DNA of 64,000 nt from Verrucomicrobiia bacterium (GCA_963664225.1 OY760937.1:3776001-3840000), one strand, 5' to 3'. Shown: positions 1-64,000, counted from the stretch's first letter. Numbers and translations: made by a program. Notes: generated from the sequence alone by a model not told the origin.

Positions 1-1696
1 GAATAATGGAACTGCGTGCTCGGTCGGGAAACCGGGGAAAATCCCTTGTCCAGTAACCTAAAACGCGTTCATAGACACGTTCCTCCTTTGGTGTATTAGT
101 CTGGCTGGCGCGAGAGAGGATTGAGCCAAAAACTGGCATTTGCAGCCAATCCTGCTCGGGATTCGCCAAGGGTTTTTGTGGGGCGTAATTAAGAAACTGC
201 TGAAGGCCATCAAGCGTCAAAGTTTCCCCTGCTAAAATAAACACCTCAAATAGCGAGCGCATGAGTTGATCGGTGGCATTTTTCCAAAACTCATCATTAG
301 TTGATTGAGACGAACTGCGGGAAACGGTCTCGATGAGAATACGAAATAAACCCACAAGATTGTTGGCCAAACCCAGACCTACGCTCGGGCGCTGGCTCTC
401 ATAAGCCAAGATATTCAGTGAGGGACCATCGGCATTGATGACAATTGCGTCCCCTCCCCGACCGCATCGCTCGCATAAATCTAACCAACGCTGTGCCTCG
501 CCGGGCTTGGCGGTCAAAACCAAGCCGCCAAAACCCGCGCCTACAAAGTTTTCTGCAAAAAGATTCCCGCTGCCGCTGGTTTTACCACTTCCGGGTGCGC
601 CCAGGATTAGCACCCCTTCGTAGGAGTCCTTGATCTTCCACTGGTCTGCTTCGTCACTTCCAAAACGAATTAGACCTTCCTCGCCGCTCCAAGTCTTACC
701 GTTTGTAAAAACAAAAAACTGTTCCGGTTGGATAGGAGGAATCCTTGGACTCAATGCAACCTTGGGAGACTGGGGAGTTGGGGGTGTGGCATCGGCGACA
801 GGGGGGTGTAGTGGTGGTGCGGGATCAGTTGTGAGGGGTTCGGGAGTTTTGGCTTTAGCGGGCCTCGGGACGCGTTTCGTCTTGGGGGTGGGGACCAAGG
901 CCTGGCAAAACTTCTGCACCCGGGCCACGGTGGTGATGACATCCTTGGCTTTGAGCAAGAGACAGATTTCCTCGCTTGTCTTGCCCCCCTTCCAAGCCGT
1001 TAAAATCGCCCCTTGTTCCGCCAGCAATTCAGGGAAATTCGGCAGGTGATCTGGGCAAGCTGGTTTGACCGTTGGAAGTGCGATTCCCATTGAGTGGCGC
1101 ACCTGTTCAGCCAGGAATTGGATGTCATCCAGATTGATCAAGGGGCCCTCCCCTATTTCATCCCAATAGACCTCAATACAGTCGGGCGGTAAATAATCTG
1201 ATCTTATGGTGATGCGCCGGTCGCCAGCCTCCTTCCCATGTACATTTTTCCCGCCGAAAACCTGTCTGGTCCGGCTGACGACTTCTCCCGAGGTAAGGCG
1301 CTCACTCAGCAAAGCATGTAAGCTGTGCTCTGGCTGATAGATGGCATCGCCGAGGGAAGCCGCCAAGCTCCCTCTTGCTCCAGAAAAGAAAACGGGGAAT
1401 TTGGTTCCGCTTCCTGATGCGCCAAGATAATCCAAGAATATCACGGCAAGGGCCCGAGGCACTTTGGTCCAAGTGAAATTGTGCTGATTGTCGCCCTGCT
1501 GCCAAAAAACAACCGGATTGGATTTAAGGCATTGAAATTCGATCCGATCCAATTCCGGGCTGTCCTTGCCTCGGAATTTCAAGACAAGCACGCGTCCTGA
1601 TTTGAACGGTTCAGAGGGGGTTTTGAGCAATAAAGGAGGGCCCCCTTCAATTTGCGAGGTTTTCGCCGACATGGATTTTGAGCTGATGTTGTTCAT
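1..1696 (-). CDS. Type IV coupling protein (VirD4/TraD-like ATPase) with long N-terminal extension; runs off the left edge
   Basis: Manual translation of the minus frame from ATG 1696: ...WKIKDSYEGVLILGAPGSGKTSGSGNL...GFGGLVLTAKPGE...DEFWKNA...YWTRDFPRFPDRARSSII; no stop found in the stretches read. Walker A is present; the gene is divergent from the relaxase. Probably absent from the ORF track because it has no stop inside the window. Confidence 0.8.
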   Translation of the reverse strand, partial: MNNISSKSMSAKTSQIEGGPPLLLKTPSEPFKSGRVLVLKFRGKDSPELDRIEFQCLKSNPVVFWQQGDNQHNFTWTKVPRALAVIFLDYLGASGSGTKFPVFFSGARGSLAASLGDAIYQPEHSLHALLSERLTSGEVVSRTRQVFGGKNVHGKEAGDRRITIRSDYLPPDCIEVYWDEIGEGPLINLDDIQFLAEQVRHSMGIALPTVKPACPDHLPNFPELLAEQGAILTAWKGGKTSEEICLLLKAKDVITTVARVQKFCQALVPTPKTKRVPRPAKAKTPEPLTTDPAPPLHPPVADATPPTPQSPKVALSPRIPPIQPEQFFVFTNGKTWSGEEGLIRFGSDEADQWKIKDSYEGVLILGAPGSGKTSGSGNLFAENFVGAGFGGLVLTAKPGEAQRWLDLCERCGRGGDAIVINADGPSLNILAYESQRPSVGLGLANNLVGLFRILIETVSRSSSQSTNDEFWKNATDQLMRSLFEVFILAGETLTLDGLQQFLNYAPQKPLANPEQDWLQMPVFGSILSRASQTNTPKEERVYERVLGYWTRDFPRFPDRARSSII

Positions 1697-1883
1697 CGTG
1701 CCAACCCGTGACGGCTGGCGAAGGTGCCACGATCCCAACGGTTTGTCACGTATTTCTGAACGTTCTGAGAATATTTCTGATCCTTCTGAAGGTTCCTCCA
1801 ATGGTGAATCCGCGTGGACGTGGGAAAATCATCACGTCGCCCGAGATGGCGCTGTGCGTAGCAACCTTAAACCATAAAACATT

Positions 1884-2180
1884 ATGATAGGCTCCAATAA
1901 CCCGACGGTGCGGCTTGAAAACAATCCCCATAAGGATTTGGAATCGGCCACGGTGAGAAATCTTTCGAACGATAATGTAAACGCATCATTACCAAGACCC
2001 TTGGTGTTTACGGTGGAAGAATCGGCTGCGGCGCTTCATGTGAGTACCAAGACGATTCGACGGCTCCTCTACCGTGGCGTGCTCACCAGTTCCAGGGCGC
2101 TGCGAAAAAAACTCATCCCACGGCAGCAGATTGAGGAGTTTCTTAAGGCAACCTGTGATGTTCCCAAGCGCTTAATATAA
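1884..2180 (+). CDS. Excisionase/AlpA-like HTH_17 DNA-binding protein
   Basis: VFTVEESAAALHVSTKTIRRLLYRGVL...LIPRQQIEEFL is a typical HTH_17 pattern; the true start may be later. Confidence 0.75.
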   Translation: MIGSNNPTVRLENNPHKDLESATVRNLSNDNVNASLPRPLVFTVEESAAALHVSTKTIRRLLYRGVLTSSRALRKKLIPRQQIEEFLKATCDVPKRLI

Positions 2181-2212
2181 CCACCTTAACGGCTAATTGT
2201 TATGACGAATTA

Positions 2213-2250
2213 TTTTGGGTTTGTGTCCCTCCCTAAGCTGTGCTTAGGGG
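2213..2250. promoter_or_regulatory. Candidate oriT / relaxase operator hairpin
   Basis: Perfect inverted repeat CCCTAAGC-tgt-GCTTAGGG (2231-2249) preceded by a G/T-rich tract TTTTGGGTTTGTGT, just upstream of a MobF relaxase. Confidence 0.3.
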
Positions 2251-2355
2251 AGATGTCTGACGAAGTTTTTCAAAGTTTTAGGAGGAAATATTTCTTCAAT
2301 TTTCAAGGGGATCATGAACAAGACTGCAAGTGGGGAAACTGGAGACCCTGAATTT

Positions 2356-5124
2356 ATGTTACGCATCATCACCTCTGCATCCATAAACCAAGCCAAGAAA
2401 TATTACAGTGAAGGACTCACTCGCGAAGGCTATTACTCCGAAGGCCAGGAGATGGCCGGGGAGTGGGGTGGTCTTTGCGCCGACCGTCTCGGTCTCAAGG
2501 GGACGGTTGATAAGGACGTATTCACACGTCTGTGCGACAACATCCATCCGGTGACGGGTCAGCCCCTGACCCCGCGCATGAAGGAAAACCGACGGGTGGG
2601 GTATGACTTTAATTTTAACGCGCCCAAGTCGGTTTCGCTGGCATACGAATGGAGTAAAGATGAGCGCATCTTATCCATCTTTCGTAAAGCTGTTCGCGAA
2701 ACCATGGAGGAATTGGAGCACGACGTTGGGACGCGCGTCCGTGTCGATGGGCGAAACGAGGACCGGGTGACAGGCAACCTATTGTGGGCGGAATTCATCC
2801 ACTTTACGGCCAGGCCCGTGGATGGGATTCCCGATCCACACCTGCACGCGCATTGCTTTGCCTTTAACGCCACGTTTGATCAGACGGAGTCCCGATGGAA
2901 GGCGGCGCAATTTGGGGATATCAAATATGACGCGAATTACTACCAGGCGGCTTTTCACGCGCGTCTTTCCAATGGCCTGAGGGAATTGGGCTATGAGATT
3001 GAACCGGTGGGCGGGGCATTTGAATTGGGGGGAATTTCGCGCTCCCTGATCGAGAAATTCAGCCGTCGTTCGGAAGTGGTGAAAACCAAGGAAAAGGAAC
3101 TGGGGGACCTCACCGCGAAGGAAAGGGATGGACTGGCGGCCCTGACCCGGGAAAAAAAGGCCAAAGACCTGTCGAAAACCGAGCTTCACGCCCTGTGGTG
3201 GGAGAGATTATCGCCGGAAGATACTAACGAATTAAACGCACTTGGGGCGCATTTGGAACGGCGGCGTTACCAGGAGTTGGTAAAACCAGAACCCAAGCAG
3301 AATAAAGAAGCGGTTGCTTTCGCGCTGGAGCATATCTTCGAGCGGGCGAGCGTGGTCTCTGAGCGTGAATTGATCACGGAAGCCCTTAAATGGGGATACG
3401 GGCGGGCAACCCTGGCGGGCGTCAGGGCGGAGGTAAACTCCCTGCCATTGATTCGCGTGGAGCATAACGGACAAAAGCTCCTGACAACCCCAGAAGTCTT
3501 AAAAGAGGAAAAACGGATTGTGGAGCGTTGCCAGCGCGGAAAGGGAAAGTACCCTACCCTTCACTCCTACTGGCATATTCAGGATAAAGCGCTCAATGCA
3601 CAACAGAAGGAAGCGGTCTTCCATGTTTTACGTTCTCGGGATTTTATTACCGGCATTGCTGGGAAAGCGGGCACCGGCAAGACGACTCTTTTGCATGAGG
3701 CGAAACGCGGCATCGAGGCCGGTGGAAATAAATTGATGGTGTTTGCACCAACGGCTGAAGCGGCCCGTGGGGTGCTCCGCAAGCAAGGTTTTGCGCAGGC
3801 GGAAACGGTGGCGCAATTGCTCTCGAGTGCGACGCTTCAGGAACAGGCCATGGGGGCGGTCTGGTGGGTGGATGAAGCGGGACTGATGTCCGCGCGATCC
3901 ATGGACCGGCTTATGGGGCTGGCGGAAAAGCTCGATGCTCGTTTGGTGCTGGTGGGGGACACGGGCCAGCATCATTCCGTTGAACGCGGCAGTCCTTTTG
4001 ATTTGATGGAGCGCTATGGGAAAATGGAGGTGGCCGGCGTTGAGATAATTCAACGGCAAAAGGGGGCCTATAAGCGGGCGGTTGAACAGATTGCAGAACG
4101 GAATTTCGCGGCGGCCTTCGATATTTTGGAAAAGATGGGGGCTTTTCGTGAATTGCCGATCCTCGACCGGGAAAACACGCTGGCGCGGGATTATCAACGG
4201 GCCTTTGCAAAAGGCAAAAGCGTCCTGGTGGTTTCGCCCACGCACGCGGAATGTGAAAGCGCCACGCAGGCAATCCGTCGCGAACTCAAGGAAAGGGAGA
4301 TTATTGGGGAAGGAGTCAAATGGCGTATTCTATACAACCAATCATGGACGGCGGCGGAAAAGCGGGATTCCCGGAGCTATACGCTTGGTCTGGTCGCTCA
4401 AATTACCAGACAGGTAAAAGGCTTTGCCTTGGGCGAACAGCTTGAGGTCATGGAGATCAGTCATCGGCACGTGGTGGCCCAGAATTGCCGTGGGGAGAGC
4501 AAAAAGCTCCCCTTGAATACCCCGGAGGTGTTCAGCGTGTATAAGCGGGACGCCATCGAGGTTAGTGCGGGAGACAGAATCCGGATCACAGCCAATGGAC
4601 GGAGTGAGGACCGTCACCGGCTCAATAATGGCGATTTGCACACGGTCAAAGCCTTTACGCGTGCTGGGGACATTGTTTTGGATAATGGCTGGCATTTGGG
4701 GCGCGACTTCGGGCATTTGGATTACGGCTATGCGACCACGTCGCACAGCTCCCAGGGTAAGACCGTGGATTGGGTCTTTGTGGCGCAATCAGGGCTGTGC
4801 ACCTCGGGGGCCAGTGACGCAAATCAGTTCTATGTTTCGGTCTCACGCGGCAGGAAAGGTGTCACGATCTACACGGATGATACTGAAGCCCTGCGGGAAA
4901 ATGTGGCGCGGGTGCGTGAGCGAATGAATGCCATGGAAATCATGCCTAAAGAAAAATCAAAGGAGGATCTTTCGCGAGCTGCCGAGGCGAAAATTGAGAC
5001 TCAAGAGCCTCTATTGGAAATCACAAAAGCTGCGGAATTGGAAATGAGGACGCCCTTGGTTGAATCGCGTGAAATTTCAATGCCTGAGGTGGAGCGAGAA
5101 GATGCGCTGGAATTGGAGCGGTGA
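2356..5124 (+). CDS. mobF: MobF (TrwC/TraI-like) conjugative relaxase-helicase
   Basis: N-terminal YYS..YYS tyrosines, GYDFNFNAPKSVSL, HUH motif DPHLHAH, helicase Walker A GKAGTGKT, VDEAG, YATTSHSSQGKTVD. Start taken at MLRII (2356); the ORF track starts at 2314. Confidence 0.95.
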   Translation: MLRIITSASINQAKKYYSEGLTREGYYSEGQEMAGEWGGLCADRLGLKGTVDKDVFTRLCDNIHPVTGQPLTPRMKENRRVGYDFNFNAPKSVSLAYEWSKDERILSIFRKAVRETMEELEHDVGTRVRVDGRNEDRVTGNLLWAEFIHFTARPVDGIPDPHLHAHCFAFNATFDQTESRWKAAQFGDIKYDANYYQAAFHARLSNGLRELGYEIEPVGGAFELGGISRSLIEKFSRRSEVVKTKEKELGDLTAKERDGLAALTREKKAKDLSKTELHALWWERLSPEDTNELNALGAHLERRRYQELVKPEPKQNKEAVAFALEHIFERASVVSERELITEALKWGYGRATLAGVRAEVNSLPLIRVEHNGQKLLTTPEVLKEEKRIVERCQRGKGKYPTLHSYWHIQDKALNAQQKEAVFHVLRSRDFITGIAGKAGTGKTTLLHEAKRGIEAGGNKLMVFAPTAEAARGVLRKQGFAQAETVAQLLSSATLQEQAMGAVWWVDEAGLMSARSMDRLMGLAEKLDARLVLVGDTGQHHSVERGSPFDLMERYGKMEVAGVEIIQRQKGAYKRAVEQIAERNFAAAFDILEKMGAFRELPILDRENTLARDYQRAFAKGKSVLVVSPTHAECESATQAIRRELKEREIIGEGVKWRILYNQSWTAAEKRDSRSYTLGLVAQITRQVKGFALGEQLEVMEISHRHVVAQNCRGESKKLPLNTPEVFSVYKRDAIEVSAGDRIRITANGRSEDRHRLNNGDLHTVKAFTRAGDIVLDNGWHLGRDFGHLDYGYATTSHSSQGKTVDWVFVAQSGLCTSGASDANQFYVSVSRGRKGVTIYTDDTEALRENVARVRERMNAMEIMPKEKSKEDLSRAAEAKIETQEPLLEITKAAELEMRTPLVESREISMPEVEREDALELER

Positions 5125-5187
5125 GAGAATGGAGTAATTCGAGTCATAGCCTAATTCCCGAGCTTATGCGCAAGAATGACCAAAATA

Positions 5188-5236
5188 TGATGTATCACCG
5201 AATTATATTGACTAAACGGTGATGTATCATATTCTA
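5188..5236 (+). promoter_or_regulatory. Sigma70-like promoter overlapped by an imperfect palindromic operator
   Basis: TTGACT (5208-5213) and TATTCT (5230-5235), with TGATGTATCACCG upstream and CGGTGATGTATCA in the spacer. Confidence 0.4.
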
Positions 5237-5243
5237 ATACATC

Positions 5244-6454
5244 ATGGATGACCGTCCCCGCCTCTATGAAAATCTCCTCAAAAACCATTTTCTAAAGAAC
5301 GAAAAAATGGCATTTGTGAGTGGTCCACGCCAAGTGGGAAAAACCACGGTATGCCGGTCATTGGCCGAAAATATTTCAATTGGGACAATTCCGACGACCG
5401 CCGGGTTATATTAAGTGGTCCGACTAATCTTGCGCGGGCCAGTGATATTGGAGGAATTAACCCGAAACCGCCCACGGTGGTGTTCGATGAGCTTCACAAG
5501 CATGTAAAATGGAAATCATTGATCAAGGGATTTTTTGACACCTATCAAAAGCAGGTTCGAATCATTGTTACGGGCAGCTCGCGCATGGATGTTTTTCGAC
5601 GCGGTGGGGATAGCCTGATGGGGCGTTATTTTCTCTATCGAATGCATCCTTAGTCGGTAGCGGAGGCGATTACCACAGATATTCCGAAAGAAATAACACG
5701 TGCGCCGAGCGTTATAAGGGAAGACGATTGGGCTGCTTTATGGGAGCACGGCGGTTTTCCTGAACCATTCATTAAACGCGACATTCAAGTGACGCGCCGT
5801 TGGCGCTCGTTGCGGAATGAAGTGCTATCAAGGGAAGATTTGCGTGAAATCACGCGAGTGCAGGAAATCGGGACGATTGAAGTCCTTATGCAACTGTTGT
5901 CTGAAAACTCCTCGCAACAAGTGATCTATGCCAATTACGCGCAACACCTCGGGGTGACGGCTCAAACCATCAAACGCTGGGTAGATTTGCTTAATCGGTT
6001 GCATTTCGGATTTAGTCTTTCACCATGGTTTACGAGTATTTCAAGGGCTTTGCGCAAGGAGCCCAAGTGGTTCCTGCGAGATTGGTCTGGAATTAGTGAT
6101 CCGGGAGCGAAAGCGGAAACCTTCATCGCCTGCCATTTGCTTAAGGCGGTTGAAGGTTGGACAGACATGGGTTTTGGGGATTTTGAGCTTCACTATATTC
6201 GCACGGCAATGAAACAGGAGGTGGATTTTCTCGTGGTGCGGGATAAAAAGCCATGGATGCTGGTTGAGGCGAAATATGCGGACTCAAGCGTTTCCCCGCA
6301 TTTGTGGAGTTTTCAAAAACAGCTCCATGCCGAATACGCCTTTCAAGTTGTCATCGACCGGCCATATATCCAGGCGGATTGCTTTAGCCATCACGATCCG
6401 GTGGTTGTGCCCGCGCGAACATTCCTTAGTCAATTATTGTTATTTTCAGAATAG
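5244..6454 (+). pseudogene. AAA_14 + DUF4143 ATPase, disrupted
   Basis: MDDRPRLY...SGPRQVGKTT, then a frameshift near 5368, VFDELHK, TGSS, an in-frame TAG at 5651-5653 (RMHP*SVAE), GGFPEP and C-terminal EVDFLV...LVEAK. Confidence 0.85.
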
Positions 6455-7008
6455 AGCATCAAAATCGCTTTAAACGGATTTTGGAGATAAGCAGACGGAT
6501 AAAAGGAATTTGTTGCTCATCTTTGGATAGTTTATGAGATCGGGGTTGGAATTCACACGAGAAAGCGGGGAACAATTACCATAATTAATCCAATATCGCA
6601 TTGACAACGTGAACATGATCTGTGATTATCTCGTCCAATAAATAGTCACTGCGGTAGGAATTGTTGATGGTGGACGTGTTGCTTCCTGTCGCTTCGAAAT
6701 TGTTGCGCGGTAAAATATTTGCCATATGCATCATCACCTAATTGGTGTCCTAATCCTTCCTGCGTTAACGCACACATTTCATGATTACACGATGACCTCC
6801 GCAACTTCAGCCCGCGCGTCGCATTCACAGGCTGGTGTGCCATCCATTCGGCTGAATTTTGCCAGACGTGAACGGTTTTGTTGAGTTGGGATAGATAAGA
6901 GGAACCACCAAAACTATCCTGAGGTACTAGCAAATTAAGATGCGGAATATTTCATAGAAACATTGACCTCGCGTTACGGAAGTCGCGGCAGAATCCGTAA
7001 GAAATAAT

Positions 7009-7995
7009 ATGGGGTCTAATTTAACGAAAGTGATTACCGTGAATTCGATCAAAATTCTAAAACTCGCTAGTGTTTTGCAGTTGTTATTTTGCACACTCTT
7101 CAGAATGTATGGCCAAAGCATGCCGCCTGTACCAACGGACGATGGCGGATGCACAAATTGTCCCCCTTATACGAATTCGCCAACAACTTTATCGCCAGAC
7201 CGTTCAATAATTGATTTGAACATCGGCTATGTTGGCACATTACGGTTAGCGCTCTATGATCGTGATAAACCCGCCACGGTTAGCGCATTTCTCAATTACG
7301 TCATCAGCGGTGCCTACTCAAATAACATTATTCACTACGATGCGACAAATTTTGTCGCTCAAGGTGGCAGTCTGCGAATCATTGATTATGGAAATGGCGG
7401 GCAAGCTGTGGTTCCCGTTGCAGAGAACGCCCCAGTAACGAATGAATTGGGGAGCGGTCAATTGTTCAGCAATCTGCGTGGAACAATTGCAATGGTCCAT
7501 TATCCAGGCGAAACCAATAATGCCACCTGCCACTGGTTTATTAATTTGGCCGACAATACATCATTCGATTCGCCAGACCCAAATCATTCCTATGTTGTGT
7601 TTGGACATGTGATATCGGGGATAACAAATTTAGATAAGCTCAACCCATCGGCAACGAACACGACGATAAAAATAATGAATCTAGGAGGATGGTTGAACTC
7701 ATGCCCTGTGAATTACTCGGCCTCACCGTCAACGGTCACATACTCAAATCTGCTTACCGTAACCTACAATCTCATTACAATGGATGTTGGATTGAAGGCG
7801 CAAAAACAAACAAACAATTCCATGTTACTGTCTTGGCAGAGTGTTAGCAATAAACAACAAACATTATCATTCAAGCCAGAGATCGGCGGGGCAAATGGGT
7901 GGACGGCCATGTGGACAACCAACGGCAATGGCGCTATCCAAAGTTTTCAACATTCAACCAATGTGGTGAATGGTTTCTATCGGCTGTCATTTTAA
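7009..7995 (+). CDS. Secreted cyclophilin-like (PPIase fold) protein, probably catalytically altered
   Basis: KPATVSAFLNYV, FVAQGG, SNLRGTIAM, YVVFGHVISG; signal-like N-terminus; C-terminal ...GFYRLSF module. Confidence 0.8.
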   Translation: MGSNLTKVITVNSIKILKLASVLQLLFCTLFRMYGQSMPPVPTDDGGCTNCPPYTNSPTTLSPDRSIIDLNIGYVGTLRLALYDRDKPATVSAFLNYVISGAYSNNIIHYDATNFVAQGGSLRIIDYGNGGQAVVPVAENAPVTNELGSGQLFSNLRGTIAMVHYPGETNNATCHWFINLADNTSFDSPDPNHSYVVFGHVISGITNLDKLNPSATNTTIKIMNLGGWLNSCPVNYSASPSTVTYSNLLTVTYNLITMDVGLKAQKQTNNSMLLSWQSVSNKQQTLSFKPEIGGANGWTAMWTTNGNGAIQSFQHSTNVVNGFYRLSF

Positions 7996-8007
7996 CCCTG
8001 AGATTTC

Positions 8008-10890
8008 ATGAAACGATATCTTCTCTTGTTCATATTGTGCGTGTTAAATGCAAATGCGGATACATTTACGGATGACTTGGCAACCAAGCGCAATGTTTTA
8101 GTATGGTATATGCGCGACCTTGGCCCGCTGCCGCCTGACAACTGGCTCGCCGGGCCCATGATATATGCGGTCAACAGCGAACTCTGTTCGGGGGATACCG
8201 AATACCACTCGATGGGTAATTTTGCTTTTAGAGAGCGCATTGGCACCGAGTATATATTTAGCTATGCTAACGTTGGTTTATGGAGTCCTACCTACCCAGC
8301 AAAGTATGCTTACAATTTAACCTTTGGAAGTTTTGGATTGCACGAAGCAGAAGTTCAACCTTATCCATACTTATATCACTTCGCAATGGATGCAGTTGGT
8401 TATAATATTGTCGGTCTAAAATATGAGGGGTTATTTATCACCACCGGCATCGATGGGGGATATTTGCTCGGTTACCCAATCACTCCTGGAGCATATTATT
8501 TTACAACAGACGGTTATAATGCCAACAAAACATTTGATATAAGGCAGAAAGTCGAAACTCCAACATTCCAGATTGCTGATTACTATTTCGGCAATTATTT
8601 AAATTATCCGGTGGATTCCAAAATGCCGAGTCCGCAAAAGACCCAGTCGCAAAGCTCTGGTGCGCTACTCGCCAATGGTGTGGGCACGACTAATTTGCTT
8701 ATGGCATGGGTGAAAGAAGGGGTTTACCGTCCGGGTTACGCATTGCAGCCAGGGTATTCAAGTCCGCGTCTTTACACTTACATGCAGCAATATTTTGATG
8801 GGCCATGGGAAACAGAACCAGCGGCGGGAACGTTGCCGCGTCTTTCAACGGCCAATTGGAATGGTATTGGAAAAATAAACACAGCTTCTGCCGTTCGCAC
8901 TGGAACAATGACGCCTTTGGGCTATTTTATTCCGAACGATTTTGGCAAACAGATAATTGTGACGCGACCCATGGAGAATGGTTTTTATGGCGAGTTGCCA
9001 TTCTATGCTTTTCAAGTATATGTGGATAAGAATCGCGATGGAGCATTAAATACGACTGATGTAACGACTGCTGCCGATCCTCATGTGTTTTGGGTCAATA
9101 ATGATTGTGATAGGAGCGTGTACACCGACGATGATCTTTGGGATGAAGATGAAGCTCCGATAACGGGCTCGCGCACCAGTGATGCAGATTTTGTCATCTC
9201 GAAGTTCCGCATCCCTTCGATGCGTGATCTCGAGGATTACGACCGTCTTCACGTTCGTGGCCTAAAAGAGCTTTGCCGCGATTTACCCACAGGACAGGGG
9301 TATTCAGTCGTTTTTCGCTGGAAGACAATTCTTTCGGGAAATCCGGGTATTTTCGTTTTTAAATCCGCTGATTTGAATGGAGGGGCTGGTTATCTTACGA
9401 ATGCAACGAGCGCTGCTGAGCAAATACTTCCTACGTTGTATCCAACAAACTATGTGGAACCAGGAGTCAGCACGCTGGCTGTTGGACGAGTTCAGTCTGG
9501 AGTAAGTCCTGTGTTGCACAATGATTCAGCACGAGGAACAACTGACTATTTCATTTATTGCGGCACGAGCCGTGGTTCGGGTGAACTTGCAGTGAGCATA
9601 TATAAGGGAACTGATCTTATCGGTGAATCAAGCGTCTTTCTCGATTTGCGCGACGTTAAGGAATTATATGAACGTTGGACCTTGGGTGATTCTAATGGCG
9701 GCACGCCTGCAACTAATCCTTCATTGGTAAGCGAAGGATTGCCTGCAGGTCTACCGGCTACGCAATTTAATGATGGCACATCCAGTGGTCAGCGTTACAT
9801 TCTGTTTGTTCACGGATGGAACATGGCTCCGTTGGACAAGGACAACTTTGCAGAAACTTCGTTCAAAAGACTTTATTGGCAGGGTTATACTAATCACTTC
9901 GGCTCGCTACGATGGCCAACCACATATGGATTTACTGGATCGGGAATGGATATTCTTACGGATTCCGAGAATTATGATAATGGTGAATATACCGCCTGGC
10001 GCAGTGCGGAGGGTTTGCGTTTGCATTTGTTAAATTTGAACCAACGTTATCCAAGTAAAACATATATTGTCGCACATAGCATGGGTAATGTAGTTACTGG
10101 TGAAGCCCTTGCTCTGAACGCTGAAAAATATAATGGAGGTCGAATAGTTAATATTTATATTGCAAGTCAGGCTGCGGTACCGTTGCATTGTTATAGTGAA
10201 ACCGCAGCTTCTGCGTATAACTTGGATTTTTCATATACTCCTACAATATTTCGGGTCCAGTATCCTTACGCCAACTGGGATTCTAAAACAGCCAATGTTT
10301 ATCCAGGTTGGATGTCGACGAATATTGCCTCATGTGGGGCTAGGATTAACTTTTATAATGCTCATGATTATGCCTTATCAAAAGACCTATGGCAGTTTAA
10401 CCAGACGGTGAAACCAGACCAAAGATTAACGTTCGGCTATCAATACATATCTTTTTATAATCTTCAGATCCCTTCCATATTCGGAAGTAGCATTGGAATT
10501 ACTCCCACGCACATTATTCCATCACCAGCGCGGAAGGGGCAGTCACAACCATTGCTTCAGCAAGTGCCGGGTGTATTTATGTATTTCAGTCTAACAGGTA
10601 TACGCTATCTCGATGCGGAGCGTAATCTTAGCAATATGTATGAAGTAATGGCTTATGCATCCGAGGCAAGAACCATGCCGCTCGGCGTTGTGGGGGAAAG
10701 TACGGTTATGGAAGGGCAATTCAATCTTTGGTCTGCCTGGCCCGTGGATACCGATCCAAATAATGGAAATGGGAATTATGCTCGAAGAAAATGGCATAGT
10801 GCCGAATTCAGATCGAACAATATGATTCAAAATCTTTATTGGGCGAATATAGTTGGAAGGAACGGTTTCTCGATATTTCAAAATCGTTAA
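8008..10890 (+). CDS. Large secreted alpha/beta hydrolase (DUF900/lipase-like), putative toxin or effector
   Basis: Signal peptide MKRYLLLFILCVLNANA; ILFVHGWN oxyanion motif; nucleophile elbow IVAHSMGN; C-terminal HSAEF. Confidence 0.8.
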   Translation: MKRYLLLFILCVLNANADTFTDDLATKRNVLVWYMRDLGPLPPDNWLAGPMIYAVNSELCSGDTEYHSMGNFAFRERIGTEYIFSYANVGLWSPTYPAKYAYNLTFGSFGLHEAEVQPYPYLYHFAMDAVGYNIVGLKYEGLFITTGIDGGYLLGYPITPGAYYFTTDGYNANKTFDIRQKVETPTFQIADYYFGNYLNYPVDSKMPSPQKTQSQSSGALLANGVGTTNLLMAWVKEGVYRPGYALQPGYSSPRLYTYMQQYFDGPWETEPAAGTLPRLSTANWNGIGKINTASAVRTGTMTPLGYFIPNDFGKQIIVTRPMENGFYGELPFYAFQVYVDKNRDGALNTTDVTTAADPHVFWVNNDCDRSVYTDDDLWDEDEAPITGSRTSDADFVISKFRIPSMRDLEDYDRLHVRGLKELCRDLPTGQGYSVVFRWKTILSGNPGIFVFKSADLNGGAGYLTNATSAAEQILPTLYPTNYVEPGVSTLAVGRVQSGVSPVLHNDSARGTTDYFIYCGTSRGSGELAVSIYKGTDLIGESSVFLDLRDVKELYERWTLGDSNGGTPATNPSLVSEGLPAGLPATQFNDGTSSGQRYILFVHGWNMAPLDKDNFAETSFKRLYWQGYTNHFGSLRWPTTYGFTGSGMDILTDSENYDNGEYTAWRSAEGLRLHLLNLNQRYPSKTYIVAHSMGNVVTGEALALNAEKYNGGRIVNIYIASQAAVPLHCYSETAASAYNLDFSYTPTIFRVQYPYANWDSKTANVYPGWMSTNIASCGARINFYNAHDYALSKDLWQFNQTVKPDQRLTFGYQYISFYNLQIPSIFGSSIGITPTHIIPSPARKGQSQPLLQQVPGVFMYFSLTGIRYLDAERNLSNMYEVMAYASEARTMPLGVVGESTVMEGQFNLWSAWPVDTDPNNGNGNYARRKWHSAEFRSNNMIQNLYWANIVGRNGFSIFQNR

Positions 10891-12047
10891 TGAAAACAAC
10901 ACGTTTCTATATTTATATGATTCTTGCAATGATTGCATTGCTATCTGTCTATTGTTTGATGAAATACCAAAAGACGGTGGTAAAAAGCGATCACATTGAA
11001 GACACTTCTATCAATGTAGAAACAAATTCAAAACAGTTGATAAAGCAAAGCAATGGCCTAAGTCCATTTGGAACAATTATCAGTGACAACATAACCTCCT
11101 CGAATCGTATTGTGGTAGCGGAAAAGAATGGGGTTCAGAAAACCGCCCAAATACCTTTGACTCTTGCCAATTCTTTGACGGACGACCAGATACTAGGTAG
11201 TTTATTTTACACAAATACCATGCCCAAAGACACTGGGGCGGGCCTGAATCAGTATTTGTCTTTCTATGGCCTTACTGTTGATGATAAAACAAATGTGTTG
11301 GCTGGAGTAGATATCGTCGGAAGCGTTTTGGTTGTCGACGGCCAAAATGCACCCAGGGAAGTTATTATGAAAACAGAATCTGACGGCGAAGGACGCTTCC
11401 AATTCAATATGGATTACGGTCAATTGATTGTGATTACAGTCAATAAAGGAACGAATTTCATTTCCCCACCATCTCAATCGTTTCGATATGGCGTGGGAGG
11501 TTATGGGGCGAACGATAGCCCACAAATAACCAACCCCAACGCCCTTGATCCAGTAACGTTTGTTTTGACAAAAAAGATCAAACCGGAAGAGTTGGTCGAG
11601 CTGCGTAAAGGTTTGGCTGCTCCAAATACAGGCGAACCAGTTAGGATTGATTTAACAACGGGCGAGATTGTTCCGACGGGTGGAGATTTAATTGTCTCAA
11701 TCACCTGTCTTGAGCCTTATAAAGCGGGCGTGCATATCCCGTGGAAGCTTATGCTGCAAGCGACAGATGGTGGATTTGTCATGGTAAAAGCGACGCGCCT
11801 AGGCGATATGTTAGGAGCGCCAGAATATGGATATGATAAGATTATAATAGAACACACCAAGGACGACATAAACTGGAGTCCGCAATTTAATGGCATTATG
11901 TATTTAATGTCACGTAACGGTGGGATTTATGGGAAGATGACGTTTGATATGCAAACGCGTTGGGACGAACGAGGTGTTCTTTTTGGTTTTCATTCTTTCG
12001 TGAATACTAATGGTTCCCGAAATCTCCAAATGTCGACTCCTTGGTAA
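10890..12047 (+). CDS. Membrane-anchored exported protein with carboxypeptidase-regulatory-like beta domain; candidate immunity protein
   Basis: ATG overlaps the hydrolase stop (TTAATG); N-terminal TM segment; FYGLTVDDKTNVLAGVDI...SDGEGRFQF. Confidence 0.6.
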   Translation: MKTTRFYIYMILAMIALLSVYCLMKYQKTVVKSDHIEDTSINVETNSKQLIKQSNGLSPFGTIISDNITSSNRIVVAEKNGVQKTAQIPLTLANSLTDDQILGSLFYTNTMPKDTGAGLNQYLSFYGLTVDDKTNVLAGVDIVGSVLVVDGQNAPREVIMKTESDGEGRFQFNMDYGQLIVITVNKGTNFISPPSQSFRYGVGGYGANDSPQITNPNALDPVTFVLTKKIKPEELVELRKGLAAPNTGEPVRIDLTTGEIVPTGGDLIVSITCLEPYKAGVHIPWKLMLQATDGGFVMVKATRLGDMLGAPEYGYDKIIIEHTKDDINWSPQFNGIMYLMSRNGGIYGKMTFDMQTRWDERGVLFGFHSFVNTNGSRNLQMSTPW

Positions 12048-12168
12048 AGTATATGCTAAAGCAAGAATTAACATGACGAGTGGTTGGGATGATCGTGGGG
12101 TATTTTTTGGTTTAAAGGCCTTTGTAAACACTAATTGTTCACCACGTTTGCAGGATCATTCTGAATAG
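12043..12168 (+). pseudogene. Orphan 3' fragment paralogous to the C-terminus of the preceding gene
   Basis: GKVYAKARINMTSGWDDRGVFFGLKAFVNTNCSPRLQDHSE* aligns with GGIYGKMTFDMQTRWDERGVLFGFHSFVNTNGSRNLQMSTPW*. Confidence 0.8.
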
Positions 12169-12306
12169 TAATGGTAATTTGCATCTCAATGGTCTGCACC
12201 ATTTCTGAGGCATTTCGTTGCGTGCAACGCGGCGAATTCCTAGGATGTGATTGCAATTTGCTCGCACCCGGCTTTGCACTGGCACTCATTTTCCACGACT
12301 GACATT

Positions 12307-13755
12307 TTAGTTTTGGGGAAAATTCTCGGTCTTCAGGCTGCCGAGCCAGAAGCACGCAAGAGGTGCTGGAATCTTTGCAATCATGACGTTCCCCGTATCA
12401 GTCGGGATGGTTAGGCACTTGAAATCAAAAATATCCTTGGTGATCACATAACCACGCCCGACGCCGCGTTGTTCGCAGAAATGGCGAATTCCTTTGAACG
12501 CCTCGGTATCGGTTGGTTGGGCGCGGTATTTTACCTCGAAAGGCACGAAGCGACCTTCGATTGAGGCGATTATATCAACCTCCTCGTCTTTCTGCCCGCG
12601 CCAGTAGGAAAACCCAATGCTCTGCTGGTAATAGTGAGAGTATAGATGATTAAAGAACGCCGTTTCGGCAGCTATTCCAAGTCCGGCGCTATCCTCCAAA
12701 AGTGATTTTCCTTTTAAAAGAACGCTGGGAGCAATCGCCGCATCCGCCAGATAAACCTTATGGCGGGCACGGAGGACTTCTTTCCCGTAACCAAAAGGCG
12801 ACAAGCGGTGGATAAGGTGGGCCGATTCCAGAAGCGCGATAAAATTATTGGCGGTTGGCTTTTTGACCTCAAGGTTTTTGCACAGTTCTGTTACGTCAAG
12901 GATTCCGCCGTCGTGCATACAGAGGTAAAGAAATGTTTGTTCCAACTCAAGGACCCGGCGCACTCCAAATAGCGCGGTCATGTCGCGCTTTAAAATCTTG
13001 TCGAGAATATCTTCGCGTAATAGCCGCTGAGCCTGGGGAATGTTTTCGATAAGCGCGGTTTGGGGATAGCCGCCTCTCAAAAGATACTCGTGGAAGTGAC
13101 CCACCAATGGTCGGGCATCCGAGGCTACAGCGACAAAGCGTTCCTGAGGCCAATCAAAAACCTCTGACAATGAATGCAGGAGCGGAATCGTTGGCGGAAT
13201 CTCAACCTTCTTAATTTTGAGGTATTCATAGAAAGAGAGCGTCGAAAGGGCGATGGTGTGCCAGCGCCCGACGCCGGATTCTTGGGCTTCAGAGACGAGG
13301 GGTGTGGCGGAACCTGTGGCCGCAATGCGTCGATCCTTTTGAAAATCAACCTGGTGTTTAAGCCAGACCTGCCAGTCTTTGGCGTATTGAATTTCGTCCA
13401 AGAACACATATTCAATCCCACCTTTGGAGGGTTCCACCTCGCGCCATAATTGCATGAGGCCATCCAAGCCGATGGGTTTTAAAAGTGGGTGGTCAAAAGT
13501 TGCGTATAAAATCTTTGAGGGTGAAACGCCCCGGTCCAGTAACCCTTGAATCGTTTGAAGCAATAAAGTGGTTTTCCCGACTTGTCGTGCGCCGGTCAAA
13601 AGGAGCGCGCGATGGGTGGGGGGATTTGATACCCACAAAAAGACTTCGCCAAAAGCGGTTCGATGCCACAGGGGTAAGTTTTGAGCGCGGCCATCGCGCC
13701 ACCAGGGGTTGAATTGCCGTAAAACGGCCAGAAGCTCGGAAGAAGAAGCTGCCAT
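12307..13755 (-). CDS. AAA_14 + DUF4143 (PD-(D/E)xK-like) ATPase
   Basis: QFNPWW, TGARQVGKTT, FLDEIQ, GGYP, EEVDIIA...PFEVKY. Confidence 0.9.
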   Translation of the reverse strand: MAASSSELLAVLRQFNPWWRDGRAQNLPLWHRTAFGEVFLWVSNPPTHRALLLTGARQVGKTTLLLQTIQGLLDRGVSPSKILYATFDHPLLKPIGLDGLMQLWREVEPSKGGIEYVFLDEIQYAKDWQVWLKHQVDFQKDRRIAATGSATPLVSEAQESGVGRWHTIALSTLSFYEYLKIKKVEIPPTIPLLHSLSEVFDWPQERFVAVASDARPLVGHFHEYLLRGGYPQTALIENIPQAQRLLREDILDKILKRDMTALFGVRRVLELEQTFLYLCMHDGGILDVTELCKNLEVKKPTANNFIALLESAHLIHRLSPFGYGKEVLRARHKVYLADAAIAPSVLLKGKSLLEDSAGLGIAAETAFFNHLYSHYYQQSIGFSYWRGQKDEEVDIIASIEGRFVPFEVKYRAQPTDTEAFKGIRHFCEQRGVGRGYVITKDIFDFKCLTIPTDTGNVMIAKIPAPLACFWLGSLKTENFPQN

Positions 13756-13947
13756 GTTGTGAATATGTCAGCAGAATCTATATAAGTAAAGTATATATTA
13801 CTTAAAATGGCAATTTAAGACATTTCTAATGATTTTGGGGCGGTTTTCTAATGCCACAATCGCGCGTCCCATGAATAGGAAATTAACCAACCTTATTTGA
13901 TTTTTTGAAAATCGGACCCGTTCACAAGGCACATCCTAAAGGTCAGA

Positions 13948-14376
13948 TTAACCTTCGATCAACTTGGTCCTGTTTCTCCGGGCATCGGTCGCACGCAGGG
14001 CGGCGATTTCCTCGGGAGTGATAGGAGCTTTTCTCCCTACCCTTCTGAGACCGATCCTGAGCACATCACTGGTGGTGATGGGCTTTCCCGTCCGTTGGTG
14101 TGTTTCCAGAATGATGTCGTTCACGCGAGCCACTTCGGTCATTAACAACCGTGTCGTGCACCTCTCGGCGGTCTTGGCCATCGACGGATTCACTATGGGT
14201 TTGGATTGAGGCGTTACGCTGGCGCTTGAAACGGCCACTTTTACGGAAGTGGGCGCTGCGATCGGCGGCGGCAGTGTTTCCGTCACGGTGGTGCTCGCGC
14301 CTAACGTGGCGGTGTGGCGTTGCATGATTTCACGCAACTGGTTATGCGTGTCGTTGGATTTGGTGGTCTTATTCAT
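13948..14376 (-). CDS. Putative centromere-binding partner of ParA (ribbon-helix-helix-like C-terminus)
   Basis: Directly downstream of parA; disordered N-terminus then CTTRLL..E.ARV..........ITTSDVLRIGL. Confidence 0.55.
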   Translation of the reverse strand: MNKTTKSNDTHNQLREIMQRHTATLGASTTVTETLPPPIAAPTSVKVAVSSASVTPQSKPIVNPSMAKTAERCTTRLLMTEVARVNDIILETHQRTGKPITTSDVLRIGLRRVGRKAPITPEEIAALRATDARRNRTKLIEG

Positions 14377-14389
14377 AATGTCTTAAAGT

Positions 14390-15510
14390 CCGATTGTCTG
14401 ACAGTAGGACAACCCTATTTGGGGAGTGCCCGCGCCAGCTCTGTGGTCACGCGGATGACTTCTTCGCGAAAAACAGATGGAATTGAGCGCCAGCCCTGGA
14501 GCTGGGCGACCTGATAGGCGGTGCGGCGAACGAGATAGTTGTTCAGGGTTGGGAATGGGATTTCCTTCGCAATACCGGCCATTTCATCAAAGAAGCGGTT
14601 ATTGGTCTGCACCAGATTAAAAAGCACCCGAGTGGGACCTTGCCGCAACGCCTGAATCTGGGCGGCGGTAGCCGCCGTGGTGGCAAGGTCCAGGGGGCTC
14701 GGAGTTGTCACCAAAACCAACAAGTCCGCCGAACGGATGGCCTCTAAAGTCTCGGGAGCGTGGATGTTGGGGGCGGTATCGACAACAAGAACGGAATCCC
14801 CTCCCCCTATGGACAGGCCGAAAATGCTGGCCGCCGTGGTGGCACTTTGTTGGGGATCGCGATCCTCGATGGATACGGATTGCCCCACCTCCTTAAAGGC
14901 GGCGGCCACGAGGGTGGCGCACGTGGTCTTCCCTACCCCTCCTTTTCCATTAACAAAAGCAATGCGTATTGGCATAAAGTATGATTGTCCTACTATAGGT
15001 CAATCAGGTTATCGGTCGGTTGTCAACCTATAGTCGCACAATCGGATGGTCAGACTTTCAGAATATCCAACAATCGGACGGTCTGACAAAAGGCCTTATG
15101 GGTCGCATCTCGCAAATGAAGTTTCTGAATAATCCCAGATAAGCTGGCTGATTGTCTGATGAGAGATCGCCCGATAGTCAGACAGTCGGACAATATAACA
15201 GATGCAGACAATCGGACATTCTGAGTATCCGATTGTCAGGCAGTCTGACAAATAGCCGTGCCGAACTCGTTTTATAAATCGGCTATCCCAAATGATGCCA
15301 GGCAGGTGTGGTGATTGTTTGCGAAGGGGGATTGTCACAATGTCGAACAGTTGGACAATATGACGAATTCGAGGCGCGGTAGGTTTATGTAGGGATCGAT
15401 CCAATAGGGTGGGCGGGTGGGGCCTGGCAAATAAGCCCGCCTCCTTGAAAGAGGCGGGGGTGTAATTTGTCTGATAATCCGACAATCCGACAAACAGACG
15501 TTCGGACATT
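14390..15510. repeat. Clusters of degenerate 8-bp repeats (GACAATCG/GACAGTCG/GTCTGACA family); candidate parS/parC centromere
   Basis: ccgattgtctgacagtaggac (~14391), acaatcggatggtcagac, acaatcggacggtctgac, ccgatagtcagacagtcggac, gacaatcggacattctgagtatccgattgtcaggcagtctgac (~15000-15250), gtctgataatccgacaatccgacaaacagac (~15470-15500). They flank parA on both sides. Confidence 0.6.
14415..14975 (-). CDS. parA: Short (type Ib) ParA partition ATPase
   Basis: NGKGGVGKTT deviant Walker A, DRDPQ, VVDTAP, PSPLD. Confidence 0.92.
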   Translation of the reverse strand: MPIRIAFVNGKGGVGKTTCATLVAAAFKEVGQSVSIEDRDPQQSATTAASIFGLSIGGGDSVLVVDTAPNIHAPETLEAIRSADLLVLVTTPSPLDLATTAATAAQIQALRQGPTRVLFNLVQTNNRFFDEMAGIAKEIPFPTLNNYLVRRTAYQVAQLQGWRSIPSVFREEVIRVTTELARALPK

Positions 15511-16258
15511 GCGCTTGGAAATTCCGCAAGCGCTCGGCGGCGGCGCGGTAATATTCGGCGTCTTTTTCAATAAGCATAAAACGTCGGCCCATCTGTCGTG
15601 CGGCGATGCCGGTGGTGCCTGAACCGCTAAACGGGTCCAGAACGATGTCGCGAGGTTGTGAAAAGGGCCCAATTAACGGCGTTAAGCTTTCCACAGGTTT
15701 TTGTGTGGGATGCAAACGATTGCCTGTGTATTTCCACGGCAAAACATCGGCGGGCGGGCAAGCGGGTAGGGGAGGATTGCCTTTGGCCAGGAGGTAAGCT
15801 TGTTCGTGTTTCATCTGAACGAGCCGAACACTGGAGGCGTAGCGCTTGACCCAGACGAAATGCCCGACCGGGCGAAAACCGCACTCGCGCCATGCTGACA
15901 AAAAGCGGTCGGCCTTGCTCCAGCCGTAAAAGCTGATGCAAAAGCGATTCGGTTTAAGCACCCGATAAAGTTCGGAAAAAGCGGGATACATCCAGCGGGA
16001 ATTGTCGTCGTTGGCAATACGGCGGCCGCTCGTGTCCTGATACCGCACGAGATATGGCGGGTCTGTGAGAACCAAGTCTGCGCAGTCGTCGGGCAATTGG
16101 CGCAAAACCTGAAGGCAGTCACCATGGGTAATTTGGTTAACCATTGTGTCTAATGGGTTGCCGTGCTCGTGGATTTGCTGGGGGTTGGTGTCAGTGCTCA
16201 ATTGCTCGGGATGGCTCGGAGCCCTGAACGGGTTATCGGGTTTTGGATCTGTATTCAT
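15335..16258 (-). CDS. Orphan N4-C/N6-A DNA methyltransferase (beta class, plasmid leading-region type)
   Basis: GDCL, LTDPPY, HPTQKP, VLDPFSGSGTT. The last ~60 aa read through the 8-bp repeat region and may be a read-through tail. Confidence 0.92.
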   Translation of the reverse strand: MNTDPKPDNPFRAPSHPEQLSTDTNPQQIHEHGNPLDTMVNQITHGDCLQVLRQLPDDCADLVLTDPPYLVRYQDTSGRRIANDDNSRWMYPAFSELYRVLKPNRFCISFYGWSKADRFLSAWRECGFRPVGHFVWVKRYASSVRLVQMKHEQAYLLAKGNPPLPACPPADVLPWKYTGNRLHPTQKPVESLTPLIGPFSQPRDIVLDPFSGSGTTGIAARQMGRRFMLIEKDAEYYRAAAERLRNFQAQCPNVCLSDCRIIRQITPPPLSRRRAYLPGPTRPPYWIDPYINLPRLEFVILSNCSTL

Positions 16259-16690
16259 ATTTGTTTTCTGCAGCGGGTGCTGCTCGGTCTGGTCTATCGC
16301 CCTTCACACCTAAGGCCCGCGAATCAGGGCGGCCCGTGGGAGTAGTCTTCAGAGGGCACCGCGAAGGCCCCGTGATGAAAGCAAGACCGTGAAGGGCGAT
16401 AGACCAGAACTGGAAGCCACGGCAAAAGGCATGAATGACAGGCCAAAACCGCCAAGGAGGAGGATTTCTTATCCGCCTCACATAATGACTGGGCTCGCAT
16501 GTGAGGTTTCAAAGCCGTGAACGCTCACATGGGAGCATAAAAAGGGATTGAGCCATGGCTTTCCGTGTTTCGGGGTGGCATTCCAGGAGGGGAAGCGAAA
16601 CCGGATAAGTCCTGGCGATAGGGGAAAAACCAGAGGAGTCCAGAGGGTACACCCTTTGGCGCGGGTCTGGGACGGCGTGAGTCCCAGCCG
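16195..16690 (-). repeat. Structured upstream leader copy 1 (ssDNA promoter / ssi / CUP-like)
   Basis: 20-bp perfect IR TCTGGTCTATCGCCCTTCAC (16288-16307) / GTGAAGGGCGATAGACCAGA (16389-16408); double hairpin at 16638-16687; homologous to 17625-18300. Confidence 0.7.
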
Positions 16691-16694
16691 AGGA

Positions 16695-16733
16695 AACGAA
16701 AAACCCCGGTCTTTTCTTCCGGGGTTTTTCGTT
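16695..16733 (-). terminator. Intrinsic terminator after ardC
   Basis: AACGAAAAACCCCGG-9 nt-CCGGGGTTTTTCGTT, just past the ardC stop. Confidence 0.8.
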
Positions 16734-16739
16734 GGGCGG

Positions 16740-17687
16740 TTAATTCTCGGCAGGGGTTTGAACCTCGGCAAAGGTGGTCCCTAAAATATAATCTGCCGCT
16801 TTCTGGGCCTGTGCCGCCGCGTGGACAATCAAGGCCTTGTCATTGCGCAACTGCTCCAGCCAGGATTTCACGTAGGCAGCGGAATTATCCAAGGTCCGCT
16901 CGACGATGTCCGCTTGTCCGCAAAGGAAAGCCGCGCCCAGTTCGGCGATGAGCTCCTCTTTGGAATAGGGATTGGAGCCAAAGCCCGCTTTGGCGGTAAG
17001 CGTTGAACGATTCAACCGCGAGTCATGGCCGGTCGAGTGGATGAGTTCATGAAAGAGCGTTGAATAATATTCCGCCTCGTGGTCAAACCGTGCCCGATCC
17101 GGCATCCCGACATAATCCTCTGAGGGGTCATAAAAGGCCTTGGTTCTGCCGTGCTTGATGGTGGGGCGTTTTGGCATTTTCTCGACAATGTCCTCCGGTT
17201 TGGCTGGCAAAATTGCCGCCGGGGTCGGGGTTTCGGGAATATTCCGCAATCCCTCGCATTGGGTGACATTGAAAACGTGATAAAGCCGTAAAAGCGGGAT
17301 GGTCCGTTTCTCGTCGGATTCCTCATCCTCAAGGGTCATTTGTTTCCAGAAAACCACCGGACAGGATTTTTCGCCTTTGCGCACGTTGCCGCCGAGTTCC
17401 TGAGCCTGCCTGAAGGTCAGCCAATAGGGGGCTTCGTAACTCATAGCCAGCAATAGAAAAACGTTAACGCCCCGATAAGGCCTCTTGGTGATGAAATTAC
17501 GAGGCAAGCCGGTTTGCGCCTTCCATGGTTTGTGCCAGGGAACGGTGCCTTGCTCCAGCAGTGAAACAATGCGCTCGGTGATATGGTCATAAGCATAACC
17601 GCGTGAGGTTGTCTGGGTGTTCCCGCTCAATTGCTCGGGATGGCTCGGAGCCCTGAACGTATTTTTGTTTTTTGGATTGGTATTCAT
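16740..17687 (-). CDS. ardC: ArdC antirestriction protein (ssDNA-binding + zincin-like MPTase)
   Basis: ITERIVSLLEQGTVPWHKPW, YRGVN, WLTFRQA, VRKGEK, YHVFNVTQ, HELIHSTGH, YSKEELIAELGAAFL. Start set at MNTNPK by homology with the MTase N-terminus. Confidence 0.95.
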   Translation of the reverse strand: MNTNPKNKNTFRAPSHPEQLSGNTQTTSRGYAYDHITERIVSLLEQGTVPWHKPWKAQTGLPRNFITKRPYRGVNVFLLLAMSYEAPYWLTFRQAQELGGNVRKGEKSCPVVFWKQMTLEDEESDEKRTIPLLRLYHVFNVTQCEGLRNIPETPTPAAILPAKPEDIVEKMPKRPTIKHGRTKAFYDPSEDYVGMPDRARFDHEAEYYSTLFHELIHSTGHDSRLNRSTLTAKAGFGSNPYSKEELIAELGAAFLCGQADIVERTLDNSAAYVKSWLEQLRNDKALIVHAAAQAQKAADYILGTTFAEVQTPAEN

Positions 17688-18300
17688 GGTCTTTTTTTTT
17701 ACAGCTCGTGCTGCTCGGTCTGGTCTATCGCCCTTCACACCCATGGCCCGCGAATCAGGGCGGCCCGTGGGAGTAGTCTTCAGAGGGCACCACGAAGGCC
17801 CCGTGATGGAAGCGGGACCGTGAGGGCGATGGAACAGGACCGGAGAGCCGATGCGAAAAAGACCTGAAGACCATGACAACAAAGGGAGGGGAAGGGGATT
17901 TGAAGAATCCGCCTCACACTATTTGGGTGGAGTGGATCATCGGCGATGCCTTGAAGCCATAAATCAGAAATCATCGAAAGATCGCCGACGAACACGACGG
18001 GGTTGGGTCCCGGCTCGCTTGTGAGTTTCCAAAGCCAGAAACGCAACGGAGCGGTTGGGAATTCCGCCCGCGCGGGGTTTCCTTGGGTCGCGGATCAGCG
18101 GAAGGCCCAATCAGCGAAGTGGAGTGGTGGCGCAGGAAAGCTCGCAAGGGAGCCCCTGGGGGGAAGCCAAGTCTGCAATGCTTTGAAGGGGAAAGGGCAA
18201 ACGCTCGCAGTGTTGGCGATGGGGGATAAATACGAGAGATGTCCAGAGGGCTTGCCCTTTGGTGCGGGGTGTGGGGATGGCATGAAGGCCCCACGCGGCT
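17625..18300 (-). repeat. Structured upstream leader copy 2
   Basis: Near-identical core GCTCGGTCTGGTCTATCGCCCTTCACAC...GGGAGTAGTCTTCAGAGGGCAC; shared ATCCGCCTCACA, GGCTCGC.TGTGAG and GTCCAGAGGG-N4-CCCTTTGG double hairpin (18241-18294). Confidence 0.7.
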
Positions 18301-18446
18301 GGATGCAATTGTTATCCAAAACAAATTAATACCGATAACATGGAACATCGCTGGCAAATCACCCCGTTCTCTGCCTGGATGAGGTTTAATTTAACGTATC
18401 CGTCAGGCGAAGTGGCTATAGGCAATGGCCGGGCTGAAGTGGTTAA

Positions 18447-18794
18447 ATGGGGGGCGTGAAGCACCGAACTGCATCCTCAAATCGATTTCCGCAAACCACA
18501 TGTGAACAACGTGCCCAATGGATCCTTCGCTATCACCAGAGTGGATTGACGCGGCGCGCCTTTGCTTCTGAGTATGGCATCGGATTGTCCACATTGGGGA
18601 GGTGGCTCAGAGACCCGGTGCCCACCGCCGTGGAACCACCCGCACTGCCACGCCTGCAGGAAGTCCCTCTGGCTTCCCTGCTGGGAAATTCGCCTTGGGC
18701 TGCGGAAATCACCTTTGCCGACGGGACCGCGGTGCGCCTGACTGGGGACCTGGCCGACCGACTTTTGCAACCCTGGCTTGGGGCGCGTTCATGA
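18447..18794 (+). CDS. tnpA: IS66 TnpA (HTH accessory protein)
   Basis: YHQSGLTRRAFASEYGIGLSTLGRW; first ORF in the IS. Confidence 0.85.
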   Translation: MGGVKHRTASSNRFPQTTCEQRAQWILRYHQSGLTRRAFASEYGIGLSTLGRWLRDPVPTAVEPPALPRLQEVPLASLLGNSPWAAEITFADGTAVRLTGDLADRLLQPWLGARS

Positions 18795-19126
18795 TCACGC
18801 CCACTGCCGCCACACGTATCTTCGTTGCCCTGGCTCCGATGGACTTGCGCCAGTCCTTTAACGGGCTGTGTGCCTGGGTCCAGGAGTCCTTGCGTCAGGA
18901 TCCTCTCTCGGGCCATCTTTTTTTGTTCACCAACAAACACCGGAACCGTCTCAAGGCCCTTTACTGGGACGGCAGCGGACTTTGGGTCAGCACAAAACGT
19001 TTGGAGCGGGGTCGATTTACCTGGCCACAAGGGGAGGGATTGCAGGCAAACTTGCGCGCCGAGGAACTCAGCGCGTTAGTCAACGGATTGGAGATCCGCG
19101 CACGCAAAGACTGGCGGCGAAACTGA
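18791..19126 (+). CDS. tnpB: IS66 TnpB accessory protein
   Basis: PMDLRQSFNGL, LFLFTNKHRNRLKALYWDGSGLW..KRLERGRF; ATGA overlap with tnpA. Confidence 0.92.
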   Translation: MITPTAATRIFVALAPMDLRQSFNGLCAWVQESLRQDPLSGHLFLFTNKHRNRLKALYWDGSGLWVSTKRLERGRFTWPQGEGLQANLRAEELSALVNGLEIRARKDWRRN

Positions 19127-19192
19127 AAGATTCTTAAAATAAATTGCGTATAACTATTGACATAATAATTTATATTGTTATGAGTAATAACA

Positions 19193-20842
19193 ATGAATCC
19201 AGCACCGTCACTGACTCCCGAACTTCTGGCTCAGATGCCCGAGTCCTTCCGCGGTGTCGTCCTCCAGGCCGTTGGTCAGCTCGAAAGTCAGGTGCAGTCT
19301 CTGTCCAGCGAGAACAAGCTCCTGCGCCAGAAAATCGATGCCCTGATCCGCCAGTATTTTGGTTCACCCAAAAACGAGACCCTCGATCCCAACCAACTGC
19401 TTCTGCTCTTGAGCGGACTGGCAGGAACCTCCGCCCCGGTTGCGGCCACCCCGGTCCAATCCGCCCCGGCTTCCAAAGCCACGACAAATCGCAAACCGGC
19501 CCGTTCGGGGATTCCGGAGAATCTGCCCATTGAAAAGGTGGTGCTGCTGCCCGACGAGGTGAAAGCCAACCCGGACCAGTTCCGCCAGATTGACCAGCTG
19601 ATCACACGGGAATTGGACTATGAGCCGGGCCGGTTTTTCTGGAGGGAAATTACGCGGCCAAAGTTTGTGCGTCGGACTGCGGCGGCCCCGGCCCCCGAAA
19701 TTTCGCTCACGACACCGGAAGGCAAGCTGCCGCCGCTGGCGTTGGCCCTGGCAATGACCTCGTTGCCCGAGGTCAGGGAGGTTCTGATCGCGGAGCTGCC
19801 CAACCGGCTGATCGAAAAAGGACTGCCGGGAGTGGGCTTGCTGGTCCACTTGATTTTGAGCCGCTTTGAAGATCATCTGCCCTTTTACCGGCTGGAAAAG
19901 ATCTTCCGGGAACGACACAGGGTGCCCATCGCCCGGCAGACAATGGTCGATTGGACCGAACGCCTGGCCGATTGGTTCCTGCCGGTCTATCGCGAGATGG
20001 CCGCTGGACTGCGCGCCGCCAAATATCTTCAAGCCGACGAGACCCCCATTCAATATCTGGACCGGGAAGTGCCCGGGCGCAGTTGCACGGGATACTTCTG
20101 GGTGTATGGCCAGCCAGGCGGAGATGTGATTTTCGAGTGGAAGACCAGCCGGGGCCGGGAAGGACCCAAGGCGTTTCTGGAGACTTTCAAGGGCAAGCTC
20201 CAATGCGATGGCTATGGCGTCTATCAATCTTTGGCTAGGGAACGGGAGGATTGGACCCTGATCGGTTGCTGGGCCCATTGCCGGCGATATTTCCATAAGG
20301 CCAAGGATCATGACCGGCACGCGGCCTGGTTTTTGAAGCAAATCAGCCTGCTCTATGAGATTGAACGACGTCTGAGCCAGCAGAAGGCCGGGCCCAACCT
20401 GCGGGAAGCCGTGCGGGCTGCGGAGGCCAAGCCCGTGCTCGCGCGCATTGGAAGGGCGCTGGAGAAAATCGAGCCCAAGATTTTGCCCCAAAGCCTTCTG
20501 GGCAAGGCCATCCATTATGCCAGGGGTTTGTGGACAGAGTTGAATCAATATGCCCAGTTCGGGGAGGTGGCGATTGATAATAATCCGATCGAGAACATAA
20601 TTCGGCCCACGGCCATTGGGAAAAAGAACTTCCTGTTCATTGGCCATCCCGAGGCGGGCTGGCGAAGCGCCGTGATCTACTCGATCCTGGGCAGTTGTCA
20701 TCGCCATAAAATCAATCCGGCCCTCTATTTGCGTGATGTGCTCAGCCGCCTCCCCAACATGCAGCAAAGTGAGGTGCCAACCATTACCCCAAAAGCCTGG
20801 GCCAAGGCACATCCCGAAGCGCTCGCACAGTTGCCCAAGTAA
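19193..20842 (+). CDS. tnpC: IS66 DDE transposase TnpC
   Basis: DHLPFYR, LQADETP, QCDGY, CWAHCRR, IDNNPIENIIRP. Confidence 0.96.
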   Translation: MNPAPSLTPELLAQMPESFRGVVLQAVGQLESQVQSLSSENKLLRQKIDALIRQYFGSPKNETLDPNQLLLLLSGLAGTSAPVAATPVQSAPASKATTNRKPARSGIPENLPIEKVVLLPDEVKANPDQFRQIDQLITRELDYEPGRFFWREITRPKFVRRTAAAPAPEISLTTPEGKLPPLALALAMTSLPEVREVLIAELPNRLIEKGLPGVGLLVHLILSRFEDHLPFYRLEKIFRERHRVPIARQTMVDWTERLADWFLPVYREMAAGLRAAKYLQADETPIQYLDREVPGRSCTGYFWVYGQPGGDVIFEWKTSRGREGPKAFLETFKGKLQCDGYGVYQSLAREREDWTLIGCWAHCRRYFHKAKDHDRHAAWFLKQISLLYEIERRLSQQKAGPNLREAVRAAEAKPVLARIGRALEKIEPKILPQSLLGKAIHYARGLWTELNQYAQFGEVAIDNNPIENIIRPTAIGKKNFLFIGHPEAGWRSAVIYSILGSCHRHKINPALYLRDVLSRLPNMQQSEVPTITPKAWAKAHPEALAQLPK

Positions 20843-21374
20843 CCGATGCCTTGTTGCGGGTGACTTCTGAAAGTTGCCATATTCGCCTTTCACGCCGCCA
20901 ATCTAATCAGGCCAGCCCCACATTGCCTATTGCCACTTCGCCTGACGGATACAATTTAACCGAGTTACGCTCGGGTGAACTAGGCAGCGGGGGTGCAGAA
21001 GGTAAGGGACATCTTGGCCGCAAATCTAACTTCGGCCCAATCAAAAAGTCATCAAATTCCGGAAGACAAGGCGATCCGGGAAGGCTCGGCGTCCCCGGAT
21101 CGCCTGGGAGTCGCGGTTTCCAGGTTCTCGACCTAATCGCGAAGCCGGTAGAGGAGCTTCCACTTGACGCAAGGTGAAGGAATAGCATCCGTTGTAATCT
21201 ATACTCACCCATAACCCGCGCCGTAATCATGGCTTACTGGCCACATCTACGTAGCGGGTGCCCACCAACAGATAGAATGTCAGACCCTGCAGAGGGTGTT
21301 GATGGCGGCGTGGAGTAGAAACTTGCCCAGCCATCTGGAGGTATGGCACCTTTTCGTTTGTGCCAAGCGGATAA

Positions 21375-21566
21375 GTGGATCGCCATAGCGCTGTGGCGTT
21401 TAGTCCGGATAGCCGTTGGGTGGTCACAGGCAGCTACGACGATACCGCGCGCCTATGGGATTTGTGGGGCCACCGATCCAACCTATCCACCAACGAATGG
21501 AAGAATAATCTTCCCGGCCAGCCTTACTTCGAAGTGTTTCCCGGTCTGCCGATTCCAAGTAACTGA
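21375..21566 (+). pseudogene. 3' remnant of a WD40-repeat (STAND/nSTAND-type) gene
   Basis: One WD40 repeat VAFSPDSRWVVTGSYDDTARLWDL, then SNLSTNEWKNNLPGQPY..FP, resembling the terminal motif of NTPase-WD40 proteins. Confidence 0.6.
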
Positions 21567-21978
21567 GCCAACAGGAATCCGAAATCTCCAGCTTTGAATA
21601 TAGGAGTAACGGATCCACCTCTAATTTCGAAATCCAAAAGGGGTACATGCAGGATCGGATTAAGGCCATTGAGAAGGCCAGGGAGATCACTAGTCAATCC
21701 GGAGACCTGGACATCTGGATCCTTCGGGGCCATGCCCCAATCTCCTACGCTGCTCAATCTTAAGATTAGCGGCCTGGGAGTCGACGACTTGCGACTTCGA
21801 TTCCTTTTTCAAAGGGTCGGCGTCATCGGCTTTTACTGTTTTTTTCAGAGTTTTTTGAGGCCCTGGGTCCTGGGTGGTGCGGTCGACTCCGGTAGCGATG
21901 GGGCCGTGGGGTATCGGCTGAAATCGGGGCGGCAGCAGGAAATAAGCAACTCCTGACCTCGGAATTGAACGAATTCGC

Positions 21979-23367
21979 ATGTCGCATGTCGAATTACTGA
22001 CCAGGCGAAGTGTCGGGTCGTTCGGTCAAATCAGCCTCAATCAGAAAAAACATATGCTTAATCTTAATTACTGGAACCTCACTTACCGAGAACATACTAT
22101 CAATCTCCAACCAGGGAAAGCTGTTCAGGTGCTGCCTGGAGACGGATACATCGTGGATGACGCTCTGTTTCCCCAAGAAGCGCCAAGAGGGCCGTTTCGT
22201 CCGTCTCGTCCGGGAACAGCGAGTCTCGTTCCCTCGACCGAGGTTCCCAAACGGAATGATCTTCTGAGCTCCCAAATGGCCGTGTTTCAATCAACAACCG
22301 TAGAAGAAGAGGCCACAAATCTTTCTATAGCATTTTCGGCCAGATTTGGCATAGCGAGCGCCAAGGCTGCTTACGAAAGGGCCAGACTGGAGACGAGCTC
22401 AAAAATCATCTTTTATCTGCGAGCAGAGTCAACAAGTCCAGGAGATCAAATAGCTTCTGAGCAGATTCGTTGGAACACTCCACCCGAGGCCGAGGATATC
22501 TCAGATCCCGACCAGCGCATGAGGCAGTTTCTAGATGACTACGGTTCGCACTACGCAGTTCAGGTGTTTTACGGTCAATCCCTATACATTCGGGTTGCCT
22601 GCAACAGCCATATGCAGCAGGCACACGAGAAAATTTCTGCTGCAATAAACGCCGTTGGCTTGTTCTGGAGGGTTGGAGGCGAGTTTAGCAGAGAAGCGAG
22701 GGAGTTCTTTTCGAGTCAAGATTGCTCCATCGAAACCTCCCTCCTCGGCGGTGCTGTGAACCCATCGGGGGCGCTTTACGTCACGGGCATTGACCAGGTT
22801 CTGGACCTAGTCGATAAATTACGCAAAGGACAAGTGACTATTGACTCAGGCCCCTTACAGTGCAGAGTATGGTCCTACTGGCATACCTTAAAGGCTTTTC
22901 CGAAGTGTCGTGAACTATTTGATCGCTACACTCAACCGACGCCAGTCCCCACTCCATTCGGTGTGCCCAAGGGCACTGTTCTGATGTGGGCTCCAGATGA
23001 AGGTAACCTTCGTCGTGATAGTGCCTCGGGCGAAATCGTCGAGGTCATACCACCGGAGGGTTGGGTAAACCTAGATGGCAGCAAGGGCGGCAAGGATCTT
23101 ACGGATCGAGTCCCCATGGCAGTGGGCAAGTGGTCACGTTTATGGGAACAGGGGGGGCGGAAGGACATTCCTGACGATGGTGCTCATACTCCTTCCGGTT
23201 CGCTTCCTTGGGGAAAGGGAGCCCGAGATGGATATGGTTTCCAAGGGGAAGGCGATGAATGTATGTTGCTCAACATTTCATTCAACGGAAATCCCATCCC
23301 TGGACACAATCACGGCGGTGAGAACCGCCCACCTTATTTCGGATTGTTTTTCATAATGAAGTTGTAG
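21979..23367 (+). CDS. MACPF (perforin-like) domain protein fused to a phage tail-collar-like C-terminus
   Basis: MACPF signature QFLDDYGSHYAVQVFYG and later LLGG; C-terminal VPKGTVLMW..IPPEGWVNLDGS...DLTDRVPM...HNHGGENRPPYFGLFFIMKL. Start may be 22054. Confidence 0.75.
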   Translation: MSHVELLTRRSVGSFGQISLNQKKHMLNLNYWNLTYREHTINLQPGKAVQVLPGDGYIVDDALFPQEAPRGPFRPSRPGTASLVPSTEVPKRNDLLSSQMAVFQSTTVEEEATNLSIAFSARFGIASAKAAYERARLETSSKIIFYLRAESTSPGDQIASEQIRWNTPPEAEDISDPDQRMRQFLDDYGSHYAVQVFYGQSLYIRVACNSHMQQAHEKISAAINAVGLFWRVGGEFSREAREFFSSQDCSIETSLLGGAVNPSGALYVTGIDQVLDLVDKLRKGQVTIDSGPLQCRVWSYWHTLKAFPKCRELFDRYTQPTPVPTPFGVPKGTVLMWAPDEGNLRRDSASGEIVEVIPPEGWVNLDGSKGGKDLTDRVPMAVGKWSRLWEQGGRKDIPDDGAHTPSGSLPWGKGARDGYGFQGEGDECMLLNISFNGNPIPGHNHGGENRPPYFGLFFIMKL

Positions 23368-23459
23368 GAAACACCAAACCCTCTCAACCGAAGTGACCAA
23401 CAACAGGGTACAGGGAAGTTGATGCTGTTGACCACCAAACACCATCCGAAACGGCCAGA

Positions 23460-23566
23460 CCTCCCAAGAAGTCAGTCTGGCTGGCCTATAATCGTCCCAT
23501 TTTGGTTTGCGGAAACAGCCGGGGAGGTGCCTCCCAAGAAGTCAGTCTGGCTGGCCTATAATCGTC
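23460..23566. repeat. Two perfect 37-bp direct repeats separated by 33 bp
   Basis: CCTCCCAAGAAGTCAGTCTGGCTGGCCTATAATCGTC at 23460-23496 and 23530-23566. Confidence 0.9.
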
Positions 23567-23961
23567 TGGTATGGTCCGCAAGAAACAGAGGATTGAAGGG
23601 CAGGGAAAAAGAATTCCTGCGGCAGCTTGGTGAATCTCGGGTGGCTCGGGTCTGGATGAATGAAGATTATCGGACAGATATATTTCAAGCTATAGCGTCG
23701 GCACAGACCTTTATCGAATCAGTGTTAACCTAATTAGGCTTTCGATGCCGATGGTTTATTATCGTTACGAGCATCGCTCGCAAGTTCATTCGACTTCCGG
23801 AGGTGGCCAAGCGCAACGGTGTGCTTAAGCATCGCATCTGATGTGACCCAGAGTTTTCTCGATTGATTGCTTAGTAATGGGCAGAAAGTCGCCGCCAGCC
23901 GTCCGAAACGTCCCCTACAACGAAGTGCGGGATGCTTTCGACTGGCTGGAGATCAAAATAA

Positions 23962-25446
23962 TCACGGCGTGACGTTCATACATCCGCCAATTTTGCAGTG
24001 ACGGCCACCCAGCGGAGATGGTTTCTTGGGGGGATCATCATCTGCTTTATCGATTGCTGCCCATAGGGAAAACCGGTCGGGGAACCGTCGTTGGTTGTGC
24101 CTGCCACGGAAGAAAGTTAGGCCGCGATTTGGGTCCCGAGTAGTCCAAAGCGGCGCAGAATTCATGTCGAGGTCGAATGACATACGGGCGGCACTACTGC
24201 CGATATCGGGCGTGATGAAGGGGGAGGCTCCTGTCACCTTGACGCGCTCGAAGCCTGCAAGGAAGTCCGTAAATGCGAGCAAGGCGGCGAGTGGATTGCG
24301 CTCGAAGTTCGACCAAAGCGCATCCCAGTCCAAGCTGTCGGCGGATAGGTGCACTTGCTCGTGGTGCTCCGCGATTGCAGCGGCGATATGCTTGACGTCC
24401 GGACGCTGCCTTTCAGACGGGGCCATGCAATTAAGAAACTCGTGGGCAGAGAATAGTGCGTGGAGTCTCCCCCAAGAACGGGTGCGGGGGTCCTGGTCAT
24501 TGCACCCTTCAAGATGCCAAAGAACCTCATAAGGGCTTTTCTGGGCCAGGAAGTCCTGCTGTGCCCTTATCATGGCCTGTTGTAGGTCTGATGGGAGGAG
24601 TATTCCGATTTCCGTAACTAGGTATCCCAGAATCTCAGCAAATTGTTCCCAGAATGCCGGCATAATTCGGTCAACCGCTTGACAGTGTCGAAATTCCCTT
24701 GCGGTCAGCAGGTACCATGTGGCTGTGTCATAACCGGCGTCATGCCAAAGCGCTATCGCAATCCATGCTCGCCTGAGCCAGACTTCCGGCTCGGTATCAA
24801 GCATTGGGCTGTCAAACCAGTCCGAATGCTGCGCCCGATACATTTCAGCCAGAGCCCCAAAGAGGGTGATCGGACGGCAAGAGCCCCGAGTCGCGCGGCT
24901 TCCGCAGACGGCGTCTCGTAGCCTTTTTTCGATTGGCATACCAAGGGCGACCTCTCCTATGAACAGGCAAATCAGGGTGTGAACCAAGTGGTCTCTATTC
25001 TCGTATGGGAAGAATTTTCGTCCGGCGAGGGCTTTTTCGAATTCCTTGCGCTCGTAGAAGGCACCGAGAAAATGCCGGATCCACTCGGGTGAAAGGCTGT
25101 GCCGAACGACAATCGGTCCGCACGGCTCCGCGTTGCTATCCATGTTCAGGCGAACAGCAGGGAGTGGGTAGTTGTGCTCAATGCAGAGACCTACAAGTTC
25201 CCTGAGCGGTGGTGAAAGTCTACCCCCGAGTATGGAAATAGTGCTATTTGAGAGATCTTTGAGGGGCTCGAGGTAGTTACCCCCTCTGCTTAGTGGCAGC
25301 GTAGAGATATGCCTCGCGAGGAGGTCTAATTTATCCTGCAGCCATAAATCGCCCATTGGTTTGCCGAAAGCGTTGGACCAAGACGTTTCATGGTTCCACG
25401 CCTCGTATGAAAAGTGGCTTAGGGTTCGTTCGATTTGAGTGCTCAT
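23962..25446 (-). CDS. HD-domain metal-dependent phosphohydrolase-like protein
   Basis: RDHLVHT ... ALWHDAGY ... HALFSA ... AIAEHH ... LLAFTDFL, giving the H...HD...H...HH...D pattern. Confidence 0.7.
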   Translation of the reverse strand: MSTQIERTLSHFSYEAWNHETSWSNAFGKPMGDLWLQDKLDLLARHISTLPLSRGGNYLEPLKDLSNSTISILGGRLSPPLRELVGLCIEHNYPLPAVRLNMDSNAEPCGPIVVRHSLSPEWIRHFLGAFYERKEFEKALAGRKFFPYENRDHLVHTLICLFIGEVALGMPIEKRLRDAVCGSRATRGSCRPITLFGALAEMYRAQHSDWFDSPMLDTEPEVWLRRAWIAIALWHDAGYDTATWYLLTAREFRHCQAVDRIMPAFWEQFAEILGYLVTEIGILLPSDLQQAMIRAQQDFLAQKSPYEVLWHLEGCNDQDPRTRSWGRLHALFSAHEFLNCMAPSERQRPDVKHIAAAIAEHHEQVHLSADSLDWDALWSNFERNPLAALLAFTDFLAGFERVKVTGASPFITPDIGSSAARMSFDLDMNSAPLWTTRDPNRGLTFFRGRHNQRRFPDRFSLWAAIDKADDDPPKKPSPLGGRHCKIGGCMNVTP

Positions 25447-25450
25447 GAGC

Positions 25451-27010
25451 CTAGTCGTTCGCGAACATGCGTATAATTCTCATTAGCGCCTCGGACATTC
25501 CTGTGGAATGTTGGTCGGCAGCGATGATCTGGGCGAGGGTGCTCGACGATGTTGCATTTGGAGCAATGTCGGCGGCATGCACAAGGGTCTCTCGGTGGGG
25601 AAGGAAACAAACTCTATTCTTCAGCCGATTCCAATTTTGTCTAAAGAGGGCAGCGATTCTCGCGGGTGTCAATTCCGGAGAACGATCCATATAAGCAGCA
25701 ATTATTGGCGTATTTTCAAGGGCAGGAATCAGGAGCTCGGTGTTTTTTAGCAATGCCGCAGTGGTTGCCTCGCAAAAGTCCACCACCACGGCCAGACGAT
25801 CGCTGAGGCAAGCTTGGGTAAGCCAGGCTTCTTCAGTCGCTAAGGCGATGATATCGGGTGCCCGAGGCCTTAACACTACTGTCATGCAGCCGTTGAGTCT
25901 TATTGTGCTTAGAAAGATGTCGAGTGCAAGGTGAGCCATGCCAGGGGCGGTATCGAAAATCACGTGCGAGAATTTCTTCTCCGTAATGAGGTGCTTGGCA
26001 AGCGAACAAATCCGGCGCTGGTTTAACTCGCTCCGTTCCGCTCCCTGGGCTTGATCCAATTTCTGAATATCAGAGGAAATGATGGAACCTGGCACGAGGG
26101 TAAGGCGATCTTTCCAGGCGGGGTCTCCGTCGGAGATGGGCAGAAGCATTTCATCTGGGAACCATTTATAAGCTGAAGGAGACGTAAACCAGTTTACGAA
26201 TCGAACGGCCTTGCTCCTGCCAGGGCGGGTTGTGGGCAGGTAGAACTCCAGTGCGGGGCCTTCGTCGTCAGCGTCAACCAGGCAGACCTTATTATCGGGG
26301 CAGCGAGCCAAGTTAATAGCAAGCGCGATGGCAACGGTGGACTTTCCAACGCCGCCCTTACTTGAGTGAATGCTGATGACCCTCCCGTGCTGGATGCTTT
26401 CGTCGCTCAACCTGAAGGCCTCGTCAAGGGACGTCAGTTGGGCTAAATAGGCTGACGTACTTTTTACAATGGTCGTTAAGTTAGGTGTGAGATCATTTAG
26501 CTCAAGTCGGGCCTTGATGGCAGCATTGAGTGGGCGGCGCTGTTTGCTTGAGAGTTTTTCGAGGACAAAACCGAATACGGAGACACACTGTTCAACGATG
26601 CGCGGCGATGGCGATTGCACGCCTGATAAAAGTGATTCAAACGCGCGATCAACTAAGTCCCTCTCCTCAGCCGTCATTGGCCGTAGACACAGCGCGGCAT
26701 AAAGAAATTCACCGGCCTCTTTCACATATTTGCCTGCTGCGAAAAGCAGTCGACACTTTTCGGCGGACTCGGTTAAAAGGTCGGTATGCAGATTGTAGTT
26801 GGTAGCCAATCGGGCGAGCATGAAGTATTCCTCGCAACGGAGGTGCTGAGCTTTGAGGAACTTAGCAGATGGTTTGGATAATGAGGAGAAGCTAGAAAGA
26901 ACGCCAGCCCGATAGTGGTCTTTCAGGCGCTGTGAGATGGCGGATGGATCCTGCAGGGGCGTGCTGGTGTCCGGGTTGGGGTTGTTAGATGGAACATCTT
27001 TCGCTTTCAT
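25451..27010 (-). CDS. MinD/ParA-family ATPase with N-terminal helical domain
   Basis: ISIHSSKGGVGKST, LVDADDEGPAL, IFDTAPG. Start set at ATG 27010, which overlaps the radical SAM stop (ATGA). Confidence 0.8.
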   Translation of the reverse strand: MKAKDVPSNNPNPDTSTPLQDPSAISQRLKDHYRAGVLSSFSSLSKPSAKFLKAQHLRCEEYFMLARLATNYNLHTDLLTESAEKCRLLFAAGKYVKEAGEFLYAALCLRPMTAEERDLVDRAFESLLSGVQSPSPRIVEQCVSVFGFVLEKLSSKQRRPLNAAIKARLELNDLTPNLTTIVKSTSAYLAQLTSLDEAFRLSDESIQHGRVISIHSSKGGVGKSTVAIALAINLARCPDNKVCLVDADDEGPALEFYLPTTRPGRSKAVRFVNWFTSPSAYKWFPDEMLLPISDGDPAWKDRLTLVPGSIISSDIQKLDQAQGAERSELNQRRICSLAKHLITEKKFSHVIFDTAPGMAHLALDIFLSTIRLNGCMTVVLRPRAPDIIALATEEAWLTQACLSDRLAVVVDFCEATTAALLKNTELLIPALENTPIIAAYMDRSPELTPARIAALFRQNWNRLKNRVCFLPHRETLVHAADIAPNATSSSTLAQIIAADQHSTGMSEALMRIIRMFAND

Positions 27011-28398
27011 CGGGCATATTCCTTTATTGGGAGTTGGCAGGAAGCGAGGATTTCCTCGCAGGCTTGTTGAAGGATGTGCCGGCCGCCGGGGAGTTTGGTG
27101 GCCTCGGAGATGTAAAGGTCTCGGGCCGCTTCTAGGTCGTAGTCGAGAGCCCTGGTGATGAACGACGGCCACTGGCGGTCCTCAGGGAAAGTGGATTTCC
27201 ATAGCCAACTTCCCATAAGGGGCATGATAATGTTGCCGTAGCAGAGGACGTCGGGCTTTGCGTGCAGTTCGCACGTTAGGGAGACGGTTTCGTCCAAGGA
27301 TGCCTCATCTTCGTCCAAGAGGCCCAGGACGAAGGAACATGAGACTTTGATGCCCGCAAGTACGAGGTCGTCAACAGCCTGAATTATCGCCCGGCGAGAA
27401 ATGAACTTGCCGTTGCAGCGGAGGATACGTTCGCTTCCCGATTCGATGCCGAGGAGGACGCTGTCCACGCCACAAGAAGCGAGCGCAAATGCGATTTCAT
27501 GTGTGATGTCCCTGGCGTCGGCGAAGACCATCATTTTGATGTCGTCGATGAGTCTCTCTTTGCGCTGATGACAGAACGCGTCCATCCAGGGACCGTCCAC
27601 CCATGTGTCACTAGTGTCGAGGATGTAATCCACGCCGAAGTTGTCCAGAAGGTAGCGGATTTCCTGCGCAACCGTTACGGGATCGCGGCTGCGGAAGCCC
27701 TTGTCCTGACGGGCGCAGAATGAGCAGCGCCGCTTGCAGCCGCGTTTTGAGAAAAGGTTGGCAGCCCGCTGGCCGGTCATGTTGATGAGGGTGTTGGTGC
27801 CGCGGTACTCCGCCAAGTATTGTTGAGGATCGATGCCGCCGAAATCGCGCGGGGGCATCTTCTGTTCCCAGACGTTTTCGAGGACCGTTTCCGTTCGAGC
27901 CAGGCCATGATTTGTCTTCAGGAGGAGATTTGGAACTTGGTGGAGGTCTATGGTTCCGTCAGCGAGCTGGCGCGACAGGGCCTGGAGGGTTGGTTGGCCA
28001 TCGCCGATGCACACCGCGTCAATAATGGGTTCCATCGCGAGCGAGGGGCCAGCCGCTGTGGCCGGTTGGCCGCCGACAATGACCAGCGTTCCTTGTTTTT
28101 TTGCTTGGGCCGCGATGGCAGCGAGCGATTTGGAGGAGAGCGCTGTGTAGGTAAGACCGAGAACATCTGCACCCGCTGCCGAAAGACGGTCGAGGAGTCG
28201 CGGCCCTAGGATGGTGCCATCCAGAATTTCGACGTCGCAGCGGGAGTCCACGGAGTCGGCGAGGAGGAGGAGATCGAGAGGCATGTTCCATTGGTCAGCG
28301 GCGATGCGGGCATCGTCAATGGGGCAGCGCGCGAGCACAATCTTCGGTTTCATAAACATGTCGTGGGCAAGGTTAACTACTAGGCGCTTTGCTTGCAA
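27007..28398 (-). CDS. B12-binding-domain radical SAM enzyme
   Basis: CxxxCxxC in RGCKRRCSFC; N-terminal cobalamin-binding-like region (DVLGLT..VIVGGQPAT..DAVCIGDG); GIESGS; SFVLGL. Start may be at MFMKPK (~28359/28353). Confidence 0.9.
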   Translation of the reverse strand: MQAKRLVVNLAHDMFMKPKIVLARCPIDDARIAADQWNMPLDLLLLADSVDSRCDVEILDGTILGPRLLDRLSAAGADVLGLTYTALSSKSLAAIAAQAKKQGTLVIVGGQPATAAGPSLAMEPIIDAVCIGDGQPTLQALSRQLADGTIDLHQVPNLLLKTNHGLARTETVLENVWEQKMPPRDFGGIDPQQYLAEYRGTNTLINMTGQRAANLFSKRGCKRRCSFCARQDKGFRSRDPVTVAQEIRYLLDNFGVDYILDTSDTWVDGPWMDAFCHQRKERLIDDIKMMVFADARDITHEIAFALASCGVDSVLLGIESGSERILRCNGKFISRRAIIQAVDDLVLAGIKVSCSFVLGLLDEDEASLDETVSLTCELHAKPDVLCYGNIIMPLMGSWLWKSTFPEDRQWPSFITRALDYDLEAARDLYISEATKLPGGRHILQQACEEILASCQLPIKEYAR

Positions 28399-29720
28399 GA
28401 CTTAAGACGGACCCAGAGGGAGCCGGCGAGAAGAGTGAGGAGAACAACCGGCAGCGAAATCACAGAGATGCTAGGCTCGGCTTTGGCCAAAATCGTCACA
28501 AGAATAACTGACACGAGTCCAAGGACGAGACTCCAAAGGACGACTTTTGGATGGAGACGCCAGAGCAATCCGCCGAGCAGGATTGGGAAAAGGCCGACGC
28601 TCATTCCAGCGAGCGCAAAGGCGACTTTAAGGACATCTTTAAACAGCCACCCCGAGATAGCGGCAAGTGTGACTGACGCGATGACGATGCTTGCTGATAT
28701 ACGCCTTGTCGTGCGTTCATTCCTGATTTCGAGAATGTTGAGGACCACCGTTGGCGCGATGACGAACAGCGCTGTATCCGCCGTGGAGAGGATTGCAGAA
28801 AGGAGGAGAAGCATTCCAAGGCCCTGACAGGCTCTCGGTAAGAGGCTTTGGAATACTTTGACTAGAGCGTCCTCTGGGTTGAGGCCGGGGAAGTGGGCAT
28901 AGGCGGCGAATCCGATCCCTGCGAGGATTACGCCAACGAAAGGCAGCGTTATGCCGGCGACGAGTAGGCCGCCGCGGACCGCACGCGTGTCTCTGGCAGC
29001 AAAGCAACGTTGCCAAAGTTCCGGGGCGGAGAAAATGCCCATGCTGCCGATAATCAGGAATCCAACGACATCGGCGCCGGATTTGGAGAGATCCGAGTGC
29101 GCAAGGACGGTCTTCGCGTTAGCCGGGGATATCAGTTTAGGCAGTAGGAAGACGAGGATGAAGAGGATTAGGACCCACTGAAAGATGTCGGTCGTAATCG
29201 AGGCGCGGAAGCCACCCGTGATGGTATATGACAGGAGGAAGAAAGCGATTATGAAGATGCAGGTGATGTAGGAAAGTCCGCTTAATCCCTGGAGGATGGT
29301 GGCACCCAAAATGAATTGGATGAGCAGCAGGGAGACATAAAAGATGACGTTGTAGAACGAGACGAGTTTGGCGGCTGGCTTGCCGTAGTGACGCTCAAAG
29401 TAATCGGACATGCCAAAGTAGCCATTGTCTCTGGCCTCGCGCTGTAAGCGGGCGGTGAAGACGGAGAAGAGGATGAACCCCAGAACAATTCCGATAAACA
29501 GCGAGATTGCAGGCCAACCGTATTTGTAAACGAAGCCGGTGTAGGTTACGAGAATGAAACCATCAAAGAAGCCGGCCGCGATAGAACAGCCTAGGCCCAA
29601 TGGGCCGACCTTCCGGTCAGCAATCAGATACCAATTGAACCCCTTACCCTTGGAGGCGAGGTACCCGAGGATAACCAAGAATATGGCGTAAGGTATTAGG
29701 AGTGCGAAGTTAGTGTCCAT
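28380..29720 (-). CDS. Sodium:solute symporter (SSS) family transporter
   Basis: About 13 hydrophobic segments; YLIADRKVG, GGFRASITTDIFQ, WQRCFAA, SAILSTADT. Confidence 0.92.
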   Translation of the reverse strand: MDTNFALLIPYAIFLVILGYLASKGKGFNWYLIADRKVGPLGLGCSIAAGFFDGFILVTYTGFVYKYGWPAISLFIGIVLGFILFSVFTARLQREARDNGYFGMSDYFERHYGKPAAKLVSFYNVIFYVSLLLIQFILGATILQGLSGLSYITCIFIIAFFLLSYTITGGFRASITTDIFQWVLILFILVFLLPKLISPANAKTVLAHSDLSKSGADVVGFLIIGSMGIFSAPELWQRCFAARDTRAVRGGLLVAGITLPFVGVILAGIGFAAYAHFPGLNPEDALVKVFQSLLPRACQGLGMLLLLSAILSTADTALFVIAPTVVLNILEIRNERTTRRISASIVIASVTLAAISGWLFKDVLKVAFALAGMSVGLFPILLGGLLWRLHPKVVLWSLVLGLVSVILVTILAKAEPSISVISLPVVLLTLLAGSLWVRLKSCKQSA

Positions 29721-29945
29721 GGGAGTATCCTTAATTTGTAAACGAAGCCGGTTTAGGTTACGAGAATGAAACCATCAAAGAAGCCGACCGCGATAGAACA
29801 GCCTAGGCCCAATGGGCCGACCTTTCGGTCAGCAATCAGATACCAATTGAACCCCTTACCCTTGGAGGCGAGGTACCCGAGGATAACCAAAAATATGGCG
29901 TAAGGTATTAGGAGTGCGAAGTTAGTGTCCATGGGAGTATCCTTA
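29522..29945. repeat. 212-bp tandem duplication of the SSS RBS and 5' end; the upstream copy encodes a truncated 59-aa peptide (29753-29932, minus strand)
   Basis: Copies 29522-29733 and 29734-29945 differ at 4 positions; one changes TAC to TAA. Confidence 0.95.
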
Positions 29946-29953
29946 GAGTGCTA

Positions 29954-32900
29954 TCAAACGTACTTAAGGCGATCGGCGATTTCGGCCATGTTGTAGGGGC
30001 GCTTGTCGGGGTTGTTATCGAGACATTGCTCGATGAGGTTCTTCATCGGGTTGCTGGTGACGTACTTGATGAGGTCGGGATCCGGTTTGCCTTCGAGCAT
30101 GAAGAGGCAGAGCTTTCCAAAGGAGAAGATGTCAGCGGCAGGAGCGGCCTGGACGCCAGCAACTTGCTCTGGGGATGAGTAATGGGGGGTGTGGGCACCC
30201 TGGAGGGTTACTGCGGTGATGGGGCGGCCAAGGTATTTAGAGATTCCGAAATCGCCGATTTTCCACACTTTGTTCACTCGGAGTATGTTCTGAGGTTTGA
30301 GGTCACGGTGAACGATTTGGGCTTCGTGGATGCTTTGAAGGGTCTTGGCGAGGCCAATGGTGATGGCTTTGGTCTCGAGGATGTCGAGTTTGCCGGAGGC
30401 TTGCTTAGTGACGAAGTCGTGGAGGTTTCCGCCATCAGCGTACTCCAAGACGAGGTACTGCTTGTCGCCCTCGCGGACGAAATCACAGACGGCCAGGACA
30501 TTGTCCTTGTAAGCCAGTTTCTGGAGGATTTCCAGCTCACGCCGAAACTGGGCTTCGAGCTGTGGGCTGCCGGTGGAAACGAGCACCTTGACGGCGTAAG
30601 TCTTGCCGTCTTCGAGGCTCACTGCCCGGTAAACGGTGCCGGATGCGCCATCACCGAGCTTTTCTTCGAGACGGTACTTGCCGTCGAATGATTGGACAGC
30701 AGGCTTGGGTACCGGTTTGGCCGCGACGGCCTTGTCTCCGGCCTTCTCGTAGAAAGGGGTGATTCTCGCCTGGATGTAAGGTTCGAAGTGGTTGCTGCGT
30801 ACCAGGGCGGTGTGTGGGGCCTGGTTGAGGATCATCTGGCGGGCGATGTCGCGCTCCGATTTGTCCACCAGGCCGAGGTTCTCGGACATTACTTTGGCGT
30901 CCTCGCCTTCGAGTTGGAGGGCGATCTTAGTCCCGACCATGTCGAAGACCACTCGGTCGAAGTCCTTGACGCTTTGGGAGGCGAGAAGAATGCCGACGCC
31001 GTATTTACGTGCTTCCCGGATGAGCTCCGTGAGCGTCTCTTCGTAAGAAAGCTTGTGGGCTTCGTCCACAACGGCGAAAACGCGCATGGCCTGCGTGGGA
31101 CCTTTGGCGAGCATGTCAGCGTAGATCTTCTGGAGGACGAAGCGGCTGACTGCGACCATTAGCTCGGGCGTGGCCAAGTTAGAAAGGCGTAGAACGTGGG
31201 TCTCTTTCAGTATCGCTTCGAATCCATGGGGATCGGGGCCATCGAGGAAGATGCCGGTTTCAAAAAGGGGCTGAACACGGAGGTTGAGATTGCGGACATT
31301 ACCGCCGACTGTGGCCTCCATCTGCTTGAGGATGTTCCATACTGACGAGAAGCTCGGAGGCGGCAGTTGCCAGGTTTCCGGCTTGTTGGGTGCGAAGCCG
31401 GCGACGGCGAACGCCTGGCTGATGGCATCGCGTAGAATGGCGTGCTGAATGTCGCCGAGCCCGAAGATCTTTGCGAGGCTATTGGCAACCTGGTAAACAA
31501 CCTTTAGGTAGGTCTGCTTCTTGCCAGTGTGCGGGTCAACGGGGAGTTCAAGCGGATTAACGTGGATGCCGTTGGCGGCGTCGAGTTCTTTGGCGTTGGC
31601 GCAATCGAGGAAGGACTTTCCGTCGGCGTTTGCAAGCTTGCCGGAAATGTACTCGCCTTGGAAGTCGAAGATGATGGAAGGCACTTTGGCCTTGGCGAGC
31701 TCCCAGAGAAAAGAGCTGGTGGTCTGGGTTTTGCCGGCGCCGCTCTTGCCAACGATTAAGATGTGCTGATTCGTAAGCTTCTTGGGTGCTATGGCTGTGG
31801 GATCCCAGAAGATGGGCTTGCCGGTTTCCGAGTTGATGCCGATGCGCAGGCGGAGTTGGCCCGATTCCGGCGGCGGTTGCGGCGTAGTCCTAGACTTGGC
31901 TTCCGGCTTTAGTGGGGTCGGGTACACAAATGGCGAAGGGGCCGGTTCGGCGATTTGAGCGGGCGGCTCATTCTTCGACGACTCCGCAATGGTGCCCAGG
32001 ATTGTCGCTTTGTGTGGCGGGTACGACGCATGCGAACTTGGGGGTGTCGCCGGAGTCGTCGGCGATGGTGGCGTGACGGGTACAACGGCATTCGGAGCCG
32101 GGAGTGTTTCTGCTTGCGTTGGAGGTGGCTCCGTTGGATCTTCCTCAATGCCCAGTAGGGTTAGGATGCGTTCCCGGCCAATGATGAAGATTTGGTTGCC
32201 CTTGTAGTCTTCAGGCTGCTTGCTGACACCCGCAGTGTGAAAGATGTAACCGGCGTTCTCAAACTCAACGTCAAAGTTGCCCTCCTCAACTTGGCGGATG
32301 GCCTGAGATATGGCGCTGGCTCCTTTGGGGGATGGCTCCATGAGGCCATGGCGTCGGCTACGCTCGAAGTAGAAACGGAGGAGGTTGGCGAGTTCTTTGT
32401 TCTGCAGCTCGCGGTCGAGCCGGTCGCCGACGGGTTTGGGGACGAAGCGAGCCTCGAAGACCTTGCGAGTGTCCGCATTCTTCTGGGCGATCGCGTCCCT
32501 TAGCAACTGATCCTCGCTGGGGGCATCGCTACCGGTGCGGTATTTGACTTCGATCAGGCGCAGAACGAGCTTGCCGTTCTTGACGAAGGCGTAGATGAGG
32601 TCGCTACGCTTGATGCGGATGTCAGCTTCGTCCGACTCGCGTTTGTGATCGGCGAATAGATCAATGTGGGAATCCACCGGGATAAGGATGCCGGTCTTGA
32701 GGTCTCCCCCCTCTTGGAGAAGCAGCCGGGTGAGGGCGAGGCCAATGATTTCCTTGGCGTCCTTGGGATTGTTGATGAGTTTTAGCGCCAGCCGGCCGGA
32801 GATGGATTTCAGGACGTCGAGAATCTGCGAGGCTTGGAAGCCGGTGCCAGGGATCCCCATTTTCTTGAGGCCATCAGAAATGATGCCTTCGATTTCCGAA

Positions 32901-35900
32901 AGCCAGAAAGTGGAAATGATGAGGCGATGGCCGAGGCCGTCGAGGAACTCCGGGGTGTAATCAATGAGGTAGCTGCGGACGGCGCCACCGCCGGCGCGCG
33001 GGTTGTCGAAGTATTCAATCCCGAAGTTGCGGTCAATGGTGAAGACCCAGTCCGAGTGCTCGTGGATGTGGTTGATGAGGTGTTTATCGGTGTCGGAGAG
33101 CTCCAACTGGATGGCGGGCACCTTGTCGAGGGAGTTGCCCCAGTCGAAGAAGGAGGCTGAGAGTCGAGTGAGACCGTCAATGGACTGGAAGAGGGCTCGG
33201 GCGCAGGATGCGCCAGGTTGCAGTTCCGGGTTCTGGTTCGGGATTACTTTTCGGGACCATGTGGCGGAGTCGCCTTTGACATCGAAATCGGCGCGGTACT
33301 CTGCGAGCAGGTTATGGAGGCAGAAGCTGCCCGGGGGCGGCTGGCTTTGGCGAGTGAGAACCTTCGTGGAGAATCGGTCTATAAGGATGGTGATGTGCGC
33401 CTCGCGAAACTCGGTGCTGTGCCAGTCGCCTTCGGTTAGTTTGCGTTTAGAAAAGGTCAGTTTCGGGAACAGGGGGTTCTTATTCGGTTTGAGGAGTTCT
33501 TCGTCCACGTCCGGTTGTGCGCCTTCGGACAGAGTTGTTCCCTCTGTAACTTCGTCGAAGGCGCTGCCCATGATCTCGTAGCGTTGGTCGGCGTAGAAGG
33601 CGACATCGTAATTAAGGTCTTTGAAGTCGTCGCCCCTTTGGATCAGGCGAATGGCGTTGAGGACGAGAAGGCCGTCGCCGGGGTTGATGACGTTGATGCG
33701 CAGCGTTGAAACGTACGGATGATGCTTGAGATAGCGCCAGACGCGATCAGCGATGTGGGGCGCGGTGATGACGGTAATGTCGCCGGCGTTGAGCCTGAAG
33801 CCGAGGAGGCGCTGCAACATGCTAACGGCTTTACGGACATCGGGCGTCTTGCCGTTGGGCAGAATGCTCCAGTAAAGGTCGAGGTTGTCAGAGTTGACGT
33901 AGATGTCGTCGTTCTGGAACGCGAGGACGGAGGGAATGTTCAGGGAGTTGATGCGTTGGTGCGCCTCGCGGCTGACCATGGCGACGGCGTCCTTTTCGGA
34001 TACTCCATTGAGCCGATCGGCCCAGGAGTAGAGCAGTTGCTGGTATTGGAGCAGCCAGAGCAGCTTGATGGGGTGGGTCGGAGCGAGGAGGAGGAGCTGG
34101 TCCACGCCTTCGGAGTCGCCGACCTTCAGGTGGATGGTATCAAGGCGACTAAGTTTGTGGGAAGCACTGAGAATATTGTTGACCTGACCGTCGCCTTTGG
34201 CGACTTTGAGCTTGGTCTGGACCTCGGCTAAGACCTCAATAAACGCGTTGGCATAGGCCATGATTTCGGGAGTGAAGTCGCGGAGATCGAAAATCTCGAC
34301 AACGCCATTTCCGGGGTCTTTCTCTTCTAATCTCTCGAAGAGAGCGACGCGGGTTTGGAGGAACTGGGAGAAGGTGGCGAGATCGGAGACGGCGAGCGGG
34401 AAAGGCTTGAGATCATTAAGTTCCATCGCGCCGCGATTGGTGAGATCGCCCTGCCAAGCACCCAGGTTTTTCGGGTCGGAAATGGTCCATCGTTCGATAG
34501 CATGGAGGAGTGGGTTGATGATGAGGTGGTAGCGGTCCCGGCTCTTGAGTTTGAGACGGTAGAGGAATGGTCGGTGCCCTTCCTCCCAGCCTTCGCTGTC
34601 CACTTCTATCTTAGTGCGGGAGCGGCAGGCGCCGAGGAAAAATGCCTCGGCGCGGTTGCGGATGATGTCCATCTTTTTGGAGCCGCTCGGTTTCTCCTCT
34701 TCGCCGCCTTCGATCCAGAAGGGCTCGCTCCCGTCAGCATCGAGCATGATACCGGAGCGGTCGCGGGCCTGGACGATGATTTTCGCGGCGCAAGCTTCGC
34801 CGTCGGCCAGCTCGATGTCTTTAAGACTGATTTTGGAGCGGGTTTCGGTCTTCTTGTTGTTCTTGATGGTCTTCTTGAGCAGCTCGGCGCCCAATTCCTC
34901 GTCGTCGGTATCCCGCACGATTAGGACGACGAAGTGGCCGAGGGCCGGAGAGTTAGTCGGGTAGGTTCTCCACTTAATCTTGATGGGGGCCTTGGTGTTG
35001 GCGATGAGGTTGCCGCCACGGTCTTCGAAGCCTTCGGCGACTCTGTTGGTTTTTGGGTCTCGCAGGGGGTCAAAGTGGACCTCGACCTTTCCTTCGCTGG
35101 GGGTATCAACAAACTTCCACTTGTCAAAGTTCAGATCGGAGCATACGACCTGGTCGGCGAGAATGCCATGGAGCCATGCCTGGCTGTCCGCGATATTGCG
35201 TGAGCGGAGGTAGGCGACGAGATTCTCGCGGAGATTGTTGGCCTGGGGATCCAATTGAATGGTTTGGGCCAATTCTACCAAAGCTGACAGGGTGCTCTGG
35301 CTTTCATTGGTCAGCTCTCCAACGCACCTGGAGTTGCGGTCGAGGCGGGTCTGGAAGTTGTCCTGCTTTAGGTCGAGATCGGGAATGAGACCGAGATGGA
35401 ACAGGTAGGCGCCGGCTTCGTACCAATTGGCGGCATCGTTCTTGAGTGCGAGGAGGTACTTGATTTGTTGGTCCACCGGCAGGCGGCGGATTGCGGGTTG
35501 GCTGAGGACGGTGGTGGCTACCTCCTGGCCGGGGGCCGGAAGTGCGTTGAGCATTGCGCGGACGTGAGCACGAAGAACGTTGCCAAGGTCGTAGGTTTTG
35601 AAAGTTTGGATGTCGTAGGAGTCTTCCGCGGGGAGGCGTAGGCCCTGGGGAATAAACGCGACCAGGACGCCAAAGTGCTCGCGATTACGCTTTTCGATTA
35701 GGGCACCGCTCTCAATTTCGAGTTCATTGGTGGTCTGGGTGGCGAGAACGTAACCTTCGACCTGGCGCTTTTGGAGGTTGGAATCTTTGGAGATGCGCTC
35801 GCAAACGATTGACATGACTTCGACGGGCAGGAATTCTACTCGCTGGCAATGGTTGTTTTGCTTTTCGAGGAGGAAGTCGCGCAGGTGTACAAAGACGGCT

Positions 35901-35944
35901 TCTGCCATTTCCTGGTGTAACAATTCGCGGGTGACTTCGAACAT
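29954..35944 (-). CDS. MAD8/DptH-like protein: large N-terminal region + PD-(D/E)xK nuclease + HerA/FtsK-like ATPase + C-terminal Hanks Ser/Thr kinase
   Basis: RSDLIY...LIEVKYR; Pro-rich linker; HILIVGKSGAGKT, VVDEAH, REARKYG..LASQ; LGDGASGTVY, AVK, HRDLKPQN, DFG, SPEQ. Confidence 0.85.
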   Translation of the reverse strand: MFEVTRELLHQEMAEAVFVHLRDFLLEKQNNHCQRVEFLPVEVMSIVCERISKDSNLQKRQVEGYVLATQTTNELEIESGALIEKRNREHFGVLVAFIPQGLRLPAEDSYDIQTFKTYDLGNVLRAHVRAMLNALPAPGQEVATTVLSQPAIRRLPVDQQIKYLLALKNDAANWYEAGAYLFHLGLIPDLDLKQDNFQTRLDRNSRCVGELTNESQSTLSALVELAQTIQLDPQANNLRENLVAYLRSRNIADSQAWLHGILADQVVCSDLNFDKWKFVDTPSEGKVEVHFDPLRDPKTNRVAEGFEDRGGNLIANTKAPIKIKWRTYPTNSPALGHFVVLIVRDTDDEELGAELLKKTIKNNKKTETRSKISLKDIELADGEACAAKIIVQARDRSGIMLDADGSEPFWIEGGEEEKPSGSKKMDIIRNRAEAFFLGACRSRTKIEVDSEGWEEGHRPFLYRLKLKSRDRYHLIINPLLHAIERWTISDPKNLGAWQGDLTNRGAMELNDLKPFPLAVSDLATFSQFLQTRVALFERLEEKDPGNGVVEIFDLRDFTPEIMAYANAFIEVLAEVQTKLKVAKGDGQVNNILSASHKLSRLDTIHLKVGDSEGVDQLLLLAPTHPIKLLWLLQYQQLLYSWADRLNGVSEKDAVAMVSREAHQRINSLNIPSVLAFQNDDIYVNSDNLDLYWSILPNGKTPDVRKAVSMLQRLLGFRLNAGDITVITAPHIADRVWRYLKHHPYVSTLRINVINPGDGLLVLNAIRLIQRGDDFKDLNYDVAFYADQRYEIMGSAFDEVTEGTTLSEGAQPDVDEELLKPNKNPLFPKLTFSKRKLTEGDWHSTEFREAHITILIDRFSTKVLTRQSQPPPGSFCLHNLLAEYRADFDVKGDSATWSRKVIPNQNPELQPGASCARALFQSIDGLTRLSASFFDWGNSLDKVPAIQLELSDTDKHLINHIHEHSDWVFTIDRNFGIEYFDNPRAGGGAVRSYLIDYTPEFLDGLGHRLIISTFWLSEIEGIISDGLKKMGIPGTGFQASQILDVLKSISGRLALKLINNPKDAKEIIGLALTRLLLQEGGDLKTGILIPVDSHIDLFADHKRESDEADIRIKRSDLIYAFVKNGKLVLRLIEVKYRTGSDAPSEDQLLRDAIAQKNADTRKVFEARFVPKPVGDRLDRELQNKELANLLRFYFERSRRHGLMEPSPKGASAISQAIRQVEEGNFDVEFENAGYIFHTAGVSKQPEDYKGNQIFIIGRERILTLLGIEEDPTEPPPTQAETLPAPNAVVPVTPPSPTTPATPPSSHASYPPHKATILGTIAESSKNEPPAQIAEPAPSPFVYPTPLKPEAKSRTTPQPPPESGQLRLRIGINSETGKPIFWDPTAIAPKKLTNQHILIVGKSGAGKTQTTSSFLWELAKAKVPSIIFDFQGEYISGKLANADGKSFLDCANAKELDAANGIHVNPLELPVDPHTGKKQTYLKVVYQVANSLAKIFGLGDIQHAILRDAISQAFAVAGFAPNKPETWQLPPPSFSSVWNILKQMEATVGGNVRNLNLRVQPLFETGIFLDGPDPHGFEAILKETHVLRLSNLATPELMVAVSRFVLQKIYADMLAKGPTQAMRVFAVVDEAHKLSYEETLTELIREARKYGVGILLASQSVKDFDRVVFDMVGTKIALQLEGEDAKVMSENLGLVDKSERDIARQMILNQAPHTALVRSNHFEPYIQARITPFYEKAGDKAVAAKPVPKPAVQSFDGKYRLEEKLGDGASGTVYRAVSLEDGKTYAVKVLVSTGSPQLEAQFRRELEILQKLAYKDNVLAVCDFVREGDKQYLVLEYADGGNLHDFVTKQASGKLDILETKAITIGLAKTLQSIHEAQIVHRDLKPQNILRVNKVWKIGDFGISKYLGRPITAVTLQGAHTPHYSSPEQVAGVQAAPAADIFSFGKLCLFMLEGKPDPDLIKYVTSNPMKNLIEQCLDNNPDKRPYNMAEIADRLKYV

Positions 35945-35948
35945 ATAT

Positions 35949-38660
35949 TTATCCGAGTGCTTTCTCCACAGCCGTCAAAACAAGACCTTCCCCAAGCTCT
36001 TCGTGTTGCCTGATCAGCGCTTGGCAAGCCACGAGTTTGTCTAGGGCGTGGTTTAGCTCTTCTAGCAGCTTTTCGCCTGGTCTTGCTACCTTCATCGTTT
36101 TGACCTCTTCTGGATGTAGGTGCTCGACGACGGAGCCATAAGTCTTCATGTTGAAGAAATCGTCTCCGAATTTAGAACGTAGAAAAAAGTAAATGTATCC
36201 CCGATATTTTGGGTCTCGCGGTGCAACGCGGAGCATGTCACCTCGCACCACAGTTCCATGCATGTCTTTCGTAACGAGTGTCACGTGGCCGACCGTTCCA
36301 GAGCCGCTGAGGAGTATCCACCCTGAAGAGACCTGCAGTTTGGCGAGTCGTGGGTCAGCCACGAGTGAAACGTAACGCCTTCGAGGGTTACGCTTCTGCA
36401 TATCGGAAGGGGTCAAAAACGGCTTGGTGACCGCATCCTTAGGATCGTCTGAGAGGACAAATAAGGGACTCTGGAGGTACACCGTAAAAACGTCTGCAAT
36501 CTCTTTTAGTTCTATTGTGTTTTTTGTGGCGCGTTCGAGTCGAATATAATGCTCATTGCTGACATATGATTCGGCATTGAGTCGAAAGCCAGCGACTCTT
36601 ACAAGGCTTGGGGTGACTGTCATTGCGCTGCAACGGTAAGGGATGTCCGTTATTGGGCTTTGACAATGCAGCGGGATAGGCGCCGGCTGCCGGCCGTTTT
36701 CCGACCATCCTCTGAACAGAGAGGCGCACGCCCAAAGATCGTCGTCCAGGACTTTTCCTGTACTCTCGACTGTGGGTGAGCAATTGAGTAGGGTCTGTTG
36801 GGCAGCAGGGATGTATGCGTCGCGTTTGTTGATTTCGACGCCCCTATCGTCACGAATGTAAACTAGAGCTCCTCGCCTGTTTTTTCCGATGCTCCGGGAA
36901 GAACACATGAAAATGTTGTAGTCGCTCGGCTTGCCAAAACTCCGAGCGAGTTTCTCTTGTTCTGAAAGGCGCCGCAGAATGAGAACGCTTGTTTGGGTTC
37001 CGGTTCGAGGAAGGAAGGTCTCGACTGGAAGTTGTATGCTCGCGATTATTTCGCATTGGGATAAAATCCACGCGCGGAGGTATTCGTTTTCGGGTGTTCC
37101 GAGAAGGCCATTCGGGACAACCATTCCTAGTCGCCCGGTGCCCGGCTTGAGGAACTGAATGCAGCGCTCGATGAAGAGAACTTCTGGGGGCATGGCGGTT
37201 TTGAGTTTTCCGGTCATTGTCCAGCGCTTGTCCGACGACTCCCAAGAATGCGCCACGTCGTATTGTTCGAGAACCTCTTCACCTTCGACCTTGATCGAGG
37301 TTCCGAAGGGCGGATTGGCCATAACAAAATCCATGGTCCCAAGTTCAAGGATGTCCTGCGCTTCCTTGGAAGCCCAGTGGGTTGGTTTCCAGAGGGCGTT
37401 GAGGGCGAAGAGGCCTCCGCGACCGTCATTGTTCATGACCATGTTCATCTGGGCGGTTTTGACGAGGTTGGCATTGAAGTCCGCACCAAAGATGAACTTG
37501 CTGGTTTCATGGATTTCCGCGAACAACGCGCGTTCTTCCTGCAGGGTTGGTTTTTCTTTGGCCTTCCAGGTTCTGCTTGCGGTTTGGCGGAGTTTTTCCG
37601 AGACGTAGTTGAAGGCCACAACTAGGAACCCGCCAGTGCCGCAGGCTGGATCGAAAATGCGTTTGCCTGGCCCTGGGTCGAGCATCTTTACGACCATTTT
37701 CACCACGTTCCTGGGCGTGAAAAACTCACCTTTGGCGCCTTCGAGTGTGGGGCCGACGATGGTTTCATAGGCGACGCCCTTGACGTCCACGGAGGAGTGA
37801 ATGAAGTCATATTTTTCGAGTTGGGCAACGATGAATGTAACAACCGCGTCGTTGAACAGGATGCCCTGGGTGGTGTCGGTGAAGAGTGGGCGGAACTCCT
37901 TGCGGGCGCAAACCTCGCGGAAGAGCTGCTCGACGCGGTCCTTGACTTCCTTCTGGCCGGGTGAGGCATTACGCTCGTCCGAATTGCGGATCGCAAAGCG
38001 CGGCCGGCCATCGTGCTGCTCATCTTCGATCTTGGCGAAAAGGATTTTGAGGAATTCCCAGAAGATCTGTTCTTTGGAACCGCCCTGGTTGGCGTGAATG
38101 AAATCGTGGCACCGTTTGAAGGCGTTCAGTAGGTTGGTGCCGGTGGCAACGCGAAGCCGGGAGCGGTCGGTTGTGAAAATGGAGGAGGCGTCCTCGCCCT
38201 TGCGGGGGAAGTCGTTGACAGGAAGGATGTCGGTGTCGAACTTAGCTTTCTTCTTCTGAAAGTAAATGGTCTCGACGCCATTGGTCCAGCAGGCGAATTC
38301 GGCGCTGGTGCAAGCAACGAGAGCCTTTTCGAGTTCGCCAGCGCCGCCCTTGTCATCGGTGGGCTGAACACCCGGCTTGGCGATATATATGAGGATGTGG
38401 AGGGAGTCCTGGTCCTGAGCTTTGGCACCGGCGCGGAAGACGGCGAGTGGCAGCGTGCGAGAGACGGAGCGGGAGCCGTCCGGAATTCTGATACGAAAGT
38501 CCGCTGCCACATCGGATTTATCGAAGCGGTATTCTTCGATGAGCGTCCGCTCGAAATTCTGGCGGACTTGCTCCAATTCGTTGTCGAGTCGGGGCTTGCC
38601 ATCAATGAAGTCAATGATCTTGCCTTCCGAGGCCTCGGGTTGGTTGTGATCGTCGGGCAT
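35949..38660 (-). CDS. N6-adenine DNA methyltransferase with HsdR_N-like N-terminus and fused single target-recognition (S) domain (MAD2+MAD5-like / type IIG-like)
   Basis: EQVRQNFERTLIEEY, WTNG, GEFFTPRNVV, DPACGTGGFL, ANPPFG, FRLNAESY, ILLSGSGTVG, YGSVVEHL. Confidence 0.9.
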   Translation of the reverse strand: MPDDHNQPEASEGKIIDFIDGKPRLDNELEQVRQNFERTLIEEYRFDKSDVAADFRIRIPDGSRSVSRTLPLAVFRAGAKAQDQDSLHILIYIAKPGVQPTDDKGGAGELEKALVACTSAEFACWTNGVETIYFQKKKAKFDTDILPVNDFPRKGEDASSIFTTDRSRLRVATGTNLLNAFKRCHDFIHANQGGSKEQIFWEFLKILFAKIEDEQHDGRPRFAIRNSDERNASPGQKEVKDRVEQLFREVCARKEFRPLFTDTTQGILFNDAVVTFIVAQLEKYDFIHSSVDVKGVAYETIVGPTLEGAKGEFFTPRNVVKMVVKMLDPGPGKRIFDPACGTGGFLVVAFNYVSEKLRQTASRTWKAKEKPTLQEERALFAEIHETSKFIFGADFNANLVKTAQMNMVMNNDGRGGLFALNALWKPTHWASKEAQDILELGTMDFVMANPPFGTSIKVEGEEVLEQYDVAHSWESSDKRWTMTGKLKTAMPPEVLFIERCIQFLKPGTGRLGMVVPNGLLGTPENEYLRAWILSQCEIIASIQLPVETFLPRTGTQTSVLILRRLSEQEKLARSFGKPSDYNIFMCSSRSIGKNRRGALVYIRDDRGVEINKRDAYIPAAQQTLLNCSPTVESTGKVLDDDLWACASLFRGWSENGRQPAPIPLHCQSPITDIPYRCSAMTVTPSLVRVAGFRLNAESYVSNEHYIRLERATKNTIELKEIADVFTVYLQSPLFVLSDDPKDAVTKPFLTPSDMQKRNPRRRYVSLVADPRLAKLQVSSGWILLSGSGTVGHVTLVTKDMHGTVVRGDMLRVAPRDPKYRGYIYFFLRSKFGDDFFNMKTYGSVVEHLHPEEVKTMKVARPGEKLLEELNHALDKLVACQALIRQHEELGEGLVLTAVEKALG

Positions 38661-38663
38661 AAG

Positions 38664-40292
38664 TTAAACGTTGTCAGCGGTAATGGGAAAACGGGGTTTG
38701 ATGACCTGAGAGATGGAGGCATCCGACAGATCGGTGAAAAAGCCGAGCTGACGGAGGCGATCCTTGAGAGCGCTGTAATTGTGCTCGAGGGCACGGGCGA
38801 CGTCAGGGCTGTCATTAGGCGTGCCAGTGGTGTCGATCAGGAGGCCGTAGCGGTCGCGGAGCCATTTCACGAAGCTTGCGACTGTTTTGGGTTCGGTAAT
38901 GAACTCACCTTGCTTGTTGATGCCGACAACAAAAAGTTGGACGAGAATTTCGAGTAGCTGATTGCCAAGAATGTACTTGCGGCGTTTGCCACGCCCACCG
39001 TGCAGGAAGCCGTCCTCGCGGTTTAGGCCACAGAGGGAGGCCATGAGCGCCTTGTGATTACGGGAACGGCTTTTGAAGGTCTTCTGGTAGAGGACCTCGA
39101 CGAAGGAATCAAGCGGGTCGAGCTTGAGGTCCTGGATGGCTTTGATTTCCATGTCGGGCTCGGCATCTTCGTCGACCTGGGTGACTTCACTGAGTTTAGT
39201 CAGGAAGTAACCATCGACATTCTTATCGCTTAGGCAAGCGATGGCTTCTTCGACAGAGCCCTTGTAGAGCGACCCGCGCGAAACCTGAGCAAACTCGTCC
39301 AGCTTCTTTAGGACGTAATGAGCACGGAAATAACGGAACATGAGGCCGTAGTGCTTGGCGACCTTCTGCTTGGCGAGCTCGTCGCAGGTTTTATTTTGGC
39401 CGTTAGTGAGGTCAACGAAAATATCGGGGTGGTGCTCGCACTCGCCCATGAGGTGGAGGGTGTCCGCCTTGATGCCTTTGCACTTGGAGCAACGGTACTT
39501 CTTCGAGTCAACCAGTTTGAGCACGAGGGAAAAAGTGCGGAGGCAGTACAGAGCGGAGTGGAAGGAAAACAGCGAAATCAAGTATTGGATCAGCTCGCGA
39601 CGGGGAATCACGTCCTTGTACACGAGGAGCCGGGCCGTGTCGTTGATCAGGAGCTGCTGATGAGCGGGGCAGAGGAAGTTGTGAGGGGGAACCTTTTTCC
39701 GGTTATCAGGCAGATCGGCTTTGAAATGCTCAAGCAGACGGAGGAGGAAGAGGGTTTCAACATCAAGAGCGGCGGCGGAGGGTTCGTGGATCTTCAGGTC
39801 AGTATCGCCAAATGGTTTAGTGCCTTTTTGGAGGTAGGGAAGAAGGAGGCTGTTTTCGCCGATGATCAGGTCGGTTTCACGGAAGACGTTATAGAGGAAG
39901 AGACTGAGGTCGCGGTCCTGGCTGCGAATGCGCGGGTCCAGGAGCTTAATGGTGCTCATGTGGATGGGCTTGAGGCTGGCGATGCGCTCCTTGCCGCCCC
40001 GGCCCATACCAGCGCGTATGCATGTGGAGAAGTCGCTGGCAAGCCAGTGCTCCAGCAAGCGCTCACGCTGGGGGTCACCAGAGACGCCCTGGAAGTGGGT
40101 GGTGTCGTCCTTGACAATCTCGACCAAGTTCTCGGGGTAGAGGGTATTCTTGGTGGTCGAGGTGATGGGGCGGCCCTTGGTGCGGATGAGGACTAGGAAC
40201 CGAGCGAAGGCTTGTTCGAGGATGATGTTGTTTGCATCAACCGGCATCAGGGTGGCCCAGCGGAAGGATTTATGATTTTTTGTAATAGGCAT
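38664..40292 (-). CDS. MAD7/DptG-like protein
   Basis: Position between ATPase and MTase; C-terminal KYILGNQLLEILVQL...LRDRYGLLID...LKDRLRQLGFFTDLSDA, recalled as typical of this family; CxxC insert. Confidence 0.7.
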   Translation of the reverse strand: MPITKNHKSFRWATLMPVDANNIILEQAFARFLVLIRTKGRPITSTTKNTLYPENLVEIVKDDTTHFQGVSGDPQRERLLEHWLASDFSTCIRAGMGRGGKERIASLKPIHMSTIKLLDPRIRSQDRDLSLFLYNVFRETDLIIGENSLLLPYLQKGTKPFGDTDLKIHEPSAAALDVETLFLLRLLEHFKADLPDNRKKVPPHNFLCPAHQQLLINDTARLLVYKDVIPRRELIQYLISLFSFHSALYCLRTFSLVLKLVDSKKYRCSKCKGIKADTLHLMGECEHHPDIFVDLTNGQNKTCDELAKQKVAKHYGLMFRYFRAHYVLKKLDEFAQVSRGSLYKGSVEEAIACLSDKNVDGYFLTKLSEVTQVDEDAEPDMEIKAIQDLKLDPLDSFVEVLYQKTFKSRSRNHKALMASLCGLNREDGFLHGGRGKRRKYILGNQLLEILVQLFVVGINKQGEFITEPKTVASFVKWLRDRYGLLIDTTGTPNDSPDVARALEHNYSALKDRLRQLGFFTDLSDASISQVIKPRFPITADNV

Positions 40293-40301
40293 AAGGCAAC
40301 C

Positions 40302-42077
40302 TCACAGTTTAGTCATCGCGAGTTTGAGGTCCGGCGTGCGTTTGATCTTGAAGAGGCTGGTGTCATCATCGGTGAGGATGATGCTGTCGGATGGTCGGCA
40401 AGTGAGTCGGCGTTTGAACATGTCGAGATTTAGAAAGAACGTTTGAATCTCGCTAGCGGTGGGGACATAGCCGTCGTGGATGCGGCAGAGTACTTCAAAC
40501 AAGTCGAGGGGAATCTCCAGCGTGGCGGATTTGTCGTGTGGGCGATAGTAGATGCAACTAGGGAGATACTCAAGGAAATCCACCTGGTTGCCAATGTCCT
40601 CCAACGTAACGAGGAAATCGGACGCGTCGAATGCGTAGAAGGCTTTTGTGGCGGCGCGCAGGGAATTGCCAGACCGGAGGCAGAGGCTTTCGCGGCCGAC
40701 GGTCTCGTTGTAGATTCGCTCGGATTTGCTGATGGCGAGGGTGATCTGGTTGCGGAGCATGGCGTCGGGGTCGTTGCCGGTGGCGATGAACTGCATGAAA
40801 CGGTCGAACCGGCGGTAGGGCAAGAGATCTTTCCAGATGGGGAGACCGCGCATCTTGAGTTTGGATTCGTCGCCTTCGAAGTAGAGTTTGCGGCGAGTGG
40901 CGGCATGGTAAAGCCTTGCGTTGATCTGGCGGCCCGAATCGGTGTCAAGAGTGCCTTCGGGGCGGTTACGGAAGAGCGTTTCGAGATGTGGCTGGTCAGC
41001 CGGGGAAGCCACCTCGGAGGTAAGAAAAAGGCTGCGGTTAGCGGGGTCGTCCGGGGCAGAGAAATTGATGAGATTGTCGAGCTTGGGGTTGCTGACGTAG
41101 GCGACGTCCATTTGGGAAAGGATCTGAGTAAGGCGATCGTCCTCCTGAGTATTGAAAATGGCGTTGTAGTAGAAACGGTCGAGGATGGGCTTGCCGTCCT
41201 GGATTTCGGCCTGGAGCTGAGGACAGGTGGACTTGTTAAACAAGACAAAGGAAAGAATGGAGCGCAAGTCGCGCATCGTGATATGGCGTGTTTTGCGGAA
41301 ATGCACTGCGAGTATGAGCCGCTTTAAGCGTTGACGAATAACGGGGCCGACTTTCGGGCCGCGGAGGCTGTCCACGTTGTACTTGATGTAGCAGCGATCG
41401 GCGAAGATGCAGTTTTCTGGGATGCAGTGGTTCCAGAAGCCAGTCTGGTTGTCGACGTCGAGCAGGCAGTCGAGGAGTTTGTCGAAAATGCAGGGGGCGT
41501 CATCCACGCCGACAACAGAGCGGGAGTTGAGATTGATGAAAATGAGAGATTCGTTGGGACGGAAGCCTTCCAAGATCAGGTAGTGATGGACCTGCCTGCC
41601 GAGCCAGCGATATTGGGATTTGTTGAGAATGAAATCGCGCAGCTTGCCTTCGTTGATGGCTATGATCTTGGTGAAGGGGCCCGTCGGAGGCTTGTCGCCC
41701 TCGAACTCGTTAAAAAACCGGGCGAGGACGGAGTCGTTCTTTGCGCCCTGAAAATCCTGGCTGCCATCGTAGAGGGTCTGGAAGGAAGTGCCGTCGAGCG
41801 TAAAGGAGCAGCCGTTGTCGGTCCGGATGAAGTTTTGGGCACCTCGGTCCTGAGCATAAGCTTCAAGTCTCTGAATGTAAGCGGTTTTGCCGTCGCCAGC
41901 GTTGCCGCTTAGAATGACGAGTTTAGTCTTGGGGTTGAGAATTGCCGGCGTGAGCTTGGCGTCGAGTTTAGTCTCAACATAGGTCCTGGGATCGTAGTTG
42001 CGGGTGTTCTTGGTGCTCAACTCACTCTGGCTGTAGAACTTGAGGAAGTCGTCGATGTTGGGATTGTGGTTGTTCAC
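40302..42077 (-). CDS. MAD6 C-terminal / DptF-like P-loop ATPase (no kinase domains)
   Basis: YSQS...TR...TYVETKLD, LVILSGNAGDGKT, IIAINEGKLRDF, HITMRDLRSILSF. Confidence 0.78.
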   Translation of the reverse strand: MNNHNPNIDDFLKFYSQSELSTKNTRNYDPRTYVETKLDAKLTPAILNPKTKLVILSGNAGDGKTAYIQRLEAYAQDRGAQNFIRTDNGCSFTLDGTSFQTLYDGSQDFQGAKNDSVLARFFNEFEGDKPPTGPFTKIIAINEGKLRDFILNKSQYRWLGRQVHHYLILEGFRPNESLIFINLNSRSVVGVDDAPCIFDKLLDCLLDVDNQTGFWNHCIPENCIFADRCYIKYNVDSLRGPKVGPVIRQRLKRLILAVHFRKTRHITMRDLRSILSFVLFNKSTCPQLQAEIQDGKPILDRFYYNAIFNTQEDDRLTQILSQMDVAYVSNPKLDNLINFSAPDDPANRSLFLTSEVASPADQPHLETLFRNRPEGTLDTDSGRQINARLYHAATRRKLYFEGDESKLKMRGLPIWKDLLPYRRFDRFMQFIATGNDPDAMLRNQITLAISKSERIYNETVGRESLCLRSGNSLRAATKAFYAFDASDFLVTLEDIGNQVDFLEYLPSCIYYRPHDKSATLEIPLDLFEVLCRIHDGYVPTASEIQTFFLNLDMFKRRLTCRPSDSIILTDDDTSLFKIKRTPDLKLAMTKL

Positions 42078-42086
42078 GGGTGGACC

Positions 42087-42331
42087 TCATGATTTCGTAC
42101 TGGGGCAACGTAGCGGTTTGCTATTGTGGGCATCAACGGATGCTTCGCTGACGACGTCCTCGGCGGCATGGCTACCCTTGATCCACTGGTCAATGACGGA
42201 GGCAAGTAATTTCCACATTCGGCCAAACCAGGGGACGGGCATATTCTTCCGGGGGGGCCATATTTGGACCGTGTCCAGGGTGAAGCCCAGATGCACCGCA
42301 ATTCTGCAACCAATAATCCGCGTTTTTGCAT
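42087..42331 (-). pseudogene. MAD1-like HTH_17 regulator with a 1-nt frameshift
   Basis: MQKRGLLVAE then, one base shifted (GCAGAATTGCG), IAVHLGFTLDTVQIW...MP...GRMWKLLASVIDQWIK; ends about 10 bp before the ATPase gene. Confidence 0.65.
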
Positions 42332-42482
42332 AGGAATTGGCTCGAAATCCCGGTTAACAAAATGTCGGTCCGAATGAGTTTCGAACTAAAAATGGAATTT
42401 AGAGGGTCCTTTCAAAGAAGACCAGCAAAATCCTTATGAAACCGAGGGGGGACGAGTGAGGATGAACGAAGTGAATCCTATT

Positions 42483-43947
42483 CACAGCCATCCCATAACG
42501 ACGTAAAAACCAGGCAAAAGCATTGGGTTTCCTCGAAAAGTGAGGCTTGATTCAAAAGGTGGCGTTGGGAGTTTTCAGGGTGTCTTACATAATCAAGTCG
42601 GCGTTTTTGCCAAAAGGCCCGTTTGCTGTCCCATGGTTTTAGCTGAATCCCGGCAGATAGGCCTGTTCCGGTGTGGCCAGATAGCGAAAGTGACCCCCGG
42701 CTGTCCCATAGTGGCGGAGCAAGCCCAACAAGTCCCATTTGCGCCATAGTGACGAGCGAAGGATGGTGAATAACCGACTGAAGCTATGACTCCAGTCCGA
42801 TAGAAACGCCGCATACCTCAATAGTAAATACACCAGAAGCGCAGTCCACACCTGCCAGCGCACCGCGTTGGCGCTGGTGCCCAGAAAGTCGGCCAGTTGC
42901 AGGGTCTGTTTGATCTGCTTGAAGAAAACCTCGATTTTCCAGCGGCTCTTGTAAAGATCAGCAATGCTCTGCGCGCTCCACTCCAGATTGTTGGTCAAAA
43001 ACTCCATCTCCACGTCCTTGCCATCGACCTGGACCAGCGCTCGAACCCGGCGCATGAGACACGGATAGGCCTTCTGCGAGGAGCGCGTGGTGGTCTCCAC
43101 CAATTCGTCGGCCAGAATCTTGCCGCTGGCCCCGTTTTGATAAAGTTTAACCACCTTGAATTTGTGGCTGGTCTTGGTGCGGGTGACCCAAAAGACCTCC
43201 CGCATGGCCAGTTCGGCCAGGTGGCTGAAATCGACGTAAGCCTTGTCAAATATGACGATTTCGCCGGCCTTGATCCCCGCGCACACCTCCCAAGCTCGCC
43301 TGGCATCGGCATGCTTGGCGATGTCCACAATGGCAAAGCGGGGCAGAAAGCTTTGGAGGTCCAGACGCAGGTGGCATTTGGCCGCCAGCTTTGCGCCGAT
43401 GGAGCCTGGCCCAATCCATGCACGAGGCGATCAGGGGAATGGTCGTCGAATCCACCAGATGAATCTGGCGCTTGAACTTGCGGGCAAACCGCGTTCCCGA
43501 TTTGCCACTGACAAAGCGGGGGGGCAATTGCCCCAGATGTTCAAAGACCGCCCAGAAGAGTTTCTCGGCCATCTCTGCCGGGCGCCCCTTGTTGGAGTTG
43601 GAGAGGTTGTTGCGGGAAGGTGGAGTCGCCCCACGGATGCTGGAAAGAGGCCCCGAATGCAAACCCAGGGCATCACACACGTCGTTGAGTCCGATACAAT
43701 GAGTCAACTGAGCGTAGAGTAGCGTCACCACATGACTCCACGGACTGAAGGTTCTGGCCCTCTTATCAACGCAGGTTTCCCGCGCTATTCTGGAAACCAA
43801 AAACCCAGGAATGAAGTTGCAAATCTGCCTTAACAGATTCAATTTCAAACCGCCTGGAATGCTTTTGTTTTTGTTCACCCCTGTCGTGTGACAGGTTAAT
43901 CCAGAACGTTCCAGCCTTTTTCATTCATTTCCTATGGGATGGCTGTG
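42483..43947 (-). mobile_element. IS4-family element
   Basis: 15-bp terminal IRs CACAGCCATCCCATA / TATGGGATGGCTGTG; no clear TSD. Confidence 0.8.
42639..43878 (-). pseudogene. IS4 transposase, frameshifted near 43388
   Basis: LVDSTTI in the first frame; IFDKAY and YKSRWKIEVFFKQIKQ (YREK motif) in the second. Confidence 0.88.
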
Positions 43948-44560
43948 GAACGATTTTGTTAACTTACTTTCCGCATTGTAATACATTCATTATCAGAAAA
44001 AATTCTGGGCGTCGTGTTTTTAGAAAATTGCGCGGAGAAAATGATGTTTCTGATTTCGAGTGTTCCATAATCGGTGGAGGGTTTTTGGTTTTGAAGTTCC
44101 ACCAGAGTTCTTGTTGCTAATATGTCGGGAAAATGGCCGATTTCCCATCGGCCCTTAGAACCGTCAAAATGTGCATTTAAATTTGAAAATGCGATGGTGC
44201 AAAATATTTGCATTTGAATGAGTGTGCTCCCAAATGAAATCCGAGTCAATTTCCCTGTGGTGTGTTTATGCAAATTGGCAGTGCTGTTAGGAGGCATCTC
44301 AATTCTCCTGTAATCCACAGCCGTTCCATTGCACTTGTTTTAGAGATGGATATCCACGTCAACTTTGATAATTCGATTGCGCGCGTTCAGGAGAAAGAAA
44401 TTGTGAGCACCTTTAAAACTGCGTAGAGCTCAATTCTTCCAAAAGTTATGGCTTCTTTCACGATAATGAAATTCCTAATGCTCAATTCGGTTCCAGCCGT
44501 GGTTATGGTTCGATTGTGGCGCATTTAGCAGAAACAACCTTGACGAGAGTACAGAGAGAA

Positions 44561-44866
44561 TTACGGAAACTCCGTGGTTCTTTCCATTGTCCCTGGCTCG
44601 TGATTCAGAGTTGGATTCCCCTCTTGCATATGGACCAATTTTAGGATCGTCACGTGGCTGGTTTTTAGGATTCTGCCGACGGCTCTAAAACTGAGGCCTT
44701 CTTTGTGCATGCCAAGCGCCAGGGTTTTCTCCTCGGGGGTCAGGCGGTCGCTCTTGTGCAGGACCGTCGGATGAAAACCGCAGGCTTTGCAGAAATACCG
44801 CTGGCGTCCGCCGACAACGCCATCCTTTCTGAGATGATGATTTCCACACTTAGGGCAGGAGTCCAT
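44561..44866 (-). CDS. IS1 InsA-like Zn-ribbon + HTH protein
   Basis: CPKCG...KDG..GGRQRYFCKACG and EGLSFRAVGRILKTSHVTI; no InsB seen. Confidence 0.7.
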   Translation of the reverse strand: MDSCPKCGNHHLRKDGVVGGRQRYFCKACGFHPTVLHKSDRLTPEEKTLALGMHKEGLSFRAVGRILKTSHVTILKLVHMQEGNPTLNHEPGTMERTTEFP

Positions 44867-45145
44867 CTCTTATATCATGTAACGCATTGGATAGATGTCA
44901 ATGGCATACCTATACCATATTACCACTACCCCTCACAACCTATAATAAATTACCACCCCCAAGAGTTTAGACATAATGTACCTCTACCGATGATGTTTTA
45001 TTTGTTGTGGGTGCCCGTTCCCGATCGATTTAATCGCATTCTCAATGGTTAATCATTAGATGGGTACCATTTAAAGGACATAAAACAACTCCTCCTTGTA
45101 AAAACCTAATCTGAAGCGGTTTATAAACTTACTCACACCTCTCTT

Positions 45146-45226
45146 TTGAACTGTTGTCCAAACAATTCCCTAGGTTTTGAACTGTTGTCCAAACAAACCG
45201 CTGGGGCATTGAACCGTTGTCCAAAC
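45146..45226. repeat. Three 18-bp iterons (putative oriV)
   Basis: TTGAAC(T/C)GTTGTCCAAAC at 45146, 45177 and 45209 (periods 31 and 32 bp), between the rep stop and an AT-rich tract. Confidence 0.8.
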
Positions 45227-45258
45227 GCGAAACTGCCTAATTACCAAATCCAAGGGGC

Positions 45259-46509
45259 TTATTTCCTAGTGTTTTGAATGGGCGCGGAAATGGATTCCAT
45301 GATGCGGTGGATGAGTCGGGCAGTTGGATTCTTGGTAGCAACAAGGCCCTCCAGGGAGGCGCCTTTGGCCTCTGCCAAGAGACCTGCGAAACGAGTATTC
45401 GTGAGGATGGCTTTTGCCATTTCAAAGAATCGCCGATGCTTGCCAATTTCCACTTGTGCGGTTTCAAGCATCTCAGTTTCGTAATCCGTCAGTGGATGAA
45501 TATTGGAGAGTGCCTGATTTAAATGCTCTTGGGAACGCCCGCTCTTGAGATAGGCGGCGACCAGTTTGGAAGAACCATTTAGCGGCTTTGAGGCGGAAGG
45601 GGACTTTTCAAGCCAGGATTGAAGTTTCCAATCCGATTTATCCTCCGTTTCGACCAAGGCAACCCTAAAATGCCCGGAAAGGGTTTCAAGGTGATCCAGT
45701 TGTTGAAGGACCGAATGGCCTTCCTTCTCGTGCATCGTGAACACCCGTTTCCGCACGGATTTGTGAAACGGGACAGGGAAGGAGACCTGTTCGAGGAGTT
45801 TGGTGGCGTTAATCTCAAAGGGGTTGCTCGCGGTATGGTGATAGGCGCGGCTGGGGATGTAAAGGTAGATGGCCTGAGCCAAGGTAGAGCGGATCGAAGT
45901 GAAAACGTTCAATTTCAGGTGCTGTAATTCGGTGATGCGATTGAGGAGGCCCGAGAATTCCGGCGACAGGGTGCAACCGTTAAACCACATTTCGGATTGG
46001 TTGGAAGTGGCGAGGTGGGAATTGTTTTTGCGAATGGGTCGGTCCTCAATATCCACCCGTTCAATCAATCGGTAGGAGTGTGAAATTCCCGTGGTAACAT
46101 TCGTGATGCGGATATAAGCGTCCGTGAGGTCTCCAAGAATATCCTTGATGGCGCGTGCGTAGCGCCCGCCATTGCTATTGGCATAACGGCGGCAAAATTC
46201 ATTGAAGGAAAAGCGAATGAGGCGTGTGCCATCGTCATCGAAGGGATCGCGGAAACTCAAGAGGGAAAAGATCGCGCGGGCGTGGCGGACGTCGAGAGCT
46301 GGCGGAGACAGGTTGCGTTTGATGGGATGAAAACCTCCAATAGTATAGCTCCGGTTGCCGATGGTAACCTCGCGCGGCCCATTCTGTTTGGTGGCGGCAA
46401 ATACTGGGCCGAGGAAATAATCCTTTGGAGCGGCGACCAAATATGCGCGGCTACGCTGGGGTAAGAGCTCTTGCAGCTCGTAGGTTGGACTGCCCCCATT
46501 TTCCTCCAT
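45259..46509 (-). CDS. Putative plasmid replication initiator (winged-helix Rep)
   Basis: LIRFSFNEFCRRYANSNGGRYARAIKDILGDL...LAQAIYLYI pattern, and adjacent iterons. Confidence 0.65.
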   Translation of the reverse strand: MEENGGSPTYELQELLPQRSRAYLVAAPKDYFLGPVFAATKQNGPREVTIGNRSYTIGGFHPIKRNLSPPALDVRHARAIFSLLSFRDPFDDDGTRLIRFSFNEFCRRYANSNGGRYARAIKDILGDLTDAYIRITNVTTGISHSYRLIERVDIEDRPIRKNNSHLATSNQSEMWFNGCTLSPEFSGLLNRITELQHLKLNVFTSIRSTLAQAIYLYIPSRAYHHTASNPFEINATKLLEQVSFPVPFHKSVRKRVFTMHEKEGHSVLQQLDHLETLSGHFRVALVETEDKSDWKLQSWLEKSPSASKPLNGSSKLVAAYLKSGRSQEHLNQALSNIHPLTDYETEMLETAQVEIGKHRRFFEMAKAILTNTRFAGLLAEAKGASLEGLVATKNPTARLIHRIMESISAPIQNTRK

Positions 46510-46699
46510 TTTGTGCTAACAGTTCTAATACGATGAGGGTCACAATCGCAACACTGTTTTTGGAGGCCAAAGATTCTGATTGAATCAGCCTAAAACCTGC
46601 CATGGGGGACCAATCGATGTAGGGAAGATTCTTGCAGCAAGCAGTAGAGTGTGTCAAGGCTTGCAGCGCTTTCGAGCCGCATGAAGCAGGAAGACATGC

Positions 46700-47338
46700 T
46701 CAAATCCCAGGCAATGTCGTGGGTTCTCTGACAAAACTTTGAGCTTCATTTACGGTGTCCTGCAAAGACCCGCCCGATTTTAGATTGAGCATTTTTACAA
46801 TGTCTTGCAGATCGGCGTATTTAATAAAGGAATATTGTTGTGTATTAATTTGAACCATTCCTGGGCTGCCTTGGTATGTTATGCCCCACTTTTCGGGCAA
46901 TCCGCCGCTGCTTGAATTCGCCTCCCTCGATATCGGAACAATGCGGAGATAGTTGAAACCCATCGCGCGCGCCATTTTACGATTTAAGATGTGGTCCAAC
47001 ACATATTCCTTTAACGACTCATTGGGGAATGCGTTGGCGTATGCCTTTCTGTAGCCGCGGTAATTCACATGAACCCAAACCTGCTGGGGGTGGTGCAATA
47101 TCACCGACTCTTTCATAGCCCAGATCGGGAGACGTCGATTTAGAGGGGGCGAATCATAGGGATGAACCAGAAGAGCCTTATTGGGCGATGCTGGCGTCAA
47201 GACACGAAAAATGTTACCAACATATTTTTCAATTGCCGCTTCGTTCTGCGCGGCAATGGGAATGTGGCAACAGAGGGGCAGGCCATAAACTCTCAGTGCC
47301 CGATTCCTTGCTTCCTCGTCAATTTCTCCGTGTGCCAT
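46700..47338 (-). CDS. Hypothetical protein, possible HNH-like nuclease
   Basis: Clean 212-aa ORF; VLDHILNR...YLRIVPISREANSSSG resembles a beta-beta-alpha-Me motif. Confidence 0.45.
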   Translation of the reverse strand: MAHGEIDEEARNRALRVYGLPLCCHIPIAAQNEAAIEKYVGNIFRVLTPASPNKALLVHPYDSPPLNRRLPIWAMKESVILHHPQQVWVHVNYRGYRKAYANAFPNESLKEYVLDHILNRKMARAMGFNYLRIVPISREANSSSGGLPEKWGITYQGSPGMVQINTQQYSFIKYADLQDIVKMLNLKSGGSLQDTVNEAQSFVREPTTLPGI

Positions 47339-47481
47339 ATGTATTCAGGATTGGATGAATGCGGTTGAGCTCCTCATTGGGCACTTTTTAAACATCTTTT
47401 CGTTTAGGCTTGGTGTCGAGAACGGGCTTTTCAAGCTTTCAGTTGGTCGTCCATGAAACAATGTCGAGGGTTTATGAATCA

Positions 47482-48828
47482 TTACCTTGGGCCGAACAAC
47501 TGCGTTTTCTCACAAGGCAGGTTGTGTGTCCGTAGGAACGCAATTACATCAGGAAGAGTCTCAGTGTCTTTGGCCACCCGACTTTCCTCTGGATAAAGAG
47601 CATAATCTTCCGGATGCCAATCGTCGTGGATGCGTACGCAGTGCGTCTCGATGACATCCCGCAAGAAAATATCATTTGAGTAGATTTGTTCTCCTATGTT
47701 TATTGGAATTTCACGGCCGAAACACAAGAATCGTTTATTGATCTGGAGCATACGAGCCCATGCCCGGAGTTGAATACTGGTCCTCGTATCATTGGACCAT
47801 GGGTAAGGCTGTAAATCGGAGATGTATTTGTAAATTATCCGGTCGTTGCTTAATTTTGCCAACGGAATTGCCAGGACCATAAAGACTCGGCATTCACCCT
47901 TGCGTTCCCAGTCTTTCCCAATACCCCAGCGCAAAAAGTGGGCTTCCGGTGAAGCAGGCACCTCAGCAAAGATGAGCGCATCTGCATGTTTGCTGACGAG
48001 GGCGAGCAATTCCTGAGGTCGCTTGTCATAGCAGAATTCCTCATGAATTCGGCCGTCCTCGCCATCAAACCACTCACGGCGAATCAGGAATAATTTTGCG
48101 ATCCAATCAATTTTGGAATCATCAAGCCAGCTAATCAGTGCGGCATCTGTTTGAACATCGGTGAGCTGGATGGAGAATGGTGCTTTCTGAGTTTGGAGGA
48201 ACCGAGCAAGATGAGCGGGCTCCAGACCATGCCCTTCAAAAACCTTCCGCACCCGATTTGCGATAGCGCGAAGTTTGGGATCGTCAATCGTTGGCGTCGA
48301 ATATGTGGCAGTTTGTAGTCGTGTTTGGAGCCAAGCCACCAGGTGAGACCCAGTGAGCTTCTGCGTGACGCCATTTAAACGCACGAAGAATTCTCCACTA
48401 TGGGTGCAATATGCAACCGTGGTCGCCCCTTTTTTAATCAGGAGTTCCACGATGCAGAGTTCCGCTGCGTCGGAACCGCCAGCGACAGGATGAAAATGCA
48501 ATTGATATTGCGATAGATCAATCGCGGGTTTGATTTTGTTGAGCTCTCTGGCGACTGCACACCGGATTTGATCGCGGGATTCAGAGTCCAATGAAACCCC
48601 GACGGTGCATCGGTCCTTATCGCGGATGCCCCAGAAAATGCTACCTCCTTGCGCGTTCAGGAAAGCAACAGCGTAATTCTCTGCCGTATCAGCGATCGTA
48701 CGTGCTGGATTTTGGCTGGTGACCTCCTTGAATTCGATGGAACCGTCCTCCTCCATTGCCACGGGCTGGTTTAGCACGAAAGGGGCTCGCGCGGGAGGCT
48801 GCTTGGAATTGTCCGGGGCGCTGTTCAC
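47482..48828 (-). CDS. Schlafen/AlbA_2 domain protein with uncharacterised C-terminal domain
   Basis: EEDGSIEFKE...AVAFLNAQGGSIFWGIRD...GV. Confidence 0.85.
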   Translation of the reverse strand: MNSAPDNSKQPPARAPFVLNQPVAMEEDGSIEFKEVTSQNPARTIADTAENYAVAFLNAQGGSIFWGIRDKDRCTVGVSLDSESRDQIRCAVARELNKIKPAIDLSQYQLHFHPVAGGSDAAELCIVELLIKKGATTVAYCTHSGEFFVRLNGVTQKLTGSHLVAWLQTRLQTATYSTPTIDDPKLRAIANRVRKVFEGHGLEPAHLARFLQTQKAPFSIQLTDVQTDAALISWLDDSKIDWIAKLFLIRREWFDGEDGRIHEEFCYDKRPQELLALVSKHADALIFAEVPASPEAHFLRWGIGKDWERKGECRVFMVLAIPLAKLSNDRIIYKYISDLQPYPWSNDTRTSIQLRAWARMLQINKRFLCFGREIPINIGEQIYSNDIFLRDVIETHCVRIHDDWHPEDYALYPEESRVAKDTETLPDVIAFLRTHNLPCEKTQLFGPR

Positions 48829-49060
48829 ATAAGTATATTAACAGGTTGGGGATTGCTTCGTCGAGCCGGTAAAGATGGTAGCTGGATGCTGAACTTTTGA
48901 TTCTCTTTAATGGTGTGGGGAACGCCATCACCGTTGAACTGAATTTCATAAAATGTAAAAATAAGCCAATGAGCGTATGACCCTAAAACCTGGCCTTCGG
49001 GTCCAATCGTTTGAAGAGAAGGGCAGGGGATTCAAAACGCCCCAGTGGGGAACGGAATGG

Positions 49061-52000
49061 CTAAGAGGCCACGGCGGAATAGATGGATTCATCCTTATCC
49101 GTATAATGCTCGTAAAAGTGTTCAAAGACAGCGGAACACTTCTGCTGATAAACGTCGGGTGAATAAACACGTGGCAGTCCGGTGTCCAAGGTGTCCTCAA
49201 TGGCCATCTTGAGTTGCGAGCGCGCGGAGGCCTTTTGTCGCCAATCGAGGACCAATATCTGGCGCAAGCGTGAGAGCAATTCGCGGGCGACCTTTTTGAC
49301 TTCGGCGCGTTCACTGGCGCTTAATTCCGGTGCTGGGCGCGTCAGAATGTCGAACACGACCAATTCCTCCTCGGACATGTTTTCGCGGACATGCCGTTCC
49401 TGCTCTTTGGAGAGTCCCCGGCTCAGGTTGAGCAATTCCCCGAATAATTCCTCAATCGTCCGGCTGCCGGTGTTGTAGGAATCGATCAATTCCTCGAACT
49501 TCGTCTGGAAATCAATCCGGGTCTTATTCAAACGAATCAGTTTTTCGAGCTGTGCGCGGATGGCGGCTTTGAGCACTTCAAGATCGGTGTTCTTGTGTTT
49601 GGATTCCTCGAAACGGTCACGCAGGGCCTCGAAATTGATCTTGGACAAATCCATCCCTGGCGTCGGCTTGGTGGGCATCTCCACCCCCGAGATCGAGGCA
49701 TCCAGCAATTTGTTGATGTCTCCCATCACCCCGGAGATGTCCGCCGGGTTGGGATTGAGCTTGGTGCGGATGGCCTGAGCGATGGCCGCCAGACATGCCG
49801 CTCGACCCACAAACTCAAGCGCGGCGGGGGAAGGTTTCACGGCGTTGAAAAGTGTCGTCACCAGCCTCTCGTGACCAAAAAAGGCATTGCGAACGGGATC
49901 AGGGGAAATAAGCGCGTTGACCGCATCATCCATGCGCTGTAAGCGCTGCAAGCTTCCGGCGGGGAGTTGCTCAATGGCTGGGAGCACCACGCCCTTGTTG
50001 GCGCAGAAGAGCCCCGCCTCATCCACCGCTTTGCGCAGTTCATCGGCGAGTTTTTGTTTATCTTTGACCGGAGACTTGCCATCCTTTCCCGCGCCGTAGA
50101 TGGCCAATGCCTTTTCCAGGGATGTGAACACGTTGGCGTAATCGACGATCACGCCGCTGTGTTTGCCGGGAAACACCCGGTTTGCCCGCGCAATGGTCTG
50201 CATCAGTGTGTGGTTCCGCATGGGCTTGTCGAGATACACAGTGGAGCAACTCGGGGCATCGAATCCCGTGAGCCACATGGCGCATAGGAAAACCAGACGC
50301 AAATCGTTTTTCGGGTCCTTGAAATCCTCGTCCAGCGAATTGTCATTCATTCGCTGGCGGTGGGGAACGATGTCCAGACCGAGTTTACGCATCTGTTCGA
50401 TTTCGTTCTGGCCCGGCGACACGATGAGCGCCATGTCCGTGGTCTCCAGTCGGCGCAATTGCTCGTTAAGGTCGCCCTGGGTTGCCGCATCGAGATTGTA
50501 ACGTCCCATCTCCCTGCGCACCCGCTCGGTTTCCAGAGCCCAGTATTTCCGCACCTTGTCGTACATCTTCAGGGCGGTGGCCTTGTCGATGGAGACCACC
50601 ATGGCCTTGCCATGAAATCCCCGCCCCAGGAAATGCCGCACAATATCCTTGGCCACTTTTTCGAGCCGGTCATCGCGCGTGAGGATGTGGTATTGGCGGC
50701 TCAATTCGAACTGGAGCCGTTCTTCCTGCTCGGGATCGAGCTCGGCGGACTCGATCAGGCGGTAGATGTCCTCGTTGAGATGGGGGTTGTCCAACTGCAA
50801 CTCCGGGGTGCGGTTCTCGTAAAAGAGCGGCACGGTTGCGCCGTCCTCCACTGATTGCTGAAAATCGTAGATGGAGACGTAATCGCCAAAGACTTCCTTG
50901 GTGAGGGCCTCCCCTGCAATCAGAGGGGTGCCAGTGAAGGCCAGAAACATCGCCTTCGGCAGGGCCGCGCGCATATTCAGCGCGAGGGTATCGTATTGGC
51001 TGCGGTGTGCCTCATCGGTCAGAACGATCACGTCGGACCGGTCGCAGAGCATTTCCGGGGTTTGAAACTTATGGATCAGGGTGAAGACGTAGCGATGGTT
51101 CCCTCGCAACAACTCCCGCAAGTGCGCCCCGCTGGTGGCGTGGCATTCATCGCCTTCGGTGGGACTCACCGCGCCGCAGGCCTTGAAGGTCTTGGCGATT
51201 TGGTCATCCAATTCCAACCGGTCGGTGACGACCACAAAGGTCCAGTTGCCCGTGATCTTCCGCAGAACCTTCTGCGCGAAGAACACCATCGAAAAACTCT
51301 TGCCGCTGCCTTGAGTCTGCCAGAAAACGCCGCCCCGGCCATTCCCGGCCTTCCGGGCGGCCAGCATGGATGCGATGGAATTATTGACCCCGATGAATTG
51401 GTGATTTTGTCCAATGATCTTGGTCAGCCCCTCTTTGTGTTCCGAGAACAGGGTGAAATTCTCCACCAGGTCCAGGAGCCGTGTCCTGTCACAAGTCCCG
51501 CGCAGCATCACCTCCAGCGACACCCGGCGCGGTTCATCCTCGCGCTCAATCCGTTTCCACTCGAAAAACCGCTCCCAATCCGCCGTCAACGATCCCACCT
51601 TGCTGTCCGTGCCGTTCGAGGCAATGAGCAGCGCGTTATACCAAAAGAGGGAAGGGACTTGCTGTTTGTAGTGGACCAGATTTCCATCGAAGGCCGCGCG
51701 GGCGGGAACGCCGGGTTTCTTTAATTCGATCACCACCAGCGGCAGGCCGTTGACGAATCCCACCAAATCCGGACGGCAGGTATAGAGCTCTCCGGTCACG
51801 CTGAATTGGTTGACCAGCAGAAAATCATTATTCGCGGGGTGCTCCCAATCAATCACGCGTACTCGCTCGGATTTCTGACTGCCCCGCACGCGATCCGCCA
51901 CGGAAACCCTGATGCCTTCCTTGAGGAAATGATACACCTCCCGATTCGCCGCTTCCAGGAGCATCGCGGAGCGATCACGAGTCAATTCATCCATGGCAGT

Positions 52001-52216
52001 GGCAATGGCCTCAGGTGGCAGTGTTGGATTCAGCCGCTCCAGCGCCGAGCGCAACCGTGAATTCAAGACCACATCGCCGGGTGTTTCACGCCCAAGTGTT
52101 CCCTCCTCGCCAAAAACCTCCTCCAATGCCGACACCGTTTGCCAGCCAAGCTCCGTGAACAGCCCAATGGCGGGCTGTTCAACAAGTTGGTCTTCGGTAT
52201 AGGGGTGGTGGGGCAT
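49061..52216 (-). CDS. hsdR: Type I restriction enzyme R subunit
   Basis: PDLVGFVNGLPLVVIELK, WQTQGSGKS, DEAHRSQY, FTGTP, MWLTGFDAP, QTIARANR. Start MPHHPYTEDQL; the ORF track gives 52231. Confidence 0.97.
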   Translation of the reverse strand: MPHHPYTEDQLVEQPAIGLFTELGWQTVSALEEVFGEEGTLGRETPGDVVLNSRLRSALERLNPTLPPEAIATAMDELTRDRSAMLLEAANREVYHFLKEGIRVSVADRVRGSQKSERVRVIDWEHPANNDFLLVNQFSVTGELYTCRPDLVGFVNGLPLVVIELKKPGVPARAAFDGNLVHYKQQVPSLFWYNALLIASNGTDSKVGSLTADWERFFEWKRIEREDEPRRVSLEVMLRGTCDRTRLLDLVENFTLFSEHKEGLTKIIGQNHQFIGVNNSIASMLAARKAGNGRGGVFWQTQGSGKSFSMVFFAQKVLRKITGNWTFVVVTDRLELDDQIAKTFKACGAVSPTEGDECHATSGAHLRELLRGNHRYVFTLIHKFQTPEMLCDRSDVIVLTDEAHRSQYDTLALNMRAALPKAMFLAFTGTPLIAGEALTKEVFGDYVSIYDFQQSVEDGATVPLFYENRTPELQLDNPHLNEDIYRLIESAELDPEQEERLQFELSRQYHILTRDDRLEKVAKDIVRHFLGRGFHGKAMVVSIDKATALKMYDKVRKYWALETERVRREMGRYNLDAATQGDLNEQLRRLETTDMALIVSPGQNEIEQMRKLGLDIVPHRQRMNDNSLDEDFKDPKNDLRLVFLCAMWLTGFDAPSCSTVYLDKPMRNHTLMQTIARANRVFPGKHSGVIVDYANVFTSLEKALAIYGAGKDGKSPVKDKQKLADELRKAVDEAGLFCANKGVVLPAIEQLPAGSLQRLQRMDDAVNALISPDPVRNAFFGHERLVTTLFNAVKPSPAALEFVGRAACLAAIAQAIRTKLNPNPADISGVMGDINKLLDASISGVEMPTKPTPGMDLSKINFEALRDRFEESKHKNTDLEVLKAAIRAQLEKLIRLNKTRIDFQTKFEELIDSYNTGSRTIEELFGELLNLSRGLSKEQERHVRENMSEEELVVFDILTRPAPELSASERAEVKKVARELLSRLRQILVLDWRQKASARSQLKMAIEDTLDTGLPRVYSPDVYQQKCSAVFEHFYEHYTDKDESIYSAVAS

Positions 52217-52292
52217 GATTATATTGACCATTCACCATCGAGGCTAAACCCAATGTTTTTAGCGTATTTATTGGTATGGCGGTGATTCATCG

Positions 52293-53957
52293 CTATGCAC
52301 TGATTGTATTTGATACGGAAATTGTTGATGAGTAGTTAATTCCAATTTCACGATAATAGTTATCAACGTGCTTAAACGGATCAAGCTGTTTTACCTGGGG
52401 TTTTTGGTATGACCAATCGAGATATTCCCCTGAATAATTTAAAATCCGAAGGAATACTTTATAAAAAAGAGTTCTAAGTATTTCGGAGTTTTTCCAAAGT
52501 TCCTCATTCGTTGCTTTTTCGCTACGCGCATGTAATTGTTGATTGCGAGAACTAAGTGCAGCATTTTCCTCATCTGAAAGCTCTAATCCCAGCTCTATGA
52601 AAAATTGCCTTGTCCTTGCATTAGACCCCATTGCAAAAGAATTCTCCAGTCTATTCATCATTGCATTAAGAACCTTAGGGTCTTTCAAATTTTCCATGCA
52701 TGGATTTTCGCCTCCGGCCTTCGCGAGTTTTTCGCGAACAATTTCAAATTCAGATTTCAAAAGGCATAAATAAGGCTCTTTCGAAGTGAATGTTCCGTGT
52801 GAGTTCGAAAATGGCGATTTGAACCATGCGTTTGTTAATATTTCGATAGCATTTACTAACATTGGCAAATTGACACCCATGGGAAGTTCCTGAAATGTCC
52901 AGTATCGCCAGAGAGTGTGATCTAAATCTAAGGCCTTTCTAAGTTTCAAATAAACAGGAAGCACCTTGGTTAAAACCGATTCAATATTCTGGCTGCTTTT
53001 GTAACGGTGTTTATCTACGGGCACCGGTGGATAGTCGATTTTAGAACATAATGAACGAATGTTGATCCCCCTTGGATTCCAACTTCGCATGTGAAAAGGA
53101 GAGTCATATTGGGTGCCAACAGGAGCAATCGTCCTATTTGTGTTGCTCAGTAATTTCTTAAGAAATGGCCACTCCTCACTGGAAAAAGATGTGTCCCCAA
53201 TGTCAATCAATCGGCGACCTAAAACAAAACTTACGATTTCTGAAATCGCCTCACGTGTATCCTCGTCTGGAATATTCGAAAGTTTACGCGAGTACTCAAT
53301 GCCGACATTATTAGACCAGACGGGCTCGAAATCACTTGGAACAGACCTAATAAGAAAAGAGTATGTTGGTGTCTGAATAAATGCACAGTCATTGTGGGTT
53401 CCCTGATGGCTACGACCTGATGCCATAGTATATGCTGGGAAATCCTTCAGTATTTTAATAAATATTTCTTCATTTTCGAGAAATGTTTTTCTAGGAAAGG
53501 TGAAACCTCTAGGTCCGTTTAAGAACCAATCAATATGTGTCGTTTCGTTTTGAGCATGCTGAATGTTTTGCTCTACACGGTTCGTAATGACATCCGCAGA
53601 GAATGTATTATTCATGCCCGGTGCCAAATCAGGATCGTATGATATCTCACAATCGATTATATGACAGTCATACAATGATATGGCGTAGTGATCGCGGGAC
53701 CCCGATATGCTGAATGCTTCCTTCTGTTTTTGCTCCACCTCAGCAAATGGCCCAAATGTGCCGGTTGCAATGCCTTCGACTTCAGAATGCAAATAGTAAG
53801 AGTTATCTCGAGAGACCGTAGCAGAAACACTGCCAGATAATAGGTGTGTGGAAGGATCAAGTCGAGTCGCCTTTAGTGGAAATTGTAATCCTTCCCATTG
53901 AAGAAATGCATGAGAGTATTTTGAATCGACCCTATCATTCTTTCGATTTGTTTTCAT
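52293..53957 (-). CDS. ApeA-like / HEPN-domain putative RNase
   Basis: C-terminal RxxxxH motif (SRNQQLH) followed by FLRILNYSGEY; beta-rich N-terminus; AT-rich gene inside the R-M operon. Confidence 0.6.
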   Translation of the reverse strand: MKTNRKNDRVDSKYSHAFLQWEGLQFPLKATRLDPSTHLLSGSVSATVSRDNSYYLHSEVEGIATGTFGPFAEVEQKQKEAFSISGSRDHYAISLYDCHIIDCEISYDPDLAPGMNNTFSADVITNRVEQNIQHAQNETTHIDWFLNGPRGFTFPRKTFLENEEIFIKILKDFPAYTMASGRSHQGTHNDCAFIQTPTYSFLIRSVPSDFEPVWSNNVGIEYSRKLSNIPDEDTREAISEIVSFVLGRRLIDIGDTSFSSEEWPFLKKLLSNTNRTIAPVGTQYDSPFHMRSWNPRGINIRSLCSKIDYPPVPVDKHRYKSSQNIESVLTKVLPVYLKLRKALDLDHTLWRYWTFQELPMGVNLPMLVNAIEILTNAWFKSPFSNSHGTFTSKEPYLCLLKSEFEIVREKLAKAGGENPCMENLKDPKVLNAMMNRLENSFAMGSNARTRQFFIELGLELSDEENAALSSRNQQLHARSEKATNEELWKNSEILRTLFYKVFLRILNYSGEYLDWSYQKPQVKQLDPFKHVDNYYREIGINYSSTISVSNTISA

Positions 53958-53970
53958 GCTTTTCTATGAA

Positions 53971-54051
53971 TTAGTATTTACCATGCTCCACAAACAACCC
54001 AATGGCGGGTTGTTCGACAAGTTGGTCTTCGGTGTAGGGATGGGCGCTCAT
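53971..54051 (-). pseudogene. Duplicated 5' end of hsdR (26-aa stub)
   Basis: MSAHPYTEDQLVEQPAIGLFVEHGKY* versus hsdR MPHHPYTEDQLVEQPAIGLFTELGW; its ATG overlaps the herA stop. Confidence 0.9.
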
Positions 54052-55814
54052 CGTTGTTGGTAGCGCCAACGTCCGCCGACAATTAGGAGCTGTTCTGGAG
54101 TCATAGCACCGTTTTGCCAGCCAGTATCGAAATCAATATCATGTGATCTCGGAAGTTGGTCGTGAGGAAGTGATCTAATTGAAATACGAGAGGGCAGCAT
54201 CGCTGCTTGGCCAACAAAGATCGCTTCCTGACGCCGCAATCCAGATAGCATCTTTGTCAACCCATCCATCGAGTCAGGCAAGATGGATCGCACATGCTCG
54301 CGATCAGCTTCATTTGTAATACGAAGGACGATCCAACTATTACACTGTGAGAGTACCGTCGCTTCAACTTCGCTTGGTCTTTGGGAGACCAATAGCAGCC
54401 CGAGGCCGTATTTGCGGCCTTCCTTCGCTACCCGACGAATCGCCTGCTGTGCTGCTTCATATTGTGCTGCTCCAACATTTGGCACATAACGATGCGCTTC
54501 CTCGCAAACTAAAAGGACTGGGCTTGCTTCTCTTTCAGATGGGGTTTGCCAAACCTTGATTAGAAAAAGCGTTCGTGCAATTGCTGCACTTGCTGTTCCT
54601 GCAACCTCGTTCGGCACACCTGATAAGTCAACAATTCGCATTGCTTGTGTTCCACCCAATAATTGGCCCAATATGGTTGGCAAAGGATCATCTTGGCCGT
54701 CCCATGGTTTCATCATAAAACGAACGCGTTCATCCCGAATAAGAGATTCCAATTTGCGAAGGACTTTATTGTAATCCTCATGATCCTTTTTATTCTTGTT
54801 ATCTGGTCTTTGGGCATTCACTGCACCCACGAATCCCACATCGTAATTTGCACCGTTCATCTTACCGAATTCGTCCAGTCCAGTTGGGTCGCCGAGCAAG
54901 TAGGGAACGGGTGCATCCACGGTTATTTTGGAAATGTCGAGACCTTGAACGGCCTTAGCACCTGCTCTTCGTGCAGTAAGCAGGGCATTCTTTACAATAT
55001 TCGATTGAGACGTTGCGGCGTATTCGGTTTTTCCAATTAAAAGAGCAATCGTTTCGTCTAAATCAAGCATCCAATAAGGCAATGCCAGTGTGCCTTCATC
55101 AGTTGATAAGCGTCTGTGGTTCGCGAAAGCAGTCCCATATTCGTTATGTGGATCGAGAATAATAATTGTTGGCTGCCATTTAGTATGTTTTGCAACTGAT
55201 CCACGCTCGAGAATACTGTGGAGGATTGCAGCCACAGTGCCTGATTTCCCCGAACCTGTTGAACCAAGAATTGCTGTGTGCTTACCGAGCATTTCATTCA
55301 TTTCTGCATAACAAGGTGTTCCACCAGAACCCACATGTTCGCCCAGGCAAATCACAGTTTTATTATTCTGTCCGTATATGAAACGGAGTTCAGCCTTTGG
55401 GGTAAGATAAACAGTTTGTTGTGGTAAAGGATAGGTCGCGACTCCACGTTCAAACTTAAGCACCCACTTGGGTGGCGTTAGATTTGAACTCCAAACCCAT
55501 TCTCCTTCGCCAAAGAGGTCAGCCTCAACGACGCGCTCATCTCCAGAAGTCTGGGAAGCAATTCCCCGTTCTGACTCGTATTCCGCTTTCATGCGGAGGC
55601 GTCCAACAAACGCAAAAATCAATCGACGCCCAAAATGAATTTTAACGATGGAGCCAAACTGGCCAATCGGATAAGTCTCCCCAGCGTAAACGCGCGAAAG
55701 CTCGGACAGTTGTGGTTCTAACTCAGCAACGATATGTGCGCCGTCAACTTCGATTATTTTTCCGATGGCCAGATTATCGATTGTATCGTTAGGGTTGTAT
55801 GATTCAGTGTTCAT
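54048..55814 (-). CDS. herA: HerA helicase/ATPase of a SIR2-HerA anti-phage system
   Basis: HAS barrel, KHTAILGSTGSGKS, LDPHNEY, CEEAHRY, AKEGRKYG, SQRPSE. Confidence 0.93.
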   Translation of the reverse strand: MNTESYNPNDTIDNLAIGKIIEVDGAHIVAELEPQLSELSRVYAGETYPIGQFGSIVKIHFGRRLIFAFVGRLRMKAEYESERGIASQTSGDERVVEADLFGEGEWVWSSNLTPPKWVLKFERGVATYPLPQQTVYLTPKAELRFIYGQNNKTVICLGEHVGSGGTPCYAEMNEMLGKHTAILGSTGSGKSGTVAAILHSILERGSVAKHTKWQPTIIILDPHNEYGTAFANHRRLSTDEGTLALPYWMLDLDETIALLIGKTEYAATSQSNIVKNALLTARRAGAKAVQGLDISKITVDAPVPYLLGDPTGLDEFGKMNGANYDVGFVGAVNAQRPDNKNKKDHEDYNKVLRKLESLIRDERVRFMMKPWDGQDDPLPTILGQLLGGTQAMRIVDLSGVPNEVAGTASAAIARTLFLIKVWQTPSEREASPVLLVCEEAHRYVPNVGAAQYEAAQQAIRRVAKEGRKYGLGLLLVSQRPSEVEATVLSQCNSWIVLRITNEADREHVRSILPDSMDGLTKMLSGLRRQEAIFVGQAAMLPSRISIRSLPHDQLPRSHDIDFDTGWQNGAMTPEQLLIVGGRWRYQQR

Positions 55815-56959
55815 CGTTCACCTCCAAGCAGTCGTATAACGTTTTCAAACGTCCACCAAGGTAAATCTATGGACGACTCATTATTTGTGTCGCCATGCCA
55901 AAAACCACGTTTGCCATAGATCAGTAATTGTTCGCGAATGGTCTCGTCTTCATGCCATCTTTTGAGTGTACCTTCAAGATTATCATCAGACGAGAAAGCA
56001 ACAACGGTCAGGCGTCCTTCGGACTCGTGAAGCGCGCGTTCGAGTTCAATATTAATATGTGAATCCCCAAACTTGTAACCACAAATAGCTAGAACACGTT
56101 GTGCCCCGTCTAATGGTCGGAGAATATCTCGTGCGAGACTTGCCAATTGAGCATAAGGGTCTCTCTGTGTCTCACGATACTTAGTTGAAGCTGGCCAGAT
56201 GACGATGCGGTGATTTGTTTCGCCTATACCGCTGATGTTTTTTGAGACTCGCCTTGGCAATGGATCATCTGGAAACTCAGACCAATTGATAGAACCATGT
56301 AATTTCAGGACTCGCGCTGACAAACCGGTTTGTTTAAAGGTTTCAGAATTCCACCAACCCGTAACACCGCCTTCGATTCCGTCGGCGAAAAGCACTTTCT
56401 CTAAAGCCAACGCATCTTCGATAAGTGTGTCGTAATTAAGTACCAAATAATCTACTCGTTGATTTCCAACGGATTTTCCAGGCCGGACGGGACGATGAAC
56501 CGCTCTGATGAATTTCAAATGAGTTTTAACAGATACGGTTTTATCAATTTCCTCGGCAATCGCCCGTTTGATTTGTTCAGCAGCTTCACGCAACAGGGAC
56601 GAATCATAACGTTTTGTTGCTAAATCAATATTTGTATTGGCTGCACCGCGTGCCGCACGCCGTTCAGCGATGGCTAGTTGATCCACCAATTCGCTCAAAT
56701 AGTCCTCAATGTTTGCATCTTTCGCACCTAAAAAGTATGCCTGAATTGCAGTTAATATCTCCTTTGTATTGGGGCTAAGATTGGTATTGTTAAAAACTTT
56801 ATTTGTAAGCTCAGCAGCGAGCGGCAAGCCTGCGCATTTACTGCATCCCGCACCAAGTAAAAACGCTCGTCCACTTTGAGTCATTAGATCTTCTAACTTC
56901 CCAACAGCATCACTATATGGTTTTTGTTTAAGCGGTGAAAGGTCGTCAGGCGTTGGCAT
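55811..56959 (-). CDS. SIR2-family NADase of a SIR2-HerA system
   Basis: FLLGAGCS..AGLP, LNYDTLIE, LKLHGSINW, ICGYKFGDSHIN; overlaps the herA start. Confidence 0.93.
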   Translation of the reverse strand: MPTPDDLSPLKQKPYSDAVGKLEDLMTQSGRAFLLGAGCSKCAGLPLAAELTNKVFNNTNLSPNTKEILTAIQAYFLGAKDANIEDYLSELVDQLAIAERRAARGAANTNIDLATKRYDSSLLREAAEQIKRAIAEEIDKTVSVKTHLKFIRAVHRPVRPGKSVGNQRVDYLVLNYDTLIEDALALEKVLFADGIEGGVTGWWNSETFKQTGLSARVLKLHGSINWSEFPDDPLPRRVSKNISGIGETNHRIVIWPASTKYRETQRDPYAQLASLARDILRPLDGAQRVLAICGYKFGDSHINIELERALHESEGRLTVVAFSSDDNLEGTLKRWHEDETIREQLLIYGKRGFWHGDTNNESSIDLPWWTFENVIRLLGGER

Positions 56960-58271
56960 GGTCTTCCTTGATTTTTAGTTTAATCTGGTTCGCTAGCAAT
57001 CGCGGCAGGAGCAGGTCGCGCGTCCGTCGGAGGTTTTGGTTTTGACGTTGAAGTGCGAGAATATTTTTAGACATTGGTTCAACAACGGACTCGAAGCGAT
57101 GTACTAGTTTTATCGGTGGCTGGATGAATTCGATCGTCTTGAACACGCCACGGCTGATTTCCTTGAAAGTTGCTCCTGAGGCCATTCTCTGAAACGTTGG
57201 CACGTTCTCTGTCACCCAGTGAAAAAGGAAAAAAAGCGGAACGCACTCGTTTGGCAGGCATGTGATGAAGCCCTGATTGGTGCAGGCTTCATGCGTGTTG
57301 ATTGCAATTGCGCCGATGGTTGCTCGGCTGGTTAGCATCACACTACGGGCTGGAAAAAGGCGCGCGGAGCTTTTAGCGAGTCCTACATCGGTAATCCGCT
57401 CGCCTGAATCGTCCATAAACATCGACGAGGCAGCTGTGAGATCGCTTGGCGAGAACCACTGAATGGTCCCGCCTTCCCAATACTCCGGTTCTTTCCGTGG
57501 CGGCGTTCCGCCGCCGGATATATCGAACGACTCCGCAACGGTTTTCACCTCCCAGCCTTTGGGGATTGGGCCGAGGGGGGATGGGGCCAGTTTGATCTTT
57601 TCGTGGCCGGGGAAACGGAAATTGACGAACCATTCGCGGTAGAGAGTGCGGGCCATTTCTTCCAAAATCTTGATGCGCCGCTGGCAATTCTCGATCAGAT
57701 CGTCGTAGGCCGATAGGACGCCAATTATTTGTCTTTGCGTACTTAATGAAGGCAACCGCAGCGGGATGCGGCAAATAATTTCTTGGTTAAGTGAAGCCAT
57801 CGTCGCACCGTGCGAACAATGGCTCATTATCCAGCTTTTGTGAAATTCAGTTTGGAAACAGTAAGAGAGAAACTGCGGCTCGACCTCTTTGCTGGAAACA
57901 CGGAGGCGCAAACAGTCTGAACCTTGAAACCAACCTGCGTATTTCTGCCTGATGAAAACGTGTCGATCTACAGCACCTTTCCGACCGAAAACAAGGTCTC
58001 CAGCTTGAAGTAAATGACCGGAGAGACGAGTCACAGTCTCGTCATTAATATACTCAAGGTCGCCATCTCGGATTTCTCCAAAGCCAATGTTACGCACGTT
58101 AATGACCGGCGTGCCGTTCTGAACGTAATCGCTTGCATGCAATTGAGTTCCAAACGGCCCAGTTTTCAGCTCGGCTTCTCCGGTTTCGACTAAATCGTTT
58201 ACCAGGATGTCCCTCCAGACCTCGCGCTTTTTTGAATCTCGTGCAAGATTCAGTCTTGAGTGAACTTTCAC
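56946..58271 (-). CDS. hsdS: Type I R-M specificity subunit
   Basis: Two TRDs (TGPFGTQL...; GGGTP.RK..EYW), conserved LP.L..Q..I, IPKGWEV, RDLLLPRLL. Confidence 0.95.
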   Translation of the reverse strand: MKVHSRLNLARDSKKREVWRDILVNDLVETGEAELKTGPFGTQLHASDYVQNGTPVINVRNIGFGEIRDGDLEYINDETVTRLSGHLLQAGDLVFGRKGAVDRHVFIRQKYAGWFQGSDCLRLRVSSKEVEPQFLSYCFQTEFHKSWIMSHCSHGATMASLNQEIICRIPLRLPSLSTQRQIIGVLSAYDDLIENCQRRIKILEEMARTLYREWFVNFRFPGHEKIKLAPSPLGPIPKGWEVKTVAESFDISGGGTPPRKEPEYWEGGTIQWFSPSDLTAASSMFMDDSGERITDVGLAKSSARLFPARSVMLTSRATIGAIAINTHEACTNQGFITCLPNECVPLFFLFHWVTENVPTFQRMASGATFKEISRGVFKTIEFIQPPIKLVHRFESVVEPMSKNILALQRQNQNLRRTRDLLLPRLLANQIKLKIKEDHANA

Positions 58272-59314
58272 TTCTTCCCCCTTTTCTTCCGCTTGGGCGT
58301 GGGGGGCAATTGTTTGATGGCCTTATCGAAATCCCCGCCTGACTGGTCAGCCTTTTTGATGCGTTTGAGATTGAATTTCTCGTATTCTGACTCGGCGAGT
58401 TCTTTGGCCAATTCGTGGGAGATTTTCCCCGCATGGGTCAGGATATTGCGGTCATTGATGGTGAGGAAAGCGTGGAGCTTGGTGATCCAATCGCGCATGT
58501 GCATAGGGACGCGCCGCATGGCCTGGCCCTCGGCAAAGACGAGGTATTGCTCAACGAGGTTGTTCAGGGCGGCGAGTTCAGGCTCGTTGAGGTAATTCTT
58601 GGCGATGGAGACGTCCTCTTTGCGCACCTTGGGACCGCGCCAATTGGTCAGGCCCATGTTGGGCTTGGCGCTGTCGGCGCGGGAGTGGATGATTTCCGCC
58701 GCCGTCTGGCCTGTGATGGCCCAGTGCATTTTGTTCTGAACGGTCTGGAAAAACTCGATGCTGACCGGCTGGGTGGGGTCGTAATCAATGCTCGTGGCGT
58801 AAATATCGGTGATCTTTTGGTAAAACCGCCGCTCGGAGGTGAGGATGTCTTGAATCCGCCGGAGCAGTTCATCAAAGTAATCGAAGGGCTGATCGGGGTT
58901 TTTGAGGCGCTCGTCATCGAGGACAAAGCCTTTGACAATGAATTCGCGAAGCTTTTGCGTGGCCCAGATGCGGAAACGGGTGGCCACGGCGCTTTTAACG
59001 CGGTAACCGACGGAAATAATGGCGTCGAGATTGTAATATTCAACCGCACGGGACACCTGCCGGGTCCCTTCCTTGCGAACTAACAAGAATTCCTTGTGAG
59101 TTGCAGCTTCCTGCAATTCTCCCTCTTCGTAGATATTGTGGAGGTGTAGGCTGATGTTCTGCTGGCTGGTTTGGAACAACTCCGCCATGTGCTGCTGGGT
59201 GAGCCATGCGGTTTCGCCTTCCAGCCGGACATCGATCTTAAGCTGGCCATCTTCGCTGGCATAGACCAGGAATTGCCCCTTGGCGGGTGGATTAGGTTCC
59301 TGGGAGGCGCTCAT
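58268..59314 (-). CDS. rhuM: Virulence RhuM family protein
   Basis: [45 protein letters not shown]. Confidence 0.92.
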
Positions 59315-60930
59315 GATTCCAAAATCTCCGCCGCGTTTTTGGCGATGGTGGCTTCGAGTTCACGCGCCTGGGTGTTCAGGGTTTCAAGCTCCTCATTGAG
59401 GGCCTCGAATTGAGTCTTAAAATCCTCATCGCTGACTTCCAAGCCGGGGGCGACGCCCACGTAACGGCCCGGATTGAGGCTCCAGCCCTGGGCCTCGATT
59501 TCCTTGAGCGTGGCGGCCTTGCACAAACCGGGGATGTCGGTGTATTTCGGCTTCTTGCCGAAGACCTCTTTAAGCTTTGCCTCGGTTTCTCCATTGCCGA
59601 CGGTGAAATCAGGGGCCTCGCCGCGATAAAGGCGAACAATGTTGGCCAAAAAGGAAATCTGCACGGGCGTCCATTCCCGATGGGCGCGGTCAATCTGCCG
59701 GTAAATGTGCCGGGCATCGATAAACAGAACGGTGTCAGCACGGGGTGTCCGGGCCTTGCCTTTGTCCAGAAACCACAGAGTGCAGGGGAGGGTGACCGTA
59801 TAGAACATGTTCGGTCCCACGGCGACCATCACGTCCACGGCGTGGCTTTGAATGAGCTGCTGGCGGCTGTCTTGTTCAGAGGAACGGGCATCCGAGGCGG
59901 AATTGGCCATGACGAATCCAGCACGGCCCTTGGGATTCAGCGCGGAATAAAAAAGCTGAATCCAGAGGTAATTGGCATTGTCGGAGCGCGGCAGTCCGAA
60001 CGGGAAACGCCGGGCCGGGCCCACGGAGTCCTTGAGCCGCTCCTTATCCACCGCATCCACATTGAATGGGGGATTGGCCAGGACAAAATCGAAACGCCCC
60101 GTGGCGTCATGGGGGTCGTCGTAGTAGCTGTTGACGTTGCCGCCGTGCTTGACGTTGCCCTCGAGGCCATGAACGGCAAGGTTCATGCGGCAGAGGCGAC
60201 CGGTATCGTCGGTTTTTTCCACCCCATGAATGGCGAGTTCGGAGGAGGGATTCTTCTTATGCTCGGACACAAACCGCGCGGAGGAGACAAACATACCACC
60301 GGAGCCGCACGCGGGATCAAGAATGCGCCCGTGAAAAGGCTCAATGATTTCCGTCAGGAGCCGGACGAGGCAACTGGGGGTGTAGAATTCACCACCCTTT
60401 TGGCCTTCAGAACGGGCGAATTCCCCCAGAAAGTATTCATAGATGCGACCGAAAGCATCGTAATCCACGGAAACTGGAATCTCGGAAACGGATTTGAGCA
60501 ATTCCTTCAGCAGGGTGCTGGTAAAGAGATTAAAGGTCTTGGGGAGGACGCCAGCGAGCTGCGGGTTGTGTTTCTCGATGTCGCGCATGGCATCGTTGAC
60601 AGCCTTGCCGACGTCACTGGCCTCGGGGAGGGCGAGCAGGTTTTCATAACGGGCATTGAGGGTCAAATAAAGCACGCCGTCCGCGTGATAGGCGGCAGGT
60701 TCGTCAATGCGCGAGCCTCGACGCGAGGAGGAGGAGCTTTTCTCAAGTCTGGCGCGTTGAGCAATAAAGCGGACCTCGGCAAAGCGCAGAAAGATAAGGC
60801 CGAGAACCGGCGCGGAATATTCCTGGGACTTGAGACCGGAGTTGGCGCGAAACTGATCGGCTGCTGACCAAAGCCGCTTTTCCAAAGTGTCGGAAGCGGT
60901 ATCCTTTTCGACTGGTGCGACCCAATTCAT
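59311..60930 (-). CDS. hsdM: Type I R-M methyltransferase subunit
   Basis: [41 protein letters not shown]. Confidence 0.97.
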
Positions 60931-61254
60931 GAATTAGGACTCTAATCTATAGGCTTAATGGAAATCTAGGCAAATCAAAAACCAGTGGCCATAAGGCGAT
61001 ATTTGAACTTCATGCAGAGTGAATTCTCTTGGCTCCTGAAAAGTGGAATTGGATGCGTGATCTTGCATAATTTTATGGACAGAAGGCCAAACCGATGCCG
61101 AATTGGATCTGATACTGCAATCTGATACTGGAGGGCTAAAAATGAGTCCTTTTGGGTCCAAAAGAGGGAAATTGAGGAAAAAAGAAAAATTTGCATGTCC
61201 CTTAGAGTCAACGTTTGTCCACGTGTGACCTGTTGAGTACCAAGCACTTACACG

Positions 61255-61294
61255 GATTATGAGTCGCCTGCTCTAACCGCTGAGCTATGGGCCC
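61255..61294 (-). tRNA. 5' half only of tRNA-Ile2/Met (CAT); probable att site at the island border
   Basis: Minus strand GGGCCCATAGCTCAGCGGTTAGAGCAGGCGACTCATAATC gives the acceptor 5' strand, D-arm and anticodon loop; the anticodon stem then fails and there is no T-arm. Confidence 0.85.
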
Positions 61295-61664
61295 AACTAA
61301 TTGAACTGCAATGACTTAAATGTGGTCAAAAATGCCAAAGTTGACATTTTGATACTGCATTACGCCACGCTAAGGACGAAAATGCGATTCCTTCTTCCAG
61401 CAACAGATCCCAATTTCCAGACGGATCATGTCAGGACCGGGCTGCGAATTGGTCCACTATAAACCATCGGGTGTGTATTTCGCCAGAGTTCGGATTCGAG
61501 GCAAGCTTTTTCGCCAGCGTGATTTTCTCCTGAGGTTGCTGCGGCCATGCACAAGGAGCCGATTACATGTGTCTAATTTGCAGCCAACTGGTTGCGCTTT
61601 TTGAAGTGTGTGCGACGGTGGACTCGTCTTTAAGACCAAATAAACTGGATTATAAGCAAGGAAT

Positions 61665-63557
61665 ATGATCATGAAGCAGCCTGGCGTCGAAAAGTCCCGC
61701 AGCGGGAAAATTTGGTCAATGGGTGTCGTTGCTTGTTGTTTGTGCATGCTGTTGGGCACGGCCTGGGGCGGCTTTGCTCAAGGCGCGCGTCTTCAGCCGC
61801 CCAAGCCGGATGGCAACGGCAATGTCATTCTTGAATTGCAGAGCCAAAGCCGGACCAATTATAGCGTTGAAAAATCCAGCGACCTGGCGACCTGGAATTT
61901 CCTTTTTTCGGGAATGACCAGCAATGGCATTTTGCGTTTCACCGATTCCCTGGACAGCTCCGACACACGGAATTTCTATCGCGGATGGGAGGGCACCAAC
62001 GAAATGGGCGGTCCTCCTCCCCAAGTCCATCAAACGCTCGATCCCGACCAGAGCGTCACCATGCTCGTAACGACCAATCAGGAGATCCTGACCCTCACCA
62101 ACCAGCAAGGAGTTCGTTTCACGCTGGAGGTGCCTGCCAACGCCTTTCTGGAACCGCAAATCATTTCGATGACCCTGGTGACCAACCTTGAGGGGCACCC
62201 CTTCGATGGCAGCAATCTCTGGGCGGTTGCGTTCGAGCCAGATGGCCTCGATTTTTTGGCGCCAGCCTTGTTGACCATTGATTTACCGGTTGCGGTGCCG
62301 GTTGAATCGCTGGCCAGCTTTTGGTATTCCGCAGACAGCACCGATTTCGGACTGATGCCCGACGCAATCTGGACGAATCGGATCCAGTTTCCGATTTACC
62401 ATTTCAGCGGCTACGGAGCCGGGACAACCGGCAGTGGGGCCTACCAGGCGCAGGCGAATCGATCGGTGCGCAATGCCTTCCAGCAACTCAATCAACAGAT
62501 CGCTGTGGAATTGCGAGGAGCACGCAAGGTGGGGAAACTGCCCTTCGGTGAGACCGCCTTGCCGGCGGACATCAAGAGCCAGGTTGCAGCTACCATTGAA
62601 AGTTTTCTCGATAAAAGGTATGGGCCGAACGGGCCTGTATTTATGGGGGACTGTTCCGGGGTCAATAAGGAGATTCTTCGAATCCCACAGATTCTGTTTC
62701 TCCTAAGGCGTCATGGCATGACGCAAGATGATGTCAGTCAGGGGGTGACACAAATGGTGGACAAGCTGTGTCCCGCCATCCAGGACTGCATGAGCAAGGC
62801 GCTCGCCGATTGCAGGGCGCAGAAACCCGGGGCATACGAGGCGTGCATCAGGCTCAAGCAAGCCGCCTTCGACAATATTAACACGTGCAATATCAGTTTC
62901 CCGTTGTCGATGCTTAGTCCCTGTGCGCCAGCGTGGGGCGGAACCCTGTGGTATCACGCTGAAGGCTCGACGAATGATGGCAAATCCTCGTCGAATCAAC
63001 GCAATGCTTTGACCAGAGTCGTAAAACTGGAAGTCAACGCCGTTGTGACGGACTCGATTGATTTTTCGCCTGCGGACGGCTCGCATATTTTTGCACTGAC
63101 GTTCGCGCGGAGCTGGCTTGCTGTCAGCAAAGGCAGTTCGACTGACGAAGCCTGGGGTTGTGAAGGCGCCGCGGATTATCCGAATGGCCTGAATTCGGTC
63201 ATGAAGAAAAACTTGATGCAGTTTCGGACCAACGACGAGCAAAGCGTGCAACTGATGATTTCCGGCACCAATGTGACGATGCTCTCTTCCGTGGGCAGCA
63301 TTTCCGGCCTGTTCGACGGTCCCATGGACTTGACCACAACAACCACCAAAAATGTGGATTGTTTTGGAAAAACTCTGAGTTTTTCCGTCAAGACCGCGAC
63401 ATCGAATTGGGGCTGGCCGGGTCAGGCAGACACCAAAGCCCCGAGTCAGGTTTTGATCACCACCAATTTGATTCAGATTAGTTGGACCAATTACAGCATG
63501 ATCATGGATGCGCCTGTGGCCGAGAGAGTTTATCTCCAGCTTATCAAGAACGAGTAA
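61665..63557 (+). CDS. Secreted hypothetical protein
   Basis: Signal-like hydrophobic segment; YSVEKSSDLATW...NFYRG module; FEPDGLDFLAPALLTI...IYHFSGYG (ZU5-like). Confidence 0.75.
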   Translation: MIMKQPGVEKSRSGKIWSMGVVACCLCMLLGTAWGGFAQGARLQPPKPDGNGNVILELQSQSRTNYSVEKSSDLATWNFLFSGMTSNGILRFTDSLDSSDTRNFYRGWEGTNEMGGPPPQVHQTLDPDQSVTMLVTTNQEILTLTNQQGVRFTLEVPANAFLEPQIISMTLVTNLEGHPFDGSNLWAVAFEPDGLDFLAPALLTIDLPVAVPVESLASFWYSADSTDFGLMPDAIWTNRIQFPIYHFSGYGAGTTGSGAYQAQANRSVRNAFQQLNQQIAVELRGARKVGKLPFGETALPADIKSQVAATIESFLDKRYGPNGPVFMGDCSGVNKEILRIPQILFLLRRHGMTQDDVSQGVTQMVDKLCPAIQDCMSKALADCRAQKPGAYEACIRLKQAAFDNINTCNISFPLSMLSPCAPAWGGTLWYHAEGSTNDGKSSSNQRNALTRVVKLEVNAVVTDSIDFSPADGSHIFALTFARSWLAVSKGSSTDEAWGCEGAADYPNGLNSVMKKNLMQFRTNDEQSVQLMISGTNVTMLSSVGSISGLFDGPMDLTTTTTKNVDCFGKTLSFSVKTATSNWGWPGQADTKAPSQVLITTNLIQISWTNYSMIMDAPVAERVYLQLIKNE

Positions 63558-63610
63558 CCTGGGAAATGCCCGGATCAAAAAAGCCTTCTGAATTTGGGAT
63601 TCCTGCTTCA

Positions 63611-63883
63611 TCACTCAAAAAACCGTTCGAGGTCCTGGAAGACAGGATGGTCGGCCGGGTGGCGGCGGACTTCGTGGACATCCGCGAGCTTTTCGAGCTG
63701 GCGCACTACTTGATCGAGGCGGATATCTTCGCAGACGCGCAGCCAGATGCGACTGCGAGACGGGTCGGCCAGCGGCAGGCAGAGGATGCCATCCACGTTG
63801 AAGGCGCGGCGGGCGAAGAGGCCCATGACATGGGACATGACGCCTGGGTGATTCGAGACGGTGAGTTGGAGAATGGTGTTCAT
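63611..63883 (-). CDS. ilvN: Acetolactate synthase small (ACT) subunit
   Basis: LQLTVSNHPGVMSHVMGLFARRAFNVDGILCLP...QLEKLADV. Confidence 0.93.
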   Translation of the reverse strand: MNTILQLTVSNHPGVMSHVMGLFARRAFNVDGILCLPLADPSRSRIWLRVCEDIRLDQVVRQLEKLADVHEVRRHPADHPVFQDLERFFE

Positions 63884-63920
63884 ATTTACAGGTGTGCAGG
63901 TGTATTGCGCGATTCAGGAT

Positions 63921-64000
63921 TCATGCGTGCGTCAGCATTTGCGAGTTGGGTCCACCGGGGCGCACCATTGGAAACACTTTATCATACACATCCACCGGGG
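63921..64000 (-). CDS. ilvB: 3' end of acetolactate synthase large subunit (partial)
   Basis: ...DVYDKVFPMVRPGGPNSQMLTHA*, directly upstream of ilvN. Confidence 0.75.
   Translation of the reverse strand, partial: PVDVYDKVFPMVRPGGPNSQMLTHA

Follow-up and report, generated by a model that had tools for sequence, protein, structure and literature searches.

Directly behind a MADS-like operon in the window, a 64,000-nucleotide stretch of DNA from a Verrucomicrobiia bacterium, four genes encode an SSS transporter, a class-B radical SAM enzyme, a ParA/MinD-type ATPase, and an HD-superfamily protein, and genes of this set recur elsewhere away from MADS. Based on the conserved gene order away from MADS, the linked loci, the patchy rarity, the mobile island around the genes, the motif of the HD protein, and a scar at the junction, we tentatively favour the hypothesis that the four genes form an autonomous, horizontally moving cassette that was inserted or recombined behind MADS in a defence and conjugation island and is likeliest a small-molecule pathway; we give this hypothesis a chance a little short of even.

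Gene organisation of the cassette

Four intact ORFs in the same orientation were read from the sequence (Table 1), and every gene of the co-oriented, tightly packed set in the original prediction was present. That prediction had also claimed overlapping or abutting codons at all three gene boundaries. The stop codon of the radical SAM gene and the start codon of the ATPase gene indeed overlap as ATGA at 27007/27010, and the ATPase stop codon is separated from the HD start codon by a 4-nt spacer (25451/25446). The overlap at 28380/28398, however, would need a TTG start and did not hold; the ATG codons of the radical SAM gene at 28359 and 28353 leave a 20- to 26-nt spacer after the SSS gene, and the radical SAM homologues are 448 aa long. 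Searches of the window and of three other loci (L002, L003, and L004, described below) revealed no riboswitch or other RNA family of Rfam and no tRNA genes. A tRNA-like 3' fragment upstream of the L002 cassette was not confirmed, as the tRNA gene search found none.

Table 1. Features of the cassette, its junction, and the adjoining operon (positions in the window).
Feature	Position	Strand	Length	Basis or content
SSS transporter	28380..29720	-	446 aa	Pfam SSF
Class-B (B12-binding) radical SAM enzyme, CxxxCxxC	27007..28359 (alternative start 28353)	-	450/448 aa	Pfam
ParA/MinD-type ATPase	25451..27010	-	519 aa from ATG	Pfam, PHROG
HD-superfamily protein	23962..25446	-	494 aa	Motif and AlphaFold model
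Duplication, upstream copy	29734..29945	-		Ribosome-binding region and truncated 59-codon transporter 5' end, closed by TAA
Duplication, downstream copy	29522..29733	-		Ribosome-binding region and codons 1-66 of the intact transporter gene
MADS-like operon (context outside the cassette)	29954..42077	-		Profile matches

Transporter, radical SAM enzyme, and ATPase

The predicted domains of the first three proteins were corroborated by Pfam matches above the cut-off. The transporter matched Pfam SSF over its full length (profile positions 1-403 of 406; E = 1.2e-22) and above the gathering score (80.9 bits; cut-off, 22.8), which identifies it as a member of the sodium:solute symporter family (SSS). 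Its scores fell under the NCBIfam equivalog cut-offs for PanF and PutP, and no solved relative was found in the PDB at E ≤ 0.01.

The radical SAM enzyme carries an N-terminal B12-binding domain (PF02310; 3.2e-09, 37.1 bits; cut-off, 32.1) and a Radical_SAM domain (PF04055; 1.8e-18, 67.7 bits; cut-off, 29.5) with the motif C206-x3-C210-x2-C213, which was invariant in 34 sequences. These features place it among the class-B (cobalamin-dependent) radical SAM enzymes, in which it is a member of a discrete family with 42 relatives. The closest solved chain was that of QCMT (9ccb; 3.3e-11), and the best NCBIfam matches were the MCR glutamine C-methyltransferase TIGR04014 (2.2e-16; 59.7 bits as against a family cut-off of 360) and a RiPP C-methyltransferase subfamily (8e-15). 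None of the pVip models of PADLOC, which represent prokaryotic viperins, matched at E ≤ 0.01.

The ATPase matched the Pfam profiles ParA, CbiA, and AAA_31 above the cut-off (about 1e-09 to 1e-10) and the PHROG ParA-like partition protein (4.1e-16). An N-terminal domain of ~205 aa without a family match is followed by a deviant Walker A motif (KGGVGKS), VDxDDEGPxL, and DxxPG, and K218-GGVGK223, VDxDDEGP, and D353-xx-PG were invariant. With the signature lysine, the Walker A' aspartates, and Walker B all present, the protein belongs to the ParA/MinD group (SIMIBI, deviant Walker A). Its best solved match was ParA2 (7npd; 4.5e-09), in an alignment that begins ~60 residues ahead of the P-loop. The KGGVGR-motif variant AAA ATPase (NF047398) was rejected since the score was 47.9 bits against a cut-off of 90 and the cassette motif is KGGVGK.

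The HD protein

The HD protein matched no family in Pfam, NCBIfam, PADLOC, or PHROG, and the Pfam models HD, HD_5, and Cas3 were among those not matched. A search of the PDB with the family sequence returned one chance-level match (E = 0.29), and a profile search returned none at E ≤ 10. An alignment of 19 sequences showed the invariant residues H153/H156..H235-D236..H329..H361-H362..D394, and the AlphaFold model built from these sequences reached a pLDDT of 82.6 (55.1 for a model from 6 sequences). In Foldseek, neither model had a match in the PDB at E ≤ 0.001. Among the best 50 structural matches of the HD model, at least 34 were HD hydrolases or PDEs by title, with Z values that were middling overall (up to 8.4) and with Cas3-HD chains at 5.5-6.5.

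The H..HD..D ligands are thus invariant on a modelled helical HD fold, and H329 and H361-H362 are invariant too, completing H..HD..H..HH..D, the motif of polynuclear phosphodiesterases in the available text of an HD-superfamily review (PMC8177086). On the basis of this motif and the AlphaFold model, the protein is placed as a new family of the HD superfamily with a predicted activity of the dinuclear phosphodiesterase type, in agreement with the original HD call. An HD-GYP assignment was discarded because the alignment contains no invariant GYP triad, only G238-Y239 right after HD and then D/E.

Junction between the cassette and the MADS-like operon

The two copies of a 212-bp tandem repeat at the junction are 98% identical and differ at 4 positions, one of which creates a TAA at codon 60 in the upstream copy. 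The repeat starts 8 nt past the stop codon of a 1996-aa MADS-like gene, so that the predicted duplicated leader close behind the nuclease-HerA-kinase gene was found almost as described (the gap had been given as ~10 bp). Such a duplication, with 4 positions diverged, is consistent with an earlier rearrangement at the point of contact between the cassette and MADS. In two runs, an 80-bp read-derived contig crossed the junction between the repeats, and the read depth was raised over the repeat unit; since these runs may be the source samples, this provides no independent support. A contig from run X5 matched 451 bp at the 5' end of the transporter gene without a difference, but its upstream sequence diverged precisely at the repeat boundary (29733), a hint that this gene start also occurs in a different setting.

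Between 23000 and 31000, terminator-like and promoter-like sites were not commoner than in shuffled sequence. Because only 8 nt and the truncated leader copy lie between the cassette and MADS, the cassette may be read through from the MADS promoter in this genome.

Distribution of the cassette

The complete set was found in the same order (SSS-rSAM-ATPase-HD) in a metagenomic locus, L002. It is preceded there by ~640 bp of non-coding DNA and flanked by glycoside-hydrolase and esterase genes, and the 21 kb of this locus contain no defence gene. This comes close to the ordinary metabolic setting that had been named as evidence against a role in immunity, in one locus. In L003, a short contig of 6.4 kb with no other context, an ATPase-HD pair faces a convergent radical SAM gene. 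In L004, on a conjugative element, an ATPase-HD pair stands beside T4SS coupling-protein and VirB11-like genes; its HD gene is broken by an IS, and the 19 kb of sequence available include no radical SAM gene but encode a polyprenyl synthetase and an MFS transporter instead. A permease remnant in L003, suggested by a 28-residue match, was not borne out, and no conserved small ORF was common to the flanks of the four loci. Since relatives of the HD protein, the ATPase, and the radical SAM enzyme share the 'longest contig' values 40267 and 16584, two further linked loci are inferred.

The identities of the radical SAM enzyme, ATPase, and HD protein with those of the window were 84/72/71% for contig 40267, 69/43/46% for contig 16584, 69/38/44% for L002 (72% for SSS), and 39/28/32% for L003. 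While the SSS transporter and the radical SAM enzyme were 69-84% identical between loci, the ATPase and the HD protein were 38-72% identical. Judged by these identities, the cassette consists of two modules, a strongly conserved one of SSS and radical SAM genes and one of ATPase and HD genes that is evolving about twice as fast.

The cassette is also rare. A word-indexed search found 6 relatives of the HD protein among 5.77 billion proteins, and the family has about 23 representatives in 1.84 billion proteins. There were no true HD relatives in two scans of 185,579 species genomes, 0 of 40 relatives had the HD gene, and the radical SAM gene was present in 0 of 400 same-order and 0 of 400 same-phylum genomes. 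The 20-kb region had no DNA match in a same-genus genome or in two same-family genomes. On viral contigs, the HD and ATPase profiles found nothing, and plasmids gave no HD match and only distant radical SAM matches (26-29%). Of three viral-contig relatives found with the radical SAM profile (26-27% identity), the two that were read (L010 and L011) have different gene neighbourhoods and were not counted as family, and a 52-residue match to the HD family (L005) was set aside as hhalign showed only a WHDxGY motif in common.

The MADS-like neighbour and the defence island

The MADS-like operon comprises genes for a 591-aa SspF/DndF-like protein, a 542-aa MAD7-like protein, a 903-aa MAD2 and MAD5 fusion, and a 1996-aa MAD8..DndH/HerA..MAD6-kinase fusion. 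As predicted, the neighbour is MADS-like: five models (MAD7, MAD2, MAD5, MAD8, and MAD6) matched, each below the curated NCBIfam cut-off. The window as a whole is a mobile and defence island with a TrwC relaxase, ArdC, ParA, IS66 and IS4 fragments, a type I RM system, and SIR2-HerA.

None of the four cassette proteins matched a mad/MADS family at E ≤ 0.01 in PADLOC and NCBIfam, and in the small sample of three other readable loci (L002, L003, and L004) no mad gene or other PADLOC family was found among the scanned neighbours. The accessible text of the MADS preprint describes an 8-gene operon and uses the term 'radical SAM' 0 times. The original interpretation is only partly supported: the cassette is a very rare unit of its own, which recurs without MADS in all three other readable loci, and the proposal that its genes serve as an arm of MADS was not sustained. 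In agreement with the original statement that no named system has such a composition, no PADLOC system model matched; there were only weak single-protein matches to the unvalidated candidates PDC-M51A and PDC-M28B, which in L003 reached 3.1e-07 and 1e-10, respectively, and these candidates rest on guilt-by-embedding; they may bear on whether a related cassette is already on record as a candidate system. A search of the literature on anti-phage defence returned no paper with 'B12-binding radical SAM'.

Proposed function and alternative explanations

If the cassette is a small-molecule pathway, the permease would move a solute, either precursor or product, across the membrane, and the radical SAM enzyme would use cobalamin-dependent radical chemistry to methylate or rearrange a phosphorylated substrate that may resemble a nucleotide. 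The HD enzyme, whose binding motif is typical of two- or three-metal phosphodiesterases, would hydrolyse a phosphoester or phosphodiester linkage in this substrate or in its target, and the ATPase may dimerise and gate or scaffold the HD enzyme. The benefit might be defence, antagonism, or nutrition. Several observations count against this hypothesis. Same-strand placement 8 nt behind a defence operon with no predicted terminator, in a dense defence island, would be read as defence by guilt-by-association; the nearest solved relative of the radical SAM enzyme methylates a protein, not a small molecule; L004 has a polyprenyl synthetase and an MFS transporter in place of a radical SAM gene in its available 19 kb; and the absence of a nearby MADS rests on few cases, since only three other loci were read and L003 is just 6.4 kb long.

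An immune role of the cassette is possible. The four genes could be a stand-alone, undescribed defence or anti-plasmid system that travels between defence islands and conjugative elements, in which a DNA-binding ParA-like ATPase would control a Cas3-like dinuclear HD nuclease effector and the radical SAM enzyme and permease would give a modification, a cofactor, or a signal. The position in a defence island directly behind MADS, the placement of L004 on a conjugative element with its HD gene interrupted, the extremely patchy distribution, the faster evolution of the ATPase and HD genes, and the weak matches to PDC-M28B and PDC-M51A are consistent with such a system. Moreover, the ATPase is closest to the DNA-binding ParA2, and the polynuclear phosphodiesterase motif is common to Cas3 and HD-GYP, with Cas3-HD chains among the structural matches; a probably DNA-binding ATPase together with a Cas3-type HD motif suits nucleic-acid targeting better than metabolite chemistry. 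However, immune systems do not usually include a 12-helix solute symporter, here conserved at 72%; L002 is surrounded by genes for polysaccharide degradation, without a defence gene in its 21 kb; viral contigs and plasmids yielded no member; and the PADLOC matches are weak and concern unvalidated candidates. We consider this explanation rather unlikely.

Two explanations tie the cassette to its neighbour. By analogy with OxsB/OxsA, the radical SAM and dinuclear HD enzymes might make or process a modified nucleotide, with a dedicated permease and an ATPase switch, as a mobile immune or inter-element conflict system of a new kind that would be co-expressed with MADS as one 18-kb defence operon; this seems doubtful to us. 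It is more doubtful still that the genes share a transcript with the MADS-like operon as its distal arm and work with it, supplying either an antiviral small molecule or a second mark on the DNA for the MADS complex to read. The common strand, the 8-nt gap with no terminator-like site above chance, and the similar G+C of the cassette and the MADS-like operon (0.549 vs 0.560) point towards such an arm. Against it stand the lack of mad matches in all four proteins, the eight genes without a radical SAM gene in the available description of MADS, the 0 of 3 other readable loci with MADS beside the cassette, the tandem duplication with a stop codon that marks the junction as a rearrangement scar, and the X5 contig with its different upstream sequence.

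A similarly poor chance is given to the explanation that the radical SAM enzyme C-methylates proteins or peptides, as QCMT/MgmA and the RiPP methylases do, with the HD protein, the ATPase, or a peptide as its target; such a peptide would be exported or imported by the permease. This explanation accords with the best NCBIfam matches and the best solved relative; nevertheless, the TIGR04014 score lies far under the cut-off, the flanks of the four loci have no conserved small ORF in common, and SSS proteins carry small solutes by family annotation. That the genes are unrelated neighbours or a decaying remnant without joint function, as the truncated duplicate leader and the IS in L004 might suggest, is very improbable, and the conserved synteny already largely refutes it. 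Each of the four ORFs has the full length seen in its relatives, the genes have coupled start and stop codons, and radical SAM, ATPase, and HD genes stay linked even at 28-39% identity.

Comparison with known systems

MADS (methylation-associated defence system, mad1-mad8) is the physical neighbour of the cassette on the same strand, is possibly co-transcribed with it, and shares its defence island, but it is unlike the cassette in its gene content and is missing at the other cassette loci read. For defence biology this is a caution, since tight same-strand adjacency in one genome was an association not conserved at the other loci read, and it raises the question whether read-through from a defence operon recruits neighbouring cargo.

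Each protein resembles a characterised family in part. Like type Ia ParA (V. cholerae ParA2), the ATPase has a deviant Walker A motif with the signature lysine and an N-terminal extension; unlike it, the ATPase comes without a ParB or centromere partner, occurs in every case alongside the HD protein, and has the unusual invariant switch sequence VDxDDEGPxL. The HD protein shares H..HD..H..HH..D with the dinuclear HD phosphodiesterases (Cas3 HD, HD-GYP, and cyclic-nucleotide PDEs), and almost all its structural matches are HD proteins or PDEs; it differs in having no Pfam match, Z values of 8.4 at most, no GYP loop, no fused or adjacent helicase, and extra N-terminal (1-150) and beta-rich C-terminal (403-468) parts. 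It defines a family absent from the four profile libraries searched. The radical SAM enzyme has the N-terminal B12-binding Rossmann domain, and the radical SAM barrel of QCMT/MgmA and other class-B methylases and is similar in length (~450 aa), but it reaches only 45.9 to 59.7 bits against the 360-bit cut-off and has no methanogenesis context. Prokaryotic viperins, to which it had earlier been compared, are also radical SAM enzymes and make antiviral nucleotides; unlike the cassette enzyme, they are not B12-dependent.

As a precedent for joining a B12 radical SAM enzyme to an HD partner, OxsB/OxsA (oxetanocin A, Bacillus megaterium) comes closest, and to our knowledge no other cobalamin-dependent radical SAM enzyme has been characterised together with an HD-domain hydrolase. 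OxsA, which OxsB needs, is ~190 aa long, and the oxs cluster, as far as we know, contains neither an SSS permease nor a ParA-like ATPase. The radical SAM enzyme matched OxsB at E = 0.011 over only 41 residues round the cluster motif, the HD profile had no OxsA match at E ≤ 10, and the genes were not assigned to this pair. OxsB has 744 aa as against 448 aa in the cassette enzyme, and OxsA has H..HD..D as against H..HD..H..HH..D in the 494-aa cassette protein. According to the available parts of the literature, OxsB belongs to class B and shares its structural class with QCMT, TsrM, and TokK (PMC12931638), and OxsA removes phosphates to give an antiviral nucleoside analogue (PMC8177086). Because OxsB/OxsA gives a real precedent, nucleotide chemistry is possible for the cassette. 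If the chemistry of the cassette is functional, only one other partnership between a B12 radical SAM enzyme and an HD hydrolase would be known, and a dedicated permease and a ParA-like ATPase would be part of such a partnership for the first time.

Gene organisation of the cassette

The original prediction of four genes proved correct: four successive minus-strand ORFs encode a sodium:solute symporter family (SSS) permease, a B12-binding radical SAM enzyme (rSAM), a ParA/MinD-type ATPase and a 494-aa HD protein. The proposed overlap of the rSAM and ATPase genes at 27007/27010 was borne out by the ATGA read at that junction, which is common to the stop of the former and the start of the latter, and a gap of 4 bases separates the ATPase stop from the start of the 494-aa ORF. 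The overlap assumed for the SSS and rSAM genes (28380/28398) would need a TTG start; since the rSAM relatives are 448 residues long and ATG candidates are present at 28359 and 28353, a spacer of 20-26 nt is indicated instead. A 37-nt sequence absent from the rest of the genome is present twice, in perfect copies 70 nt apart, between the cassette and a convergent 462-aa ORF.

Features of the 64,000-nt stretch
Feature	Coordinates	Strand	Basis or remark
TrwC relaxase	2314-5124		
PDC-S01-like AAA_14/DUF4143 ATPase	12307-13755		
ParA	14415-14975		
N6/N4 DNA methylase	15335-16258		
ArdC-like anti-restriction protein	16740-17882		
IS66 TnpB	18602-19126		
IS66 transposase	19193-20842		
Convergent 462-aa ORF	21979-23367		No family match
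37-nt sequence, two copies	23460-23496, 23530-23566		
494-aa protein	25446..23962	-	ORF call
ATPase	27010..25451	-	ORF call
rSAM	28359..27007	-	ORF call
SSS permease	29720..28380	-	ORF call
451-bp piece (permease ribosome-binding region and first 146 codons)	29283-29733		Contigs from runs X4 and X5, two other samples, carry it unchanged
212-bp tandem duplication (copies 98% identical)	29734-29945, 29522-29733	-	
MADS-like operon, hybrid, four genes	29954-42077	-	PADLOC/NCBIfam models
IS4-family transposase fragments (DDE_Tnp_1, DUF4372) and Schlafen/AlbA_2 protein	42639-43878, 47482-48828	-	
Type I RM system (hsdR, hsdS, hsdM) with embedded genes	49061-60930	-	

Identities of the four proteins

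The permease matched Pfam SSF over its full length (1.2e-22), and the rSAM, whose CxxxCxxC motif is invariant, matched Pfam Radical_SAM (1.8e-18) and B12-binding (3.2e-09). The top curated matches of the rSAM were the MCR glutamine C-methyltransferase and RiPP C-methylases, with scores far under their cut-offs. Its closest solved structure was 9ccb (E 3.3e-11), named QCMT in a 2026 review (PMC12931638), followed by OxsB (E 0.011) and TsrM (0.075). The ATPase carries an N-terminal domain of ca. 205 residues without a family match, and after it come an invariant KGGVGK Walker A motif, an unusual VDxDDEGPxL and DxxPG. It matched Pfam ParA, CbiA and AAA_31 (about 1e-09 to 1e-10) and the PHROG 'ParA-like partition protein' (4.1e-16), and its closest solved structure was 7npd (ParA2 of Vibrio cholerae, by titles in the search listing).

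For the 494-aa protein, searches of Pfam, NCBIfam, PADLOC and PHROGs gave no family match. Across 19 aligned members of its family, D152-H153, H156, H235-D236, H329, H361-H362-E363 and D394 are invariant; according to a review of the HD superfamily (PMC8177086), H..HD..H..HH..D is a polynuclear phosphodiesterase signature, and H..HD..D occurs in most phosphatases. An AlphaFold model built on 6 sequences was of low quality (pLDDT 55.1), and one built on 19 sequences reached a pLDDT of 82.6 and a pTM of 0.87. Foldseek returned no solved structure at E<=0.001 for the HD models. With an exhaustive structural aligner, 160 of 48,161 chains matched the model at Z>=2, and at least 34 of the best 50 matches were HD hydrolases or phosphodiesterases by title; matches included cyclic-nucleotide PDEs, HD-GYP, Cas3-HD, SAMHD1, YqeK and HDOD. 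Since the Z values were middling (up to 8.4), the assignment is based on motif and fold enrichment together. These agree with the HD call made originally for the fourth gene, and the protein represents a new HD family.

The HD family is very rare. A word-indexed search of 5.77 billion proteins found 6 HD and 3 ATPase relatives, and a full profile search of 1.84 billion proteins found 23 HD representatives (20 at E<=1e-30). For the rSAM, 42 relatives scored at least 141 bits, the next match falling to 75 bits. No true HD relative was found in either scan of 185,579 species genomes, none of 40 relatives had the HD protein, and the rSAM was found in neither 400 genomes from the order nor 400 from the phylum. 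The 20-kb region had no DNA match in a same-genus genome.

Relation to the MADS-like operon

Around the cassette, the window forms an island of mobile and defence genes. Positions 2314-20842 carry conjugative-element features; IS4 fragments immediately precede the MADS-like operon, with the Schlafen/AlbA_2 protein farther along. Embedded in the type I RM system are a 554-aa protein without a family match, a HerA (8e-130) and SIR2 (8.6e-69) pair and a RhuM-family gene.

The label given earlier to the upstream operon, resemblance to the methylation-associated defence system (MADS, mad1-mad8), holds. Its first gene (591 aa) matched SspF/DndF, a MAD7-like protein (388 bits, cut-off 410) also matched SspG, a MAD2 match (620 bits, cut-off 720) is fused to MAD5, and one 1996-aa protein combines MAD8-like, DndH/HerA-like and MAD6 kinase parts. 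Since all matches fall under the NCBIfam curated cut-offs, the system is a divergent, MADS-like one.

The junction of the cassette and this operon bears a rearrangement scar. The duplicated leader noted behind the nuclease-HerA-kinase gene is a 212-bp tandem repeat starting 8 bases past the stop of the 1996-aa gene. Both copies carry an AAGGA ribosome-binding region and the permease gene start. Four positions distinguish them, one of which makes codon 60 of the upstream copy TAA, and the 212-nt period would itself change the reading frame. An 80-bp read-derived piece spans the repeat junction, and the depth of the repeat unit is raised in read-derived contigs of two runs; the duplication is thus not an assembly slip, the runs being possibly the assembly's own source, so that wide occurrence is not thereby shown. 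In runs X4 and X5, the depth of the 451-bp piece (145.7 and 29) is far above that of flanking pieces, and an X5 contig joins it to unlike upstream sequence, switching exactly at the repeat boundary, 29733. This at most hints that the same permease gene start is present in another context.

Cassette relatives in other loci and their identity to the window
Locus	Cassette genes	rSAM	SSS	ATPase	HD	Surroundings
L002	All four, order as in the window	69%	72%	38%	44%	About 640 bp non-coding upstream; apiosidase-like, esterase, beta-helix genes
L003	ATPase-HD, then convergent rSAM at contig end	39%	Not seen	28%	32%	6.4-kb contig
L004 (4375-11539)	ATPase (636 aa), then HD gene split by Mutator-family IS/transposase					T4SS coupling-protein and VirB11-like genes upstream; polyprenyl synthetase and MFS transporter downstream, where other loci have rSAM and SSS
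Contig 40267		84%	Not seen	72%	71%	
Contig 16584		69%	Not seen	43%	46%	

Three metagenome loci were read, one of them (L003) on a short contig, and we infer two more linked loci from HD, ATPase and rSAM relatives sharing the longest-contig values 40267 and 16584. In the search for four-gene synteny and defence neighbours proposed originally, the gene order recurred in L002, and none of the neighbours scanned in the three loci matched a mad family or any other known family of PADLOC. In L003, the rSAM lies on the strand opposite to the ATPase-HD pair. We read this as two modules, a conserved permease and rSAM and a faster-evolving ATPase and HD protein. B12-radical-SAM-like proteins with 26-27% identity and a length of 404-405 aa are encoded on two viral contigs (L010, 9720-10934; L011, 9935-11152), within a common gene order of 235/245/404/135/180 aa; the L010 genes scanned had no PHROG match save an upstream glycosyltransferase-like gene.

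Since no MADS gene was found among the neighbours scanned in these three loci, and the available text of the MADS preprint gives eight genes and does not contain 'radical SAM', the association is seen in this genome only. Together with the scar, this speaks against the four genes being an arm of MADS, and their attachment looks like a one-off juxtaposition.

Possible function

We tentatively favour, at a little under an even chance, a small-molecule pathway, by analogy with OxsB/OxsA. The permease would move a solute, the rSAM would modify a phosphorylated substrate, the HD enzyme would cut a phosphoester or phosphodiester bond, and the dimerising ATPase may gate or scaffold the HD enzyme. The main alternative, in which a Cas3-like HD nuclease guided by the ParA-like ATPase would serve a stand-alone system for defence or against plasmids, would fit the location in an island, a patchy distribution, the fast evolution of the ATPase-HD pair and weak matches to the unvalidated PADLOC candidates PDC-M28B and PDC-M51A; however, the permease is conserved and L002 sits among carbohydrate genes, and we consider it rather unlikely. 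An arm of MADS is kept as a slim chance because read-through transcription is plausible. That the rSAM is a protein methylase, as its similarity to QCMT might suggest, is improbable, the flanks of the loci holding no conserved small ORF.

For the small-molecule pathway, we know of no characterised case other than OxsB/OxsA in which a B12 radical SAM enzyme is paired with an HD hydrolase; OxsB depends on OxsA. As described in PMC8177086, OxsA has a role in making the antiviral nucleoside analogue oxetanocin A. The cassette shares this pairing, and its proteins fall outside the Oxs families by sequence; as a combination it is very rare and hitherto undescribed, with members drawn from known enzyme superfamilies.
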